DNA from: Phycisphaeraceae bacterium
GTDB lineage: Bacteria > Planctomycetota > Phycisphaerae > Phycisphaerales > Phycisphaeraceae
Assembly: GCA_965230275.1 (NCBI GenBank)
Contig: CBDDKO010000002.1
Location: forward strand, 1,541,294 to 1,605,293
DNA: 64,000 nt
Reading direction: 5' to 3'
The notes beneath the pieces are model-generated. The model had not been told where the DNA came from, did not search any database, and saw nothing but the letters and a program-made list of their open reading frames with translations. This document shows, one piece after another, positions 1-64,000 of the stretch (positions are counted from its first letter, which is position 1; the number at the start of each line of letters is the position of its first letter). A program made the position numbers and the translations under genes.

Positions 1-1011
1 CAGTAGAAACAGCGAGCTGATGCTCAGCCAGGCCGGGATGAACTCAGTATGTTGAGCAGCCTGCTTGACCGTCTCCAATGTAAACGCCTCGGCTATCCAG
101 TCGGTCGCGTAACCGGCAAGGATGGCGGTGACGCAAACGCCCAACAAGTAGGCGACGCAAGCACGGGAGCCTAGTTCCTTACGGATGATGCCAGCGGTTC
201 CAAGATTGGTCGCCGGGCCGGCGAGCAAGAACACCAGCGTGGTGCCGGGGCTGACGCCCGCCAGCAACATCGCCGCGGCGACGGGTGTCGAGGCCGTCGC
301 ACAGATGTACATGGGTATCCCGATCAGGAGCATCGCAAGCATAGCGGGCAATCCGCTGCCCCAATCGGCGAGAGAGCCCACCGGCACCAGCGTCTGGATG
401 ACCGCCGCGAGCAAGAGTCCGACGATCAGCCAGCCGAGGATGTCGCCGAACAGATCTCCCCCAGCGTAGCGTATGGCGTCCACCAGCTTGTGCCACAACC
501 CATGTTGCCCAACGTCGCGAGCGGGTTCGTTCCCGCATCCCGACTCACAACCACAGACCTCAGGCTCAGCCTTCGTTTGCTGATGGCTTCCAGTTGCTTC
601 ACGGTCGATGATGAGCGTCAGCACGCCCGCGGTGATCGCGCTGCCGATCGCCGCGATCGGCCGAACGATCGTCATGAACGGCCCGAGCAATGCGTAACTC
701 AGCGCGATCGAGTCGGCCCCGTTCTCGGGGGTTGCAACGAGAAACGAGACCGTCGCGCCCTTGGACGCCCCCGACCGGCGGAGCGTCACCGCGGCGGGTA
801 CCACGCTGCACGAGCATAGCGGGAGCGGCGTGCCCAGCACGGCTGCATTCAAGATCGGCACCGGGCCTGCCCCGCCCAGCCAACGCTGCATCAGGCGTGT
901 CGGCAACCAGACCTTGATCAGCCCTGAGATGACCAATCCCAACACTAACCAGGGAGCTGTCTCCAGCGAGACCGACCAGAGGTTACTCAGGAAGTCGATG
1001 ATCCATTGCAT
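1..1011 (-). CDS. Membrane permease, COG0701 / SO_0444-like putative Cu/Zn efflux permease family (C-terminus runs off the window start)
   Basis: Not in the supplied ORF track because there is no stop in the window. Hand translation of the reverse strand from ATG (1011-1009) is open for all 337 codons: MQWIIDFLSNLWSVSLETAPWLVLGLVISGLIKVWLPTRLMQRWLGGAGPVPILNAAVLGTPLPLCSCSVVPAAVTLRRSGASKGATVSFLVATPENGADS... Several hydrophobic helices, the PLCSCS-VP motif and a Cys/His-rich loop (EVCGCESGCGN) fit this permease family. It lies directly downstream of the RND efflux genes on the same strand. Confidence 0.7.
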   Translation of the reverse strand, partial: MQWIIDFLSNLWSVSLETAPWLVLGLVISGLIKVWLPTRLMQRWLGGAGPVPILNAAVLGTPLPLCSCSVVPAAVTLRRSGASKGATVSFLVATPENGADSIALSYALLGPFMTIVRPIAAIGSAITAGVLTLIIDREATGSHQQTKAEPEVCGCESGCGNEPARDVGQHGLWHKLVDAIRYAGGDLFGDILGWLIVGLLLAAVIQTLVPVGSLADWGSGLPAMLAMLLIGIPMYICATASTPVAAAMLLAGVSPGTTLVFLLAGPATNLGTAGIIRKELGSRACVAYLLGVCVTAILAGYATDWIAEAFTLETVKQAAQHTEFIPAWLSISSLFLL

Positions 1012-1071
1012 AAGGCTCTATTCTGATGACGCAACTCTCGTGTCGATTAGCCAAGCAGCCATACACAGAAA

Positions 1072-4000
1072 CTATGGGCGTGGACGCCCAAGGATCTGAA
1101 ACAGCAGCGGCAGAACAAACAAAGTCAACACCGTCGATGTGAGAACGCCACCGATGACGACGGTTGCCAAGGGGCGTTGGACTTCTGCCCCTACGCCGGT
1201 GGAGATGGCCATCGGGAGGAATCCCACCGCGTCGGTGACGGCGGTAGCGAGGACTGGTCTCAGGCGTTGCTTCGCGGCGTTCATCACTGCGTCGCGCATC
1301 GGCTGGCTTTCTTCGAGGAAGCCGCGGATGGCGGTCACCATGATCTGCCCGTTGAGCACCGCGATGCCGGAAAGGGCGATGAAGCCAACCGCGGCACTCA
1401 CGCTGAACGGGATGTCGCGGAGCCAAAGGGCGAAGACGCCGCCGACCAGGGCAAACGGGATGCCGGTGTAGATCAGCAGTACGTCGCGGAGGTTCCGCAT
1501 GCTGAAATACAGCAGCAGGAATACCAGGACGAGCGTCGCGGGCACCACGATCATCAGCCGGTTCTGGGCGCGTTCGAGGTTCTCGAACTGCCCGCCCCAT
1601 TCGATGACGTAGCCCTCGGGCAGCGGCACGTCGGCGTCGATGCGTTGCCGGGCCTCGTCGATGAACGAGGCGACATCGCGGCCGGCCACGTTGCACTGCA
1701 CGCGGATCAGGCGTCGGCCCCACTCGCGGTTGATCGTGGCCAGCCCCTCGGTGGTTTCGATCGTGGCCAGCGACGCGAGCGGCAGATGTTGGCCCGACTC
1801 GGTCGGAACAAGGGTGTTGGCCAGCAGGTCGGCATTGCGGCGGTATTCGTCGGGCAGGCGCACCACCAGATCGAAGTGGCGCTGGCCCTCGAAGACTTCG
1901 CCGACGGTCACGCCGCCGATCGACTCAACGAACTCCAGCACGTGCCGGGCCGGGACGCCGTAGCGGGCGATCGCTTGCTGGTCGATTCGTACCTGGACAG
2001 TCGGCTGACCCGTCAACTGGTCTACGGCAATGTCGGACGAGCCGGGAATTTGCAGGAGCACGCGCTGAATCTCGTCACTGATGCGGACCAGTTCGTCGAA
2101 GTCGTCGCCGATGACCTTGATGCCCAGATCCGAGCGGATGCCCGAGATCATCTCGTTCATCCGCAGCTCGATCGGCTGGCTGAACACGATATTCAGGCCC
2201 GGCTGATCGGCCAGCTCCCGCTGCATCGCGGTGACCAGTTCGGCCTGGCTGTCGGCTTTCGTCCACTGGTCGCGAGGTTGGAGCGACACGAAGATGTCGG
2301 TGAGTTCGGTGCCCATCGGGTCGGTGGCTACTTCGGCGGTGCCGATCCGACTCCAGACGTGGCGGATTTCGTCGGGGAACTCGGCCATGAGTTGCTTCTC
2401 AATCCGCGTGTTCCAGTCGGTGGACTGGTCGATCGAGATACCCGCGAGCCGGATCGTGTTGGCGACCACGGCCCCCTCACTGAGCCGAGGCAGGAACTCG
2501 CCGCCCATCCGCGTCGATTGCCAGCCGGTCAGCACGAGCAGGCCGATCACCACCGCGAAGACCAACCACCGCACCTTCATCGCCCCGGCGAGCATGGCCC
2601 CGTAGGTACCGGTGACCAGCCGCTCAAAAAGGCCGACGCGGTGCTTGGGCTTGCTCGGCAGGAAGTAGTACGCCAGCACCGGCGAGAGCGTCAGCGCGAT
2701 GATCAACGCTCCAAGCAGAGCGAACATAAATGTCCAGGCCATCGGCTTGAACATCTTGCCTTCGATGCCTTCGAGCGTGAGTACGGGCAGGAAGACGATC
2801 AGGATAATGCCGATGCCGAACGTGATCGGCCGGGCGACCTGCTTGCCGGACTTCACGATGACTTCCAAACGCTCGGCCGGGGTGAGCTTCCGTCCCAGCT
2901 CCCTCGACCGTTCCGCGAGGTTGCGTAGGTTCGCCTCGTTCATCACGACCGAGCCGTCGATGATGATGCCGAAGTCGATGGCCCCGAGGCTCAACAGGCT
3001 CGCAGCAATGGCGAACTCGTACATCCCCAGGATCGCAAAGAGCATTGTCAACGGGATGACAAACGCGACCAGCAGGCCCGCCCGGATATTGCCCAGCAGT
3101 AGGAACAGCACGATGATCACCAGCACCGCGCCCAGCAACAGGTTGTGCTCTACCGTGTCGATGACGGCGGTGGTCAGCTCGGTCCGGTCGTAGAGCACCT
3201 TGACGGTCACGTCGTCGGGCAGAGCCGCCTGCACCTGTTCGAGCTGGGCCTTGAGGTCTTCAGTAACAACCTTGCCGTTCTCGCCCATGAGCATGAACGC
3301 AAGGCCGAGCACGATCTCGCCGCGGCCGTCGGCCGTGACCGCCCCGCGGCGGATTTCGTGGTCGATGGTGACCTCGCGAGCGATGTCGTGGACATGCACA
3401 GGGTCGCCGTCGAACGCGGCGACGACGATGTTCTCGATCTGCTCGATGTCCGTCACCCGCCCGATGCCATGCACCATGGACGAAACGCCGCCCGAGGTAA
3501 TGAGCCCGCCGCCGACGTTGGTGTTGTTCCGCTCCAACGCCTCGAACACATGGTCCATCGTCAGGTCGAACTTGACGAGCGCTTCGGGATCGACGACGAC
3601 GTGGTACTGCTTAACCTCCCCGCCCCACGCGTTGACCTCAGCGACGCCGGAGACCTTCCGCAACTCGGGCTTGATGACCCAGTCGTGCAGCGTCCTCACC
3701 TCTTCGAGCGTGCGGTCCGGGTCGTCGGAATACACCGCGTAGTGGAAGATTTCGCCGAGGCCGGTGGCGATCGGGCCGAGCTGCGGGCGTTCGATCCCGT
3801 TGGGCAGTTCGACGCCGTTGATGCGTTCGGAGATGTACTGCCGGGCGTCAGTGATGTTGGTGGCGTCGTCGAAGGTCGCCACGACCTGCGAGAACCCGAA
3901 CTTGGACACCGATCGCACGCTGTCGAGGCCCGGCAGCCCGCCGACCGACAGCTCGATCGGCAGCGTGATCTGCTGCTCGATCTCCTGCGGGTTGAGCGAC

Positions 4001-4161
4001 GGGGCGACGGTGTTGATCTGCACCTGCACCGGCGTGGTGTCGGGAAAAGCGTCGACTGGCAGCATGGACAGCCGCCACAGACCGGCCGCGATCAGCAGAC
4101 CGGTAATGACCAGCACGATCAGCCGATTCTTGAGGGAGAGTTCAACAAGTCGAGCAAGCAT
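1072..4161 (-). CDS. Heavy-metal efflux RND transporter permease, CusA/CzcA family
   Basis: 1029-aa ORF with typical RND length and 12-TM layout. The N-terminus (MLARLVELSLKNRLIVLVITGLLIAAGLW) and conserved TM segments (AIDFGIIIDGSVVM, GFIALSGIAVLNG) match HME-RND pumps. It follows the adaptor and OMP genes in czcCBA order. Confidence 0.93.
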   Translation of the reverse strand: MLARLVELSLKNRLIVLVITGLLIAAGLWRLSMLPVDAFPDTTPVQVQINTVAPSLNPQEIEQQITLPIELSVGGLPGLDSVRSVSKFGFSQVVATFDDATNITDARQYISERINGVELPNGIERPQLGPIATGLGEIFHYAVYSDDPDRTLEEVRTLHDWVIKPELRKVSGVAEVNAWGGEVKQYHVVVDPEALVKFDLTMDHVFEALERNNTNVGGGLITSGGVSSMVHGIGRVTDIEQIENIVVAAFDGDPVHVHDIAREVTIDHEIRRGAVTADGRGEIVLGLAFMLMGENGKVVTEDLKAQLEQVQAALPDDVTVKVLYDRTELTTAVIDTVEHNLLLGAVLVIIVLFLLLGNIRAGLLVAFVIPLTMLFAILGMYEFAIAASLLSLGAIDFGIIIDGSVVMNEANLRNLAERSRELGRKLTPAERLEVIVKSGKQVARPITFGIGIILIVFLPVLTLEGIEGKMFKPMAWTFMFALLGALIIALTLSPVLAYYFLPSKPKHRVGLFERLVTGTYGAMLAGAMKVRWLVFAVVIGLLVLTGWQSTRMGGEFLPRLSEGAVVANTIRLAGISIDQSTDWNTRIEKQLMAEFPDEIRHVWSRIGTAEVATDPMGTELTDIFVSLQPRDQWTKADSQAELVTAMQRELADQPGLNIVFSQPIELRMNEMISGIRSDLGIKVIGDDFDELVRISDEIQRVLLQIPGSSDIAVDQLTGQPTVQVRIDQQAIARYGVPARHVLEFVESIGGVTVGEVFEGQRHFDLVVRLPDEYRRNADLLANTLVPTESGQHLPLASLATIETTEGLATINREWGRRLIRVQCNVAGRDVASFIDEARQRIDADVPLPEGYVIEWGGQFENLERAQNRLMIVVPATLVLVFLLLYFSMRNLRDVLLIYTGIPFALVGGVFALWLRDIPFSVSAAVGFIALSGIAVLNGQIMVTAIRGFLEESQPMRDAVMNAAKQRLRPVLATAVTDAVGFLPMAISTGVGAEVQRPLATVVIGGVLTSTVLTLFVLPLLFQILGRPRP

Positions 4162-4194
4162 TCAGAGCACTCCGGGCGGTGGCCGGTAAGGGGT

Positions 4195-5943
4195 TTAGTG
4201 GTCGGCGCAGCCGGCACCGAGCCGGGACTTGAGGAACTCCGACATCACCACGAAGCTGCCCGAGGTAACAATCGGGTCGGCGGCCGTTAGCCCGGCGAGC
4301 ACCTCGACGGTCCGCCCGTTCGACTGGCCCAAGGCGACGCGGCGGAGCGAGAACAGGTCGGCCTCGTCCCGGACGAACACGAACGGGTTGCCCTCGTGCC
4401 TCTGCACCGAATCGCGGGGCACGATGGTGGTGGGCTGGGTGTCGCCGGTCACAACCTGCGCCTGGCCGAATAGCCCGGTCTTGAGCCGGTCGGCGTCTTC
4501 GGTCACGACCGCACGCGCTTTGACGAGCCGGCTACGGGGGTCGATCGCCGTGTCGATCCAGGTGATCTCGCCGCGGACCTCCACGCCCGGCAGGTCGTCG
4601 AAACGGGCGACCACGGGCTGACCGGTTTCGATCTGGGTGAGGTATCGTGCGGGCACCGAGAGCATGAGCCACCGCTTGGACATATCCGCGACGGTGAACA
4701 ACGGCTTGCCCGTCGCCACGGATTCACCGATCACTGCGTCGCGTTCGACGATCGTGCCGCCGAACGGCGCACGCACCAACAGCTTGGCCGAGGTGTCCTG
4801 ATCCTGCTCGATGGATTCGACCTCTTCGTCGGTAAAGCCGAGGTTCACCAGTTGTTGCCGCAGGTTGTTGGCCTGGAGGCTTGCGGATCGGTGCTGGGCT
4901 TTGGCTTCGAGCACGTCTTTCTCAGCCGCGATGTTCTGGTCACGCAGCCGTTCCTGACGGGCCATGGCCTGCTGCCCGATGTCGCGCTGTACCAGGGCGG
5001 CGAGATAGTCGCTCTTGGCCGTGGCGACCTGGGCGGAGTGCAGTTCCACAAGCACATCGCCCGCCTTGACCCGCTGCCCGACATCGTGGTGGACCTTGCG
5101 GATCACGCCATCGGCGAGAGGCGTAACACGGGCCATTGCGTTGAGGTCGTACTGCACCTCGCACAACCCTTCGATGGACGGGGCGGCTTCAGCAACTTCG
5201 GGCCGTCCAACCTCGACTCCGGCCTTGCCCGCCGACTCGGCCGACGGCAACCGGACCTTCATGTTCTGGCCCGGTTTCATAGACGCGGCGAGCTGCGGCT
5301 GGCAAATGCCGCACTCGTCTTCGTAGACGCCGTGCTCCCCGCACCAGAGCCGACCATCGCGGACGGAATGGCCCGAGCCGTCGCCATGGTCGTGGCCGGC
5401 AAGATCGTGACCCGCGTGATCGCCGTGCCTCTCCGACGCATCGGTACCGTGGGCTCCGTGGTCGTGCCCGTCATGATCGCCGTGGTCATGGCCGTCATGG
5501 TTCCCGTGATCGTGACCTTCATGATTGCCATGGTCGTGGCCATCGCCCGCAGCGGCGTCCTTCAACTCCGGCCTGCAGAGATGGCACTCGTCTTCGTAGA
5601 GGAAGTGCTCGGTGCAGTACGGCCGGCCTTTGTCTTCGAGCTGCGGTTGGCACAGCCAGCAGCGGTCTTCGTAGCGCAAGTGCTCCCGGCACCAGAGGCG
5701 TCCTTTTTCACGCTTCGACGCATCGCACATAAAGCACGTTGCGTCCGGGTCCTCATGCCGGTGGGCTGCGAGGATCGCCGCAGCCGAGGGCTCAGAGCCA
5801 TTCTCGGCGTGGTCATGTCCGGCGTGATCACGTCCTTCATGTGTTTGGGACTCTTCGCCGCAGCCCACCACCAGCAGTGCGACCAAGAGCAGGGTAGGAA
5901 ACACAATGAATCGAACGATGGAGGGAGGTTGACAGCGGGTCAT
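4195..5943 (-). CDS. Efflux RND periplasmic adaptor (membrane fusion protein) with long His-rich / CxxC-repeat N-terminal extension
   Basis: 582-aa ORF. The C-terminal ~350 aa show the MFP pattern (barrel-sandwich hybrid and beta-barrel, e.g. VKAGDVLVELHS, coiled-coil hairpin, GLFGQAQV). The N-terminus has a signal anchor with lipobox-like VVGCG, His-Asp tracts (GHDHGNHEGHDHGNHDGHDHGDHDGHDHGAHG) and three copies of a C-x-EH-x2-YED-x-C-x2-C-x-P-x-L module. Confidence 0.9.
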   Translation of the reverse strand: MTRCQPPSIVRFIVFPTLLLVALLVVGCGEESQTHEGRDHAGHDHAENGSEPSAAAILAAHRHEDPDATCFMCDASKREKGRLWCREHLRYEDRCWLCQPQLEDKGRPYCTEHFLYEDECHLCRPELKDAAAGDGHDHGNHEGHDHGNHDGHDHGDHDGHDHGAHGTDASERHGDHAGHDLAGHDHGDGSGHSVRDGRLWCGEHGVYEDECGICQPQLAASMKPGQNMKVRLPSAESAGKAGVEVGRPEVAEAAPSIEGLCEVQYDLNAMARVTPLADGVIRKVHHDVGQRVKAGDVLVELHSAQVATAKSDYLAALVQRDIGQQAMARQERLRDQNIAAEKDVLEAKAQHRSASLQANNLRQQLVNLGFTDEEVESIEQDQDTSAKLLVRAPFGGTIVERDAVIGESVATGKPLFTVADMSKRWLMLSVPARYLTQIETGQPVVARFDDLPGVEVRGEITWIDTAIDPRSRLVKARAVVTEDADRLKTGLFGQAQVVTGDTQPTTIVPRDSVQRHEGNPFVFVRDEADLFSLRRVALGQSNGRTVEVLAGLTAADPIVTSGSFVVMSEFLKSRLGAGCADH

Positions 5944-5956
5944 GAGAAGTTCTCCG

Positions 5957-7342
5957 TTAGGGGGTCGGGTCGGTTGAATGGAATGAACTTAGGGGTAGGC
6001 CGAGCAGCCCTTCGATATCCGCGGCGGCCCCATGGAACTCAGCCAGTGCGTCGAGGTGTTGCTGACGCAACTCGATCAGCGTGCGCTCGGCATCGAGCAC
6101 GTCGAGGTAGCCCAGGTTGCCCTCGTCAAACGCCCGGCGGACATCCTGATGCGCCGCCTCGGCGGGTGGTAGCGCCCTGTCACGTAGCGCAGCCACTTCG
6201 TCGCGTGCGTTCACCAGACGTGCGTAGGCGGTAGCCAGGGCGGCGTTGACCTGCAGTTGGATGGCCCGCTGTTGCTCAGCGGCAGACGCGATGCCGAACC
6301 GGGCCGCGAGGATGTCGCCCTCGCGACGATCCAAGACCGGCAGCGGGATCGAGAGCCCAGCCACCAGCGCGGCGTCGTCCGTCTCGTTGAACCAGCGGAA
6401 CCCGAGGCCCGCGGTCAGGTCCGGCACCGCTTCGGCGCGGGCGAGTTCGACCTCGGCCTGCCGGCTCGCGATCTCGACCGCCCACCGCGCCACCTCCGGG
6501 CTCTGGTCGATGGCTTGCTGCAGTTCCTCGGCCGACGGCACCGAAGGTAGATGATTCAGGTCGCCTGCGAGCTGCGTGAATCGTGGGCCTGTACTGCCCC
6601 AAGTCATCGCCAGCCGAACCCGGGATGTCTCCAACGCACGCTCGGCTTTCAGGAGGTCGATCTCCGCGCTGGCCACCGGGACCAGGACGCGGGAACCTTC
6701 CACCGCCGGTGCATCCCCGGCCTCCACCCGCCGCGTGATGGATTCCGCGAGTTGCCCGGTCAACGCTAGCGCCCGCTCCGCGATCTCCACCTGCCGCTGG
6801 GCCACCAGCACATCGACGTAGCGCTGCGTGACCTCGGCCAGTAGAGCGATGCGTGCGGCCTCGTAGTCCCACCCGGCCAATTGGCCTTCCAATCGGGCGA
6901 GTTGCTGGCGTCGTTGAACATCTCCGCCTAACGGGAAGGTCTGACTCAGGCCGAGTGTGATCTCTGGCGCATCAAAGCCTTCAAGTTCGCCTGATCCGCC
7001 AAAATTCTCGATTTCGAGTTCCAGTTCCGGGTTGTCCCAGCGACCGGCCTGAATCGCCCTTGCCTCGGCCGCGCGAACGTCATAACTGAACCGCGCCAGT
7101 TCAGGATTTCTCATCAACGCCGCAGCGTACGCATCGCGCAATTGAATCCCGCTCTCGGGTTCCGCGGCTTCCATAACGCGGCCCTTTGGATCGCGCGGCG
7201 GCTCGGGGTCGGCCCGGTACGCGGCCAATCGTTCGCCGAGTGGCCGGGCCTCGGGCCAAGATGACGTGGCCAGCGGGTCGTTAGCGCACCCTGCGAGCCC
7301 CAGCATGAAAGCAGTTATCAACAACATGCACCTTGGGCGCAT
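5957..7342 (-). CDS. TolC-family outer membrane efflux protein (CzcC-like), lipoprotein
   Basis: The ORF runs 5957..7390. The likely start is M17 (7342), giving MRPRCMLLITAFMLGLAGCAND with lipobox LAGC. Repeated coiled-coil halves are typical of outer membrane factor proteins, and it is the first large gene of the C-B-A operon. Confidence 0.88.
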   Translation of the reverse strand: MRPRCMLLITAFMLGLAGCANDPLATSSWPEARPLGERLAAYRADPEPPRDPKGRVMEAAEPESGIQLRDAYAAALMRNPELARFSYDVRAAEARAIQAGRWDNPELELEIENFGGSGELEGFDAPEITLGLSQTFPLGGDVQRRQQLARLEGQLAGWDYEAARIALLAEVTQRYVDVLVAQRQVEIAERALALTGQLAESITRRVEAGDAPAVEGSRVLVPVASAEIDLLKAERALETSRVRLAMTWGSTGPRFTQLAGDLNHLPSVPSAEELQQAIDQSPEVARWAVEIASRQAEVELARAEAVPDLTAGLGFRWFNETDDAALVAGLSIPLPVLDRREGDILAARFGIASAAEQQRAIQLQVNAALATAYARLVNARDEVAALRDRALPPAEAAHQDVRRAFDEGNLGYLDVLDAERTLIELRQQHLDALAEFHGAAADIEGLLGLPLSSFHSTDPTP

Positions 7343-7424
7343 CGGTGGTCTCCATGTCCAATGAACAGCACAGCATCGCCCGCGGCACACGCAGGGGCGG
7401 GGACGGAACGTTGAAGACAGGTTG

Positions 7425-7832
7425 TTAGATGATCAGCACATCCACCCGCTCAGACGGATCGCAGGCGTACGGTGGATGCGTGACGAGAAAGACAGGCCAG
7501 ATCACAGTTGGCTGCGATTGGACATGAGAAAGCGACGAGAACGCCGGAATCGGGAGCGGTGAACCATCAAGGCCGGGTACCTTCGTGGGTTTGACGCGGC
7601 TGTAGCTGTCCACGTTCAGATCCAGCGACACATCGGTGCAGCCAGCCGCCAGTAAGGCGCTGTGTGCGTCGTCATGGTCTGATTCGCTATGGCATGAACC
7701 GTGGGCCAGCTCGATACCGCGATGTCCATCATCCCCAATACAGGCCACCAAAATCCCGGATTGCAGCACAGCGGCTACCACCATCGTGGCGATGGCGAGC
7801 CAGGCGGTGCATTGGCGGAGTCGTGAAGACAT
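7425..7832 (-). CDS. Hypothetical small signal-anchored His/Cys-rich protein heading the efflux operon
   Basis: Internal ATG of ORF 7425..8042 gives MSSRLRQCTAWLAIATMVVAAVLQSGILVACIGDDGHRGIELAHGSCHSESDHDDAHS... It has an N-terminal hydrophobic helix followed by a His/Cys/Asp cluster. It sits just upstream of the OMP gene on the same strand. Function unknown. Confidence 0.5.
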   Translation of the reverse strand: MSSRLRQCTAWLAIATMVVAAVLQSGILVACIGDDGHRGIELAHGSCHSESDHDDAHSALLAAGCTDVSLDLNVDSYSRVKPTKVPGLDGSPLPIPAFSSLSHVQSQPTVIWPVFLVTHPPYACDPSERVDVLII

Positions 7833-7965
7833 GTCTCGTATGGTATACCCGGAGACATACGCATGGTCAACGACTACAGTTCGTGACCCTGGAACGAAAT
7901 GGCTACAACCTGCCCTGTGGAAAGCATCACGCTGCGTGAGCGAGCATGGTATTGTGGGGCACGGC

Positions 7966-8319
7966 CTAGATGGACAGCTCATCGGCCCACGTCGGCTCGG
8001 TGCGGGCGGCGACGGTGTCAGCCAACTTGTTCTTGAGCACATACATCACCGTCTCGACCTGCCAACGTTTTGCATAATTCTCCCTGTCGAAGTTAACCGC
8101 CATCCGTTGGCAATGCCGCCCGGTCGGCAGCATGCCGGTGGGCCGGCCCGCGTCGGGCGAGATCAGCGAGACAATCTGCAAGTAGTCGATCAGCATCGCG
8201 TGGTTGCGCTCGCAGTCGTAGTCAGATCGCAAAAACGCTGGATCAAAGTCGGCAGCAGGAACCGATAGGCTATGGGTAAGCCAGCGAGGCATCCCAAGCA
8301 GCCACAAGTGGCCGCACAT
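7966..8319 (-). pseudogene. Remnant of a DDE transposase (IS4/IS5-like C-terminal fragment)
   Basis: The 117-aa ORF contains ...NYAKRWQVETVMYVLKNKLADTV..., which resembles the conserved C-terminal Y-(K/R)-x-R-W-x-(V/I)-E motif region of IS4/IS5-type DDE transposases. It is far too short for a functional transposase. It lies exactly where G+C content drops. Confidence 0.5.
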
Positions 8320-8640
8320 AAAGCATTGCGAAACCGAACATCTACAAGCTGATCATCGACCGCCTTGGTCAAGAGATTCGTGCCGCCAATTCTTTGAACA
8401 AACCCTAATTAACACTGACCTTGCATCTGTTGGCCCATCAAAGCCAATTAAGCCGAGGCCAGTAAAAGTTCTAACCGTGTCCTGATGTCTCCGCTTTACA
8501 CATCACGACCGCCGTAAACTCTTGCCAGCACAACGCTGGCAATTTCGGCGCGCAGTTACGCAGACCGTTTTCCCGATTTTGTACGAGTCTGCGATCCTCC
8601 GGAACCCCCAATCAGACATGCCCCGTCCACCAGCGCGGTG

Positions 8641-8856
8641 TCATCGTTTTGCCTTGGACTTCTCTATCCTCGCCACCAGCGTCGAAGGACGGACACCTAA
8701 GACCTTGCAGACCTTGAATAGGGTCGGGATGGTCAGTGAGTTCTTGTTGCGTTCCAGCAGCGATATGTAGGTCCGGTGCAGACCCGTCTTGAAGGCTAAC
8801 TGCTCTTGGGTTAGTCCTGCCGCTAGCCGAGCTTTTCTGAGTTCGTTGCCTCCCAC
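8641..8856 (-). CDS. XRE-family helix-turn-helix transcriptional regulator
   Basis: 71 aa: LRKARLAAGLTQEQLAFKTGLHRTYISLLERNKNSLTIPTLFKVCKVLGV is a canonical HTH_3/XRE pattern (Q-x2-LA...S-x-(I/L)E-x-G). Confidence 0.85.
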   Translation of the reverse strand: MGGNELRKARLAAGLTQEQLAFKTGLHRTYISLLERNKNSLTIPTLFKVCKVLGVRPSTLVARIEKSKAKR

Positions 8857-8980
8857 GGAGGCAGACTAAGCGGGCTTGCCCGTGCCGTCCTCAGAGTATA
8901 CTCTACATTTGGGGTTGAGCGAGCGGTTCGGCTGATCAGTCGCCTTGCCCTGCCCAATTTGTAGCCGCCTGGGGAAGCCT

Positions 8981-9526
8981 ATGATCCACTTCCGCTGTCC
9001 TAACTGTTCCAAGAAGGTTTCCGTTGCCGACGAGCATGCTGGCAAGCGAGGCAAGTGCCCCCAATGCCAGCAGGTTGTCATCATCCCAAGACTATCGAGA
9101 AAGGAGCCGAATCCTCAGCTTGAAGCTCTTGTTGGGCAAGGACAAGGCTATGAGGTTGATGATCCGACGAAGCCGTGCCCGTATTGCGGCGAGAAGATTT
9201 TAGATGCCGCCTCGAAATGCAAGCATTGCGGAGAATGGTTGGGAGCTGAACGGATGGTTCGGGAAGCGTCTGCACCGCCGCATCCTCAGCAACCCAATCC
9301 TGCTCAACCTGTGTATGTCGAGCAACCTCAAGTTAACCAAGTTCAAGGCAGCACGGTTCTTCTCGCTTACGCCTCGGTGACGTTTATCCCTTTTCTGGCA
9401 GTGGTTTGGTTCATCTACTTTGCCATCAAAGGAAAATGGCTTGACGCTATGGGCATCGTCATTTGGGCTTTCATCGGTTGCTGGGTCGTATACGGGATGC
9501 TGGGGGAATTGGCGATGAGGTTCTAA
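8981..9526 (+). CDS. Double zinc-ribbon membrane protein (hypothetical)
   Basis: ATG at 8981 is preceded by GGGGAAG. MIHFRCPNCSKKVSVADEHAGKRGKCPQCQQ is the first CxxC...CxxC ribbon and CPYCGEKILDAASKCKHCGEW is the second. Two hydrophobic helices sit at the C-terminus. It is divergent from the XRE gene. Confidence 0.7.
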   Translation: MIHFRCPNCSKKVSVADEHAGKRGKCPQCQQVVIIPRLSRKEPNPQLEALVGQGQGYEVDDPTKPCPYCGEKILDAASKCKHCGEWLGAERMVREASAPPHPQQPNPAQPVYVEQPQVNQVQGSTVLLAYASVTFIPFLAVVWFIYFAIKGKWLDAMGIVIWAFIGCWVVYGMLGELAMRF

Positions 9527-9550
9527 GCCCCCCAAACAGACGTTGATTGC

Positions 9551-10276
9551 TTAGGCATCTTTGACCGGCAAATCGTCCCACGCCTGCTTGGCTTGGCGTC
9601 GGAATTCCTTGATGGTCTCCGCCACCGGAGAATACTTAGTTCGCTCTTTTTGAATCAGAGGTGGATCAACTAATCGCCAGAACCGTAGCGCCACCCGCAG
9701 CAGATGGTCCGAATGCGAATCCTGTCCACCATGATTGACGAATCGTTCGCTCAAAGCATCGTACTTGGTTGGTTTGCCAACGGCTCCACTAAGAGCGCTG
9801 ACGGCTGCCGCATAGTCATCCTTGGACATCTCAAACCCAAACCGTTCCCCGGATTCATCGGGCTGCTCAACCATCCGGAGAGATTTACCCTTTCGTTTCA
9901 GGTGGTATGAGAGCTTGGCTTTGGCTAGCCGTGTCCCTTGCTTCGGATGTGGGGATTCTTTGGGCTCTTTCCAGATGCCCGTGATCTCAGCGAGACGGTT
10001 GAGGTCAACCATCATCTCAATCACATAGTCGCCGTAGTTCAACCGGCCTTGCGTGTCGTGCAGAAGATCGCCAAGGTTGTCCACCAGCCTATCTGCGATC
10101 TTTCGGCTTGCAGGCGCAAGCTTCGCCTGCACTCCAATTGCCGCTGCCAAGCGATTTAGATTCACGAGGATATCGACGAGCGCATTGCGCTGTTTTTTAA
10201 CGAGCGTGACACGAGCGGTTCGCTCGACCATCTGCGTTAGCAGAGCTTCGCATTCACATTGCTTGGTTGTACCCAT
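9551..10276 (-). CDS. Hypothetical protein (241 aa)
   Basis: A long ORF in low-GC DNA, where spurious ORFs are unlikely, with no competing ORF. No recognisable motif. Confidence 0.6.
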   Translation of the reverse strand: MGTTKQCECEALLTQMVERTARVTLVKKQRNALVDILVNLNRLAAAIGVQAKLAPASRKIADRLVDNLGDLLHDTQGRLNYGDYVIEMMVDLNRLAEITGIWKEPKESPHPKQGTRLAKAKLSYHLKRKGKSLRMVEQPDESGERFGFEMSKDDYAAAVSALSGAVGKPTKYDALSERFVNHGGQDSHSDHLLRVALRFWRLVDPPLIQKERTKYSPVAETIKEFRRQAKQAWDDLPVKDA

Positions 10277-10439
10277 GATCGAGATTATCCCACATGATCG
10301 GATTGATTTCAGTTGCCAGCAATACCCGCCTTACCCGTTTTCCTGGAGACGAAAAATATTTTCTGCCGGATTCAAACTTCAGGCTTGAACCGGGACACCG
10401 GGAGCATACTATACGAAAAATAGAAATACAAATACCGTA

Positions 10440-11057
10440 ATGCAAGGTATAAAGATGAAGAAGCTGACAGCTAGAAACTTAGTGCAGGACATATTGGGCT
10501 ATGACCACCTCAGCCAGAAGCGGATCGACGAAGCCGTTCTGATACAGCAGAGCGAGGGATGGGCATTGAACTTCCATCCGACCACGGACGAACCAGATCG
10601 AACCGTGGTCGCTGTTAAGGAAAGAGATGCGATGTATCCCCTACTTAGGCTGACATTCGCAACCTCCTGCGATGCCTACGGCAGATCAGCAGTCGCCCCA
10701 CGGCGCATGGTCGAAAAATTGGCAGGATTCAAGGTCAATGATCCTCTTTGCGGTTGTTCCCTATCCCAGCGAGGTCTTCTTCTGGCAGGGGTCGAGAAGC
10801 AGATCATCAGCCTCATCGGCACGAACCCGAGCCTTGCACGGCTGGTCAACGAAGCTCGGTACGGCATCCCTGTCCGAGGGCGACTCTCAAGAGCGGTCGT
10901 TCAAGCTGCCTTGGGGCTGGGCGAGCGACCCAAAGTCATCAGCAAGCAACAGCGCCAAACGGCGCTGACGGTGTTTCGAAAGCTGAAGGTTAAGGCAGAT
11001 GACCTGAAGGCGGGCGAGCCTTGGATTCGGTTGCAGTCCAATTGGCAGATCAACTAA
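10440..11057 (+). CDS. Hypothetical protein (205 aa)
   Basis: A long ORF in low-GC DNA. The start could also be MKKL at 10455. No recognisable motif. Confidence 0.6.
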   Translation: MQGIKMKKLTARNLVQDILGYDHLSQKRIDEAVLIQQSEGWALNFHPTTDEPDRTVVAVKERDAMYPLLRLTFATSCDAYGRSAVAPRRMVEKLAGFKVNDPLCGCSLSQRGLLLAGVEKQIISLIGTNPSLARLVNEARYGIPVRGRLSRAVVQAALGLGERPKVISKQQRQTALTVFRKLKVKADDLKAGEPWIRLQSNWQIN

Positions 11058-11078
11058 CGGGGCGGAGTTGGAGAAGAC

Positions 11079-11480
11079 ATGGATCACATCAAGCTGATCA
11101 ATTCGGAGATGGACCAGGTAAATCGAGTTTGCGGTCGGTGCAAGCACAAGCTCGGTTCTTCGGAAGTCGTCGGCATCGGCGTACAGCCGAAGCTGGTCGG
11201 TGATGGAGACGGCTACGTTGAAGTCCCCAGCCCCTTTCTCTTGGCGCTGTGCCCCGACTGCGGAACGAAGCAGGCATGCGACATAAATGTTCCACGGGAG
11301 ACCTTTCTGCTGACGGTGGTGAAGGTATTCGACCATCTCAATCGGCGAGCGTGGCATCGAGCGGGGATATCTGAGCCCCCCTCAGAGCAAGAGTGCCGTC
11401 AATGCGCGAGCAAGGTCATGGATCGGCTCAAGCTGAACCACGGACTGCAAGATGTCCAAGTCTCGAAGGAAAGCAAATGA
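11079..11480 (+). CDS. Hypothetical zinc-ribbon protein (133 aa)
   Basis: CGRCKHK...(about 35 aa)...CPDCG forms a CxxC pair. Its stop overlaps the next start (ATGA at 11477-11480). Confidence 0.6.
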   Translation: MDHIKLINSEMDQVNRVCGRCKHKLGSSEVVGIGVQPKLVGDGDGYVEVPSPFLLALCPDCGTKQACDINVPRETFLLTVVKVFDHLNRRAWHRAGISEPPSEQECRQCASKVMDRLKLNHGLQDVQVSKESK

Positions 11481-11971
11481 GCCCTAAATGGATCATCGAC
11501 ATTTTCAAGGCATGGCGATGCGACGGCTGTCGAAAGCCGTTGTTCCCGACCGAGATCGAACGGATCGGCTTGGAGTATCGGCTCTCGTTTGGGGATCGGC
11601 GTGATCCTTTCGTCTTTATGGAAGTCCGCTGCTCATGCTGCCAGGAGACCTACCGGCTTTCCCAGCAGCGGAAACTTAAGGAAGTTCAGGATGCCATAGC
11701 CGCCTGCCACTTCTATCTGTTCCAAGGTCCGCCGAAGCGGGATACACGGTCGGGCTGCGCTGCGGCGATGAAGACTAAGCATGCTCAGCAATCCGGTCGG
11801 TTGAAGTTTCCATTTGCCACGCCGATGAGCGATGCCAAGGTCCGAGCTTTCTTGAATCGGTTGGAGCGGACCTCATTCAAGCGGAACACCAAGAGCTACC
11901 GGAAGTGGATGCTCGATTTGGGCGTGGACATTGATAAGAAAGGAGCGGGAGCTGACGACATCCCCTTCTAG
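11477..11971 (+). CDS. Hypothetical zinc-ribbon protein (164 aa)
   Basis: Internal ATG of ORF 11393..11971 gives MSPKWIIDIFKAWRCDGCRKPL...VRCSCCQETY (CxxC pair). The ATGA overlap with the preceding gene indicates translational coupling. Confidence 0.6.
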   Translation: MSPKWIIDIFKAWRCDGCRKPLFPTEIERIGLEYRLSFGDRRDPFVFMEVRCSCCQETYRLSQQRKLKEVQDAIAACHFYLFQGPPKRDTRSGCAAAMKTKHAQQSGRLKFPFATPMSDAKVRAFLNRLERTSFKRNTKSYRKWMLDLGVDIDKKGAGADDIPF

Positions 11972-12248
11972 CCTTGCCTCAAATTCTGCTCAGCTTCCCG
12001 CTGGGCACTATGCGGTGGCGGGTGACGGGGTAGCCTTAAAAGAGAAAAATTCTGCCGGGATGGGGCTTGGGGAGAAAAATTCGAAATTGGGTAAAAAAAT
12101 TTTCACCCCCTCCCCATTTCCCCGTAATACTCCTCCAATTCACATCTTAAGGCTTTCTCGCAGCGCCTTGATTGACGGCAATTTACCTGAATTCGAAGGT
12201 GGAAGCCCGTTAAGCGCCAGGATTAGCGAGCCCCCTGGTATCCGCATC

Positions 12249-12575
12249 ATGGATACCTCAATCGACAAGCTGATCCGACCAACCGACCCCAATCCTGTTG
12301 ATTGGGATGAACGGCTGACAGATGCCAACAAGCGGACTCGCAAGGGCGTCAAGCTCTCGATGCGAGAAGTCCGCTCCATGATTGAGATTTGGGGGCTACC
12401 TCCGTTCCTCACCGCAGATGAAGCCGCCAAGATTTCAAATCGATCAACGTCTGTCCTACGCAACCATGTCAGCGAAGGTCGCTTCCCCCGCAGCGCGATC
12501 GTCGGAAAGCCGTTGACCTTCGTTACGACCCGTTTCATCCAAGAAGTAGCGGCTCGATTGGGGGGAAGCGTATGA
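12249..12575 (+). CDS. Excisionase / MerR-like helix-turn-helix DNA-binding protein (putative)
   Basis: Internal ATG (12249) of ORF 11931..12575. PFLTADEAAKISNRSTSVLRNHVSEGRFPRSAIVGKPLTF resembles the Xis/AlpA-type HTH_17 pattern. Its stop overlaps the integrase start (ATGA at 12572-12575). Confidence 0.55.
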   Translation: MDTSIDKLIRPTDPNPVDWDERLTDANKRTRKGVKLSMREVRSMIEIWGLPPFLTADEAAKISNRSTSVLRNHVSEGRFPRSAIVGKPLTFVTTRFIQEVAARLGGSV

Positions 12576-13714
12576 GATGGGCAGACAGCCATCCAGTCGA
12601 AGGGACCGATCCGAAGGTCTTCATCGGCAGACCGACCCGGCGCGATCCGAAGACTGGTAAGCTCAAAGCGTCCAGCGTCTTTCATGAGCGTTACAGCCTC
12701 AATGGTCGCCAGGTCACCCGAACGCTTCGTACTAGCAACAAGAAGGTTGCGATCCGCCGGGTCATCGAGCGGCAGTCTAATGGACAGACTGAAACTCGAC
12801 CTCAAGCCTCTATTAGTATCGCTGAAGGGTTGGATGAGTACCTACGGGTATGCAGGGACAGGGATTTGTCCCCCAGGACGGTTCAGAAGTATGAGTTGGT
12901 CGTCCGAGGGATCAAAGAATCATTGGGCAGGCAGGCAGATGATCCCGTCTCGATCTTCAGCGAGCGGGAGTTCTGGTCGTACAACCGCTCGATGACGGAA
13001 GCGGGCACTAACCGGAAGACTCGATATGACCGCTTAATCGTTGTCAAACAAGCGATGAAATACCTGAAGCGGGTCGGGTATATCTCCACCTACCCCTTGG
13101 AGTCGGTACGCCTCTCAAAGCCTGAATCTAGACCGCAGCCTTGTTTTACCTTTGATCAGGTCCAAAAGCTATTGGAAATGGCTGACGAGTACCAGCGCCC
13201 GATCTTTGCGACATTTGCCTTTGCCGGTCTGAGATTTGGGGAGGTCCGAGACCTTCGATGGTCTGACCTGCTACTGGATCGGGGCGATACGGGCTTTATT
13301 CGAGTTTCCCGGGGCGGTTCTCGGGATATGCCCAAAGATCATGAGTCTCGCTTGATCCCCATCCACCCTCAGCTTCGCAGCATGCTGGATGAGGTAACGG
13401 GACAGAGCGGACGCATCTTCTATGACAGGGACGGGATTCGCCCGCTCTGCGAGAAGAAGCTGTTACTTGCTCTGAAGCGCCTCTGCGAGACATGCCGCTT
13501 CGAGAATGCTCTGAAGTTCAAGCTGCATTCGTTCAGGCATTTCTTCTGTTCGGCAGCAGCGCAGAACAATGTTTCGTACCGCTATGTAATGGCTTGGTTG
13601 GGGCATTCAGACAGCAAGATCGTTGATATGTACTTCCGCATGTTCGATGACGCCGCCGAACAGGCGATGGCTTCGATTGGATTTGGGGATAAATCGGAGA
13701 GAAATCAAGGATAG
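12572..13714 (+). CDS. Tyrosine recombinase / phage-type integrase
   Basis: 380 aa. The C-terminal catalytic signature is FAGLRFGEVRDLRW (Arg I) followed by LHSFRHFFCSAAAQNNVSYRYVMAWLGHSDSKIVDMYF (H-x-x-R ... W/L-G-H ... Y). An N-terminal SAM-like core-binding region is present. Confidence 0.9.
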   Translation: MRWADSHPVEGTDPKVFIGRPTRRDPKTGKLKASSVFHERYSLNGRQVTRTLRTSNKKVAIRRVIERQSNGQTETRPQASISIAEGLDEYLRVCRDRDLSPRTVQKYELVVRGIKESLGRQADDPVSIFSEREFWSYNRSMTEAGTNRKTRYDRLIVVKQAMKYLKRVGYISTYPLESVRLSKPESRPQPCFTFDQVQKLLEMADEYQRPIFATFAFAGLRFGEVRDLRWSDLLLDRGDTGFIRVSRGGSRDMPKDHESRLIPIHPQLRSMLDEVTGQSGRIFYDRDGIRPLCEKKLLLALKRLCETCRFENALKFKLHSFRHFFCSAAAQNNVSYRYVMAWLGHSDSKIVDMYFRMFDDAAEQAMASIGFGDKSERNQG

Positions 13715-13720
13715 AAGAAG

Positions 13721-13933
13721 GTGCGCACGACTAACACTGAGAATATGAATACACAACGTGGTATTGCTGATCAGCTTCAATCTGAGATCACGCTAGCGGG
13801 CATCAAAGTTGAGGTAACTATTGTCCGCATGACCCCAGACGAGGAAAGCCATTTCGATAGGGAACTGCAAATGGTGATCAGCTATTTAGTCCGCCAGATG
13901 CGCGGGCAGGAGATTAGTAAAGATGGAAGGTAG
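13721..13933 (+). CDS. Small hypothetical protein (70 aa, GTG start)
   Basis: This is the only ORF filling the gap between the two recombinase genes, and it overlaps the next start by 11 nt. No motif. Confidence 0.3.
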   Translation: MRTTNTENMNTQRGIADQLQSEITLAGIKVEVTIVRMTPDEESHFDRELQMVISYLVRQMRGQEISKDGR

Positions 13934-15917
13934 TAATAGCAAGGGTAGGTATGAGGGTAGGCGTGCGGTGCTGATGCCCCGCGCCAGCACGAAAAAGCAG
14001 GGGATTAGCGTTGAAGACCAGATTAAGCAGATGAGGGCGTTCTGCGCGCAGCATGGCATCACCGAGGTGGCGATCATTGGTTGCGCAGGTATATCAGCTA
14101 GCAAGTACTGGAGTCGTAGCGACTTCAAAGAGGCGCGAGATCGAAAGCGTACGCAGGATGACTTTGATCTCTTAGTCATCTACGACTCATATCGATTCTC
14201 CAGGGCTGGCATAATCAAAGGATCAAACGAAATCTGTGAACTCGAAGCTGAGGGCATCGATATCCTGCTTAGCACTGAGGATATTCTCGATGGTCCTGAT
14301 GGCGAAATGCAATGGGCCCAGAGGCTTGCCGCTGCCCATGCTCAAGCTCGTCAGATTAGCAAAACATCATGTAGGGGAATGCAGTCGTCAATTGAGTCCG
14401 GCCGCTCTCTGCCATGCAAACGAATACCGTTTGGTTTAGAGAAGGTGGTCCGGTATCCATCAGGTCAGATTAGGCATGTCATACGAGGCTTGCGTGATGG
14501 CTCGCAAGAGGTATATGACGGCGTGACTGGGAAACTTGTTCAATCTTTCCCATCCATCCAAAACGGCATGGGTTCCCGCTACATCAAGCAGAAAGAAGAT
14601 TTAGAAGACCTTCGCCCGGGTAATGAGGATGACATTGCCGTTGTCATTCAGATATTTACACGCAAGTTCATGGATGGTTGGGGTGCTCGCAGAATCGCTA
14701 AGGAATTAAACGAAAAGGAGGTTCTAAGTCCAAAGAATGGGCTATGGAGCCCAAGTACTGTTAATCATATCCTGAGGAATCCTGCCTATGTGGGCTACGT
14801 CATTGGTAATCAGAGTTCAGTAGCGATCTATTACCAATGCTCAAAAAATGAACCCCAGAAAGTTGTCAAAGATGCCCGGCATAGAACTTCAAAGCAGGCT
14901 CCCCCACAAAGAATACGACCAGAAAAAGATTGGACGATCATCGAGCAGCCATTGATGAATGATTTCTTGCCTGGTCAATTTCGAGAGGTTGCTCGGGAGT
15001 ATATTCGTCGTAGCAAACTCATGAGTGCAAAGCATGCTGGTAAATATACACATAATAGAAGCAGGCATACCAAATCGCCGTATCTGTTAACAGGAAAATT
15101 GATGGAAATCCGAAGCGGGCTCCGCATGAAAGGTCACAGTTGCGGTAAACAGAGGTATTACAGGATTGCAGAGGCAGATTCTCATCCAGGTGTAGTTACC
15201 CCGAAGCCCCATCAAATTCGATCTGAGGGTATTGATGCAGTTGTAACCAGCGCTATCCACGGCGTTCTGACCAAATCGAATAAATATCGAGATAAGATTT
15301 GTGAAGAGATCGACACCCAGCGTCGTGCTGCAAGCATCTCTGGGGTCAAAGCAGACCAACTAAGGGCGGAACGTAAGGCGCTGGATCAAGACTGCCGCTA
15401 TATCCATAGAAATCGGAAGGAATATGGGGAGGACATGACTCTCAGTCTGATTGAGGAGAACAGAGCGAGATGTGAGGAGATCGACTGTAAACTGGCTGAC
15501 GCATCACGCCAGGACACTATATGGGGGAAAGATATCGACAAAAAAGTTGATGAGCTATTAGCTCAGTTGGTGGAGGTGTCAGGTTGGGTCAAAGACGGGC
15601 CAAGCGCTTCTGTCAAGCGTTTGCTTCAAACATTGGTCAGTAAAGCAACCGTCAACACCAAAACCAAAGAGCTACAAGTCGAATTTCGAGTCCCCAAGAG
15701 CGTCTATGATAATCCGCAATCACTTTGTCTGGAGCCCGATTCAGCATTCCAAGTCGGGTACGAGACAAACTACGAGATGTCCCTGCCACTAACCAAACTC
15801 AGATTCATCTACCAAGACGGCAAATACTCCATGATCGAGCGTATCGACCCCAAGCCGCCAAAAGACACACTACCAACCCCGAAGAACACCGGCAAGAAGC
15901 CAAATGGACAGCAGTAA
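13923..15917 (+). CDS. Large serine recombinase (resolvase/invertase N-terminal domain + recombinase domain + coiled-coil/zinc-ribbon region)
   Basis: 664 aa. RRAVLMPRASTKKQGISVEDQ carries the catalytic-Ser motif of resolvase-type domains. The region ...PFGLEKV...RIAKELNEKEVLSPKNGLWSPSTVNHILRNPAYVGY... is the typical 'Recombinase' domain of large serine recombinases. Confidence 0.88.
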   Translation: MEGSNSKGRYEGRRAVLMPRASTKKQGISVEDQIKQMRAFCAQHGITEVAIIGCAGISASKYWSRSDFKEARDRKRTQDDFDLLVIYDSYRFSRAGIIKGSNEICELEAEGIDILLSTEDILDGPDGEMQWAQRLAAAHAQARQISKTSCRGMQSSIESGRSLPCKRIPFGLEKVVRYPSGQIRHVIRGLRDGSQEVYDGVTGKLVQSFPSIQNGMGSRYIKQKEDLEDLRPGNEDDIAVVIQIFTRKFMDGWGARRIAKELNEKEVLSPKNGLWSPSTVNHILRNPAYVGYVIGNQSSVAIYYQCSKNEPQKVVKDARHRTSKQAPPQRIRPEKDWTIIEQPLMNDFLPGQFREVAREYIRRSKLMSAKHAGKYTHNRSRHTKSPYLLTGKLMEIRSGLRMKGHSCGKQRYYRIAEADSHPGVVTPKPHQIRSEGIDAVVTSAIHGVLTKSNKYRDKICEEIDTQRRAASISGVKADQLRAERKALDQDCRYIHRNRKEYGEDMTLSLIEENRARCEEIDCKLADASRQDTIWGKDIDKKVDELLAQLVEVSGWVKDGPSASVKRLLQTLVSKATVNTKTKELQVEFRVPKSVYDNPQSLCLEPDSAFQVGYETNYEMSLPLTKLRFIYQDGKYSMIERIDPKPPKDTLPTPKNTGKKPNGQQ

Positions 15918-15991
15918 TATTCACATGAATTAACTGCGACAGGCTGACCTCTGGGTGCGGTGAGGGCATAATAGCCCGAGCCGCGCTCAGA

Positions 15992-16465
15992 TCAGCTAAC
16001 CATCTCATCGTCGGCGATGTCGTTTCCAATTACATAGGTTCTCCCCACCTTTGTGATGGACATAATTCGTCCATTCTGTTCCACGTGGACGCGGCATCCC
16101 AGATACTCAAAATCCCTGACTCGGGTGGAGATTTCCTTTGGGCTGTCAGAGCCGTATTTCGTGACCCTGCGACCATCCTCTGTAGTCTCGACGACTTGGA
16201 ACTTGAACCGCTCTGGATTCTCGCTGCCTAATCCGTCAAGCTCGTTCCGGTGGACGGCAGCAATCCAGTCAAGCGCAGCAGAGATGGTGTCAGTACGTCG
16301 ATCCTTATATAGACTCCTGAGATCAAGCAGCCCTGCGACGATCTTTGGGGTCAGCCTGGGATTATTGCGCTTCCGTATTTTGCCCATGACCGCCTCGATT
16401 CCTTGATGAACGGGATAGTCACACGTTGTCATGAGTAGGCTATGGGCTGATGTGATGTCCAGCAA
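15992..16465 (-). CDS. Hypothetical protein (up to 157 aa; alternative start MGKIRKR at 16387)
   Basis: ORF in low-GC DNA with no recognisable motif. Confidence 0.5.
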   Translation of the reverse strand: MLDITSAHSLLMTTCDYPVHQGIEAVMGKIRKRNNPRLTPKIVAGLLDLRSLYKDRRTDTISAALDWIAAVHRNELDGLGSENPERFKFQVVETTEDGRRVTKYGSDSPKEISTRVRDFEYLGCRVHVEQNGRIMSITKVGRTYVIGNDIADDEMVS

Positions 16466-16522
16466 GAGGGGGGCAGGTCAAAACGATGTCATACTAAGAT
16501 TGATATACTATCATCATCTGGC

Positions 16523-16963
16523 ATGGCCCGAACTAAGCAGACTAAACTGACCAGACATGTTTCCGATGTGCCGGAAGCTCGTCGTCGCATTATGCGCGCA
16601 ATCGGACAGAAAGATACAAAGCCAGAAGTCATTGTACGACAAATCCTGCATCAGCTAGGTTACAGATTTCGACTTCATGTACCAAGTCTACCAGGCCGAC
16701 CAGATATTGTTCTGCCTCGCCACCGCAAGATAGTATTCGTGCATGGATGCTTTTGGCATCAACATGGTTGTGGCATGGCCGGTACTCCGCATAATCGGAA
16801 GCAGTTCTGGAAAGATAAATTCCTGAGAAACAAAGAGCGGGACCGGGCAAACATCTCCTCGCTTCAGTCTGCCGGTTGGGATGTGTTGGTTATATGGGAG
16901 TGCGAGACATTAGACACGGATATGCTCCGTGAGAAATTGCTAACTTACATGTTGTCTAAGTAA
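16523..16963 (+). CDS. vsr: Very short patch repair endonuclease
   Basis: 146 aa. RRIMRAIGQKDTKPEVIVRQILHQLGYRFRLH...LPGRPDIVLPRHRKIVFVHGCFWHQHGC...FWKDKFLRNKERDR...GWDVLVIWECE shows the full Vsr signature (TKPE, D-I-V, FVHGCFWH, W-x-x-K-I-x-x-N). It is adjacent to a C5 methyltransferase. Confidence 0.93.
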   Translation: MARTKQTKLTRHVSDVPEARRRIMRAIGQKDTKPEVIVRQILHQLGYRFRLHVPSLPGRPDIVLPRHRKIVFVHGCFWHQHGCGMAGTPHNRKQFWKDKFLRNKERDRANISSLQSAGWDVLVIWECETLDTDMLREKLLTYMLSK

Positions 16964-17834
16964 CCGTCCATAACTCATGATGTTCGTCAAGTATCTTGGC
17001 TAGGTCATGTAAATTGTCTAAGTGAGATAGATAATTCTTGCGTATAGCTCGACATTTGTCTCGCGTTACACTTACAGATTCCAAGCGTTTATTTATGCCT
17101 TTTAGAACGATTTCGCCATCCCCTGATCTCTCCCAATCTCCATGAGCAAAGATATTTCTGTAATGGATAATATCATCGGGGAGCGTTTTTAAGATCGACT
17201 TGATAGCATCGATCTTCTGGCACATCTTATTGTCGTCCGCCTGAAAAGCCTTATCTCGCATGTCATCAAGAGCTCTCTTCACAAACACATGCTTCTTGGC
17301 AAAGTCGTACGGAGAATTATCACCCTTCACGATCTTCTCTAAGTAGAACTTCTTGCGCCCTCCAAGATAGTTTGCCATAATGTCAGCAAGATTATTCTCG
17401 ATCTTTATAGCCTCAGACACAATAATACCGCGCATCGTATTTAGATTGATAGTTCTTTCAATATGATTCTCGACAATCTCGCGTAGAGAGTCTTCCACAT
17501 CATTACGCTCTCGGTAATATACGCCATCTAGCTTTGTGTCGCCCTTGATGGCGTGGATACCATCCGCCGAATAGAACAATACTTCTCGATACCTTTCAAG
17601 CTTCCGAATCTGCTTGATGACTTCATCACCTTTGGTGCCCTGGAGGTTCCAGTCTACTGCAATGAGAGACAACTCTGGGTCGGGTAATATATCCGGCAAG
17701 TCTGGCGGCCGGTCGTAATACACCGACTGATACTGAAATCCTTCATCTTGTAACATGTCCTCGATCGCACTGCTAATAGACTCAACCCATTCGGGCGTGT
17801 CATCGATCCACATGATCTTGTAGGTGAGACTCAT
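16956..17834 (-). CDS. Receiver (REC)-like domain fused to a HEPN-like domain (R-x4-H) - putative effector of the dcm-linked cassette
   Basis: 292 aa. The N-terminus fits a CheY-like pattern: KIMWIDDTPEW (acidic pair D11/D12), LIAVDWNLQG (D61 at the phospho-acceptor position) and VLFYSADG (S89, 28 residues after D61). The C-terminal helical domain contains IIHYRNIFAHGDW (R226-N-x3-H231, codons 17159-17142), the R-N-x3-H form of the HEPN RNase motif. Its start overlaps the stop of the upstream ATPase gene (ATGA at 17831-17834). Confidence 0.6.
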   Translation of the reverse strand: MSLTYKIMWIDDTPEWVESISSAIEDMLQDEGFQYQSVYYDRPPDLPDILPDPELSLIAVDWNLQGTKGDEVIKQIRKLERYREVLFYSADGIHAIKGDTKLDGVYYRERNDVEDSLREIVENHIERTINLNTMRGIIVSEAIKIENNLADIMANYLGGRKKFYLEKIVKGDNSPYDFAKKHVFVKRALDDMRDKAFQADDNKMCQKIDAIKSILKTLPDDIIHYRNIFAHGDWERSGDGEIVLKGINKRLESVSVTRDKCRAIRKNYLSHLDNLHDLAKILDEHHELWTVT

Positions 17835-20206
17835 TTCGCAAAACAGAGTATGAACTCTGCCCCCTTGGCATAACCTTCATTAAATGTAACTGTGCCGCCT
17901 GATTGCAACATTAACGTCTTGATGTGATAGAGTCCAAGGCCTGATCCGTTTGTTGTAGTGAACCCAAAATCAAATAATTTCGCCGCATGCTTGGGGTCTA
18001 TGCCGCTGCCATTATCACGCACGCTCAAGACAAGCATCCCATCTTGAATATCCACCATTCGGAATTCGATCTTTGTTGCACCGGCCTTGCGCGAGTTGCT
18101 GATTAGATTGTCGATTATTATCGTAATCTCGATTGGTCGAAATGCAGCATCATAGGAAATCGTATTCTTAGTTTTGCATATGATCTCTACAGGATCGCCA
18201 TGACGCGTAAACACTATATCCGCACATACATTTTCTATGTACTCACGAATAAAGCCGACTAGATCAGCAGTCATCTCTGTTGCGCTGAGTACAAAATTCG
18301 CTTTGGTGGCAAATCTCGCAGTAGAATCGATCTTTGTGGCCTGGTAGCTGATCTTGCCCAACATTGCCTTGACGTATTCCGTTGTCAACGGTTTGTTAAG
18401 CTTTATCCGTCGGTTTATCTCTTTAATGTTGTTTTGTATAGTATCCGCAGCAATTGCTATGTGATGGTGAAGGCTGACTACATGTTCATAGTCTGTAGAT
18501 ATTACTGACTTCAGGAATAAGTTTTCTGTCTTTCTTCTGTCGGCTTCTTCCTCTGCTTCTTTGGTTTGACGACGAGACTCACGCGCTTCTGCCTCTGCCT
18601 TTGCCGCCTCTTCTTCAGCGGCTTTCGCCTTCTCAGTAGCTTCTTCTGCACGTGCCTGTGCCGAAGCGGCTTCTGCCTCAGCTTCATCTCTCGCCTTTTG
18701 CAATTTTCGTAGTTGGCGTCTAGCCCTACGTGCTTCGCGAGCAAGCTCGTCGCTTCCGGATTCCTCAGCAATACGCTCGAAATTCTGCAACAGGCCCTTT
18801 ACACTGGATTCGGAGATGTTCTCATATATATTTATGAAATTAGGGTCATATTGAATGTCAAGTACATCCTTGGATTTTGCCAGAGATGCAATGATTTCGA
18901 ATATCTTGGATTTGATTTCACCTTCTGAGGATATGTCGAGATCATTAAGGTCAATTGTCTTCCCCCATTTAATTACATCAACCGTAAACCTTTCCAAGCG
19001 ACGTAGGCAGTATGCCACAAAAAATTCTTTGAGCGCCGCAAATGCTCTATTCTTGATTAAACCGCCATCTCGACTACTGGTTTCCTTAAATTCATGGTTC
19101 TCGCCATTAATTTCGATTCGACCGATGAGTTCGCGGGAGCCAATGTAGCGAGCCGTGCCCTGTTGCTTTCGGCGGTCAATACCAAGCGAATCTTCACCTT
19201 CGTCTCCAAATGGGTAGATTCGGAATCCATTTTTGAATAAAAAGACCGATCCAAATTGAACTGCTGGGATGCCCATGCGGCGTGTGAAATATGCTTTAGC
19301 AGATGGGCTTAAGACAAATAGATATACCGATATGTTCTTGAGAAGTTCGCTGTAAGGATTTGATTCCACGAGTTCATATATGAGAACACCACGATCTTCT
19401 AGTCTTGTTGTGATCTGTTTACCATCTTCGGATATATGTACAACAATACTAGTTGTGCGAACCTCAAGGTCCTCAAACAAGAAGTTCGTAATCTTTCCAT
19501 TGACACGCTCCCACGGCGCATCCTCGGGAACCTCCTGATCCTTATGGCGCTCTTCTGCTACTTTAAGATGAATAGAAAAGCGCCTGCTATCATTACCTTG
19601 GTTGGGATTGATCAGGCGTTCCAGAGACCTTCTTAGCTTGAGTAGTTTATCGCGACCCCAGTCTTCTCTTAAATTACCTATTACAAGGAGCGTTCCAGAG
19701 TCAAGCTTGTGCTCGATTGACCTTAAACGGGAGTAATCTACGGGTACGGAACGAAACTCTCTCTGGTCATCAGCTTCAAATGACTCCCAGTCAATATTGA
19801 TGTGTTGATATTCACTCCGCTCCCGCTTTTTAGAATACAACTTAAGTGTGCTTCCAAGCTTGTCACATGAAAATCTGCCAATCCCCTTTGCGCCAGCCTT
19901 AATGCGATTTGATTGGATTTTATCTCGATAATCTTCAATGCCGTGTTTTTTGGCTGAATAGGCGACAAACAACCACTTCTCAAGGATGTCATTTCGATCC
20001 ATCCCTTTGCCGTTATCTTTTATCAACAGCTTTGGCTCTTCGCCATAGATGTCTATGAACTCAATATCGACTCTTGTTGCATGAGCATCAAAGGCATTTT
20101 TGACTAGCTCAAAGACAGCAATAATGTCATTGGTAATGAGTTCCTTGCCAATGATGGTCTTTAGTGCAGAGCTGATACGAAAATGTGGAGCTTCTGTTTT
20201 AGCCAT
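17831..20206 (-). CDS. Dual Bergerat-fold (GHKL) ATPase: N-terminal MORC/Hsp90/MutL-like HATPase + coiled coil + C-terminal histidine-kinase-type catalytic domain
   Basis: 791 aa. N-terminal N-box is FELVKNAFDA (E33, N37, D40), G1 box is IKDNGKGM and G2 is GAKGIGRFS. A central Ala/Glu/Lys coiled coil follows (RDEAEAEAASAQARAEEATEKAKAAEEEAAKAEAEARESRRQTKEAEEEADRRK), then an H-rich helix (VSLHHHIAIAADT). The C-terminus has a complete HK catalytic core: N box IDNLISNSRKAGA, G1 VRDNGSGI, F box FDFGFTT and G2 GSGLGLYHIK. Its start overlaps the dcm stop by 8 nt. Confidence 0.75.
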   Translation of the reverse strand: MAKTEAPHFRISSALKTIIGKELITNDIIAVFELVKNAFDAHATRVDIEFIDIYGEEPKLLIKDNGKGMDRNDILEKWLFVAYSAKKHGIEDYRDKIQSNRIKAGAKGIGRFSCDKLGSTLKLYSKKRERSEYQHINIDWESFEADDQREFRSVPVDYSRLRSIEHKLDSGTLLVIGNLREDWGRDKLLKLRRSLERLINPNQGNDSRRFSIHLKVAEERHKDQEVPEDAPWERVNGKITNFLFEDLEVRTTSIVVHISEDGKQITTRLEDRGVLIYELVESNPYSELLKNISVYLFVLSPSAKAYFTRRMGIPAVQFGSVFLFKNGFRIYPFGDEGEDSLGIDRRKQQGTARYIGSRELIGRIEINGENHEFKETSSRDGGLIKNRAFAALKEFFVAYCLRRLERFTVDVIKWGKTIDLNDLDISSEGEIKSKIFEIIASLAKSKDVLDIQYDPNFINIYENISESSVKGLLQNFERIAEESGSDELAREARRARRQLRKLQKARDEAEAEAASAQARAEEATEKAKAAEEEAAKAEAEARESRRQTKEAEEEADRRKTENLFLKSVISTDYEHVVSLHHHIAIAADTIQNNIKEINRRIKLNKPLTTEYVKAMLGKISYQATKIDSTARFATKANFVLSATEMTADLVGFIREYIENVCADIVFTRHGDPVEIICKTKNTISYDAAFRPIEITIIIDNLISNSRKAGATKIEFRMVDIQDGMLVLSVRDNGSGIDPKHAAKLFDFGFTTTNGSGLGLYHIKTLMLQSGGTVTFNEGYAKGAEFILCFAK

Positions 20207-21566
20207 CGTTTACCATTCTACGAAGAATCCGTCCAGCGAATTCAGCGAACAGCGGTGGTACAGCATTGCCAATCTGGGTGTAGCGTGGAACAGCCTTTCG
20301 TCGCAGCAAGCCACCGGTGGTGTAGCTGCCTCTAAATTCGAAACAATCCGGGAACGATTGGATGCGCGCGTATTCTCGTACAGTTAAGATGCGGGGTTCG
20401 CAGTAATGGACATAATCGTCAGGAATACTCATCAAGGTCGGGGCTGGACATGCCTCGTCTAAGAGGGTTGTGTTGCGCTTATTTAAACCATATTTTTCGC
20501 GATCTCCGCCCTGAATCCTAACGTTCGGTTTAGCACTACGAATTACCGTTTTAAATGCTTTTGTTGTAGATGCGGTATGCTTTGCGTATCTGTGGCTATC
20601 GGGACTGGCGCTACAGTCGATGGCTTGCCTCATTAATTTTTGGAAGTTCGTGCGGGCAGGGCCATAAGTACCCGCTTCGAATGAGGGGCTATCTAATGAA
20701 ATGACTGTGCCGTGCCTACGTTCAAGATCGCTGATCGCAGCATAAGTGGAGGGTCTTTTTGATATGCCCTTATCCAAAAGAAATGACTTACGCTCAGATT
20801 GTAGAAGTTCAAAGAATGTATCTGCGTTACCTTTTCGTGTAGCTACAAGTATGAACCGTTCGCGCCTCTGAGGGACACCGAATCTAGAAAAGTTAACAAT
20901 ATCAGCAGAGGCATCGGAATATCCTATGGACTTCAATCTATCGATTATTCGATTCGAGTATGAGGTATGTCTCCTGTTGCTTTTATCGAATGGAATCGTG
21001 AAGCCGCGCACATTCTCGAAAAGAAGAATATCGGGCTGTACCAATTCAACAAAACGCAGGTAAGAGGAGCAGAGGGTATTACGAGGGTCAGATCGTTGCC
21101 GCTTACCCTCGGTAGAAAATCCTTGGCAAGGTGGTCCGCCAACAACGAGCGGTACTTTGCCACGTAGCATTACGAGTTGCTGGCGATATTTCCGTAGGAC
21201 CGAGTTTATGTTGTGCTCCGATACTGGAAGCCAGCGAGGCCAGTGGAAGTGATTCTCCCGGTCAATAAGGTTATGGCGTAGTGTAGAAAATGCCATGTCG
21301 CTCTTCTCAATTGCGAACATGCCTGTCCAGCCAGCCTTCATCATGCCATAGGACAGACCCCCGCAGCCAGCGAAGAGATCGATGTAAGTAAGGGCGCTAT
21401 TCTTGGCTGTCGATGCCTTAGAAGACCGACGCCTGTCAACCCGCTTTCTAGACGTGCTGCTGATGTTCTGTCTCCTATTAGTGCTACGGCATCCGGATGG
21501 TCTAGTCGTATATCGACCCCTGTAAGTATTACGCATGAGGGAAGATAGATCAAATCTAGATATCAT
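20199..21566 (-). CDS. dcm: DNA (cytosine-5)-methyltransferase
   Basis: All canonical C5-MTase motifs are present: I YIDLFAGCGGLSYG, IV GGPPCQGFS, VI LLFENVRGF, VIII PQRRERF and X GNAVPPLF. It has an Arg/Ser-rich ~60-aa N-terminal extension, so the true start may be further downstream. Confidence 0.93.
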   Translation of the reverse strand: MISRFDLSSLMRNTYRGRYTTRPSGCRSTNRRQNISSTSRKRVDRRRSSKASTAKNSALTYIDLFAGCGGLSYGMMKAGWTGMFAIEKSDMAFSTLRHNLIDRENHFHWPRWLPVSEHNINSVLRKYRQQLVMLRGKVPLVVGGPPCQGFSTEGKRQRSDPRNTLCSSYLRFVELVQPDILLFENVRGFTIPFDKSNRRHTSYSNRIIDRLKSIGYSDASADIVNFSRFGVPQRRERFILVATRKGNADTFFELLQSERKSFLLDKGISKRPSTYAAISDLERRHGTVISLDSPSFEAGTYGPARTNFQKLMRQAIDCSASPDSHRYAKHTASTTKAFKTVIRSAKPNVRIQGGDREKYGLNKRNTTLLDEACPAPTLMSIPDDYVHYCEPRILTVREYARIQSFPDCFEFRGSYTTGGLLRRKAVPRYTQIGNAVPPLFAEFAGRILRRMVNDG

Positions 21567-21620
21567 AGCCTATGCTTGAGTAGCATTGTTGGGATAGCAG
21601 CATGGGTCCGGATAAGTTGA

Positions 21621-21896
21621 CTATTCCTGAGGCCTGAATGGCGTCATCCGCTCACATTCCTCCGCTTGTGACTCAACCAGGCTAACCCGCCTCTCCTCAA
21701 ATTCCTCATACCGCTCCCTGACCGCCTCTTTCAACTCCTCCGGCACCCCCTCCTCCCCCACGACCATCATCATCACTTCTCTCAGCTTCGCTTCAGCTAT
21801 TTGAGCTAGGAGTTTGTCGTATCTGCCCTTGGTTATGGCTATCCGGAGGATGATCTTGGGGTCAGTCTTTTTATCTGAAGAATTGGATTTGCCCAT
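21621..21896 (-). CDS. Small acidic helical hypothetical protein (91 aa) upstream of dcm
   Basis: ORF on the same strand, 55 nt upstream of dcm. Sequence is Glu/Arg-rich and helical (EELKEAVRERYEEFEERRVSLVESQAEE). No known motif recognised. Confidence 0.45.
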   Translation of the reverse strand: MGKSNSSDKKTDPKIILRIAITKGRYDKLLAQIAEAKLREVMMMVVGEEGVPEELKEAVRERYEEFEERRVSLVESQAEECERMTPFRPQE

Positions 21897-22028
21897 CGCA
21901 GGACCTCCTGGGGATGAGGGGGAGGTTGATGGGTATGTGTTCGACGGGAGGGGGTCGGGTTCCTCCTAAGATTGTTGGCAATCATGTTCGCGCGGTAGAC
22001 TGTAAGGGTCATTCTTAGGGGACATCTC

Positions 22029-23453
22029 ATGGCAAAAGCGAAAAAGCGACGGTCAGTATTTGCGAAAGTGGTTGATACCAAGAAGCAGCATCCACGATTC
22101 AAAATCCTCAAGAACAGGAGGACTCTACGACCTGCGCGTTGGATGTTGAATGAGATATATAAGACTTACGAGGATATTGACGGTAATTTTCTAGAGCAGT
22201 TCCAAAGCAATGGATTTGATGCCCGCTACTTCGAATTATATCTCCACGCCTATTTCTCTAGAACAGGATTTCAGATTGATCGACCTAAGCCTGCTCCCGA
22301 CTTCATCGTTGAACGCGACAGCATCAAGGTTGCAGTCGAAGCGACAACTGTTAATCCGTCAACTACTGGGGCTGTAGCGAAGCATGGTAAGAAGATTAAG
22401 GAGATGTCGCAGGACGAATACTTGGAATACCAACATCAGGAGCTGGCCATCCGTTTTGGTGGACCACTCGTCACCAAACTAAAAAAGAAGTACTGGAATA
22501 AGAGGCAGTGCAAGAATCTGCCTTTGGTTCTAGCAATCGAAGCATTTTATGATGAAGAATCGCTCGCATTTACTGACCTTGCCTTGAGTCGGTATGTGTT
22601 TGGGATAGATCAAACGGGTAAATGGTCAAAAGCCGGAAAACTCAAAATAAAAAGTAAGAAAGTCACGAAGCACAAGCTAGGGAGCAAGGTAATCCCCTCT
22701 GGTTTCTTCAAATTACCAGACTCAGAACACATAAGCGCCATTATGTTTACCAACAGTGGAACAAATGCCAAGTTCCTCAGGATGGGGTTCCAGCACGGCA
22801 TCGATAACGACAGAATTGTCCTGGTTCGACAAGGAAAGTCGTATGACTTTAACCCAGACGCCATCGATCCGTGTCACTTCTCATACAACCTTGATTGTCC
22901 GCCATTGGTTGAATCATGGGGGCAAGGTTTAGTCGTGCTGCATAATCCAAACTGTATCCATCCAATTCCACGAGGATATTTTGCTGGCGCTGTAGACCAT
23001 TATATGGACAGCAATCGTATGGCATCTGAGTTGACGGGCTGGCATCCCATGTCATCCCATACTTTTATCTTTGACCTTAATGAGGCAAAAGCCAAGGTGT
23101 CAAAGCTTCCTATTCGAACTCCATCAATCGCAGTTGCATCAATACCAAAACGAGAGTTCCAGGCAATAATTGGAATTAACCATGACAACAACCCTATTCT
23201 AGAAGAATCGGGCTGGTTCACGGATGAGACCACCTCATTCTTAAGCGTATTGTTTCGAGATAAAGTGGACAATGATTGGGGAATGGCGATTCTCGCCAGA
23301 GATTCGCTAAGCAGATTCCGAGCAATTGAAACCAAATCTAGCCTTAGTAGCCGTGAAGAAGCGAGAGACGAAATGTATCGAGCGATGGTGAAGTACTTGG
23401 CAAGCCCTAAGAGAATATTCGAGCAAGGCGATGAATTTGATGGCAGAGCTTAG
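22029..23453 (+). CDS. Hypothetical 474-aa protein, possible PD-(D/E)xK-like nuclease core at N-terminus (very tentative)
   Basis: Divergent from the dcm operon. YFELYLHAYFSRTGFQIDRPKPAPDFIVERDSIKVAVEATTV has an E...PD...(V)E-x-T spacing reminiscent of PD-(D/E)xK, but the Lys is not canonical. The rest is unrecognised. Confidence 0.55.
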   Translation: MAKAKKRRSVFAKVVDTKKQHPRFKILKNRRTLRPARWMLNEIYKTYEDIDGNFLEQFQSNGFDARYFELYLHAYFSRTGFQIDRPKPAPDFIVERDSIKVAVEATTVNPSTTGAVAKHGKKIKEMSQDEYLEYQHQELAIRFGGPLVTKLKKKYWNKRQCKNLPLVLAIEAFYDEESLAFTDLALSRYVFGIDQTGKWSKAGKLKIKSKKVTKHKLGSKVIPSGFFKLPDSEHISAIMFTNSGTNAKFLRMGFQHGIDNDRIVLVRQGKSYDFNPDAIDPCHFSYNLDCPPLVESWGQGLVVLHNPNCIHPIPRGYFAGAVDHYMDSNRMASELTGWHPMSSHTFIFDLNEAKAKVSKLPIRTPSIAVASIPKREFQAIIGINHDNNPILEESGWFTDETTSFLSVLFRDKVDNDWGMAILARDSLSRFRAIETKSSLSSREEARDEMYRAMVKYLASPKRIFEQGDEFDGRA

Positions 23454-23495
23454 AGTATTAGTATTTGTTGGTTTGGGAGGACACGGAAAACGTCA

Positions 23496-24047
23496 GTGTA
23501 CTATACCGCCACCGGGTTCGGGAATCACGTCATGGCAGAAGAACCACAAGCAGAATTAGAGAACAATGAACGCCCCCCAGCATCTGAGCTAGAGGTTAAG
23601 TTGTTGGATCAATTCCTCAAGGATGGCACCATTCCATCGAAGGAAGATCGCAACAGGCGTATAAGAGAAATGCGTGACATATTTGTTGATCATGTCAAGC
23701 GCAAGTCAAAACATGAGGGCGTCAAATCCAATTCTATTTATGAACAAACTCAACTCTGGTATGCCGGGATGACTAGTAAAGACCCGGAAAAGGATCGGAG
23801 GCCAAAACATAATAACGACGAGAAGATGAACTCAACAAAGCACTGGATGTCGCTACCAGCACCCGATTTTGAAACGGCGTGGAAACTTGAACAACTGTTA
23901 CAAGTCGAGTATGGATTTCATAGGGGGAAAGATGACGATGATGAGAAAAGCCTAAAACGACCAGCCCCAAAGGATTCGTTGCATAGCGTGTATATTTTCT
24001 ATGCCCCTATGAATTCTGCTGACGAAGTTCGTAAACGGCTCCTTTGA
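23496..24047 (+). CDS. Hypothetical protein (183 aa; alternative ATG start at 23532)
   Basis: ORF in low-GC DNA. Charged, lysine/aspartate-rich sequence with no recognised motif. Confidence 0.45.
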   Translation: MYYTATGFGNHVMAEEPQAELENNERPPASELEVKLLDQFLKDGTIPSKEDRNRRIREMRDIFVDHVKRKSKHEGVKSNSIYEQTQLWYAGMTSKDPEKDRRPKHNNDEKMNSTKHWMSLPAPDFETAWKLEQLLQVEYGFHRGKDDDDEKSLKRPAPKDSLHSVYIFYAPMNSADEVRKRLL

Positions 24048-24243
24048 GTCTTTGACGATATTGTTCATATCGATCATTCAATCGTTTGTAGTCATCTTCA
24101 TTTGTGCAAAGTGTTCGCATGTCTCTTAGCGCAATGTCTGCTAAATCCCAAATATGCTTGAAGTATTGAAAGTTATCCCAATCTGATTCTAGAAGATCAA
24201 GTCCCAGGCAGTCATTGTCTGTAGAGTTTGTTGTCATGGTCAT
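24007..24243 (-). CDS. Hypothetical protein (78 aa)
   Basis: ORF convergent with the previous gene, with a 41-nt overlap. No motif. Confidence 0.4.
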   Translation of the reverse strand: MTMTTNSTDNDCLGLDLLESDWDNFQYFKHIWDLADIALRDMRTLCTNEDDYKRLNDRYEQYRQRLKGAVYELRQQNS

Positions 24244-24506
24244 CAGCTAGCCTCCATATTGGCAATGATATCACTCTTGGCCTTCGATACACCCTTGGTA
24301 TTTCCTTTGTTGTAGTAGAAAAATTCATACTTAGTCGGTACGATCTCCCGTTCCCGATTCTTTCCCGATCTCAGGGATGACAAATCCCCCCTGAATCATG
24401 ACGGATCATGATGAAACCGAGAGTGAATTTAAAGGTTAACCTGCTCTGGTGCAGGGCTTAGAGGTTATAATCGCTGATTGGGGACTGTGGGGCTGGATTT
24501 GCTGGA

Positions 24507-24525
24507 CGAATCCCTCCCTCTCCGC
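24507..24525 (+). repeat. 19-bp direct repeat copy 1 (CGAATCCCTCCCTCTCCGC), tRNA 3'-end-like; putative att site
   Basis: Exact 19/19 match with 28112-28130. The sequence looks like the end of a T-loop (..CGAAT), a T-stem 3' half (CCCTC) and an acceptor 3' strand (CCTCTCC + G), as in a tRNA starting GGAGAGG (Ser/Leu-like). A shared TGGATTT lies 6-9 nt upstream of both copies. Confidence 0.6.
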
Positions 24526-24533
24526 TTTACCAG

Positions 24534-24577
24534 AACCCGCTTCCCTAAGCCTTTAGGTAAGCGGGTTTTGTGTTTTT
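24534..24577 (+). terminator. Rho-independent terminator
   Basis: AACCCGCTT (24534-24542) pairs with AAGCGGGTT (24559-24567). An inner CCTAA/TTAGG extension is present and the stem is followed by TTTTGTGTTTTT. It sits immediately 3' of the tRNA-end-like repeat. Confidence 0.7.
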
Positions 24578-24803
24578 GGCCATGGGCTATATACCCCGGT
24601 GGACCAAAATTGGACCAATATCCAGCCCACATACGAGCCTTGTATGTTTCAGGTGCTGCCTTTCGTTGGCATGTGTGGTTGTCTTCTGCACAACCTCGAC
24701 CCAGTTGATGTTGCGGTCGAATAACTTCTGTGTTCGCTTGCTCTACCTCAGCCACGGGAACTCATAACATAGACCAAGATGGGGGTTATTCCTGCGAACG
24801 TAG

Positions 24804-26054
24804 ATTAATAGCCTCCCGACTCTCAAGCGCGGCAACGCAGCTAATTCAGAGCGGACGTTTACATATGATGATGGCACGACATGGAATCCGCCGGCGGGAT
24901 TGCAGGCTGAAATTAAAAAGGACACGGTCTCCTACGACATCGATGAAGACACGAACGACGAGACGGTCGAGGTGTACGTATTAAGCCTGACCGGACGCGG
25001 CCAGGGACACCAGTACACGTTCTGGGGGTTCGAGACCCAGATCCCGGAAGCCATGCGGGGCCGCATCTACAAGAAGACCGATCGCTACGGCGAGGAAGAG
25101 CTGACCTACGCACTACAGGACGCCCACTTTCACATCACCACACTAGCCGACACCACTGGCGCCGCCGTCGAACGCTGTAGTTACACTCCCTACGGCGAAC
25201 AGACCATCCTCGATGCAGACTTCACCATTGACTCGGGCGGCTCAGACTACAACTGGACTCATGGCCACCAGGGCCTGATGCATGATCCTGAGACCGGTCT
25301 GATCCAAAACCGATATCGAATACGTCACGCACTGCTAGGACGGTGGCTGCACAGGGAGCCCTTAGGGTATGTGGATGGGATGAGCCTGTATCAGTATGTA
25401 AGATCGCAACCGCTCTATTTTGTTGATCCGACAGGACTTGAGGCAGAGGTTATCGACGAAGCATATTATGGTGGGACGGGTGAGTTATATGTTCCCGAGG
25501 GTTGGTGGGAAGAAGCGAATGCCCTAGATGAGATGGTAGAGTGGGTGCAGCCAGATAAATTCCCTGATCCGGATTCAAATAATAAATGGTCAAGGGAGTA
25601 TCGTGAAAACTTTGCGCACTATGTAAAGGATATATACGCCACATACCAAGACATCTTTCAGGGACAAGACGGGTGTTGCGTGTTGGATCCTTGCACCTTG
25701 GCCGCCCAGTGGATGGGTGAATCATCGTGGGGCACGTCGGGACTATCGAAAGATGCGTATAACTTTGGCGGTATTAAAGGGGAAGGACCTGCAGGCCATT
25801 ATGACTCGGAGACGGGCGAGCATTTCGACGGGCAAGATGTGACTATTGTGGATGAATTCAGAGCATATAATAATATACTAGAGTTCATGGATGACTACAC
25901 TCGCTTGATATGCAAGTATGATATATATGAAGACGCGAGAGGAAAATCTGGTGAAGAGTATTATTCAGCGATTAAAAGTGCAGGATATGCGACAGATCCC
26001 AGTTATGTAGATAAGAATATGCAACTATACAATCAGCTTGGGTGCGGTCAATGA
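24804..26054 (+). CDS. Orphan RHS C-terminal fragment: last YD repeats + RHS core end (DPxGL) + C-terminal glucosaminidase-type peptidoglycan hydrolase toxin domain
   Basis: The frame is open from the stop at 24801 and the ORF track starts at TTG 24900. It shows a YD-like repeat (ERTFTYDDG), then CSYTPYGEQT...RYRIRHALLGRWLHREPLGYVDGMSLYQYVRSQPLYFVDPTGLE, the RHS core terminus. Next comes AAQWMGESSWGTSGLSKDAYNFGGIKG...FRAYNNILEFMDDY...SAGYATDPSYVDK, which fits mannosyl-glycoprotein endo-beta-N-acetylglucosaminidase / FlgJ-like domains. No full-length RHS shell lies upstream. Confidence 0.8.
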   Translation: MNSLPTLKRGNAANSERTFTYDDGTTWNPPAGLQAEIKKDTVSYDIDEDTNDETVEVYVLSLTGRGQGHQYTFWGFETQIPEAMRGRIYKKTDRYGEEELTYALQDAHFHITTLADTTGAAVERCSYTPYGEQTILDADFTIDSGGSDYNWTHGHQGLMHDPETGLIQNRYRIRHALLGRWLHREPLGYVDGMSLYQYVRSQPLYFVDPTGLEAEVIDEAYYGGTGELYVPEGWWEEANALDEMVEWVQPDKFPDPDSNNKWSREYRENFAHYVKDIYATYQDIFQGQDGCCVLDPCTLAAQWMGESSWGTSGLSKDAYNFGGIKGEGPAGHYDSETGEHFDGQDVTIVDEFRAYNNILEFMDDYTRLICKYDIYEDARGKSGEEYYSAIKSAGYATDPSYVDKNMQLYNQLGCGQ

Positions 26055-26458
26055 AAACCTTGATAACCTATTTATGTATTTTAGTAGCAGTGGCCTGTCT
26101 TAATTCATGTAGCGATGCTTCCGAATCTGAGGTTCAAGTACAAAGCGAACAACTAATAATTGAATTGAATAATGTGCCGGAAGAGTGGAAGATTCTTGTG
26201 CTTGATGCAATTGATGGGCTGTCTCTAGCAAATGAAACTCGCTATAGCATCATTGTAGAAAAAAACGAGGATTGGCATTTTCTGGGACATATAGAGTTTA
26301 ACCTGTATGAGGATGGACCGGATATGGTACATCGGATTGATACATATCGATTGACCAGAACAGGGAAATTATATGTGATGAATCTGTTTGCAGATGATTT
26401 AGACGATGTGTGGCGCCCTATTCAGGTCTGTAGTGGCCCAGCAGATTGTGAGCCATAA
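26051..26458 (+). CDS. Putative immunity lipoprotein for the RHS C-terminal toxin
   Basis: The ATG overlaps the toxin stop (ATGA at 26051-26054). MKTLITYLCILVAVACLNSCSD is a signal peptide with a lipobox (LNSC). The small AT-rich gene directly after a polymorphic toxin tip is the usual immunity position. Confidence 0.6.
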   Translation: MKTLITYLCILVAVACLNSCSDASESEVQVQSEQLIIELNNVPEEWKILVLDAIDGLSLANETRYSIIVEKNEDWHFLGHIEFNLYEDGPDMVHRIDTYRLTRTGKLYVMNLFADDLDDVWRPIQVCSGPADCEP

Positions 26459-26501
26459 AATGGCATTAATTCGAGCTGATCACGGGCGTGGAAGCGTTGC
26501 T

Positions 26502-27895
26502 TGTCTCTGGTCGGAGTGTCCAACATTGTAGAGCAGGACAGGAAGGACTCGAATAAGCCTAAAGATGATGCACGATAGCATAGCCAGAACGATGGCGACA
26601 ATACGGAAGGCCGTTCAACCATGGCAGACATCAAATCCACAACGTAGGGTTTAATGAGCCAGCTTCGTTGAACAATCAACGGAGATGATTCATTCGGTTC
26701 TTTGACAAGTGCAGAGCAGTCTCGATTAAGCGGCGCGGCGGTAGTGCTTTAACAGGCCCCCTAGCGATTTGGTGCAGACGACTTGGCCAAGCGGAGGGCT
26801 GTTAGCACCCGTAAGCCGTAGGGGGAATTCGCCGGGGAAGGTTAGCACTCGGTTGCCTTTGGACTGATGCGGCCGGTGCTCGTTGTAGTACCCCACGAAC
26901 GTCTGCACGATGTGATCCATGTGCTTCAAGCTGAAACACACGAACCAGCGGAGGCATTCCTTCTTGAGCGTGGCGATCCACGATTCGGCATACGCGTTGG
27001 CGTTGGGCGCCATGATTGGCGTCTTAATGACATGAACGCCGACAGACTCGAAGACCGTGTTGAAGGCGATGGGGAACTTGGCATCCCGGTCGTGGATCAG
27101 GTGGGCGAATTCCAAGCCGTTCTCTAGAAGCCACATCTGAGCGTTGCGGGCCTGCTGCTGAGCCCATGTGGTATCGGGATGATACGTCGCCGGCGACACG
27201 AACACCTTGCGGCTGCCCAGGTGGATGAACGCCAGGCAATAAGCGGTCTTCTTTCCAAAAGGGTGTCCATATCGTCTTGCAGAAGTAATCACACGCCACC
27301 AGCGTGTTGAGATGCATCCTAAGGAAGACCTGCCAAGAAGAGTCACGGTCAACGAGCCTTCGGCCTTTACCGGGTTCGGGATAATGACCATGGCGGCGCA
27401 AGATCGCATGGATCGTGGATTTACTGACGGGGCTCCCGAGTTTGATCAACTCACCAGCAATCCGGCGTGTGCCCCAAAACCGGTTATCCCTGGCCATGCG
27501 TAGGATCAGTCGGATGATCTCCGGGGCGATGCTTCGCCTGCGGCCGACCCGCCCCACCGCCCTGCCCTGGGCCTGCTCCTTGACCCAGCGTCGATAAGTT
27601 TTGAATTGCACGATGCTGATGATGCTCTTGACCTGATGATCCAGCTCCGAACCGATCTTTAATAGCAAGGCGCGCTCTTCGGGCGAACAGATCACACGAC
27701 TCTTCAACCGCGACTTGAGGATCGCATTCTCCGCCCGAAGGAAGCGGATGTGGGCATCACGACGGGCGGCAAACGACTCGCAGATCAACCAAACCAATGC
27801 ATAGAACGGTTGCAACATCCTCGCCCTCCCCTACTCGTAAGTGCTGTATTGGCCGGAGTCCGACAATACTGGACACCCCCGGAGCCCCGGAGACA
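26502..27895 (-). mobile_element. IS481-like (rve DDE) insertion sequence with imperfect terminal inverted repeats
   Basis: Left end is TGTCTCTGGTCGGAGTGTCCAACATTGTAGAGC (26502-26534). The reverse complement of the right end (27858-27895) is TGTCTCCGGGGCTCCGGGGGTGTCCAGTATTGTCGGAC. Both share a TGTCTC terminus and the GTGTCCA..ATTGT core. The repeats enclose the transposase reading frames. No clear target-site duplication was seen. Confidence 0.6.
26726..27818 (-). pseudogene. IS481/IS3-superfamily transposase (HTH + rve integrase core), disrupted by a 1-nt frameshift
   Basis: Two overlapping ORFs (27024..27818 and 26726..27409). The first ends its homology at ...LVACDYFCKTIWTPF. The second continues GKKTAYCLAFIHLGSRKVF...HLIHDRDAKF...NAYAESWIATLKKECL...YYNEHRPHQSKG (DDE/rve signature). 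Removing one base from the A4 run at 27257-27260 joins them in frame. Confidence 0.8.
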
Positions 27896-28111
27896 CCCTC
27901 GCAACGGCAACATTCTACCGCAGCGGCGTCACGATCTATGCAAGACATGGTCAGAGTGAAGAGTGACCCAAGAAGTGACCAATATCTGTGGCTCAAAATC
28001 GCCAACCAGAGACAACAACAGCAAATATCCGAGACTGCTCTAACACCCCACGACAACAAGGTTTAGAAGGCAATTCATTGCCTAGCAATAAGTTGTGGAT
28101 TTCGCCCCGAG

Positions 28112-28130
28112 CGAATCCCTCCCTCTCCGC
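28112..28130 (+). repeat. 19-bp direct repeat copy 2 (CGAATCCCTCCCTCTCCGC), tRNA 3'-end-like; putative att site at right island edge
   Basis: Exact match to 24507-24525. High-GC core sequence starts directly to its right. Confidence 0.6.
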
Positions 28131-28212
28131 CTCACCTGTGATGAAGCTGTCGACCTGATCCGGGCTCGTTATCGTTACCTAGATGGGCATCTAATTCTGG
28201 ATCGTGATCACT

Positions 28213-31200
28213 TCACGCCCGTACGGCGCCTCGGGGGATGGTTACATCGATGCGTTCGATTGCGCCGGTGCGATCAAACACGAGTTTGGAGATGTCCTGC
28301 GGGAGGGTGTCGCCGGCGACCTGTTGGGATTGGCCGTCTCGGCCCGTCACCGTGATCTGCATCTCACCGAGACCGAGGTGGTAGACCACGGGCGTCTGGC
28401 AGATCGTGAACGCGACGGTCTCTTCGGGCAGTTGGATGCTCCTGGTTTCACCGTCGACGGCGTAGTAATTGAACGCGGCCTCGAACTTGAGGAACTCATC
28501 GCTCGGGATCAGGGTTGGTGTGAAGCGCAGCTTGCCGTCGCTGACGATCATGCCCAGCTCGGCGTGGCGTGTGAGGACCTCTTCCTTGACCTGGCCGGTC
28601 ATGCCGGGCTGACGCGCGCCGGAGTGGCCGGGTGTGTGGGAGTACGGGTCGGTCGGGAATGCGCCGTACTGCTCGGGCGTCTTGTTGAAGCCCAGCCCGT
28701 GACGGACACGGTGGTAGGCATCCGCCAGCCGGCCGACCAACTCGTCGGATTCTCCATTATGAATCGCCTGCAGGTAGCACTCGTGTGTGGCGAGCAGCAG
28801 CTTGGCGACCATGTGCCAGTAGATACAGCCGAGGCCTTCGTAGCCGTACATCCCGCCGGACCGGCCGGTGAACAGCTTGTGCTTGAAGACGCTCTCATAG
28901 AGGTCGCGCACCGACTGGGCGTCCTGCTGAACAAACTGCTGCATGCCGGGCTCGCCGGCGATCGTGTCGAGCGCCTCGTTGAGTTGCTGGACCGTGCTGA
29001 GTTTGCTGGCGAAGCGGTACCGGCCCTCGGCGTCCTGGTAGATGATGCGTTCGTCGCCGGATTCGAGCAGCTTCTTGAGCAGCGCCGATGCCTGGACCTG
29101 ATCGGCGGGCGGATTGTTCTTGGTGAGGAACCCGGGTAGCTCGCGGTTGGGGTACAGCATGTAGCTGTCCTGGTCGGGCCGATAGATCGCGCTGTCGTGC
29201 ATGGCATCGAGTACCTGCAGCGCCTGCTCGGCAGATAGGACGCCGCTACTCAGGACGGCGACCTGACCCTCGAGCATCTCATAGAGATAGCGCACCGCAA
29301 CGCTGTCCTGATTCGGCGAGAGCTCCATTAGGTTGTAGGCGTGGTACATCCCGTCTTCGCGTCGGTTGGCCTGGATACTGTGATCGACATGGCCGAGCGC
29401 CTGGTCGATCAGCTGATCGATCCGCTCACACGCAACAGTGGTTTTGCCGGAGAGCCCCTGCTTGTATAGACCGTCACGGTACTTGCCGAACGCCGATCCC
29501 AAGCCGTCGAGCATGCGCTTGCGGTCTGCATCGCTGACGCGCCCGTCGGCGCTAGGCGGTTGCTGATCACTGAGCGCGGCAAGGACGCCTTCGAGCCACT
29601 GCGCCACCTCTTCGGTGATCTGCAGATCGTCGCCGGGGACCGAGGCGAACAGCGACTTGCAGAACGCTAGGTATCGGCGGAGGTAGCAGAGGGTGACGAC
29701 GGACAGGCCGTTGCCGACCAGGGCGTTGTTCGCGTCGTTCCACTCGGGGCGCTGGGTGTTCAGCCAGATGCCGCCCTCAAGCACGAGGTTGCTGAGCTTG
29801 GCCAGCGCGGGGACTAATAGTTTCTCGGCCAGGCTGACGTGCACGATGTTGCCCTCGGCGTCGGTCAGGAGCCGGCCGTCGGCGCCAATCGCCGCGACGC
29901 GCTTGCCGACTTCACGTTCGCGGGCGTGATCGAAGTCGATCGTTTCGTAAGGATTCGCCAGCAGCTTGTCGTAGGGCTTGATGGTGTACGGCACATCGGC
30001 GTAGCTGAATATCTCGCGGGTCATCATTGCGCCGAGTTCATCGGGGTAGTAGCCGTGCAGCGCTTCGAGCAGGCGGAGCAGGTAGACGATCTGGTGATCG
30101 CCCCAGTAGCCGATGTTGCTGAACGGGTCGTGTTCCTCGACGAGTTCCCAGTCGATGCCGTCGGAGGTAATACGGTAAGGGTTGTAGCCGTCGGCGGTCG
30201 AGGCGTTGACGAACTTGGCGATGATGCTGGACAAGAACCCCGGGAAGCTCAGGCACAGGGCCTCCCAGTTCTGGAAGATGTCGCGCCAGTTGCCCTGGTA
30301 GGCGAGTTTGCGGTTGCCGTGCTCGTCCTTGAGGCGGATATCGAAGTGGTTCCATGGCCGGCTCGGGTCGCCGTGGCGCCGGCTGAAGTACAGCGGCAGG
30401 TATTCGTAGCACAGGCGGACCAGGTCCGCGTCTTGTGTTTCCGAGGCGTGTTCGAGGACGCTGCAGATCGTGGTGACGTCGTCGAGCTTCTTAAAGAAGT
30501 CTCCATGACGATCGGCGATCGGCTTGTTGCGTGATGTGATGAAGTGAGCCAGGTCGTCGCGCGCGATGTTGTAATGATCGTTGAAGACGCCGCCGCGCAT
30601 GTTGTTGAACAGGACGTTGGCGAAGTGGTGAGCGGACATCATCTGCGAGCCGGTGGTCTGCAGGCCGTCGGCGCTGGCGACGTTCTCACGGAGGTTGGCG
30701 TTGGCCTTTCTGCAATCCTGCTCGACGGCCGCGATCAGGTCTTGGCCCTGCCGGATCGAACGACGCAGCCCTGCGATACGCTTCTGGTCCTGAGCCACGT
30801 CGGCGACGATGTACCAGTGCCGCTGCCGGCCGGGCTCGACCGACAGGCTGGCGCGCAAGAGGTAGGCGGACTTTCGGCCCTTCAGAAGCTGCTGCTCCGG
30901 AATCTCGGCCCGGCGACGGAAAGCGTCCACATGCTCGGGTCTTAAGCTGACGCGCGGCGAATCCAGGCCCTGTGACCAGATGCTTGTGGCATACATGGTT
31001 TCGCCGGGCTCGGGTTTGTCGACGATCATCGAGCTGAGCATGTAGACCCCCAGCCCGGTCTCGGGATCGATCTCGCTGTGTTTGTAGGCGTCGGCCAGGC
31101 AGTGGCGCATCTGATGAGTCATCGCGGTGATGCCGTAGGGCAGCGGGTTGAGTAGGCCGTCCATCAGTCGGACCGACATGTCGGCGTCCCCGGCATTCGC

Positions 31201-31698
31201 AAGCGTGGCGCGTCGGACGAAGCCGAAAACTTCGCTGAAGCACCAGCGGTAGCGGAAAGTCAGGTCCAGGTCCTGATTGATCTCTTCGAAGATGACCGCG
31301 TTACCCAGTTCGCTCTTATATAGATGCCGGCGGATGTTGTAGTGATCGGAGGCGGATTGTGTGAACGGCTCCCACAATGTCTCGGTCCCATCGGGCAGGC
31401 TGATCCACAGCACGGTGCGTGGGCCGTTGATGCCGTGGGTCTGGTAGAGCTTGTCTTCACAGTCGTAGGGAAACAGCGCGAGGTCGGGGTTCGCCCGGCC
31501 TGTGGTCAGGCCGCCGGAGCTGGCGACGTACATCCAATGGTCCGAGTCGCTGACGATACTCATCAGGAACGGATCGAGGCGGTCGTAGTCGCGGATGGCG
31601 TAATAGGATTCGCCTTCGATGCGGGTGAATCCGCCGGTGGGCTTGATCGTCGGATCGTCTTGCATCATGGGGAACATCGTCTTCGCTTCGCCGAGCAT
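28213..31698 (-). CDS. Large (alpha/alpha)6-barrel glycoside phosphorylase/hydrolase-like protein (GH94 / GH149 / GH161-like; putative beta-glucan phosphorylase)
   Basis: 1161-aa ORF. NWRDIFQNWEAL resembles the (G/N)-x-RD-x2-Q motif and TQRPEWNDANNALVGNG resembles the (D/E)WND catalytic-loop motif of GH94-type phosphorylases. Its size fits GH149/GH161 beta-1,3-glucan phosphorylases. The context is GH16 laminarinase-type genes and LacI regulators. Family assignment is not verified. Confidence 0.5.
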   Translation of the reverse strand: MLGEAKTMFPMMQDDPTIKPTGGFTRIEGESYYAIRDYDRLDPFLMSIVSDSDHWMYVASSGGLTTGRANPDLALFPYDCEDKLYQTHGINGPRTVLWISLPDGTETLWEPFTQSASDHYNIRRHLYKSELGNAVIFEEINQDLDLTFRYRWCFSEVFGFVRRATLANAGDADMSVRLMDGLLNPLPYGITAMTHQMRHCLADAYKHSEIDPETGLGVYMLSSMIVDKPEPGETMYATSIWSQGLDSPRVSLRPEHVDAFRRRAEIPEQQLLKGRKSAYLLRASLSVEPGRQRHWYIVADVAQDQKRIAGLRRSIRQGQDLIAAVEQDCRKANANLRENVASADGLQTTGSQMMSAHHFANVLFNNMRGGVFNDHYNIARDDLAHFITSRNKPIADRHGDFFKKLDDVTTICSVLEHASETQDADLVRLCYEYLPLYFSRRHGDPSRPWNHFDIRLKDEHGNRKLAYQGNWRDIFQNWEALCLSFPGFLSSIIAKFVNASTADGYNPYRITSDGIDWELVEEHDPFSNIGYWGDHQIVYLLRLLEALHGYYPDELGAMMTREIFSYADVPYTIKPYDKLLANPYETIDFDHAREREVGKRVAAIGADGRLLTDAEGNIVHVSLAEKLLVPALAKLSNLVLEGGIWLNTQRPEWNDANNALVGNGLSVVTLCYLRRYLAFCKSLFASVPGDDLQITEEVAQWLEGVLAALSDQQPPSADGRVSDADRKRMLDGLGSAFGKYRDGLYKQGLSGKTTVACERIDQLIDQALGHVDHSIQANRREDGMYHAYNLMELSPNQDSVAVRYLYEMLEGQVAVLSSGVLSAEQALQVLDAMHDSAIYRPDQDSYMLYPNRELPGFLTKNNPPADQVQASALLKKLLESGDERIIYQDAEGRYRFASKLSTVQQLNEALDTIAGEPGMQQFVQQDAQSVRDLYESVFKHKLFTGRSGGMYGYEGLGCIYWHMVAKLLLATHECYLQAIHNGESDELVGRLADAYHRVRHGLGFNKTPEQYGAFPTDPYSHTPGHSGARQPGMTGQVKEEVLTRHAELGMIVSDGKLRFTPTLIPSDEFLKFEAAFNYYAVDGETRSIQLPEETVAFTICQTPVVYHLGLGEMQITVTGRDGQSQQVAGDTLPQDISKLVFDRTGAIERIDVTIPRGAVRA

Positions 31699-32138
31699 GG
31701 GTTGGTCCTTCGAGCGTGTGTTCGCGTGGTTATGTCATGCAGTTCGTGTGGGCTGGATCGAGCGGGTCGGCGTGATGGCGAGACCTTGCCGTACGCGCGG
31801 CATGGTGTTGAGGTACCGCTGCCACAGCCACCGATTCGTTTTTGCGTAACAGTTTCTTTTACTGAATCACATTTTCCTATATTTAGAACAGAAAGTCAAC
31901 GCAATATGTGTAACAGACAAAGTGAATCTATCGCGATATACATCTCTCTATGAATTGCTTCATATATATGTTAAATATGTGTTTATTAAATATTAGCCTT
32001 GTTCCCCAAGGAGCCGTCCTCCACTATTCATTCACACTAGGGGTCATAAACGGTGGGTCTGATACTGATTTGCGATAACCTGATGCTAAATTTGCACTGG
32101 GTATTGATAAAGTGTTTCTTGGTATGTACCATACCGGT

Positions 32139-33200
32139 ATGGCAAGCATCCGCAACGTCGCAAAAGAAGCTGGCGTCTCGATCGCCACCGTGTCACGCGT
32201 ACTCAACAGCCACGCCTCTGTCGGGGAAGACATCCGCAAGCGTGTGCTGCATGCGGCCAACCGGCTGGGGTACATTTCCAATGTCGGGAAGCGCGCCACG
32301 ACCTACCTCGCGTTCGCCTACACGGGACCGACCTCGCTTAGTTCGCCATACGACGCCATGCTGCTGGAGGGAATCAGCCAGGCGATGGATGAGACAGACT
32401 TTGATCTGGCGATCCTCAGCCCTCAACGCGACAAGAAGTCCAACGAATCCTACTCGCAGTTTTTCATGCGCAAGGGCGTTCGTGGCGCGATCCTCCGGAC
32501 CACCACCGGGACACGCGGCATCTGCCAATCGATCGCGGATGAGGGCTTCCCTTCTATCGTGGTCGGCGGCCGGCCCGCACAGACCAACATGAACTACGCC
32601 TACGGCGACTCGCTGCCCACAAGCCGGCAAGCCATCGAGCACCTGATCTCGCTGGGTCACCGACGCATCGGTATCGCGATGGGGCTCGTGGAAGATGCGG
32701 ACCACATGGACCGTCTGGAAGGCTACCGGCAGGCCATCACGTCACACGGTATCGAACTCGACCCAAAGCTGATCTACCGTGTCCCGCCGTCCCGGCCGGA
32801 CGGGGCGCAATTGATCAAGCGACTTATGAGCGCAGCCGAGCCCCCCACCGCTTTGTTCATCACCGATCCTGACGTCGTGGTCGGCGCGATCAACCAGGCG
32901 CACCGCCTGGGCATCCGTGTCCCGCAGGATCTGTCGATCATCGGGTTCGACGACGGCGGCAGCCCTCAGGACGCATACCCGCAGCTGACCGCTGTGTGTC
33001 AGGACGCGCTACAGATCGGGTACGAGGCATCAGCGGCACTGAAACATCTGATCGATCAAGGCCCCGCCGACGCTGAGCCGATCCGCATCGCGATGCCGAC
33101 GTGGCTGGAGATCCACGATACAACCGGGCCGCCGCCCAACGAGCCTTTCCGCGTGCTCCCGGACGGTTCCAGGGTCCAGCTCGCCGACACGGTGTCGTAG
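32139..33200 (+). CDS. LacI-family transcriptional regulator
   Basis: MASIRNVAKEAGVSIATVSRVLN is the canonical LacI HTH, followed by a periplasmic-binding-protein-like sugar-binding core (IIGFDD...). Start chosen at the internal ATG 32139 of ORF 32112..33200. Confidence 0.9.
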   Translation: MASIRNVAKEAGVSIATVSRVLNSHASVGEDIRKRVLHAANRLGYISNVGKRATTYLAFAYTGPTSLSSPYDAMLLEGISQAMDETDFDLAILSPQRDKKSNESYSQFFMRKGVRGAILRTTTGTRGICQSIADEGFPSIVVGGRPAQTNMNYAYGDSLPTSRQAIEHLISLGHRRIGIAMGLVEDADHMDRLEGYRQAITSHGIELDPKLIYRVPPSRPDGAQLIKRLMSAAEPPTALFITDPDVVVGAINQAHRLGIRVPQDLSIIGFDDGGSPQDAYPQLTAVCQDALQIGYEASAALKHLIDQGPADAEPIRIAMPTWLEIHDTTGPPPNEPFRVLPDGSRVQLADTVS

Positions 33201-33247
33201 CATCCCGTTCCATCGGTACAATACACCCACCGCCCCATCCAGCCTCT

Positions 33248-34645
33248 ATGGAGACCGTGATGCCGCACCAATCCCCGACTCATGACGCATCCCCCCTATC
33301 GCTATGCCGGTCGTTTTGGCTCGTCGTGATCGCGTGCCTTTGTATGCTTGCGCCAAGCGGGAGGCTGCTCGCTCAGACCGAGGCCCTGGGCCAAGCTACC
33401 GACGCAACGAGCGGTGCTCTTGAGCAGACCGACCGGGAACAAGGATCTGTGGTTGAAGTCGTCAAGCGAGACGGGCGCTGGCAGTTGCTGCGCAACGGCG
33501 AGCCGTACTTCATCAAGGGTGCCGGCGGGACGGGGCACCTCGATAAGCTTGCAGCGTGCGGCGGCAACTCAGTGAGGACATGGGACACGGCTCAAACGGA
33601 CGAGGTCCTGGACAAAGCGCACGCCTTGGGGCTGACGGTCACGGTCGGCTTCTGGCTGGGGCACGAGCGCCACGGCTTTGATTATTCGGATCAAGCCGCG
33701 GTGGCGAAGCAACTCGAGCACATCAAACAATACGTCCGGCAGCACAAGGACCACCCGGCGGTACTGATGTGGGCCCTTGGCAATGAGATGGAGGCGGATG
33801 GCCAGAACGCGCTTATCTGGCAGGCGATTAATGAGGCGGCGGAGGCGGTGAAAGAAATCGACCCGAACCACCCGACCACCACGGTGATCGCGGAGATCGG
33901 CAAGCCGAAGATCGAAAACCTGAAGCAGTACTGCCCGGCGATCGACATCCTGGGTGTGAACAGCTACGGCGGCTTGCCGAGTCTTGCTGAGCGCCTCCGA
34001 GAAGAGGGGCTGGATCGGCCGTACGTGTTGACCGAGTTCGGGCCGCTTGGCCAATGGGAAATGGAACTCACCGAATGGGGTGTGCCTAAGGAGCAGACAA
34101 GCAGCGAGAAAGCGGCCTGGTGCGCGAAAGGCTATGAAGGCACGATCGCGAAAGATAAGCGCGCTTGCCTGGGCGGGTACGTATTTAACTGGGGCTCGAA
34201 ACAGGAAGTGACACCGACGTGGTTCAGCTTGTTTATCAAGGACACGCACGAGACCACGGAGATGGTAGACGTGATGGAGAAGTTCTGGACGGGCGAGTGG
34301 CCGACGAACCGGGCGCCCTCGATCGAGCCGATCCAACTCACGGCAGCCGACCCGACACAGATCAAGCCCGGCAAGCAATACAAAGCGACCGTGCAGGCGG
34401 CCGATCCGGATGATGATGATTTGAAGTACGAATGGATCGTGCAGTCCGAGACCACCGACCGACGCCAGGGCGGCGACTTCGAGCAGACGCCCCCGACACA
34501 CCCGGAACTGGTCATCGTCAATGACGGCCGAACCGTGACCTTCCAGGCCCCGGAAAAGGCGGGCCCCTACCGGCTGTTTGTGTACATCCGGGACGGCCAA
34601 GGTCACGCGGCGACGGCTAACCTGACATTCCGGGTCGTGCCCTGA
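33248..34645 (+). CDS. Secreted clan GH-A (TIM-barrel, GH2/GH5-like) glycoside hydrolase with C-terminal Ig-like domain
   Basis: Start at ATG 33248 (METVMPHQ...). It has a signal peptide (LVVIACLCMLAPSGRLLAQ), MWALGNEME as the acid/base NE motif and YVLTEFGP as the nucleophile E motif. The C-terminal ~100 aa form a beta-rich domain. The exact GH family is not determined. Confidence 0.7.
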   Translation: METVMPHQSPTHDASPLSLCRSFWLVVIACLCMLAPSGRLLAQTEALGQATDATSGALEQTDREQGSVVEVVKRDGRWQLLRNGEPYFIKGAGGTGHLDKLAACGGNSVRTWDTAQTDEVLDKAHALGLTVTVGFWLGHERHGFDYSDQAAVAKQLEHIKQYVRQHKDHPAVLMWALGNEMEADGQNALIWQAINEAAEAVKEIDPNHPTTTVIAEIGKPKIENLKQYCPAIDILGVNSYGGLPSLAERLREEGLDRPYVLTEFGPLGQWEMELTEWGVPKEQTSSEKAAWCAKGYEGTIAKDKRACLGGYVFNWGSKQEVTPTWFSLFIKDTHETTEMVDVMEKFWTGEWPTNRAPSIEPIQLTAADPTQIKPGKQYKATVQAADPDDDDLKYEWIVQSETTDRRQGGDFEQTPPTHPELVIVNDGRTVTFQAPEKAGPYRLFVYIRDGQGHAATANLTFRVVP

Positions 34646-35072
34646 CCCAGATTCCCCAGAGCACCAAAATTCACCCGAAACGATACCCTTCACAGCCGGG
34701 TTACATTTGTTTCTCGTCAGCCCGATCCGCTAAATCCGCGGATTGGACGCTCGTCAAGTCAACCAATTAAACCGCAAGCGCAAGACAATCAGCAACTTGC
34801 GCGGTTGTTTCTCGGCCCGCCCGGCCATGTAACAGATGAAACAGGTGCCGGAGGTCTGGTTACATCATGGCGGCATGTGAGAAACATATAAGCAGGTATT
34901 AGGGTCGACTTTTGATCTAATCTGTGATCCTGGGGCAGGCGGATAAACACTGTTTTTTCGCGAACATTCGCCCTTTTTTATTGACGACGCCTTGGGCGGG
35001 GGGTAATTTAGTAATCATGTGGAACGAGATGTAACTGATTCATCTATCCACGCACACTTGGCAGGGAAAAGC

Positions 35073-36077
35073 ATGTCCACCGTACGCGACATTGCGAAGC
35101 AGACCGGCGTCTCCATCGCCACCGTCTCACGCGTTCTGAACAATCACCCCTCGGTGAGTGACGAACTGCGTAGCCGTGTCATGGAAGCAGCCAACAGTCG
35201 GCGGTATGTGTCGAGTGTGGGCAAGCGTGAGACGGCGAACATCGCTTACGTCTACACCGGCGACGTGTCGCTAGGCTCGCCGTTCGATTCCGCGGTGATG
35301 GAAGGGCTGTACCGGGCGCTGTCGGACACGAACCTGAATCTGATGGTGCTGGACCTGCGTCGCACGCGACGTAACGGCGAAGACTACTCGCAGATGTTCC
35401 AGCGACTGGGTGTCCGCGGTGCCGTACTCCGCACAACCCATGGCACACGCGCGACCTGCTCGAACATCCTTGAGCAAAACTTCCCCGCCATCGTGGTGGG
35501 CGATCGTTTGCCGGAACACGACGCGTCGTGCGTGCATTGCGAGTCTGGCTCGGCCAGCCGAGAAGCCGTTGAGCACCTGATCTCGTTGGGTCACCGCCGG
35601 ATCGCGATCAGCATCAACATCATCGAAGACTCGGACCATCAGGACCGCCTGGAAGGGTACCGCGAAGCGCATCGTGATCACGGGCTGGAAGTAGACGAGA
35701 AGCTTGTGATGCGTGCCCCGGGCAACCGTCAGGGCGGATCGCAGCTGATGCGTCGGATCGTCACGGCGGTGGATCGGCCGACCGCGATTTATATCACCGA
35801 CCCGATGGCGGCGGTCGGCGCGATGTATGAAGCTCAGAAGATGGGCCTGAGTATCCCCGAGGACATGTCGATCATCGGTTTCGATGACGCGGAGCTGCGT
35901 CACACCGTGCTGCCGACGATGACCTCGGTTTGCCAGGACGCAACGGGCCTGGGTCGTGAAGCGTTCAAGGCCCTGTCCGAACTGATCAAGGACAAGTCCC
36001 CGAAAGAAAATATCCCCCCGGCCGCGTGGCTGGAGGTTCACGAATCCACCGGCCCGGTTGGTACGAATCATCTGTAG
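35073..36077 (+). CDS. LacI-family transcriptional regulator (paralogue of 32139..33200)
   Basis: MSTVRDIAKQTGVSIATVSRVLNN HTH. It is collinear with the first LacI (e.g. HLISLGHRRI, LEGYR.A, IIGFDD, TSVCQDA). Confidence 0.9.
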   Translation: MSTVRDIAKQTGVSIATVSRVLNNHPSVSDELRSRVMEAANSRRYVSSVGKRETANIAYVYTGDVSLGSPFDSAVMEGLYRALSDTNLNLMVLDLRRTRRNGEDYSQMFQRLGVRGAVLRTTHGTRATCSNILEQNFPAIVVGDRLPEHDASCVHCESGSASREAVEHLISLGHRRIAISINIIEDSDHQDRLEGYREAHRDHGLEVDEKLVMRAPGNRQGGSQLMRRIVTAVDRPTAIYITDPMAAVGAMYEAQKMGLSIPEDMSIIGFDDAELRHTVLPTMTSVCQDATGLGREAFKALSELIKDKSPKENIPPAAWLEVHESTGPVGTNHL

Positions 36078-36160
36078 CGGGCGGGTGCCCGAATCATTTG
36101 TTTTGCGTCGTTTAATGTCACGCCCCGTGTGGGGCACTGTTTGGAGGAAAAGGAGATCTC

Positions 36161-36847
36161 ATGATGGATGCAAAGATGGTAGTTCGTAGTTTGGCAGCCG
36201 CGGGTCTGGCCCTCGGCATGATGGCGGGATCGGCCTCGGCCGCGACCGTCGAAGTTGGTCAGTCCGGCGCCGGGTGGTTGGGCTTCATGAACGTGTCAAA
36301 CTTGCCGGCCGATGGCGGCGCGTTCCAGTTCGGTGGCGGTTGGGGCGTACCCGACCTGGTCACCACATTCGATGATGGTGCCAACACCATGACACTGGCG
36401 CCAAACAACATCGGCGACCCCGATCCGTACTGGTACATCGGCGGCGGCGGCCCCGGCCAAGCCGGTAACAAGATCATGGAAGCCAACACGTTCATCCAGG
36501 TCGATGACGATTCGCTCGCAGGCGTGACCGTAACCTTCGAAGGCACCATCCTCTCGGACACCACCACGGCCGCGCACGAGGCGTTCATCTTCATCCGTGA
36601 CTTCGCCCCGGACTTCTCGTCCTTCACCGAGACCAAGGTCCCCGCCGCGGTCGGCCCGTTCAGCATCGACCTGGCCACCGATCCCGGTCTTGGTCGGCAC
36701 GTGCAGTACGGCTTCCAGTTCGTGGGTGAAAATGTCTGGGCCGGTGATGAAGGCCCATTCGGCACCGTCGTGATCGGCACCGTTCCGGAACCCGCCTCGA
36801 TGGCTCTGCTGGGTCTTGGCGGCCTGGCCATGCTCCGTCGTCGCTAA
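36161..36847 (+). CDS. PEP-CTERM-anchored secreted protein (function unknown)
   Basis: A GGAGGAAAAGGAG RBS lies upstream. It has a signal peptide (AAAGLALGMMAGSASA) and a C-terminal VPEPASMALLGLGGLAMLRRR, i.e. a PEP motif, a TM helix and an Arg cluster. Confidence 0.85.
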   Translation: MMDAKMVVRSLAAAGLALGMMAGSASAATVEVGQSGAGWLGFMNVSNLPADGGAFQFGGGWGVPDLVTTFDDGANTMTLAPNNIGDPDPYWYIGGGGPGQAGNKIMEANTFIQVDDDSLAGVTVTFEGTILSDTTTAAHEAFIFIRDFAPDFSSFTETKVPAAVGPFSIDLATDPGLGRHVQYGFQFVGENVWAGDEGPFGTVVIGTVPEPASMALLGLGGLAMLRRR

Positions 36848-36865
36848 GTGATTTGACCGTATGTG

Positions 36866-36897
36866 CCGTCCACCCGCTTGCACGGGCGGGTGGACGG
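36866..36897 (+). terminator. GC-rich hairpin, probable terminator of the PEP-CTERM gene
   Basis: CCGTCCACCCGC (36866-36877) pairs with GCGGGTGGACGG (36886-36897) across an 8-nt loop, followed by GTTTGAAAAAA. The U-tract is weak. Confidence 0.5.
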
Positions 36898-37000
36898 GTT
36901 TGAAAAAACATGTCACGGCGTTCGTGACAGGGAAATGCTTGTTTGATTCAGACCGGGCCAAAAAATACACGCCCAAAACCATGTATGGAGGAATGAGATC

Positions 37001-37936
37001 ATGTTTAGCACGAAGAGCCTAGTTTCGATGTTAGCCGTTGGCGGCCTGATGATTGCCGGCAGCACCGCAAGCGCCGCGGTTGTCGCCGTTGGCGGTGACG
37101 GTGGTAGTGGTATCCACGGTAAGATGGTCCCCGGCGACCGGACGGTCTCGGGTAACCTGGATAAGTTCGAATTCGATGGCCCGTTCGCCGGCGTCGGCGT
37201 CTCCACCGACAACCCCGCGAACGTCTACGGCCTGCTCGACAAGAACGGCGGGACGTCCAACGGTGGCATGGGCTGGACCCACCACGTTGACTTCGCTGAC
37301 ATCACCGCTGTCCAGGCCGCCGTCGATGGCATGGCTCTGCGTGTCAGCGCTTGGATCCTGTCAGATCCTGCACGCCCCTGGGTGACTCAGCAGGTCGAAG
37401 GCTTCAAGATCGAGTTCTACGACAACACCGTCGGCCTGGGTGCTGGCGAGCTCAACGCTCCGGGCTTCGTCAACGACACCGAGAACGGTTTCGGCCTCGG
37501 CCTGACGTCCGTCACCACCGGCCTGACCGATGGCGTCTGGACGCAGGTCAGCTTCACCACCCAGATCACCGACGCCACGGTCGGCTTCGCCACCCTGCAG
37601 GAAGTCCGCCCCGTGTACTTCTCCGGTGACTGGACCGGTACCGACACCGACGGCCGTTTGGTGATCGACAACTGGGCCCTGGAAGTCTTCCCGGACCTCG
37701 CCACCGCCAACGCCACCTCGATCCCGACCAGTGCGCCGAGCCCCGGTGGGTATGACCAGACCGACCTTTCAGGCGACCTCAACGGCGACCTGTTCGTCGG
37801 CCTCGATGACCTGGACGTCATCCTGAACACCTGGAACAACGGCCTGCCGCCGTCTCCCAGCGCCCCGAGCATCCCTGAACCCGCCAGCCTCGCGCTGCTG
37901 GGCCTGGGCAGCCTCGCGGCTCTGCGTCGCCGTTAA
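37001..37936 (+). CDS. PEP-CTERM-anchored secreted protein with one dockerin-like EF-hand repeat
   Basis: A GGAGG RBS lies upstream and a signal peptide is present. DLSGDLNGDLFVGLDDLDVILNTWNNG is the dockerin-like repeat. The C-terminus is IPEPASLALLGLGSLAALRRR. Confidence 0.85.
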   Translation: MFSTKSLVSMLAVGGLMIAGSTASAAVVAVGGDGGSGIHGKMVPGDRTVSGNLDKFEFDGPFAGVGVSTDNPANVYGLLDKNGGTSNGGMGWTHHVDFADITAVQAAVDGMALRVSAWILSDPARPWVTQQVEGFKIEFYDNTVGLGAGELNAPGFVNDTENGFGLGLTSVTTGLTDGVWTQVSFTTQITDATVGFATLQEVRPVYFSGDWTGTDTDGRLVIDNWALEVFPDLATANATSIPTSAPSPGGYDQTDLSGDLNGDLFVGLDDLDVILNTWNNGLPPSPSAPSIPEPASLALLGLGSLAALRRR

Positions 37937-38038
37937 GTCAGGCGCCTGACTTGAAGTAGCCGCTCGGTGCCGAATGGGGTAACGGCCAGGAAGCACCGAG
38001 CCTAGAATTGAACGTTTGTCTTTCGTTACGAACACTGG

Positions 38039-38068
38039 CCGGTTGCCCGCTTAACGGCGGGCGACCGG
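38039..38068 (+). terminator. GC-rich hairpin, probable terminator (related in sequence to 36866-36897)
   Basis: CCGGTTGCCCGC pairs with GCGGGCGACCGG (one G-U wobble) across a 6-nt loop, followed by ATTGAAAAG. The U-tract is weak. Confidence 0.4.
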
Positions 38069-38142
38069 ATTGAAAAGAAGGTCAGCGGGATGTTCCCGGG
38101 TAGTGCAGATACACCATCGGACTCTATGAAGGAGCCTTGGCA

Positions 38143-39006
38143 ATGAGCGTCAAACGAAACGGATTCACACTAATCGAACTGCTGGTGGTCATCTCGATCA
38201 TCGCCCTGCTGGTCGGCATCCTCCTGCCTGCCCTCGGTGCCGCCCGTAAGGCCGCGCTGGACATTCAGTGCAAAAACCAGTTGCGTCAGTTCGGCATCGC
38301 GTTCATGGCGTTCGCGACCGACAACCGCGACCACCTGCCTAAAAACGACGGCAGACAACTCGCTTCGTGGGAGTCGCCTGATAGGCAGACCTGGCTGTTG
38401 GATACAAGCACAGGTTCCCCACCGTTCAGCTCTGAAACCGACCAGACCTGGGTGGACGCCCCGACCAAGGGATCGATATTCCCCTACGTCGGTGAGACCG
38501 AGGACCTGTATCTCTGCCCGGCCTTGGAACCAGATGAGTGGAATGGCGGCAACGGCGGCAATGGCAAGTATGATTACTCCACCTTCACCGCTTGGAACGG
38601 GGCACAACTCGACACGATCCGCGGACAGAGTTACTTCAGACGCAATGTCTTCTCCGAGAAGATCGATTCGATCACCCCGATTCTGATTGAAGAGGACCCG
38701 GCCGAGTCGATGAACAACGGCGGCTGGATGGACTCCAAGCATGCCTGGCGCGATTCGATGGGGCGATGGCACAACGGCGAGAAAGGCAACTACACGGCGA
38801 TCGACGGCAGCACCGCTTCGTTCGAGGGCGATGGCGAGGAAGACAAAATCCAGGCCATCCGCTGGTTCTCCGTAGCCGCTACGGGCCAGGAGAGGTCCCT
38901 GGGCAACGCTCAGATGATCAGCACCGGCAAGGCCGCCACCCGTCCGAATGGTGTTATTGGCAATCCCTTGGAATATGCCTCGGGCGAATGGGGTAGAAGC
39001 AACTAA
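38143..39006 (+). CDS. Prepilin-type N-terminal cleavage/methylation domain protein, H-X9-DG (DUF1559) family
   Basis: [38 protein letters not shown] is a type IV pilin-like leader with the G|FTLIE processing site. The C-terminus has [16 protein letters not shown] (H-x10-DG). ATG 38143 follows a GAAGGAG RBS. Confidence 0.88.
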
Positions 39007-39064
39007 ATCGCAACCCGGTTCTTCTACCGGGGATGCTTTGTTCGTACCAAAGATGGACTGATTC

Positions 39065-40630
39065 ATGAGCAACCGTGGCATGGGACATTTTGTGATTGGT
39101 AGCGTCGCGGTATTCCTTTCCGCCGCCACACCGGCCGGGGTGTACGCCCAGGCCCTCTCCGGCTGGGACACCATTTGGACGGATGAGTTCGACGGCACGA
39201 GCGTCAACACCAGCCGCTGGGAGGTCGCTTACCGTCGAGACAGTCCGAACAACGAGTTGCAACACTACCTGCCCGACCAGGTCACCGTGAGCGGCGGGCA
39301 GCTACAAATCACCGCGACCGATCAGTGGTTCGACGGCAAGCCGTATCGCTCGGGGCTGGTACGTACCTGGCAGGAGCACCGCTTCGGGCGGTGGGAGGTC
39401 AGGGCCGACCTGCCTTGGGGCAAGGGGATGTGGCCGGCGATCTGGCTGCTGCCGCGCAACGCCGATTGGCCGGTGGGTGGTGAGATCGACATCATGGAGA
39501 ACATCGGCAGCAACCCGTACTTTGTGAAGGGGTCGTATCACTACAACTGGAACCCGGGCACGCCGATCACGAACAACGGCGATTACATCACCGGTGAGGA
39601 CTTCGCCGCAGGGATGCACACCTACGCCGTCGAATGGAGCCCGGAGCAGCTTCGGTTCTACGTCGATGACAACCTGTACCACACCGTTTACAACCCGATC
39701 CAGCCCGACCCTAAACCGATGAGCCTGATTATCAACCTGGCGGTCGGCGGGGACTGGCCCGGATCGCCGGACCACACGACCGTCTTCCCGCAGACCTTAG
39801 ACATCGATTACGCTCGGTACTGGACACGGGATGAAGAGGAGTTGATCAACCCCGAGTTCGACCGTTCAGGCACCAGCCTCAACGGCTGGTCCACCTTCGG
39901 CAATGACATCGGCAACGTCAGCGCGCAGAGCGAAGCCTCATACACCGGTTCGCATTCCCTGAAGCTGTTCGGTCAGTACAGCGGCTCGGATAATACCAGC
40001 GGCGCGACCCAGGGGATCACGGTCACGGAGGGCCAGGATGTCGTGCTGGATGCTCGCTCGTATATCCGCAGCCTGGACTCGATCGCCGGGACGGACAACG
40101 AAGTGAGTATGAAGCTGGAGTTTTACAGCAGCTTCGGCGCGGCGTACGGCAGTGCGGACTTCCTCGGTGAGACGACACTGACGATCGCCGACGGGACCAC
40201 GGCCGAGAACGCCTGGATACAGCATCAGATCACGGACGTCGTGCCCCTGGGTGCGGTTGAGGCAAGAGCGGCGTTTGTGTTCCACCAGTCCGGATCCATG
40301 GGCGGGTCGGTGTACGTCGACAATGTGTCACTGGTCGCCACCACCCCCATCATCCCCGGCGATATCAACGGTGACGGCTTCGTCGGGCTGCTGGACCTGG
40401 ACCTGATCCTGGGCACCTGGAACGCCACGATCGATCCCAGCGCCGCGGTCGACCTGAACAACGACGGCTTCGTCGGGCTGGACGACCTGGATATTGTCCT
40501 GACCAACTGGAATGCCGGAACGCCGCCGAGCGGCTTGTCGAACATCCCGGAGCCTTCCAGTGTATTTGCGATAGCCCTAGCGGCCCCCATGCTGTTGAGA
40601 CGTTCTCGTGCATTAGCGCATAGAGCGTGA
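39065..40630 (+). CDS. GH16 beta-glucanase (laminarinase-like) + CBM4/9-like domain + two dockerin-like repeats + PEP-CTERM anchor
   Basis: Signal peptide present. WPVGGEIDIMENIG carries the GH16 E-x-D-x-x-E catalytic motif. NPEFDRSG...SLKLFGQ...VYVDNVSLV is a CBM-like beta-sandwich. GDINGDGFVGLLDLDLILGTWNA and DLNNDGFVGLDDLDIVLTNWNAG are the dockerin-like repeats. The C-terminus is IPEPSSVFAIALAAPMLLRRSR. Confidence 0.9.
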   Translation: MSNRGMGHFVIGSVAVFLSAATPAGVYAQALSGWDTIWTDEFDGTSVNTSRWEVAYRRDSPNNELQHYLPDQVTVSGGQLQITATDQWFDGKPYRSGLVRTWQEHRFGRWEVRADLPWGKGMWPAIWLLPRNADWPVGGEIDIMENIGSNPYFVKGSYHYNWNPGTPITNNGDYITGEDFAAGMHTYAVEWSPEQLRFYVDDNLYHTVYNPIQPDPKPMSLIINLAVGGDWPGSPDHTTVFPQTLDIDYARYWTRDEEELINPEFDRSGTSLNGWSTFGNDIGNVSAQSEASYTGSHSLKLFGQYSGSDNTSGATQGITVTEGQDVVLDARSYIRSLDSIAGTDNEVSMKLEFYSSFGAAYGSADFLGETTLTIADGTTAENAWIQHQITDVVPLGAVEARAAFVFHQSGSMGGSVYVDNVSLVATTPIIPGDINGDGFVGLLDLDLILGTWNATIDPSAAVDLNNDGFVGLDDLDIVLTNWNAGTPPSGLSNIPEPSSVFAIALAAPMLLRRSRALAHRA

Positions 40631-40684
40631 TAACCACCCGTGGATCGTGATGATCCAGCGGCGGAACATAATGAAAGACGTAAC

Positions 40685-42295
40685 ATGACCTTACTCAGGC
40701 CCAGGTTGTCGGTTGTTGCAGTGCTGAGTTGTCTTGTCACGATCGGTTTTGCAGATGTTTTGCGGGCGCAGGTACCCGATCTGCCCGGGTGGGACCTGGT
40801 CATGAACGACGAGTTCGACGGCACGTCCTTGAACACTTCTCTCTGGACGGCGCTGGACCGCAGAGACAGCTTCAACAACGAACTGCAGTATTACCACCCC
40901 AACCAGGTCGCCGTCACGGGCGGGAACCTGGAGCTGACAGCGATCGATGTGCCACGGCAAGGCAAGGCGTATCAGTCCGGTTTGATCACGTCGAACGCGT
41001 TGTACGGCCCCGGCCGGTTCGAGGCACGGATCTGGTTGCCGACGTCGCAGGGCATGTGGCCGGCGTTTTGGCTCAATGCCAACAACACCCAGTGGCCCAC
41101 GGCCGGCGAAATCGACATCATGGAGAACCGCGGCAGCCAGCCGCTACTCACCAGCAGTGCCTACCACTGGCAGACCGACCCGAACCAGCCTTGCTGCGGC
41201 GGGCACCAGTATGTCTACGACGAGTACACCGCCACCGAGAACGGCCAGCCCGTCAACTTCCACGCCGGCTTCCACACGTATGCCATGGAATGGGAGGAGA
41301 CGCAGCTGCGTTTCTATGTCGATGGCAACCTGCACTACACGGTTAACGAGAACGCGAGCCGGCCGATCTTCGAGACACCGAAGAATATCATCCTGAACGT
41401 GGCGGTCGGCGGCACGTTCGGCGGAGACCCTGATGGCACCACCATCTGGCCTCAAACGATGCAGGTGGACTACGTCCGCTACTGGCAAGCCAGCGGCGGC
41501 CCCGACCCGGACCCGGTACCGACCGAACTATCTAATCCGAGTTTCGAGGATAGCGGCGGCTCACTCGATGCCTGGACCACCTACGGGAACAGCATCGGCA
41601 ACGTCAGCGCCCAGTCCGAGGTCTCGCTCGATGGCCACGCTCTGAAGATGTACGGCCAATTCAATAGCCCCGGAAACTTCTCCGGGGCGTATCAGGGTAT
41701 CGCGGTGGAAGCCGGCGACAGTGTCACCGCCGACGCGAGCGCGTATATCCGCAGCCAGGACACGCTGTTCGGCAAGAGCAATGAAGTCTTCATGAAGTTG
41801 AACTACTTCAGCGAGTTCGGTGCGGCGCTCGGTTCGGCCGAGGACCTGGGTGGCACCTCGATCATGATCGCCGACGGCAGCACCGTTGAGGACACCTGGC
41901 TGGCGCATCAGCTCACCGACATAGCCCCCGTCGGGGCCGAGGAGGTCCGGCTGTTCTTCGAGTTCCATCAACCCGGCAACGACAACGGCGCGATCCATAT
42001 CGACGCGGTTTCGCTGGACGTTTCGACGATCACGCTGCTTGGCGACATCAATGGGGACGGGTTTGTCGGCCTGCTGGACCTGGACCTGATCCTGGGCACG
42101 TGGAACGCGACCATCACCCCCGGCGCGGCAGTCGACTTGGACGGCGACGGCTTCGTCGGGCTCGGTGATCTGGACATCGTGCTAAACAACTGGAACAGCG
42201 GTACATCACCTCCGGGGAGCGCCCAGATACCGGAGCCCGCGACGCTGACGCTGCTTGGAGCGAGCGGTGTGTTATGGCTTAAACGGCGGGCATGA
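40685..42295 (+). CDS. GH16 beta-glucanase paralogue + CBM4/9-like domain + dockerin-like repeats + PEP-CTERM anchor
   Basis: Internal ATG 40685 gives MTLLRPRLSVVAVLSCLVTIGFA. The catalytic motif is WPTAGEIDIMENRG. The domain order matches 39065..40630, including the near-identical segment GDINGDGFVGLLDLDLILGTWNATI, and it ends IPEPATLTLLGASGVLWLKRRA. Confidence 0.9.
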   Translation: MTLLRPRLSVVAVLSCLVTIGFADVLRAQVPDLPGWDLVMNDEFDGTSLNTSLWTALDRRDSFNNELQYYHPNQVAVTGGNLELTAIDVPRQGKAYQSGLITSNALYGPGRFEARIWLPTSQGMWPAFWLNANNTQWPTAGEIDIMENRGSQPLLTSSAYHWQTDPNQPCCGGHQYVYDEYTATENGQPVNFHAGFHTYAMEWEETQLRFYVDGNLHYTVNENASRPIFETPKNIILNVAVGGTFGGDPDGTTIWPQTMQVDYVRYWQASGGPDPDPVPTELSNPSFEDSGGSLDAWTTYGNSIGNVSAQSEVSLDGHALKMYGQFNSPGNFSGAYQGIAVEAGDSVTADASAYIRSQDTLFGKSNEVFMKLNYFSEFGAALGSAEDLGGTSIMIADGSTVEDTWLAHQLTDIAPVGAEEVRLFFEFHQPGNDNGAIHIDAVSLDVSTITLLGDINGDGFVGLLDLDLILGTWNATITPGAAVDLDGDGFVGLGDLDIVLNNWNSGTSPPGSAQIPEPATLTLLGASGVLWLKRRA

Positions 42296-42387
42296 ATCGC
42301 CGACACACGTGAATAGATCCGGTGGTGACTGGTCTTCGGCCGGTCAGACTGCATGGGCGGAAACATGTCGTCAAAGGGATCTGAGTC

Positions 42388-43185
42388 ATGTCTACAAAAC
42401 GTCACGGTTTTACTCTGATTGAACTGCTGGTGGTGATTTCCATCATAGCCCTTCTCGTCGGCATCCTGCTGCCCTCGCTCAGTGCGGCTCGCAAATCGGC
42501 CCAGAGCATGAAGTGCCTGTCAGGCCTGCGGCAGATCGGGCTGGCGATGTGGTCGTACAGCTATGAGAATAAAGATGTCCTGCCACCCTGCTACACACCC
42601 GGACACGACGACGAATATCTGGGATTCACGAAGGCAACGGACTGGGGGGTGGTAGTAAATGCCTACATGGCCGACACCGGGCAAGCCAACTATGACGCAG
42701 ACGGTCACGAAAACAATTCCGAGGTGCTTCTGTGTCCCTCGGGTGAGAAAGAAGGGGGCCGGCTGCACTACAGCGCAAACCGGCTGTTGTTCCCTCTAGA
42801 TGATTTTAAAAAGTCGGACGCCGGATTCCTCCCACTGTACAACACAAACAGTGCCATCCGCACGACTGAAGTGATTATGATTGGCGACGGGCTGCAGCGG
42901 ATTGATACCAGCATAGGGTGGGATGCATATGCTGGGCTGGACTGGACCGATCGCAGGCGGGTAGTCGACAGAGACGATTATTACGAAGCCGACTATGCCC
43001 GTAATGACGAACCGGTGTTCCAGTATGTGAACGTGCCCGGGGACGGTGGTGAGTTTGCGTACCGCCATAGCGGCGGCGAGGGGTCGGTTAACACCGTTTA
43101 TGTTGACGGGCACGCCGGGAACATTAAGAATGGTGAGGTGCTGGTGCGTAACGTCCGTGCCGACCGGCCGCCGGGATTGGAATAG
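42388..43185 (+). CDS. Prepilin-type N-terminal cleavage/methylation domain protein, H-X9-DG (DUF1559) family
   Basis: N-terminus is [39 protein letters not shown]-terminus has [21 protein letters not shown]. Confidence 0.88.
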
Positions 43186-43218
43186 ACACGTCTCGCTAAC
43201 GACAGGATCAGACAATTC

Positions 43219-44562
43219 ATGCATCACATCCTCCCACCGCTGGGCATGGCCTTGATTGGTTTGGCATGCATCGCCGTCATGGTCACGGGTTGTCAACAGG
43301 CGACGTCCGCTGACAAAGAGGCGGGCTGGACGCTTACCTTCAGCGACGAGTTCGACGGCGACGCGGTCGATACCGAGAAGTGGGAGGTGTTGACACGCAA
43401 GGACAGCCACAACGATGAGAAGCAGTATTACCTGCCCGAGATGGCGTCGGTCGTGGACGGGGTGCTGCGTATCACGTCCACCGACGAGCCTTTCGACGGC
43501 AAGGCGTACCGCTCGGCGCGGCTGGAGAGCTGGTTTACCCAGAAGTACGGCCGGTTCGAGGCCCGGGCTAAGGTGCCGACATCCAAGGGCATCTGGCCCG
43601 CGTTCTGGCTGCTGCCGCGCACGGGCAATTGGCCGCACGACGGCGAGATCGACATCATGGAGCACCACGGCTCCAACCCGACGATGGTCAACGCCGCGAT
43701 CCACTTCGCCAACGAAAACGGCAGGCACGACCACGTCTACCGGGAATACCGCGCAAAAGACGACGACGGCAACAGCGTGAGCTTCCCCGACGGCTTCCAC
43801 GTCTACGCCGTCAAGTGGAGCCCACACGAGATCATGTTCTATGTAGACGGCAACGAGTACTACCGCGTCGACCGTGAGCAGGTCCCCATCTCAGATGTCC
43901 CCATGGCGGTGGTGATCAATACCGCGGTCGGCGGGATTTTCGACGGCGACCCGGACGAGACCACCGTCTTCCCCCAGACCTTCGACATCGATTACGTGCG
44001 GGTGTACCAGTACGACGGCGACTACCCCCCGATCCCCAAGCCGGCGACTAAGCCCGCGCTTGTCAACGGTGACTTCCGACAAGGCGGCTTGGGTTGGAGG
44101 CTCTACAGCAACGCCGCGGTCCATTCACACAACCTCGAAGAGAAGCACCAGAGCATCGCCTATGACGGCGAGGGCGACGGGGCGCTCAAGCTGTACGGCC
44201 GGTTCGGCGGCTCACACATCACCGAAGCCACGCAGGAACATATCCTCGCCGAACCGGGCAAGACGTACACGGTCCGTGCAAAGGCGCGGATGAACGCCGA
44301 CGACTCGCTAGCCGAGACACAGAACCGCCTGGAGATGATCCTGCGTTTCATGGATGCCGACGGCGAGCCGATCGAGTACGCCGAGGTACGTAAGATCATC
44401 GTGGATGCCGACACCCCGACCGACGCCTGGCATGAACACGAGCTGAGTCTGACGGCCCCGGCGGATGCGGAGACGTTGGCGGTGAGATTCGTGTTTTATC
44501 AGCACGAAAGGGAATCGGGTGCCGCCTGGATCGACCAGGTCAGCCTGGAGGCGAGTGAGTAA
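43219..44562 (+). CDS. GH16 beta-glucanase paralogue (lipoprotein) + C-terminal CBM4/9-like domain, no dockerin/PEP-CTERM
   Basis: MALIGLACIAVMVTGCQQ provides the lipobox. The GH16 catalytic motif is WPHDGEIDIMEHHG. The C-terminal region is NGDFRQGGLGWRLY...AWIDQVSLE. Confidence 0.9.
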   Translation: MHHILPPLGMALIGLACIAVMVTGCQQATSADKEAGWTLTFSDEFDGDAVDTEKWEVLTRKDSHNDEKQYYLPEMASVVDGVLRITSTDEPFDGKAYRSARLESWFTQKYGRFEARAKVPTSKGIWPAFWLLPRTGNWPHDGEIDIMEHHGSNPTMVNAAIHFANENGRHDHVYREYRAKDDDGNSVSFPDGFHVYAVKWSPHEIMFYVDGNEYYRVDREQVPISDVPMAVVINTAVGGIFDGDPDETTVFPQTFDIDYVRVYQYDGDYPPIPKPATKPALVNGDFRQGGLGWRLYSNAAVHSHNLEEKHQSIAYDGEGDGALKLYGRFGGSHITEATQEHILAEPGKTYTVRAKARMNADDSLAETQNRLEMILRFMDADGEPIEYAEVRKIIVDADTPTDAWHEHELSLTAPADAETLAVRFVFYQHERESGAAWIDQVSLEASE

Positions 44563-44649
44563 CGCAAGATCAATCGTCTTGCATGACCTTCTCCGGCGTG
44601 GGCTTCCGAAAGTGAGTTATCAATATTTCGGAGCGCTCACAAGAAGCGC

Positions 44650-45639
44650 TCAACTAGATAGGATCGCTTCGATCGCGCTGATTTCCTGATCTGACAGTTC
44701 GGGATTATTCAAAGCGGCGATGCAGTCTTCGACCTGACTCATCTTGCTTGCGCCGATCAACGCGCTGGTGACAGTGTGTCTGCGCAACACCCAACTCAGC
44801 GCGAGCTGCGCGAGGCTTTGGCCGCGCTGGTGTGCGATGTCGTTGAGTGCACGGACTTTTTCCAGCTTCTCGTCGGTGATCGAATCCTGTTGCAAGAAAC
44901 CGTGTTCCTTGGCGGCGCGGGAATCAGTGGGGACACCCTGCAGGTATTTGTTGGTGAGCAGCCCCTGCGCGAGCGGGCAGAAGACGATGCAGCCGACGCC
45001 TTCGTCGTCGAGCGTGTCGAGCAGGCCGTCTTCGATCCAGCGGTCGAACATGCTGTAGGAAGGCTGGTGGATCAGGCACGGCGTGCCGAGCTTGCGCAGT
45101 TCTTCGGTTGCGCGTCGGGTCAGGTCGGGCGGGTAGCTGGAGATGCCGGCGTAGAGCGCCTTGCCGGAGCGGACGATCTGGTCGAGCGCGCCCATCGACT
45201 CTTCGATCGGCGTGTCGGGGTCCGGCCGATGGTGGTAAAAGATGTCGACGTAGTCCAGGCCCATGCGCTTCAGGCTCTGGTCGCAGCTGGCGATGAGGTA
45301 CTTGCGTGAGCCCAGGTCGCCGTAGGGCCCGGGCCACATGAGGTAGCCGGCCTTGGAGGAGATGACCATCTCGTCGCGGTAGCGGCCGAGGCCTTCCTTG
45401 AGGATCTTGCCGAAGTTGGCTTCGGCGCTGCCCGGCGGCGGGCCGTAGTTGTTGGCCAGATCGAAGTGGGTGATCCCCAGGTCGAACGCGCCGTGGATCA
45501 TGGCCCGGGCCTCGTCGTAAGGATCAACGTCTCCGAAGTTGTGCCAGAGCCCCAGCGAAATGGCGGGCAGCATCAGGCCGCTGTGGCCGCAGCGGCGGTA
45601 AGTCATCGTGTCGTAACGGTTGTCGGCGGGTTGGTGCAT
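44650..45639 (-). CDS. gpr: Aldo/keto reductase, L-glyceraldehyde 3-phosphate reductase (YghZ/Gpr) family
   Basis: From ATG 45639: MHQPADNRYDTMTYRRCGHSGLMLPAISLGLWHNFG...FDLGITHFDLANNYGPPPGSAEANFG...GSRKYLIASCDQSLKRMGLDYVDIFYHHRPD... is collinear with E. coli YghZ as recalled from memory. The upstream extension in the ORF track (to 45975) is translated repeat DNA. Confidence 0.85.
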   Translation of the reverse strand: MHQPADNRYDTMTYRRCGHSGLMLPAISLGLWHNFGDVDPYDEARAMIHGAFDLGITHFDLANNYGPPPGSAEANFGKILKEGLGRYRDEMVISSKAGYLMWPGPYGDLGSRKYLIASCDQSLKRMGLDYVDIFYHHRPDPDTPIEESMGALDQIVRSGKALYAGISSYPPDLTRRATEELRKLGTPCLIHQPSYSMFDRWIEDGLLDTLDDEGVGCIVFCPLAQGLLTNKYLQGVPTDSRAAKEHGFLQQDSITDEKLEKVRALNDIAHQRGQSLAQLALSWVLRRHTVTSALIGASKMSQVEDCIAALNNPELSDQEISAIEAILSS

Positions 45640-45642
45640 GGC

Positions 45643-45750
45643 GTGTAGGGTGTAGGGATTAGGGTGTGGGGTGTAGGGTTGGGGATCAGGGATCGGGGAT
45701 CGGGGATCGGGGATCGGGGATCGGGGATCGGGGATCGGGGATCGGGGGAT
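45643..45750 (+). repeat. G-tract heptad array: ~6 GGGTGTA-like units then 9 tandem GGGGATC units (45681-45743)
   Basis: Direct reading gives GTGTAGG GTGTAGG GATTAGG GTGTGGG GTGTAGG GTTGGGG ATCAGGG (ATCGGGG)x8. There are 15 runs of >=3 G within ~100 bp, all on the + strand, and 9 GATC sites at 7-bp spacing. It lies in the divergent intergenic region between gpr (start 45639) and the DUF1559 gene (start 45970). Confidence 0.95.
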
Positions 45751-45969
45751 TGTATTTCCTGCTTTCCAAATTTCCTGTTTTTCAGCTTTTCCCCTACTCA
45801 TCATAAACCAACACGGGGGCGTCAGATAGTGCTTGATCGGGGCTTGGGCGGGGGTAAAATTGGGTATGTGATGAAGCGGGCGGTGATCTCTTAGACGCCG
45901 CCGGCCCGATGCTTGTCGTAATTGTTGCTGTCCACCCATCCGGCTCCGGATGTGTCTGTCGTTAGCGCT

Positions 45970-46869
45970 ATGCACCTTCGTAAATCATCCACATCAAGCC
46001 CCCGGTGCCCCCGGAAAACCCGGCACCCCAAGAGCCGCACGAGTTCCCGACGCACCCGCCCCACTGCGCGGGGCCGTCACGGCTTCACGCTGATCGAACT
46101 GCTCGTCGTCATCGGCATCATCGCCCTGCTCGTCGGCATTCTGTTGCCTGCGCTAGCCAGTGCGCAGAGTACAGCAAGACGGATCAAATGTGCTGCCAAC
46201 ATCCAACAGCAAATGGTGGCTTGGAGTGCTTACTGGGTGGATCATGAGGAGCGATTTCCATATGGATTCGTTGGATTCGGAAACTTTGCCTTCGATGCCG
46301 GCTACGGTGGCGTAGACCCAATCAATCCACAGAGTAACCGACCGCTTCGGCCCTACATGTACCAAGCTGAAAGCTTTCATTGCCCGGATGATGATGGCGT
46401 AGAACAACCAAGAATCCCCAATTCAAGAATATCACAGCAACCGCTTTGGGATTACGAGCAAGGAGGACAATATGGATTGGCACGATATAAGCAAGCCAAT
46501 AGTTACCGAATGAATCGTTGGCTAGCTCAACTATACCCGAGGAACCCTCCTGAACTCAGAGCCAAGTATCTCAAGCCTTACGGTGTCACATTGGCCGACG
46601 TGGAAGTCGACCCTTCTGAATTGCTTCTTCTCGGGGACTCGACTTGGTTCTACTCCACACACGGCGATCACTTTGGCAATATCAACAGTATTGTTGACTG
46701 GCACAGCCCAGATCTATACGCAAACATCCTCTATCTCGATGGTCACGTCAGTTACGTGGAAGTCATCTCGCCACTAAAGTATTCGGAAGAGCAGTTGGAA
46801 AACATGGAACAGAACTTCAAGCACTGGCCATACACCACGTTCCCCAAAGATGATGAAGAGGTTGAGTAG
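45970..46869 (+). CDS. Prepilin-type N-terminal cleavage/methylation domain protein, H-X9-DG (DUF1559) family, with basic N-terminal leader
   Basis: ATG 45970 gives [68 protein letters not shown]-terminus has [20 protein letters not shown]. The C-terminal two thirds are visibly lower in G+C. Confidence 0.8.
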
Positions 46870-46884
46870 ACCTATAAATCAACC

Positions 46885-47883
46885 TTAGCATCGGCTAATA
46901 AGCCTTCGGTGCAGTAGTAGTGAGCTACCAAGCAAAAACGCACCGGTTGCTGGTTCGGGGACAACTTCGAGAATTGGCGGTGTGCCGGCGTTCCAGTTGC
47001 CGAGGACGATGTCGAGGTCATCCAGACCGACAAAGCCCTCGCCCGTTAAATCACCATTGTTCCAGCCTTCGATGGATTGATTCCAATTGCCCAGAATGAT
47101 GTCCATATCCTCGAGGCCCACAAAGCCATTAAGATTCACATCACCGGGCAATGGACCACAAGATGCGCAAGCCCCCGTACCATTCGGCGGGCCGCCGGTC
47201 GATGAACCTGCGGGGGTATAATCATACCTGACAACCACCGTGCCGATATGCCCCCCGTCCAAGGTAGTCTGCCATAGGTCTGCGTCATCAATACCAACGA
47301 ATCCATCAAAATTTTCATCTACACCAAAATCAATCCGAATCTCATACTCAACATTATAATCTACAAATCCAGTGCCTATAAATGGCGATATTCCCACTGG
47401 TCCATCAAAACCAAATAATACATTCAGAAATTCAAAACCATTGTCTGGGCTGGCGCTATCACCATCTACATGGTTGTAGCCAGGCCCATCGAACAACGTT
47501 TCAATCCAGAATGAATTGCGCGTTAGGAAGTTGTAGTTCTGAAGTGATGGCCCAGATACACCTGCCGTGTATAAGGCTGACCCATCAACCTCGAGTATGA
47601 CATCGTTGAGCGTTCCCCATTGTGGGTTGAACTGAGGTATCATTAATGTCTCAATACCACCTCCATCGATCGGCGGAGGATCCGATCCGGGCAAAGGCGG
47701 TAACGAATACCAAACTGCCCAAGGTGTCGGATTCTCAGAATAATTGACCGCATCTGTTAGCGTCCAAGATTCGCCAAATATGAGCGTTTCTGCTCTGGCG
47801 AACGACGACGGCCACAGGGCAATCGCAAGCAGAGCAAAACAAGCGATCCAACCCATGGTGGTCCGAGTGCGGTACATAGTCAT
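46885..47883 (-). CDS. PEP-CTERM-anchored secreted protein with two dockerin-like repeats
   Basis: ATG 47883 gives MTMYRTRTTMGWIACFALLAIALWPSSFARA (signal peptide). GDVNLNGFVGLEDMDIILGNWNQ and GDLTGEGFVGLDDLDIVLGNWNAG are the dockerin-like repeats. The C-terminus is VVPEPATGAFLLGSSLLLHRR. G+C is lower than in neighbouring genes. Confidence 0.8.
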   Translation of the reverse strand: MTMYRTRTTMGWIACFALLAIALWPSSFARAETLIFGESWTLTDAVNYSENPTPWAVWYSLPPLPGSDPPPIDGGGIETLMIPQFNPQWGTLNDVILEVDGSALYTAGVSGPSLQNYNFLTRNSFWIETLFDGPGYNHVDGDSASPDNGFEFLNVLFGFDGPVGISPFIGTGFVDYNVEYEIRIDFGVDENFDGFVGIDDADLWQTTLDGGHIGTVVVRYDYTPAGSSTGGPPNGTGACASCGPLPGDVNLNGFVGLEDMDIILGNWNQSIEGWNNGDLTGEGFVGLDDLDIVLGNWNAGTPPILEVVPEPATGAFLLGSSLLLHRRLISRC

Positions 47884-48048
47884 GTTGTGTCCCCTGAATA
47901 AAAGTGATAAGTGGTTCCCGGTCAACGCCAGCAATTTACTCGCCGAACGGATAAACAGTCAATACTAAACCACGATCATGTGGAAAAGTTTGTCAGATTC
48001 TGTGACTATATGTGAAACGGGTTAATCCAGCACCTGTTCAATCGCCGT

Positions 48049-49752
48049 CTACTCATCAGCGACTTGTTGGATGATGATGCGTAGGCGTAGCGGCTGGTCG
48101 GGGGGGGACTGCAGGAGGGGTGTGGGGGTTGTGTCCGTGATGGCCGGGTCGGTTGAGCGGGCGGCTCTGGGGGTGGGGCGCGTCATGATCTCATCGAGCA
48201 GATTGGACCAGTTGTATTGGGGCTCTTCCGTTGACTCGTCGTTGCCGGGCTTGTCGTCCGGCCGGTGTTTGGGTGGGCGGCCGTCGGGCTGGTCGGCGTT
48301 GCCGTTCATGCCGCGTGCGATACTGACGCCGGGGGTGCCGGCGGGCCAGTGGCTTTTCGTATCGACGTGACGGTTTGCCAGGGCCTTGGGCGCATCGGCC
48401 GACTCGGCTTCGGCGACGCGGACCGTGTCACCGTCGGGCTCGTCGCCGATCGGGGTGTCAATCGGCATCACCGCGACCAGTTGGGCATGCTGGCTGGGGT
48501 TGGTGTTGAGATGGTCGATCAGGACGGGGAGTTGGTCGGGCTTGATCTCGATGACCAGTTGTGATTGGCCGGGGATTCTGGGCGCGGCGTTTTCGTGTGT
48601 AAGGTTGGTGGTGGTAGCATCCAGCTTCCGGAGGCCTGTGTTTCCGGGGGCGGTGTCTAACTTCCGGGGGCCGGGGGCGGGGCTTCCGGGGTAGCGTGTG
48701 ACGACGGCACCGTTGGCCAGGGCCCAGTTGCGGATCTCACGTCTTGCGATCCGGGGGCTGGCGGCGTTGACGAGCAGTTGTGTGTGCTGTTCGATCGCCG
48801 GGATAGCCTCGTCGTTGCCATAGCCGGTGAACGGGTCGCGTTTGGCCTCGGCGGGCTTCACGGGGACGGCTTCGTCACGCATGGCCCGGGCAAGCAGGGC
48901 GCCGGATGTACCGTCGACCGCACCGGGCTGCTTCATCACGCGTATGTCGGCTGGGTCGCCTTCCGAGTCGGTCGTGTCGATGGCGGCGACTTCAACTTCG
49001 GGCCCGCCGTGGCTGAATGCGTCTGCCGGGTCATCGGGCGTAAGCGTGTCGGCGGCGTCGGCCTCGGCCAAGACGTTCGCGGATTCCATCTCCCCGGTGC
49101 CGGCCAGTGTGACGTCCTCTGCTGATCGGCCTGCCGGGTCGGCTTCGGTGGGGGCTATGTCCGCGTCTTCAACACGGGCCATTTCCATCACCGATTCGTG
49201 TGCGGCGGCGTCTTCATCGAGCGAGTCGGTGGACGCCTCGGCAAGCGCGCTGCGCGTCGGGTCATGCTCGGGCTGCAGCTCGTCGTAGACCGCGTCTTCG
49301 TCGGCTAGCGCGAGATCACTGTCGGTGTAATCCGGCGCGGGGGCGAGGTTCTTGGTCAGCGACGATGAGTGGTTGACCAGGCCGAAGGGCAGGAGCGTGG
49401 GCACGACCAGCGCGGCGCTGATCAATACAACCGCGGCCACGGCGGCGTAGGACAGGGCGCGGCGGAGCTTGTATCGGCTGGCCGGCGCGATCAGTGGCAA
49501 CGGCTCGGGCGTTTCGGGGTTGCCCAGCAGTTGATCGCGTTCGTGGGTCTGGATCGCCTGATCCACCAGGCCGACGGGCGCGGCGATCTGGCTTAGGCTG
49601 CGCAGACGTTCGCGGTCGAGCTTGAGCTGGGCGACCAGGCTGCGCAGCTCGTGGTCTTTCTCGAGCGTGGCTTCGAAAGACGCACGTTGGGCGTCGTCGA
49701 GTTCGCCTTCGACGTAGCCAAGGATCAGGTCCTGGTTGAAGCGGTCACTCAT
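48049..49752 (-). CDS. Anti-sigma factor (zf-HC2-like N-terminal domain, one TM helix, long acidic Ala/Asp/Pro-rich extracytoplasmic region)
   Basis: ATG 49752 gives [50 protein letters not shown]. The TM helix is ALSYAAVAAVVLISAALVVPTLL. The start overlaps the stop of the ECF sigma gene by 8 nt. Confidence 0.8.
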   Translation of the reverse strand: MSDRFNQDLILGYVEGELDDAQRASFEATLEKDHELRSLVAQLKLDRERLRSLSQIAAPVGLVDQAIQTHERDQLLGNPETPEPLPLIAPASRYKLRRALSYAAVAAVVLISAALVVPTLLPFGLVNHSSSLTKNLAPAPDYTDSDLALADEDAVYDELQPEHDPTRSALAEASTDSLDEDAAAHESVMEMARVEDADIAPTEADPAGRSAEDVTLAGTGEMESANVLAEADAADTLTPDDPADAFSHGGPEVEVAAIDTTDSEGDPADIRVMKQPGAVDGTSGALLARAMRDEAVPVKPAEAKRDPFTGYGNDEAIPAIEQHTQLLVNAASPRIARREIRNWALANGAVVTRYPGSPAPGPRKLDTAPGNTGLRKLDATTTNLTHENAAPRIPGQSQLVIEIKPDQLPVLIDHLNTNPSQHAQLVAVMPIDTPIGDEPDGDTVRVAEAESADAPKALANRHVDTKSHWPAGTPGVSIARGMNGNADQPDGRPPKHRPDDKPGNDESTEEPQYNWSNLLDEIMTRPTPRAARSTDPAITDTTPTPLLQSPPDQPLRLRIIIQQVADE

Positions 49753-50416
49753 GCGCCACCTCCCCCCCCCCGGAAGTTGGGCTTTCTGAAGTCTGTACCG
49801 TCGCCTGCCCGCCATTGCCCGGCACGCTGCACAGGCGGTCGACCTCCTGACGCAGGGCCAGCCTCGCCCGGAACAGCCGGCTCTTGACGGTGCCCAGGGG
49901 CAGGTCCAGGGCCTGGCTGATGTCGGCGTAGTTCTGCTGCTCGATGTCCCGCAGGACCAGCACGGCCCGGAAGTCGTCGTCGAGGTTGGCCATGGCTAGT
50001 TGCAGCTTTTCAAGCATCTCACTGTCTTGGACGCGTTGGTCGGGCGTGGGTTCACTGGGATCGGCCAGCTGCTGGCGGAGGGTGGCGGCCTGGTCGTCGC
50101 TCTGGCCGGCCTGGGCAGGCTGGTCAAGGCTGACGGTACGTCTTAGACGGCGTTTACGCAGGTGTGAGATGGACTGGTTCATGGCGATACGGGTCATCCA
50201 CGTCGCCAGGCCGGACTCCCCGCGGAACCGGCCGATGCCCTGGATGATCTTCAGGAGCACGTCCTGGCAGACCTCAGCGGCGTCGTCGGGGTGGCTGACC
50301 ATGCGGTAGCAGACGCTGTAGAGCCGGTCCTGGTAGGCGAGGAGCAGCTCCCCGATCGCCTGCTGATCGCCCCGCCGGGCCTTGGCAAGCAGCGCTTGTT
50401 CAGCCGGGTGGGTCAT
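49745..50416 (-). CDS. ECF-type RNA polymerase sigma-70 factor
   Basis: ATG 50416 gives [40 protein letters not shown] (region 2) ...[41 protein letters not shown] (region 4 HTH). Confidence 0.9.
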
Positions 50417-50637
50417 GCGGAGCGGGTCCAGAAAGAGGGATGAAAACCGGGCCAATCACCGGCCGGTATACCCATGATACGGGCTACATGGCGAGGGGGT
50501 TTGGCCTGGGTGTGCCCGGCTTGAAACATGCGTGTAATATGGCTGTTTCGTACACTCAGGTCAACACACCAGGGTGTGCTCGGACGCTGCCAAGGCCTCG
50601 GCAAAACCACTATTTACGTAACCCCCGGATCAACTCC

Positions 50638-52086
50638 ATGGACGCCGATCAACGCTATGTCTCCCCGCTCGCCAGCCGAAACGCCTCGCCGCAAATGCAG
50701 GCGGTCTGGTCGCCGAGGTTCCGGTTCAGCACCTGGCGTCGGCTTTGGCTTGCCTTAGCGGAGGCGGAGCGGGAGCTTGGGCTGGATATCAGCGAAGCGC
50801 AGGTCGAGGAGTTGCGGGCTCATATTGAAGACATCGATTACGACAAGGCGGCCGAGTACGAGAAGAAGCTGCGGCACGACGTGATGGCCCATGTACACAC
50901 GCTGGGCGACGTCGCCCCGACGGCCCGGCCGATCATCCATTTGGGCGCGACCAGCCAGTTCGTCAACTGCAATACCGAGCTGATCCAGATGCGCGATGCG
51001 CTGCAGATCGTGGCCCGGAAGCTGGCGGTGGCGATCGACCGGCTGGGCAAGTTCGCGGACCAGCACAAGCACGTCCCGACGCTGGGCTTCACCCACTTCC
51101 AGCCGGCCCAGCCCACGACCGTCGGCAAACGCGCCGCCGGATGGGCGCAGGACCTGGCGCTGGCGCTGGAAGAAGTCGAGTACCGGATCGCGTCGCTGCG
51201 CTTCCGTGGCGTGAAGGGAACGACCGGGACACAGGCGTCGTTCCTCGCGCTCTTTGGTGGCGACACACCCGAGGCGCATGACAAGGTCGAGAAGCTCGAC
51301 CAACGCGTCACCGAGAAGATGGGCTGGCCCCCGGAGCGGCGTTTCTGCGTGACCGGCCAGACGTATCCGAGACTGGTAGACGGGCTGGTCGTGTCGAGCC
51401 TCGCGGCCGTTGCCAGCGCGGCACAGAAGTTTGCGACCGACGTCAGGCTGCTCGCCAACCGCAAGGAGATCGAGGAGCCGTTCGAGAAGAGCCAGATCGG
51501 CTCGTCGGCGATGGCGTACAAGCGCAACCCGATGCGTAGCGAGCGCATCTGCGGCTTGTCGCGGTTCGTCATCGGTCTGACGCAGACGCCGTTCGTCACG
51601 GCCGGGGAGCAGTGGCTTGAGCGCACGCTCGATGACTCGAGCGCGCGTAGGCTCACGCTGCCCGAGCCCTTCCTCGCGATCGACGGCGTGCTGGACTTAC
51701 TTGTCAACGTCACAAGTGGCATGGTCGTCTATGAGAAGACGATCGCTGCGAACCTGAACGCCGAACTGCCCTTCATGGCGACGGAGAACATCCTGATGGC
51801 GGCCGTGCAAGCCGGTGGGGATCGGCAAGAGCTTCACGAAGTGATCCGCACACACAGCCAGGCCGCCGCGCAGCGCGTCAAGGCCGAGGGTGCGGCGAAC
51901 GACCTGCTCGACCGGTTGAAGGATGAGCCTGCGTTTAAGGATGTGGATCTGGCCGCAGCACTCGAGCCGTCACAATTCGTCGGCCGGGCTCCACATCAGG
52001 TGGACAGCTTCATCGCCGAGGTCGTCGAGCCGATCCGCAAGCGCTATGCGGAGGCGCTGAGTTATGAAGCGTCGTTGAATGTGTGA
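50638..52086 (+). CDS. purB: Adenylosuccinate lyase
   Basis: ATG 50638 gives [44 protein letters not shown]... It has [12 protein letters not shown], and [16 protein letters not shown] is the fumarate-lyase signature S-S-x-M-x-x-K-x-N. Confidence 0.93.
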
Positions 52087-52088
52087 CT

Positions 52089-52139
52089 GAGCCGCGTCGC
52101 TCCCGACGAGGACCGCCGTGAGGGCACGGCGGCTCGGAC
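52089..52139 (+). repeat. REP element copy (hairpin CCGCCGTG-AGGG-CACGGCGG), orientation as at 60312-60362
   Basis: GAGCCGCGTCGCTCCCGACGAGGACCGCCGTGAGGGCACGGCGGCTCGGAC matches 60312-60362 with 4 mismatches over 51 nt. It lies between the convergent purB and nadA genes. Confidence 0.85.
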
Positions 52140-52147
52140 GATATTCG

Positions 52148-53338
52148 TCATACCCGTGAAGACTTCACGTCGCTGCGTCCCGCGGCGGTGATGTCGAGCA
52201 TGCGCTGCAGCGCCACGGTCGCCCACTTGCGGGCTTCGGGGTGGACCTTGATCGGGTTGATCACCTTGTCTTCCGCGAGGTTGTCCAGCACCCAGAGCAG
52301 GTGCGGCATGTCGATGCGGTACATCGTCGTGCAAAGGCACTGGCACTCGGACAGCATGCGGACGTGGACGTCGCGCTCCTTGGCTTTCTTCGCCAGGCGG
52401 TTGACCAGGTGGACCTCGGTGCCCACGGCCCAGTAAGTCCCGGGCTCGGCCTGTTCGATCGCCTGGATGATGCGCTCGGTCGAACCGGTGGAGTCGGCCT
52501 TCTGACAGACCTCGTACCGGCACTCGGGGTGGACGATCACGTGGACGTCCGGCCTTTCGGCGCGGGCCTGATCAACATGCTCGGGGCGGAAGAGCATGTG
52601 CACGGAGCAGTGCCCCTTCCAGAGGATATAGGTCGCATCAAGGAGGGTTTGCTCTTCGTTGCCGCCGAGGAACTCGGGGTCTCGCGGGTCCCAGACGCAG
52701 CAGGCTGTCGTGACGTCGGCGCCCATCTGGGCCGCGGTGTTTCGTCCGAGGTGCTGATCGGGGAGGAACAGGATCTTGATCTGCTCGCCATCCTGCAGCG
52801 GTGTGTCACCGCCGGCCAGCGCCCACTCATAGACGTGGTCGCAGTTGCTGGACGTGCAGACCGCCCCGCCGTGCTCGCCGCAGAAGGCCTTGATCGCGGC
52901 GGTGGAGTTCATGTAGCAGATCGGGATGATGCGGACCTTCTTGTCGTGACGGGCATAGAGGTCTTCGAGTTGTTCCCAGGCGTCGACGGTCTGCTCGTAG
53001 TCGGCCATGTCGGCCATGGAGCAGCCGGCGCCGAGGTCCGGGAGGATGACCTGGACGTCTTCATCGGTCAGGATGTCGGCGGTCTCGGCCATGAAGTGGA
53101 CGCCGGCGAAGATGACGAACTTCGCGCCGGTCTTCTTGACGCTCTCGGCGGCGAGCTGGCTGAGCTTGAAGCTGTCGCCGGTGAAGTCGGCGAAGCGGAT
53201 CACGTCATCCTGCTGGTAATGGTGGCCGAGGATGACCAGGTCGCTGTGCATCTCGGCGCGGCGCGCTGCGATCGCCTGGGCGAGTTGGTCGTCGGTCATC
53301 TCGCTATAGGCATCGGGGATCGGCGGCTGCCAGAGCAT
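52148..53338 (-). CDS. nadA: Quinolinate synthase
   Basis: 396 aa. ...LVILGHHYQQDDVIRFADFTGDSFKLSQ...FAGVHFMAETADIL...GAGCSMADMA...PECRYEV... shows the NadA pattern with conserved Cys ligands. Confidence 0.92.
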   Translation of the reverse strand: MLWQPPIPDAYSEMTDDQLAQAIAARRAEMHSDLVILGHHYQQDDVIRFADFTGDSFKLSQLAAESVKKTGAKFVIFAGVHFMAETADILTDEDVQVILPDLGAGCSMADMADYEQTVDAWEQLEDLYARHDKKVRIIPICYMNSTAAIKAFCGEHGGAVCTSSNCDHVYEWALAGGDTPLQDGEQIKILFLPDQHLGRNTAAQMGADVTTACCVWDPRDPEFLGGNEEQTLLDATYILWKGHCSVHMLFRPEHVDQARAERPDVHVIVHPECRYEVCQKADSTGSTERIIQAIEQAEPGTYWAVGTEVHLVNRLAKKAKERDVHVRMLSECQCLCTTMYRIDMPHLLWVLDNLAEDKVINPIKVHPEARKWATVALQRMLDITAAGRSDVKSSRV

Positions 53339-53423
53339 GGTGGTTTCCTTTGGGGCACTTAATGTTCTAATAGGGAATTATAGGCGGATTTGAGGGTTGG
53401 GGTGTTGCGGAGGATGGCAAGGT

Positions 53424-53480
53424 GACAGGGTGACAAGGTGACGGGGTGTAGTTGTCACCCGGTCACCTTGTCACCCTGTC
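53424..53480. repeat. 25-bp-stem inverted repeat built from GGTGAC(A) octamer units
   Basis: GACAGGGTGACAAGGTGACGGGGTG (53424-53448) pairs with CACCCGGTCACCTTGTCACCCTGTC (53456-53480) with one mismatch and a 7-nt loop. GGTGAC recurs at 8-nt spacing (53421, 53429, 53437). It is intergenic between the permease stop (53496) and the nadA start (53338). Confidence 0.9.
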
Positions 53481-53495
53481 TCCCAGTCTCCACCG

Positions 53496-55382
53496 TCAGC
53501 CTGTCCCGCTGAGCCGGCGGACGGTGTGGTCGAAGCCCTTGACCATGGACCCGAGCATCGCCCAGACGAAGCCTGCGTAGACCGCGGTGCAGATCAGCGA
53601 CGCGACCACCAAAGACACGCGACCGGCGATAGGCTCCTCGATGAAGCCGGCGATGGTTTCCCAGGGATTGACGATCATCAACAGATTCGTCGCGGGGCTC
53701 AGGCTGTTCACGACGGGCCCGACAAACGCGATGTTGCTTGCCGCGCTTAGGCCGCAGAGCCCCATGACCAGCGATGCGCCACCGATGATCGCGACCGACG
53801 GCACGACCGCACCCAGCACGCCCTTGGCGCGGATCGAAAAATACATCCCGATCATCACACACACCGCGATGAACGGCACGAGCATCAACGCAAACAGCAC
53901 CGACGCCTCGGGCAGCATCAGCATCGGGTGACGCACGGCTGTCGAACCCGAGTAGGTCACCGTCGCGACGCGCACGGTCGCCTGCTCCCAGCCCATCGAC
54001 TTGCCGATCAGGGCGTAGATACTGACGATCAACACCGTCAGGATCGGCGCAGCCAGCAGCAGCGACAAGAAGCTGACCAGCCCGCGCAGCTTGCCCCAGA
54101 TGTATTGGCGCGGCGTGGTCGGGGTGGTGAGCAGCAGGTCGAGCGTGCCGTCCTCGCGCTCCCGGCTGACACACCCGGCGCTCATGTACAGCGCGACCAG
54201 CGTGATGATCGCCACTTCGATCAGCAGCACGGAGAAGAGCGCCTGCTGGAACACCTCGGCCGAGCTCGCGCCCGGGAGCTTGGGGAGCATGTCGATGTGG
54301 TGCAGGAAGATCAGCGTGACGCCCAGCAACAGGCCGATGACGGTGAACCCGGCGCGGGCAAAGAAAGCTGCGACCCCCCTACCGCGTGTGGCGGCTTCGC
54401 GCCAGGCGATCGGGTTGACCCAGACCTCTCGCGCCGGCCGACGACGCTCGCCGCCAGTCTCGACCGGCAGGCGCAGCTGTTCCTTGAGCCAACGGATGAA
54501 GATCCATTCGCCCTGCCCGATGCGTCTGAGGAAAATGGCACAGAACACGATCTGTATGAGGCTGACGACGCCGCAGATCGTCACGAAGGCGGCGAACGGT
54601 TTGCCGAGATAGAAGCGCACCCAACCGGCGGCGTCGGCGAGCGTTTCCGGGGCAGGCGGGCGGTAGTTCGCGCTGTTCAGCGAGGCTTCCAGGACCAGCA
54701 GCGGGTGCAGCCCGGTGAGCCAGGTGGTTGTTTTGGGAGGGCCCAGCCGGCGGAGCAGGCCGACGTCCACAAGATACGCCCCGATCAGGTACGCGGCGAT
54801 CACGATGACGAAGGTGAATACCGCTTTGCGCCCCCCCGCCCGGAAGACAGACATCGACACCGCGACCGTCCCGACGACCATTGCTGTGAATGCCGCCACG
54901 GAGAAACTGACGACGACCGACCACGCCGGCACGCCGCCGAAGATCAGCAGCACCGCGTACAACGGCAAGCCACCGAGCAATAGCGCGAGGATGAAAAACA
55001 GACGGCCGAACAACGAGCCCAGCACGATCTGCAGGTTCGATAGCGGAGTGGTCAGCAGGATGTTGTAGGTCTGGCCGGCCCGTTCCTGCCCGATCGCGCC
55101 TGCCATGAATAGCGGCGACAACAGACACACCAGCACGACCTGCCCGTAGCTGATGATCGCGAAGACCCACGTCCCGCTCTTGGCAAGGTCCGTCAGGCTC
55201 ATCTCCCCGCCCATGCCGCTGCCCGGCCGCAATAGCCCGATCAGCATCAGCAGCACCAGCGCCCCGAGATAGCCCATGCGCACCCACAGGTGCTGGGCTC
55301 GTTGCGAGCCGCCCTGAACGATCCGGACCACCATCGGGTTCCCCGGGATCAGATGCCATAGCCACTGGTACACCGCACGCAT
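53496..55382 (-). CDS. Large polytopic membrane protein, ABC-2-type permease-like
   Basis: 628 aa with more than 12 hydrophobic segments arranged as two similar halves. No ATPase gene is adjacent on the same strand. The family call is tentative. Confidence 0.6.
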   Translation of the reverse strand: MRAVYQWLWHLIPGNPMVVRIVQGGSQRAQHLWVRMGYLGALVLLMLIGLLRPGSGMGGEMSLTDLAKSGTWVFAIISYGQVVLVCLLSPLFMAGAIGQERAGQTYNILLTTPLSNLQIVLGSLFGRLFFILALLLGGLPLYAVLLIFGGVPAWSVVVSFSVAAFTAMVVGTVAVSMSVFRAGGRKAVFTFVIVIAAYLIGAYLVDVGLLRRLGPPKTTTWLTGLHPLLVLEASLNSANYRPPAPETLADAAGWVRFYLGKPFAAFVTICGVVSLIQIVFCAIFLRRIGQGEWIFIRWLKEQLRLPVETGGERRRPAREVWVNPIAWREAATRGRGVAAFFARAGFTVIGLLLGVTLIFLHHIDMLPKLPGASSAEVFQQALFSVLLIEVAIITLVALYMSAGCVSREREDGTLDLLLTTPTTPRQYIWGKLRGLVSFLSLLLAAPILTVLIVSIYALIGKSMGWEQATVRVATVTYSGSTAVRHPMLMLPEASVLFALMLVPFIAVCVMIGMYFSIRAKGVLGAVVPSVAIIGGASLVMGLCGLSAASNIAFVGPVVNSLSPATNLLMIVNPWETIAGFIEEPIAGRVSLVVASLICTAVYAGFVWAMLGSMVKGFDHTVRRLSGTG

Positions 55383-55545
55383 GTCTACATCATACCACCA
55401 GCCCGAGATCGAAGCCCGGGATTCTGGTATGCCCGCGTGCTAACCCCACGCTTCCGCGTGGGGCTGGGGGTGAGGGGTTCTGACGGGTGATCTCAGACGG
55501 CGGCGCATGTGCCCCTGTCCCCGATCCGCGTTATCCTAGGGGTCT

Positions 55546-56283
55546 GTGTTTATCCTCAAAGCGAATAATCTGTTTAAAAGCTACAGCGGCCGGACCGTGG
55601 TCAACGATGTGTCCTACCACGTCTCGGAGGGCGAGATCGTGGGTTTACTCGGCCGAAACGGCGCGGGCAAGACCACCAGCTTCCGCATGACCATCGGCAT
55701 GATCAGCCCCGACAAGGGCGAGGTGATCTTCAACGGCCAGGACGTCTCAAAGCTCCCGATGTATCAGCGGGCCCAACGCGGGCTGGGCTACCTCTCCCAG
55801 GAGCCGAGCATCTTCCAGCGGCTCACCGTCGAACAGAACCTGATGGCCATCCTCGAGACGCGCCGGCTGAGCAAGGCCGATCGCAAGAAGCGGGCCGAGG
55901 AATTGATGGCCCAGTTCGACCTGACCAAGATCCGCCGGCAACACGCACGCCTCTGCTCCGGCGGTGAGAAACGCAAGCTCGAAATCGCCCGCGCCCTGAT
56001 TACCGACCCGACGCTGGTCCTACTGGACGAGCCGTTCTCCGGCGTGGACCCGGTCGCTGTGGAGGAGCTACAAGTCGAAATCCGCCGGCTGCGAGAAGCG
56101 GGCATCTCCGTGCTGGTCACCGATCACAATGTTCAGCGCACGCTCGAGATCGTCGACCGGGCGTATGTCATCTTCGAGGGCAAGGTCTTCGCGGAGGGTA
56201 CGCCGAAGGACCTGATCAACAACGAGCAGGTCCGCAAGCTCTACCTCGGCTCGATGTTCAAGGGTGATGAGTTTGATAACTAG
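55546..56283 (+). CDS. lptB: LPS export ABC transporter ATP-binding protein
   Basis: GTG start, 245 aa. Walker A is GRNGAGKTT, followed by GLGYLSQEPSIFQRLTVEQNL, signature CSGGEKRKLEIARAL and Walker B LVLLDEPF. Length and sequence pattern are typical of LptB. Confidence 0.85.
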   Translation: MFILKANNLFKSYSGRTVVNDVSYHVSEGEIVGLLGRNGAGKTTSFRMTIGMISPDKGEVIFNGQDVSKLPMYQRAQRGLGYLSQEPSIFQRLTVEQNLMAILETRRLSKADRKKRAEELMAQFDLTKIRRQHARLCSGGEKRKLEIARALITDPTLVLLDEPFSGVDPVAVEELQVEIRRLREAGISVLVTDHNVQRTLEIVDRAYVIFEGKVFAEGTPKDLINNEQVRKLYLGSMFKGDEFDN

Positions 56284-56367
56284 GGTCTGGGGTCTAGGGA
56301 CTAGGGACTGGCAAGCATCTGAATTGGTTGTCAGCGACGGAAATAGCTTTTAAGTACTAACTATCCA

Positions 56368-56757
56368 ATGGCCACTAAATTCCACAAACTGCCCATGATG
56401 TGGCAATTAGCTGTGCTGATATCACTAACCGAGATCACCATCTGTTCCATATTCGTTGTTATTGCTTTGATCAAGACCGAGTTCACCATCTTACCTGGAG
56501 CATTATTGCGTCTTGTTATCATGGCGACTGTCTGTTTCTATCTGCTGCGTGCAAATCGTGCCGCCGCTAGTGCAGGGCTTGGAATGTCGGTTTTAACCCT
56601 GATGGTGATACTGCCAGTATGGATGATCAATTGCAACCAGAAAGGTCTCAATATTGCCACTGGTGTGCTTCTGCCAATTCTAGTATTGATCTATGTCGGC
56701 ATTGCTGTGGTGTATACCAGGTGTGCCATGGACGGAACAAGACTACGTAGAATTTAA
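56368..56757 (+). CDS. Small hypothetical membrane protein (129 aa), low-GC insert
   Basis: Four hydrophobic helices. Visibly AT-richer than the flanking lptB and rluB. Confidence 0.5.
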   Translation: MATKFHKLPMMWQLAVLISLTEITICSIFVVIALIKTEFTILPGALLRLVIMATVCFYLLRANRAAASAGLGMSVLTLMVILPVWMINCNQKGLNIATGVLLPILVLIYVGIAVVYTRCAMDGTRLRRI

Positions 56758-56760
56758 GTA

Positions 56761-57627
56761 ATGACCTCGAAACGATCACCTCGATTACGTAAGCAGACCC
56801 ACACTGAGCCCGCGCCAGACAAGGGGGTGCGTCTGCACAAGGCGATGGCGGAGGCCGGGGTTGCGTCGCGGCGTGAGTGTGAAAGCCTGATCGAGCAGGG
56901 ACGGGTGAAGGTCAACGGCGAGGTCGTGAAGAAGCTGCCGTCATGGGTCGATCCCGAAACGGACAAGATCAGCGTCGACGGTGAGCCGGTGCGACGGAAG
57001 CGCCAGTCGAAGCGCGCCGATGCCAAGACGTACATCATGGTCAACAAGCCCAAGCGGGTGATCAGCACGAACGACGACCCCGAGGGGCGCAAGCGTGTGA
57101 TCGACCTGGTTGATTTGCCGGTCGCGGCGCGGCTGTACCCGGTCGGCCGACTGGATTCAGATTCCACCGGGCTGATCCTCCTGACCAACGACGGCGACCT
57201 GACGCACCGGCTGACTCACCCCAGCTTTGAAGTAACCAAGTGCTACCACGTCACGGTGCAGGGCCGGCTGACCAATGAAGACGCCGAGAAGTTGCGTAAG
57301 GGCATGCTGCTGGCGCACAAGGGCAAGCCCGGCGGCGAGGGGGCGAACGTGCGCATGGCGGCGGCGGCCCAGGTCAAGATCCTCGGCCACGAAACCGACC
57401 GCACGCGCGGCGACCGCACGAAACTCAGCATCACCCTCAAGGAAGGCCAGAACCGCGAGGTCCGCCGGATCCTCGCGCGGCTGGGGCACAAGGTCCGTTC
57501 GCTGCACCGTATCGCGATCGGGAAGCTCAAGCTCAAGGGCGTGGCCGTCGGGGAGTGGCGGATGCTGAGCAAGACCGAAGTGCATATGCTTTATAAGGCG
57601 GCGGGCATGAAGCCCGGCAACAGGTAG
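56761..57627 (+). CDS. rluB: Pseudouridine synthase, RsuA/RluB family (S4 domain + catalytic domain)
   Basis: GVRLHKAMAEAGVASRRECESLIEQGRVKVNG is the S4 domain. YIMVNKPKRVIST...RLYPVGRLDSDSTGLILLTNDGDLTHRLTHP carries the catalytic Asp motif GRLD. Confidence 0.85.
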   Translation: MTSKRSPRLRKQTHTEPAPDKGVRLHKAMAEAGVASRRECESLIEQGRVKVNGEVVKKLPSWVDPETDKISVDGEPVRRKRQSKRADAKTYIMVNKPKRVISTNDDPEGRKRVIDLVDLPVAARLYPVGRLDSDSTGLILLTNDGDLTHRLTHPSFEVTKCYHVTVQGRLTNEDAEKLRKGMLLAHKGKPGGEGANVRMAAAAQVKILGHETDRTRGDRTKLSITLKEGQNREVRRILARLGHKVRSLHRIAIGKLKLKGVAVGEWRMLSKTEVHMLYKAAGMKPGNR

Positions 57628-57639
57628 CGAGGCCGCATC

Positions 57640-58281
57640 ATGTCGATCGATGCCATCCGAGAAAATTACGACTACCCCCCACTCACCGAGCGTGAGGTGC
57701 ATGCCGACCCGATCGAGCAGTTCCGCCTCTGGTTCGACGAGGCGTGGCGCTCCGATGCGCGTCAGCCCAACGCGATGACGCTCGCAACCTGTAGCAAAGA
57801 GGGCATCCCCTCGGCCAGGGTCGTGCTGCTCAAGGGCTTCGATCGTGAAGGCTTCGTCTTCTACACCAACTACCAGAGCGCCAAGGCCGACGACCTGGAC
57901 GCCAACCCGAACGCTTCATTGGTGTTCTACTGGACGCAGCTGGCGCGCACCGTGCGGATCAACGGCACGGTCAGCAAGGTCAGCCGGGAGGACACCGACG
58001 CCTACTTCATGTCCCGGCCGCGCGACAGCCAGCTGGGGGCGTGGGCGTCTGACCAGAGCCAGGTGATTGATAGCCGTGAGGCGCTGTACGAGCGGTTCGA
58101 GCATTACAAGGCCAAGTTCCAAGGCCGGGACATCCCCACGCCGCCGTGCTGGGGCGGTTACGTTGTCAGGCCGACGGCGATCGAGTTTTGGCAGGGCCAG
58201 GCGAACCGGCTGCACGACCGGCTGCGCTACCAACTCAAAGACGACGGCCGGACCTGGACGCTTGAGCGCCAGGCTCCCTGA
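57640..58281 (+). CDS. pdxH: Pyridoxamine 5'-phosphate oxidase
   Basis: 213 aa. ...PNAMTLATCSKEGIPSARVVLLKGFDREGFVFYTNYQS.K...FYW..L.R.VRI.G...IEFWQGQANRLHDRLRY matches the PdxH signature. Confidence 0.92.
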   Translation: MSIDAIRENYDYPPLTEREVHADPIEQFRLWFDEAWRSDARQPNAMTLATCSKEGIPSARVVLLKGFDREGFVFYTNYQSAKADDLDANPNASLVFYWTQLARTVRINGTVSKVSREDTDAYFMSRPRDSQLGAWASDQSQVIDSREALYERFEHYKAKFQGRDIPTPPCWGGYVVRPTAIEFWQGQANRLHDRLRYQLKDDGRTWTLERQAP

Positions 58282-58368
58282 TTGATTCAGATTTGGTACT
58301 TGCAACCGGCTACACATCCATCGACAATCGAGCGTAAGTAAACCAACCGATCGGAAAGGGTGCGCGTC

Positions 58369-59760
58369 ATGTCATTACTTATAAAGAACGGCAGAATCAT
58401 CACCGCGACCGACGATTACGTCGCCGACATCTATTGCGAAGATGAAACGATCACCCGGATCGGCCCGGACCTCGACGCGCCCGCCGACGCGGAGGTGATC
58501 GACGCGACCGGCAAGTACGTCTTCCCGGGGTTCATCGATCCGCACGTCCACATCTACCTGCCCTTCATGGGGACCTACTCCAAAGACGACCACGCCACGG
58601 GCAGCCGGGCGGCGTTGATCGGGGGGACCACGACGTACATCGAAATGTGTTGCCCGGCCCGCACGGAGGAGCCCCTCGAAGCGTTCGAGCTCTGGAACTC
58701 CAAGGCCGCCAAGAACTCGGCCTGCGACTACACGTTCCACATGGGCGTCACCCGCTACGACGACTCGGCCGAGAAACAGCTGCGCGAACTCGTGGGCAAG
58801 GGCCTGACGTCTTTTAAGGTGTTCCTCGCCTACAAGGGCGCGTTCGGCGTGACTGATGATGAGCTCTATAACACGCTCAAGCTCGCCAAGGAACTCGGCG
58901 TGATCGTCACCGCCCACTGCGAGAACGCCGACCTTGTCGCCGCCAAACAAGCGGAGCTCGTCGCCGAGGGCAAGACCGGGCCCGAGTGGCACGAGCTTTC
59001 ACGACCGAGCACCGTGGAGGGCGAAGGCGTGCACCACCTGATGACCTTCGCCGAGATGACCGGGGCCCATGTCTACTGCGTCCATACCTCTTGCGATGAA
59101 GCGCTGCAGGCCGCGCAGGCCGCACGCTACCGCGGGGTGAACGCGTGGGTCGAAGCCGTGATCCCCCACTTCGTGCTTAATGACACCTACGCCCAGAAGC
59201 CCGGCTTCGAGGGCGCGAAGTACGTCATGAGCCCGCCGCTTCGGCCCAAGAAGCATCAGCCGATCCTCTGGGATGCGCTGCGCAGCGGGCTGGTCAGCAC
59301 CGTCGGCACCGACCACGCGCCATTCGACTTCGACGGGCAAAAAGACATGGGCGACCCCGCGAAGGGATCGGACTTTACCAAGATCCCCAACGGCATCCCC
59401 TCGATCGAGGACCGCGTCAACCTGCTGTATACCTACGGCGTGTGTGAAGGCAGGATCGACCTGCACACCTTTGTCGCCTCCGCCAGCACCAACGCCGCCA
59501 ACCTCTTCGGCCTGACGCAGAAGGGCCGCATCTCACTCGGCGCCGACGCCGACCTGGTGGTTTACGACCCCGACTACTGTGGCACGATCAGCGCGAAGAC
59601 CCACGCGATGAACATCGACTACTCGGGCTTCGAGGGCTGGGAGATCAAGGGCCGGCCAAGCACCGTCACCGTCCGTGGCAAGGTCCAGGCCCGGGACGGC
59701 AAGTTCATCGGCGAACAAACCCGCGGCAAACTCCTGACCCGCCCGGCGACGCATTATTAA
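58369..59760 (+). CDS. hydA: Dihydropyrimidinase / D-hydantoinase
   Basis: ATG 58369 gives MSLLIKNGRIITATDDYVADIYCEDETITRIG...FPGFIDPHVHIYLPFMGT...SFKVFLAYKG...TAHCEN...VGTDHAPF, with cyclic amidohydrolase metal ligands (HxH, carbamylated K, H, H, D). Confidence 0.9.
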   Translation: MSLLIKNGRIITATDDYVADIYCEDETITRIGPDLDAPADAEVIDATGKYVFPGFIDPHVHIYLPFMGTYSKDDHATGSRAALIGGTTTYIEMCCPARTEEPLEAFELWNSKAAKNSACDYTFHMGVTRYDDSAEKQLRELVGKGLTSFKVFLAYKGAFGVTDDELYNTLKLAKELGVIVTAHCENADLVAAKQAELVAEGKTGPEWHELSRPSTVEGEGVHHLMTFAEMTGAHVYCVHTSCDEALQAAQAARYRGVNAWVEAVIPHFVLNDTYAQKPGFEGAKYVMSPPLRPKKHQPILWDALRSGLVSTVGTDHAPFDFDGQKDMGDPAKGSDFTKIPNGIPSIEDRVNLLYTYGVCEGRIDLHTFVASASTNAANLFGLTQKGRISLGADADLVVYDPDYCGTISAKTHAMNIDYSGFEGWEIKGRPSTVTVRGKVQARDGKFIGEQTRGKLLTRPATHY

Positions 59761-59763
59761 ATA

Positions 59764-59794
59764 TCCGAGCCGCCGTGCCCTCACGGCGGTCCGC
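59764..59794 (-). repeat. REP element copy (inverted relative to 60331-60362), left flank of RAYT
   Basis: TCCGAGCCGCCGTGCCCTCACGGCGGTCCGC is the exact reverse complement of GCGGACCGCCGTGAGGGCACGGCGGCTCGGA at 60331-60361. Confidence 0.9.
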
Positions 59795-59831
59795 CAAGGG
59801 TGGCGCAGACCGGAGTAATTGGGGGACACCC

Positions 59832-60344
59832 ATGGGCGATCGACCGCTGGCATACCACATCACATTCGGCACCTACGGCACCCGCTTACACGGCGACCCA
59901 CGCGGCACAGTCGACCGCACCCAGAACCAACCGGGTGACCCGATCATCGGACAGAACGAAGATTGGCTGCAACTGGAGTTGTCCAATCTGAAAGGTGATC
60001 CGGTATGGCTGGATGAAACACTATGCAGATCTGTTGAATTAGCCGCACCCGATATCTGCGTACGCGGTGGCTGGCAACATCATGTGACAGCCTGCCAGGC
60101 AAACCACGTCCATATGCTGGTCTCCTCTGACGACGAAGGCAAACTGGTTCGTCGATTGATTAAACGCTGGTTGACCCAACACCTTAACGATACCGGTCTA
60201 ATCCGGCCCGTCCGCTGGTGGGCCAAGGGTGGCAGCGTGAAGTGGGTATGGGACCAAGCGTACTTTGACAATGTGTATGAATACGTCGTCAGACAGAGGA
60301 CCACGAAGTCAGAGCCGCATCGTCCCCGACGCGGACCGCCGTGA
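59832..60344 (+). CDS. REP-associated tyrosine transposase (RAYT; IS200/IS605 TnpA-like Y1 HUH enzyme)
   Basis: ATG 59832 gives MGDRPLAYHITFGTYGTRLHGDPRG... The HUH motif is ANHVHMLVSS and a C-terminal Tyr region is FDNVYEYVVRQR. The gene is bracketed by inverted REP hairpins, and its stop codon lies inside the right REP. Confidence 0.8.
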   Translation: MGDRPLAYHITFGTYGTRLHGDPRGTVDRTQNQPGDPIIGQNEDWLQLELSNLKGDPVWLDETLCRSVELAAPDICVRGGWQHHVTACQANHVHMLVSSDDEGKLVRRLIKRWLTQHLNDTGLIRPVRWWAKGGSVKWVWDQAYFDNVYEYVVRQRTTKSEPHRPRRGPP

Positions 60345-60362
60345 GGGCACGGCGGCTCGGAC
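60312..60362 (+). repeat. REP element copy, right flank of RAYT (overlaps RAYT 3' end)
   Basis: GAGCCGCATCGTCCCCGACGCGGACCGCCGTGAGGGCACGGCGGCTCGGAC has an 8-bp stem CCGCCGTG/CACGGCGG with loop AGGG. It matches 52089-52139. Confidence 0.9.
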
Positions 60363-60396
60363 TGCATCATGTGATATCCCTTTCACCATCTATAAC

Positions 60397-61527
60397 TCAA
60401 TTACTCCCCAGCGCGTCGGACTGCTTGACGAAGTCGTCGCCGGACCATTCGGCGTCCTTGGCGACCATCTTCTTCTTCGCGGCGGCGGCCTTCGCGTCGG
60501 CCTTGGCCTTGGCCTGCAGCTCGACGAGGTGGGCGTGTGTGGTGAAGTACTGGAGGCTGTGGCCCTTGAAGTCTTCGAGCGTGTTGAAGTTGTGCTTGTC
60601 CATGAAGGCGGCGAGCTGGTCGCACATCTTCTGGACCATCGCGTAGCCGTACTTCATCACGCCGGTGCAGACCTGGACGGTGTCGCTGCCGAGGAGGATG
60701 AACTGGGCCGCGTCCTCGCCGGTCTCGATCCCGCCGATGCCCGAGAGCGTCCGGCCGGGGTACTCCTTCTTAATGACCTGAGCGATCTCCATGCACATGC
60801 GTAGCGCGATCGGGCGCACGGCCTTGCAGGAGTAGCCGCCGGGCGTGGTGTAGCCTTCGACGCTCGGCTCGGGCCGGAGCGTGTCGAGATTGACGCCGAT
60901 GACGCTGCGGATGGTGTTGATCGCCGCGATCCCGTCGCAGCCGGCCTTCAGCGAGGCGCGTGTCGGGTCCTCGATGTGTGTGACGTTCGGGGTCATCTTC
61001 GCCCAGACGGGGATCTTCGTCGCCCCCATCACCCAGCCGCAGACCTCTTCGAGGATCTCGGGGTTTTCGCCCATGGCCGCGCCCATCTTGCGCTCGGGCA
61101 GGCCGTGCGGGCAGGAGAAGTTCAGCTCGAACGCGTCGACGCCACAGTCCTGACAGCGCTCAACGATCTCGACCCAGGCGTCCCTGTTGAACTCCTCCAT
61201 GATCGATGCGATTAGGATGCGGTCGGGGTACTTGTCCTTGATCTGCTTGAACTCGTCTATCCAGACGTCGAACGACCGGTCGGAGATCAGCTCGATGTTT
61301 TCCCAGCCGAAGATGTCCTTGCCGTCATCGCCGCGGAGCCGGCCGTAGCGCGGCGCGACGTTGATGACTTTGGAGGCGTCGAGGCTGACGGTCTTGGCGA
61401 TCACCGCGCCCCAGCCCTCGTCGAAGGCCTTGCCGATCACGTTCGCGTTGGTGCCGGGCGGGCCCGAACCGATCACGAAGGGGTTGGGCATTTTCAGGCC
61501 GTTCACGGTCGTACTTAAATCTGCCAT
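60397..61527 (-). CDS. Dihydropyrimidine dehydrogenase PreA-like / dihydroorotate-dehydrogenase-like flavoprotein, without C-terminal ferredoxin domain
   Basis: 376 aa. MADLSTTVNGLKMPNPFVIGSGPPGTN...ELNFSCPHG...GIAAINT...GGIETGEDAAQFILLGSDTVQVCTG shows the class-1 DHOD/DPD TIM barrel. The C-terminus is a Lys/Ala-rich tail (LQAKAKADAKAAAAKKKMVAKD) instead of 2x[4Fe-4S] Cys motifs. Confidence 0.8.
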   Translation of the reverse strand: MADLSTTVNGLKMPNPFVIGSGPPGTNANVIGKAFDEGWGAVIAKTVSLDASKVINVAPRYGRLRGDDGKDIFGWENIELISDRSFDVWIDEFKQIKDKYPDRILIASIMEEFNRDAWVEIVERCQDCGVDAFELNFSCPHGLPERKMGAAMGENPEILEEVCGWVMGATKIPVWAKMTPNVTHIEDPTRASLKAGCDGIAAINTIRSVIGVNLDTLRPEPSVEGYTTPGGYSCKAVRPIALRMCMEIAQVIKKEYPGRTLSGIGGIETGEDAAQFILLGSDTVQVCTGVMKYGYAMVQKMCDQLAAFMDKHNFNTLEDFKGHSLQYFTTHAHLVELQAKAKADAKAAAAKKKMVAKDAEWSGDDFVKQSDALGSN

Positions 61528-61567
61528 CGATCGCTCTCCAATCTCTTGCGAGTCTATATCTGATGTA

Positions 61568-62956
61568 TCAGTTCTTTTCTTGTAGTTCGCCGATCACCTG
61601 ATCGAGCACGGCGAGCATGAAGTCGGCGTCGTCCTTGCTGATGCACATCGGCGGCTTGATGCGCAGGGTGTTCCCGAACAGCCCGCCCTTGCCGATGATC
61701 AGGCCCAGGTCGCGGCAGCGTTCCATGGCGTCGGCGGCCTGGGCGCTGGCGGGGGTTTTGGTCTTGCGGTCGGTGACCAGTTCCAGGCCGAGCATCAGGC
61801 CCATCCCGCGCACCTCGCCGATCATGGCGTGCTTGTCCTGCATCGCTTCGAGGCCCTGCTTGATGTACGAACCGATCTTGTCAGCGTTCTCCTGGATACC
61901 CTCTTCATCGATCACCTCAAGGGTCGCCAGGCCCTGGGTCATGCTGACGGGGTTGCCGCCGAAGGTATTGAAGTGGATCTTGTTGGCCATGTTTTTAGAG
62001 ATGTCGGCGGTGGTTGTCATCGCGCCGAGGGGCGCGCCATTGCCGATGCCCTTGGCCATCGTGATCATGTCGGGCTTAACGCCGAAGTTTTGGTGTGACC
62101 AGTAGTGCTTGCCGGTTCGGCCGAACCCGCCCTGCACTTCGTCGGCGATGCACAGCCCGCCGTGCTGGCGGACGATGTCGTAGACCACCTGGAAGAACTC
62201 CTTAGGCGGCACGACCGTCCCGCCCACACCCTGGATCGGCTCGCCGATGAAGCACGCGATCTCGCCGTTGGTCTGGTACTGGATCACGTTCTTGATGTCG
62301 TGGGCGCACTTCAGGTCGCACGAAGGGTACTCGAGGCCGTACGGGCACCGGTAGCAGTAGCCGGGGTGGGTGTGGTGGACGTGGAGGCTGGGGTTCTGCT
62401 TAAACTTCCAGGTGCCGTGCGCGGTGAGCCCCATGGGGACGCTGGTCCCGCCGTGATAGCCGTTGCGCTGCGCGATGACGTCCATGTTGCCGGTGTGCTC
62501 ACGGCAACTGAGGATCGCGACCTCGTTGGCTTCGCTGCCGGAGTTAGTGAAGTACGACTTATCCAGCGGCGAGCCGTCCGGCGCATCGGGCATCTTGGAG
62601 GCGAGCTTCTCGGCGAACTGCGCGATGTTGGGGTGCAGGTAGATCGTCGTGGTGTGCTGCAGGGTGTCGTTCTGCTTGCGGACCTTGTCGATGATCTTGG
62701 GGTGGCAGTGCCCGACACTGACGGTGACGATCCCAGCGAAGGCGTCGAGGTAGCGCGTGCCCTTCTCGTCCCAGAGGTACTGCATGTGCCCCTCGACGAT
62801 CATCATGGGCTGCTTGTAATACGTCAGCACACCGGGGGAGACGTACTGCGAGCGCAGCGCGACAACCTCATCGTGTGACGGGCCGGTGTACGGCGTGGGC
62901 TTGTGGTCGCAAACGGGCAGGCTGATTGTCTTGGCTTGTGATTCGGTCGTTGCCAT
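61568..62956 (-). CDS. Class-III (omega) aminotransferase, AGXT2 / beta-alanine-pyruvate transaminase-like
   Basis: 462 aa. ...YLDAFAGIVTVSVGHCHP...FTNSGSEANE...IADEVQGGFGRTG...DMITMAKGIGNG (PLP-Lys in AKG) gives the AT-III signature. The context is pyrimidine reductive catabolism. Confidence 0.85.
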   Translation of the reverse strand: MATTESQAKTISLPVCDHKPTPYTGPSHDEVVALRSQYVSPGVLTYYKQPMMIVEGHMQYLWDEKGTRYLDAFAGIVTVSVGHCHPKIIDKVRKQNDTLQHTTTIYLHPNIAQFAEKLASKMPDAPDGSPLDKSYFTNSGSEANEVAILSCREHTGNMDVIAQRNGYHGGTSVPMGLTAHGTWKFKQNPSLHVHHTHPGYCYRCPYGLEYPSCDLKCAHDIKNVIQYQTNGEIACFIGEPIQGVGGTVVPPKEFFQVVYDIVRQHGGLCIADEVQGGFGRTGKHYWSHQNFGVKPDMITMAKGIGNGAPLGAMTTTADISKNMANKIHFNTFGGNPVSMTQGLATLEVIDEEGIQENADKIGSYIKQGLEAMQDKHAMIGEVRGMGLMLGLELVTDRKTKTPASAQAADAMERCRDLGLIIGKGGLFGNTLRIKPPMCISKDDADFMLAVLDQVIGELQEKN

Positions 62957-63004
62957 CGCTGATTCCTTTACATCCTCAAAATCTCTCGAAACTATTCTAC
63001 CGCC

Positions 63005-64000
63005 CTACCTGTTATTCCCTTCATCAACCGCGCCGGCTTCCGGCACAAGCGTGCCCGGAGGCTCCACGGTCGACTCGCTCAACCCTCGCTCCGCCGCCGT
63101 ACCGGGGATCAAATTATCCAGCAGCAGCCCAAAGATCGCCGCTACCGCCATCCCCGTTGAGCCTATCGCCACGACCACCCCCGCCACATCAGCTGTCATC
63201 GTCGCCTCGACCGCTTCCTTGCCCCCCGCGTACTTGAAGTAGAACGGCAGGCTGATCCCCATGAACAAGATGAACCCCCCGATGAACAGGTTCCGGTCCG
63301 AGTTCAGGTCCGCCTTGGCGAACTGCCGAACGCCCACCGCCGCGATTAGCCCGAACAACGCGCAATACAACCCACCGACCACCGGCTGCGGGATCGCCGC
63401 CGCGAAACCGCCGAACTTCCCGAAGAAACCCAGCAGCACGAGTATCACCGCGCCGATCTGCACCACGTAACGCGAGCCCACCTTGGTAAGCCCGATCAGC
63501 CCGATATTCTCCGAGTAGCTCGTTGACGAGAAGCCACCAAGCATCCCCGTGATCGCGCAAGCCACGCCCTCGAAACCGATACCCCGCGAGATCTCCGTCT
63601 GCGTCGGATCGCCGCCGCCAGCCATCTGCTTGCATGCGTGGTAATCACCGAAAGACTCGATCATCGACGCCAGATAACCCGCCAGCACCGCGATGACCGC
63701 GCCCACACTCAGTTCGGCAAGCCCGGGCACGCCCCACGGGAACATAAGCGTGTCCGTCCGTACCCACGGCAGCATCTGCACCGCCGACAAGTTTACGTGC
63801 GCTTTGTCATCTTCCCCGATCACACCAACCAGGCCCAGCACGTAACAGGCCGACACCATCGTCACGATCGCCAAGAGCATCGGGAACAGCTTGAACAGCC
63901 GCACGCTCCGAGACAACACCAGCGCAAACAGGATGATCAGCACGATCGTCGCGCTGGACACGTACCAGTTACTCGCCGCCACCGGCGCGCCCGCGTCGTA
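63005..64000 (-). CDS. Nucleobase:cation symporter-2 (NCS2, uracil/xanthine permease) family transporter; N-terminus lies beyond window end
   Basis: The frame is open from 64000 down to the stop at 63005. The track starts at an internal GTG at 63982, and upstream codons read YDAGAPV with no stop. Multiple TM helices are present, and ...FSSTSYSENIGLIGLTKVGSRYVV... matches the NCS2 signature region. Confidence 0.85.
   Translation of the reverse strand, partial: YDAGAPVAASNWYVSSATIVLIILFALVLSRSVRLFKLFPMLLAIVTMVSACYVLGLVGVIGEDDKAHVNLSAVQMLPWVRTDTLMFPWGVPGLAELSVGAVIAVLAGYLASMIESFGDYHACKQMAGGGDPTQTEISRGIGFEGVACAITGMLGGFSSTSYSENIGLIGLTKVGSRYVVQIGAVILVLLGFFGKFGGFAAAIPQPVVGGLYCALFGLIAAVGVRQFAKADLNSDRNLFIGGFILFMGISLPFYFKYAGGKEAVEATMTADVAGVVVAIGSTGMAVAAIFGLLLDNLIPGTAAERGLSESTVEPPGTLVPEAGAVDEGNNR

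Follow-up and report, generated by a model that had tools for sequence, protein, structure and literature searches.

What kind of system is formed when a DNA methyltransferase gene is translationally coupled to genes for a kinase-like ATPase and a receiver-like partner? The question is raised by a locus in the window analysed here, a 64,000-nucleotide stretch of a Phycisphaeraceae bacterium genome (contig CBDDKO010000002.1). Our favored answer, to which we give a probability of roughly one half, is a mobile, methylation-linked conflict cassette for defence and/or addiction. In this cassette, dcm is followed by a paraMORC-histidine-kinase fusion and then by a receiver-HEPN (REC-HEPN) protein, and a His-to-Asp relay would license an RNase. 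We computed directly how the genes are ordered and coupled, which domains they encode and how far the catalytic residues are conserved, as well as co-inheritance and co-evolution, the complementarity of HEPN domains and restriction endonucleases (REases), and the mobile and defence context.

Gene layout and distribution

The core genes lie on the minus strand at positions taken from the ORF list. The first gene of the operon, dcm (20199-21566), encodes a C5 cytosine DNA methyltransferase (DNA_methylase PF00145, 1e-48; PADLOC MTase_II, 3e-78). As annotated, its ORF begins with about 57 R/S-rich aa that have no counterpart in the homologues, which are about 400 aa long; translation may therefore start further downstream. 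The genes for the 791-aa ATPase (17831-20206) and the 292-aa partner (16956-17834) follow, and vsr (16523-16963, plus strand) converges on the latter. The gene positions and overlaps proposed in an earlier, sequence-only reading were borne out by the ORFs and junction sequences: the dcm stop and ATPase start overlap by 8 nt (ATGGCTAA), the ATPase stop and partner start by 4 nt (ATGA), and the stops of vsr and the partner gene convergently by 8 nt. Upstream of dcm is a 91-aa ORF (21621-21896, minus strand) that had no family match in domain searches and no homologue across 80 related loci; it is probably outside the system, and possibly not a real gene.

The cassette sits in an island of low GC content that also contains Tyr and Ser recombinases and a PD-T7-1 gene. 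This neighboring PD-T7-1 homologue, in divergent orientation (22029-23453, plus strand; PADLOC PDLC04073, 9e-137; phrog_8571, 7e-72), is a separate known defence gene, whose presence flags this part of the window as a defence island.

We sampled 80 loci with relatives of the ATPase, each from a different species. The synteny expected of the homologues was found: dcm is present in 80/80, mostly directly upstream of the ATPase gene with an overlap usually of 4-8 nt, and a partner homologue is directly downstream of the ATPase in 73/80, where the two genes mostly overlap by 4 or 8 nt. This arrangement is far beyond chance. The cassette is found in at least 488 species of more than 10 phyla, is patchy across phyla and is carried on prophages. 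It is complete on 10 of 11 IMG/VR viral contigs, and on one viral contig (L089) a PD-T7-1 homologue adjoins it. The core thus consists of three genes, dcm, ATPase and REC-HEPN, and is widespread and mobile. No other conserved gene or DNA nuclease was found in the REC-HEPN loci. A PNKP-type HAD phosphatase (PF25109, 7e-30), an RNA 3'-end-healing enzyme, directly follows the REC-HEPN gene in 7 genomic loci and 1 viral locus, and accompanies HEPN-type partners in every case.

The product of vsr is a clear Vsr protein (2e-26; TIGR00632, 143 bits, above cut-off), and the gene had been taken for an integral component. This does not hold: vsr is found in only 16/80 related loci, and an HhH-GPD glycosylase sometimes takes its place (10/80). 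It is an accessory, optional repair gene.

The ATPase-kinase and its receiver-HEPN partner

In the 791-aa protein, a coiled coil lies between a GHKL ATPase of the MORC/SMCHD1-like type and a complete DHp+CA histidine-kinase core. Domain searches placed HATPase_c_3 at residues 29-151 (1e-25) and HATPase_c at residues 693-789 (2e-23). On the basis of HATPase_c_3 and Foldseek, residues 1 to ~420 (18947-20206) form the GHKL ATP-binding domain and a transducer-like middle domain. In a structure model of moderate quality (pLDDT 67), this part is MORC/SMCHD1/Hsp90/MutL-like, with Foldseek matches over 430-530 columns to SMCHD1 (6mw7), MORC2 (9cdh), Hsp90, TopoVI-B and MutL LN40. Twelve residues of this part (E33, N37, D40, D64, G66, G68, G105, K107, G108, G110, R111 and T172) are invariant in 77/77 homologues. 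Residues ~421-560 (18527-18946) are modeled as a helical linker and a long E/A/K-rich coiled coil (helix 486-555), with little sequence conservation (block conservation 0.07-0.5). PADLOC matches of the coiled coil, such as those to JetC and DndD, were set aside as spurious coiled-coil matches.

Residues ~561-640 (18287-18526) resemble a two-helix DHp domain. The family profile (570-783) aligns with residues 24-245 of HK853 (4e-10), and places the HK853 phospho-acceptor, H260, on the middle histidine of the triad H580-H581-H582. H581 (codon 18464-18466) is invariant (77/77) and is the predicted phospho-acceptor. The CA domain (residues ~641-791; 17831-18286) has N, G1 and G2 boxes and matches ZraS (9jfj, 1.5e-13) as well as YycG and EnvZ; D699/N700/N704/K707, D731xGxG735 and G754xGxG758 are about invariant (~77/77 for the G1 and G2 boxes). 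The GHKL module, coiled coil, His-containing DHp and complete CA core called in the sequence-only reading were therefore borne out, and the residues that it named (N37, D64, the HHH triad, G1/G2) are conserved.

The same is true of its receiver and R-N-x3-H calls for the 292-aa partner, and of the residues named there: D61, S/T89 and H231 are conserved in 66/66 homologues and R226 in 65/66. At 23 bits, the Response_reg match of the protein (8e-5) does not reach the 30.2 bits set as the Pfam cut-off. Its family profile aligns along the full REC domain with 3A0U, a solved response regulator (1e-8), and Foldseek superimposes the REC domain at TM 0.65-0.75 (model pLDDT 90.9). This domain spans residues 1-128 (17451-17834). 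D61 (codon 17652-17654) is the predicted phospho-acceptor; other REC residues are the acidic pair D11-D12, S89 and, where Lys is canonical, R110 (R in 51/66 partners, K in 7/66).

Residues 129-292 (16956-17450) are helical and predicted to be HEPN-like, judging by motif, topology and converging sub-threshold profiles. The motif R226-N227-x2-A230-H231 (codons 17142-17159; conserved in 64-66/66) ends a helix (218-231), after which come a beta-hairpin and a long helix, in agreement with the 'end of helix-3' rule for HEPN domains (Anantharaman et al. 2013, PMC3710099). R135-G136, K181 and R265 are near-invariant too. The five Pfam families matched by the most partner members are all HEPN families (Swt1 9, RiboL-PSP 7, MAE_28990 6, Apea 3, Abi_2 3), with all matches being sub-threshold, and PADLOC gave weak Cas13b/Csm6 matches. 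A profile search of the PDB gave no significant match to a solved HEPN structure, and the Foldseek matches of the whole partner model are driven by its REC domain.

The partner evolves much faster (mean identity 28%) than the ATPase (47%) or dcm product (50%), and ATPase and partner co-vary (Spearman 0.70, Mantel 0/500).

Relation to described systems

The cassette had been proposed as undescribed, but its architecture and context were already reported by Bellieny-Rabelo, Pretorius & Moleleki 2021 (PMC8011034). That in silico study of 644 regions in 628 strains defined a two-component-like HEF_HK / Response_reg_2 module linked to C5-methylases and paraMORC, with no recognized effector domain and no claim of defence. 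Both have a soluble kinase-like protein (HATPase_c_3, DHp-like His helix, HATPase_c), an adjacent response-regulator-like gene, a C5-methyltransferase upstream and often Vsr directly downstream, with MvaI_BcnI and HNH nucleases in some neighborhoods and a broad overlap in taxa. However, PF19191 and PF19192 match 0/21 ATPases, 0/48 partners and 0/3 distant paralogues here, the residue after the core His is H/S/Q/Y where that study reports E/D, and 45/48 partners match canonical Response_reg. Because the window's proteins fail the published Pfam models and the H-E/D feature, we class the cassette, on sequence grounds, as a variant of that module. That study found no other domain in its regulator-like protein, whereas we identify a HEPN domain in the partner.

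The complementarity of HEPN and REase was not reported there either and is new in this analysis. Stand-alone REases are present at 0/63 REC-HEPN loci versus 6/11 REC-only loci (Fisher p = 2.5e-6), with matches to MvaI_BcnI (2e-75), HpaII (5e-144) and HNH (2e-12); a recognized nuclease is absent at 5/11. A HEPN-less partner therefore usually goes with a stand-alone REase.

Detocs (DtcA/DtcB/DtcC; Rousset et al. 2023, bioRxiv 10.1101/2023.01.24.525353) is alike in logic: a His kinase passes phosphate to a REC domain that is joined to a toxic, swappable effector, and this anti-phage relay needs both His and Asp and ends in abortive infection. Our cassette lacks a buffer receiver gene, has a MORC-like GHKL ATPase as sensor where Detocs has TPRs and HEPN as effector where Detocs has a PNP ATP nucleosidase, is obligately coupled to a DNA methyltransferase, and matched no PADLOC model. 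The MORC/paraMORC ATPases of restriction-modification (R-M) systems (Iyer, Abhiman & Aravind 2008, PMC2292703) share GHKL and transducer domains, intact ATP motifs and mobile R-M-like loci beside cytosine methylases and Vsr. They differ in having nuclease, TIR or unknown C-terminal domains and helicase partners; neither a histidine-kinase fusion nor a receiver partner is mentioned.

HEPN RNases were predicted as R-M-linked effectors in PMC3710099, which already noted the combination of GHKL paraMORC and HEPN as fusions (paraMORC-Ymh). These systems and the PrrC/RloC-like anticodon nucleases resemble the cassette in using an ATPase-controlled second-line or replacement effector. In our cassette, a protein other than the GHKL ATPase carries the HEPN domain, joined to a receiver; the link to GHKL would be phosphotransfer instead of fusion, and the HEPN domain is weakly closer to the Swt1, RiboL-PSP and MAE_28990 families than to Ymh. 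The best NCBIfam match of the ATPase (residues 23-198, 1.6e-20) is to the BbrUII/HgiDII-family GHKL restriction enzymes (NF050001), which also accompany m5C methylases. However, this match scores 73 bits against a cut-off of 550, extends no further than position 170 of the 659 in the model, and the nuclease part is missing from the ATPase.

A proposed relay and its alternatives

In our favored model, the C5 methyltransferase would mark host DNA. The 791-aa protein would dimerize via its coiled coil and DHp domain, and its ATP-driven MORC/MutL-like module would act as the sensor, perhaps for DNA that is unmethylated or foreign, or else for the state of the translationally coupled methylase. The CA domain would turn this output into autophosphorylation of H581, and the phosphoryl group would move to D61 of the partner. 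The phosphorylated receiver would then drive or rearrange dimerization, assembling a composite HEPN site (R226/N227/H231) that would cut RNA and stop growth of the infected or demethylated cell. We infer DNA or methylation sensing and activation through phosphotransfer, and likewise the direction and effect of that transfer, RNA as substrate, and the phenotype. The kinase-receiver-HEPN relay suggested earlier is plausible given the invariant catalytic residues, the co-evolution of ATPase and partner, and the defence and mobile context. The synteny, the complementarity of HEPN and REase, the RNA-healing phosphatase, the partner's faster evolution and the precedents of Detocs and PMC3710099 also speak for the favored model. 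Against it stand the negative search for a solved HEPN structure, the Arg that mostly replaces the receiver's canonical Lys, the 5/11 REC-only loci with no recognized nuclease, the moderate ATPase model, and the fact that neither ATPase nor partner has a recognizable sequence-specific DNA-reading domain that could match the methylase's target. As PADLOC has no model for the pair, defence is assigned by association only, and the cassette may have this role.

A possible though clearly less probable alternative keeps the same relay and RNase and has the ATPase-kinase watch over the methylase, which could be lost, diluted or inhibited by a phage anti-restriction factor, or over the genome's methylation level, making the cassette mainly a post-segregational killing module or a PrrC/EcoprrI-like guard. 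The dcm-ATPase coupling, similar in most loci, suggests a stoichiometric complex. Outside the methylase, no domain that reads DNA sequence is recognizable, which fits a guard, as do the mobility of the cassette and the established precedent of HEPN anticodon nucleases guarding R-M enzymes (PMC3710099). On the other hand, the N-terminal module is most like DNA-clamping GHKL ATPases (MORC2 with DNA, SMCHD1, MutL), and the adjacent PD-T7-1 gene suggests an immune role. Nothing computational separates this alternative from the favored model.

It is unlikely that the two proteins instead form a regulatory two-component system controlling the expression or activity of adjacent R-M genes, as speculated in PMC8011034. 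REC-only receivers, which lack an output domain and occur with a normal REase, could tune a conventional R-M system in this way. However, 63/80 loci have no REase to control, no DNA-binding family matches the partner's output domain, which instead has invariant Rx4H-type catalytic residues, and its rapid, effector-like divergence is atypical for a transcription factor. Least probable is that a MutL-like ATPase and Vsr or glycosylase mend T:G mismatches that arise when 5-methylcytosine made by the linked methylase is deaminated, with REC-HEPN as adaptor: E. coli MutL does stimulate Vsr (cited in PMC2292703) and 26/80 loci have Vsr or an HhH-GPD glycosylase, but 54/80 have neither, domain and structure searches detected no MutL C-terminal endonuclease/dimerization domain, and the intact kinase core and invariant HEPN motif would be left with no role.

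REC-HEPN fills the slot that a restriction endonuclease holds in sister loci. The cassette thus looks like an R-M system in which the DNA-cutting enzyme has been swapped for a predicted RNA-cutting one that would be switched by phosphorylation.

Gene layout and the surrounding island

The cassette is built around three minus-strand genes. The first, dcm, encodes a C5 cytosine DNA methyltransferase (20199-21566; PF00145, 1e-48) and is followed by the gene for a 791-aa ATPase with kinase-like domains (17831-20206) and by that for a 292-aa partner (16956-17834), beyond which vsr, encoding a very-short-patch repair endonuclease, converges from the plus strand (16523-16963; TIGR00632, 143 bits, above the cut-off). 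These positions, taken from a six-frame ORF list, and the junctions, read directly from the sequence, bear out the translational coupling and the convergent vsr described in the sequence-only reading: dcm and the ATPase gene overlap by 8 nt (ATGGCTAA), the ATPase and partner genes by 4 nt (ATGA), and the convergent vsr and partner stop codons by 8 nt. A scan of promoters and terminators gave fewer matches than in shuffled sequences. The 5' end of the dcm ORF (21396-21566) encodes about 57 N-terminal residues, rich in Arg and Ser, that are missing from the homologues of about 400 aa; judging from the sequence, the true start codon may lie downstream, or the tail may be lineage-specific.

The ORFs that flank the cassette on either side (157 aa at 15992-16465 and 91 aa at 21621-21896, both on the minus strand) match no family in Pfam, NCBIfam, PADLOC or PHROGs. 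The 91-aa ORF had been included within the span of the cassette; it has no homologue among 80 related genomic loci and was rejected as a core part.

The cassette lies inside an island of low GC content (44-53% over about 8-27 kb, versus about 62% elsewhere), which also contains a tyrosine integrase (12572-13714), a large serine recombinase (13923-15917) and a fragment of an rve-type (rve_3) transposase (26726-27409, minus strand). No tRNA gene was found in the window. Divergent from the dcm operon is a homologue of PD-T7-1 (22029-23453, plus strand; PADLOC PDLC04073, 9e-137 over residues 4-349; phrog_8571, 7e-72). A PD-T7-1 homologue (2613-3815) also abuts the cassette on the viral contig L089, and none was found at any of the 80 genomic loci. 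The plus-strand gene at 24900-26054 encodes an RHS-core-like segment (including YVDPTG) and a C-terminal glucosaminidase domain (PF01832, 3e-21), and from its sequence the product looks like a polymorphic-toxin tip. Its end is overlapped by a 138-aa ORF with no family match (26042-26458, plus strand), which is possibly an immunity gene.

Domain architecture of the ATPase and its partner

The ATPase contains two distinct ATP-binding modules, HATPase_c_3 at residues 29-151 and HATPase_c at residues 693-789. Its AlphaFold model is moderate overall (pLDDT 67), with well-defined individual domains. In Foldseek comparisons using this moderate-confidence model, the N-terminal part (about 450-530 residues; matches to SMCHD1, MORC2 and MutL LN40 extend over 430-530 columns) resembles the GHKL and transducer modules of SMCHD1, MORC2 (including its DNA complexes), Hsp90, TopoVI-B and MutL LN40, and the C-terminal 240 or so residues resemble the entire DHp and CA cores of HK853, YycG, EnvZ, CusS and ZraS. 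In a profile built from 21 homologues, positions 570-783 correspond to residues 24-245 of HK853 (4e-10), and the HK853 phospho-acceptor, H260, falls on the middle histidine of H580-H581-H582. Among 77 full-length homologues, H581 is invariant (77/77), and the residue after it is H in 53, S in 10, Q in 6 and Y in 2. Approximately invariant in the same set are the N, G1 and G2 boxes of the CA domain and the N-terminal GHKL motifs (E33, N37, D40, D64xGxG68, G105xKGxGR111 and T172). The linker between the modules (486-555) is a long, weakly conserved coiled coil. The protein thus has the features that define MORC and paraMORC proteins, i.e., intact GHKL motifs I-IV followed by an S5/transducer-like domain (in a model of moderate confidence), together with those of a classical two-component kinase, i.e., a histidine in DHp helix 1 aligned to a known phospho-acceptor and a CA domain with N, G1 and G2 boxes. 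Pfam, Foldseek, the profile and the 77 homologues agree with the initial domain calls, which comprised an N-terminal GHKL fold, a coiled coil, an HHH helix and a complete kinase core.

The model of the partner is of high confidence (pLDDT 90.9, pTM 0.84). Its residues 1-128 form a receiver domain: the family profile matches 3A0U over the full domain (1e-8), and the model superposes on the receivers of CheY, Spo0F and PmrA with TM scores of 0.65-0.75 (Foldseek). Conserved receiver residues include D/E11 and D/N12, and both D61 and S/T89 are present in 66/66 sequences, as the receiver pattern noted from the sequence had led one to expect. The position of the canonical lysine is R in 51/66 sequences and K in 7/66, a conservative deviation.

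Residues 129-292 are helical and carry the motif R226-N227-x2-A230-H231, which is kept in 64-66 of 66 sequences. This corresponds to the Rx4-6H motif of HEPN domains, with R226 in 65/66, N227 in 64/66 and H231 in 66/66, and it is invariant in A2, A3 and A4. In HEPN proteins, which form a bundle of up-down helices, the motif is placed where helix 3 ends, and an insert separates helix 2 from helix 3 (Anantharaman et al. 2013, PMC3710099). The partner model agrees with this rule: the motif ends a helix (218-231), after which come a β-hairpin and a long helix (258-284). When 48 isolated C-terminal domains were compared with Pfam, all matches were below threshold (best E-value 8e-4), and the five most frequent families, namely Swt1, RiboL-PSP, MAE_28990, Apea and Abi_2, were all HEPN. 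PADLOC gave weak matches of the partner to Cas13b and Csm6. A domain-only profile searched against PDB sequences yielded only chance coiled-coil matches and no solved relative, and Foldseek matches of the whole partner model were all driven by the receiver. The HEPN motif recognized earlier is conserved and correctly placed, family-level matches stay below threshold, and we consider it probable that the output domain of the partner is a HEPN domain.

The breadth of the partner family depends on the sensitivity of the search. A word-indexed search returned only 2 relatives, which we regard as a sensitivity artefact, since phmmer on the related loci and a profile search found hundreds. An exhaustive profile search gave 212 clusters at 50% identity (E ≤ 1e-30), nearly all of them 270-320 aa long and matched end to end. 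A tblastn search of plasmids with the partner gave no match.

Conservation of the cassette and exchange of its nuclease

In a scan of one genome per species, at least 488 species encode relatives of the ATPase, and the best 80 loci were analysed. These cover Planctomycetota, Pseudomonadota, Bacteroidota, Bacillota, Chloroflexota, Acidobacteriota, Verrucomicrobiota, Nitrospirota, Nitrospinota, Patescibacteria and others, more than 10 phyla in all. The core genes co-occur: dcm is found in 80/80 loci, almost always immediately upstream of the ATPase gene, and a partner homologue in 73/80, immediately downstream and mostly with a 4-nt overlap. The proposal that vsr is integral is not supported: vsr is present in only 16/80 loci, and we rejected it as a core part. 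When 1341 ORFs flanking the cassettes were clustered, neither a hidden nuclease nor any other additional conserved gene emerged. The identities of ATPase and partner co-vary (Spearman 0.70; Mantel, 0/500), and the partner diverges much faster (mean identity 28%, compared with 47% for the ATPase and 50% for dcm). Of the 11 IMG/VR viral contigs with an ATPase gene, 10 carry the full set of dcm, ATPase and REC-HEPN genes (the last encoding a receiver plus a HEPN-like domain). The cassette is thus real, widespread and mobile. The ATPase frame is split by a frameshift or insertion in the genomic loci L062 and L075 (region 8001 to about 10300) and in L095, where the two halves lie 1.7 kb apart; these cases suggest that the cassette now and then decays or is disrupted by an insertion.

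In 11/80 loci the partner is a receiver alone (REC-only), about 125-230 aa long and without the Rx4H motif. A bona fide DNA endonuclease is encoded in 6 of these 11 cassettes (7/12 counting the truncated locus L034): a MvaI/BcnI-family enzyme between dcm and the ATPase gene (2e-75), HpaII (5e-144), or an HNH nuclease directly 3' of the receiver gene (2e-12). By comparison, 0/63 REC-HEPN loci contain a stand-alone restriction endonuclease (Fisher p = 2.5e-6). In a Flavobacteriia variant (L033, L034, L036, L039 and L078), the methylase (760 aa) bears a fused Arm-DNA-binding domain at its N terminus, the gene for a MvaI/BcnI restriction endonuclease has been inserted ahead of that for the ATPase, and the partner consists of a receiver alone (e.g., L033, 4523-6805 and 6802-7986). 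Distant plasmid paralogues of the dual-GHKL protein, with 23-30% identity over the N-terminal half, are accompanied by REC-like partners with other or unknown C-terminal domains. These include a 209-aa REC-like protein with HNH and N6-MTase genes on a Bacteroides finegoldii plasmid (L081), a 340-aa protein that joins a receiver to an unknown domain, next to dcm, on Campylobacter armoricus pCA639-1 (L082), and a 438-aa partner with dcm, vsr and a Type II restriction endonuclease on a Rhizobium gallicum plasmid (L083). Campylobacter plasmids account for 27 of the 89 plasmid matches. Judging by the REC-only loci and the plasmid paralogues, the kinase/receiver pair behaves as a constant module with interchangeable nucleases, and in the branch to which the window belongs the HEPN domain takes the slot of the restriction enzyme.

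Besides vsr, two accessory genes recur. A PNKP-type HAD phosphatase of about 150 aa (PF25109, 7e-30) is encoded directly 3' of the REC-HEPN gene in 7/80 loci (L004, L012, L019, L025 at 11210-11683, L029, L032 and L051) and on the viral contig L085 (7416-7871); all 7 genomic loci and the viral one are REC-HEPN. This restriction fits the production, and possibly the healing, of RNA 3'-phosphate or cyclic-phosphate ends, and the phosphatase may heal RNA 3' ends or reset or act as an antidote to the predicted RNase. An HhH-GPD glycosylase is found near the cassette in 10/80 loci (L009, L011, L013, L022, L035, L040, L043, L062, L072 and L075; the L040 copy matches PF00730 at 3e-12) and is probably a T:G mismatch glycosylase that substitutes for Vsr. 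Together, Vsr and this glycosylase cover 26/80 loci.

Relation to described systems and a candidate mechanism

The gene set had been thought undescribed, but its outline was published from in silico work by Bellieny-Rabelo et al. 2021 (PMC8011034). In 644 regions of 628 strains, these authors found soluble proteins combining HATPase_c_3, a DHp-like 'HEF_HK' domain and HATPase_c, derived from paraMORCs and adjoined by a 'Response_reg_2' protein (91.6% linkage), with C5-methylases upstream, Vsr often directly downstream, and MvaI_BcnI and HNH nucleases nearby. Our loci share the soluble ATPase with its DHp-like histidine helix pair, the adjacent RR-like gene, the upstream methylase and, sometimes, the downstream Vsr. 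However, the core histidine is followed by E/D in HEF_HK and by H, S, Q or Y here. PF19191 (HEF_HK) gave no match at E ≤ 0.01 in 21 ATPases or at E ≤ 10 on isolated DHp segments, and PF19192 (Response_reg_2) matched 0/48 partners, nor did a permissive scan of isolated receiver segments find it; the presence of both models in our Pfam copy is unconfirmed. PF00072 is matched by 45/48 partners, and precomputed labels are PF00072 or none. The plasmid paralogues L081-L083 likewise match neither model, so that the models might be missing from the library or the families might be distinct. When E. coli genomes were searched by blastn for a bona fide HEF_HK/Response_reg_2 member, using a gammaproteobacterial homologue as the query, there was no match. 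Given the lack of PF19191 and PF19192 matches and the different residue after the histidine, we take the lineage in the window to be a variant or sister of the HEF_HK kind.

Other assignments were rejected. Detocs is excluded by the lack of a stand-alone buffer receiver (DtcB) in the window or related loci, of a TPR sensor and of a PADLOC match to the pair, which is assigned to no PADLOC model. A classical Type II restriction-modification (R-M) system does not fit, as Vsr is the only nuclease family in the window's cassette and none of the 63 REC-HEPN loci contains a restriction enzyme. Membership in the BbrUII/HgiDII restriction endonuclease family is contradicted by a score of 73 bits against the 550-bit cut-off of NF050001. 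The paper on MORCs and paraMORCs describes neither a kinase fusion nor a receiver partner (Iyer et al. 2008, PMC2292703), and paraMORC-Ymh HEPN fusions are known from R-M contexts, but not in a split, receiver-gated form (PMC3710099). Searches of the literature turned up no system, named or validated, with this composition.

The boldest reading, at a probability of roughly 0.35, is R-M-like immunity in which signalling replaces the restriction enzyme and a MORC-like clamp reads the m5C state of DNA or the state of its methylase. In the proposed mechanism, the methylase would mark self DNA, and the MORC-like, ATP-driven module would respond either to DNA lacking the methyl mark or to the methylase's own condition. 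H581 would then be phosphorylated by the CA domain, and the phosphate would pass from H581 to D61 of the partner. Indirect evidence for a transfer between the two proteins comes from the adjacency of their genes and their co-evolution (r = 0.70). Receiver phosphorylation often drives dimerisation, and such dimerisation could here build a composite HEPN site that cleaves RNA and arrests the cell. HEPN RNases work as dimers with two Rx4-6H motifs (PMC3710099), and Detocs provides an experimental precedent for an immune relay from a kinase to a REC-effector that needs both His and Asp (Rousset et al. 2023, bioRxiv 10.1101/2023.01.24.525353). Against this mechanism, no sequence-reading domain is recognisable outside the methylase, and the profile matches to HEPN families are sub-threshold. 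The original observation is confirmed, and its interpretation is supported in part.

One rival is a guard or addiction role, which would use the same relay. A purely regulatory role was proposed in PMC8011034, where no extra domain was seen in the RR-like protein; it would suit the REC-only partners, and less so the motif-bearing C-terminal domain described here. A repair role in the manner of Vsr and MutL is a further rival, and an unlikely one.

What is already known, then, is the in silico outline of the cassette. New here are the HEPN identity of the output domain, which we hold with good though incomplete confidence, the mutual exclusivity of HEPN and stand-alone restriction endonucleases, the carriage by prophages, and a residue-level hypothesis, which is directly testable by point mutation because every predicted catalytic residue is defined. 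Judging by the swap between REC-HEPN and REC-only with a Type II enzyme, the kinase/receiver pair may be a general module that licenses different nucleases.

If the proposed relay model is right, this compact cassette of three genes, found in at least 488 species of more than 10 phyla and also in prophages, would represent a third logic of methylation-based self/non-self discrimination, in which a phosphorelay fires an RNase, beside R-M cleavage and a BREX-like replication block. It would be the first case of two-component phosphotransfer linking DNA methylation status to RNA degradation, and would extend to epigenetic sensing the Detocs principle that two-component systems can serve as immune effectors. 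A published, uncharacterised 'TCS-like' family would acquire a function, and DNA-state reading by MORC-type ATPases a bacterial functional model, in a tractable system for MORC/SMCHD1-type proteins, whose signalling output in eukaryotes is poorly understood.
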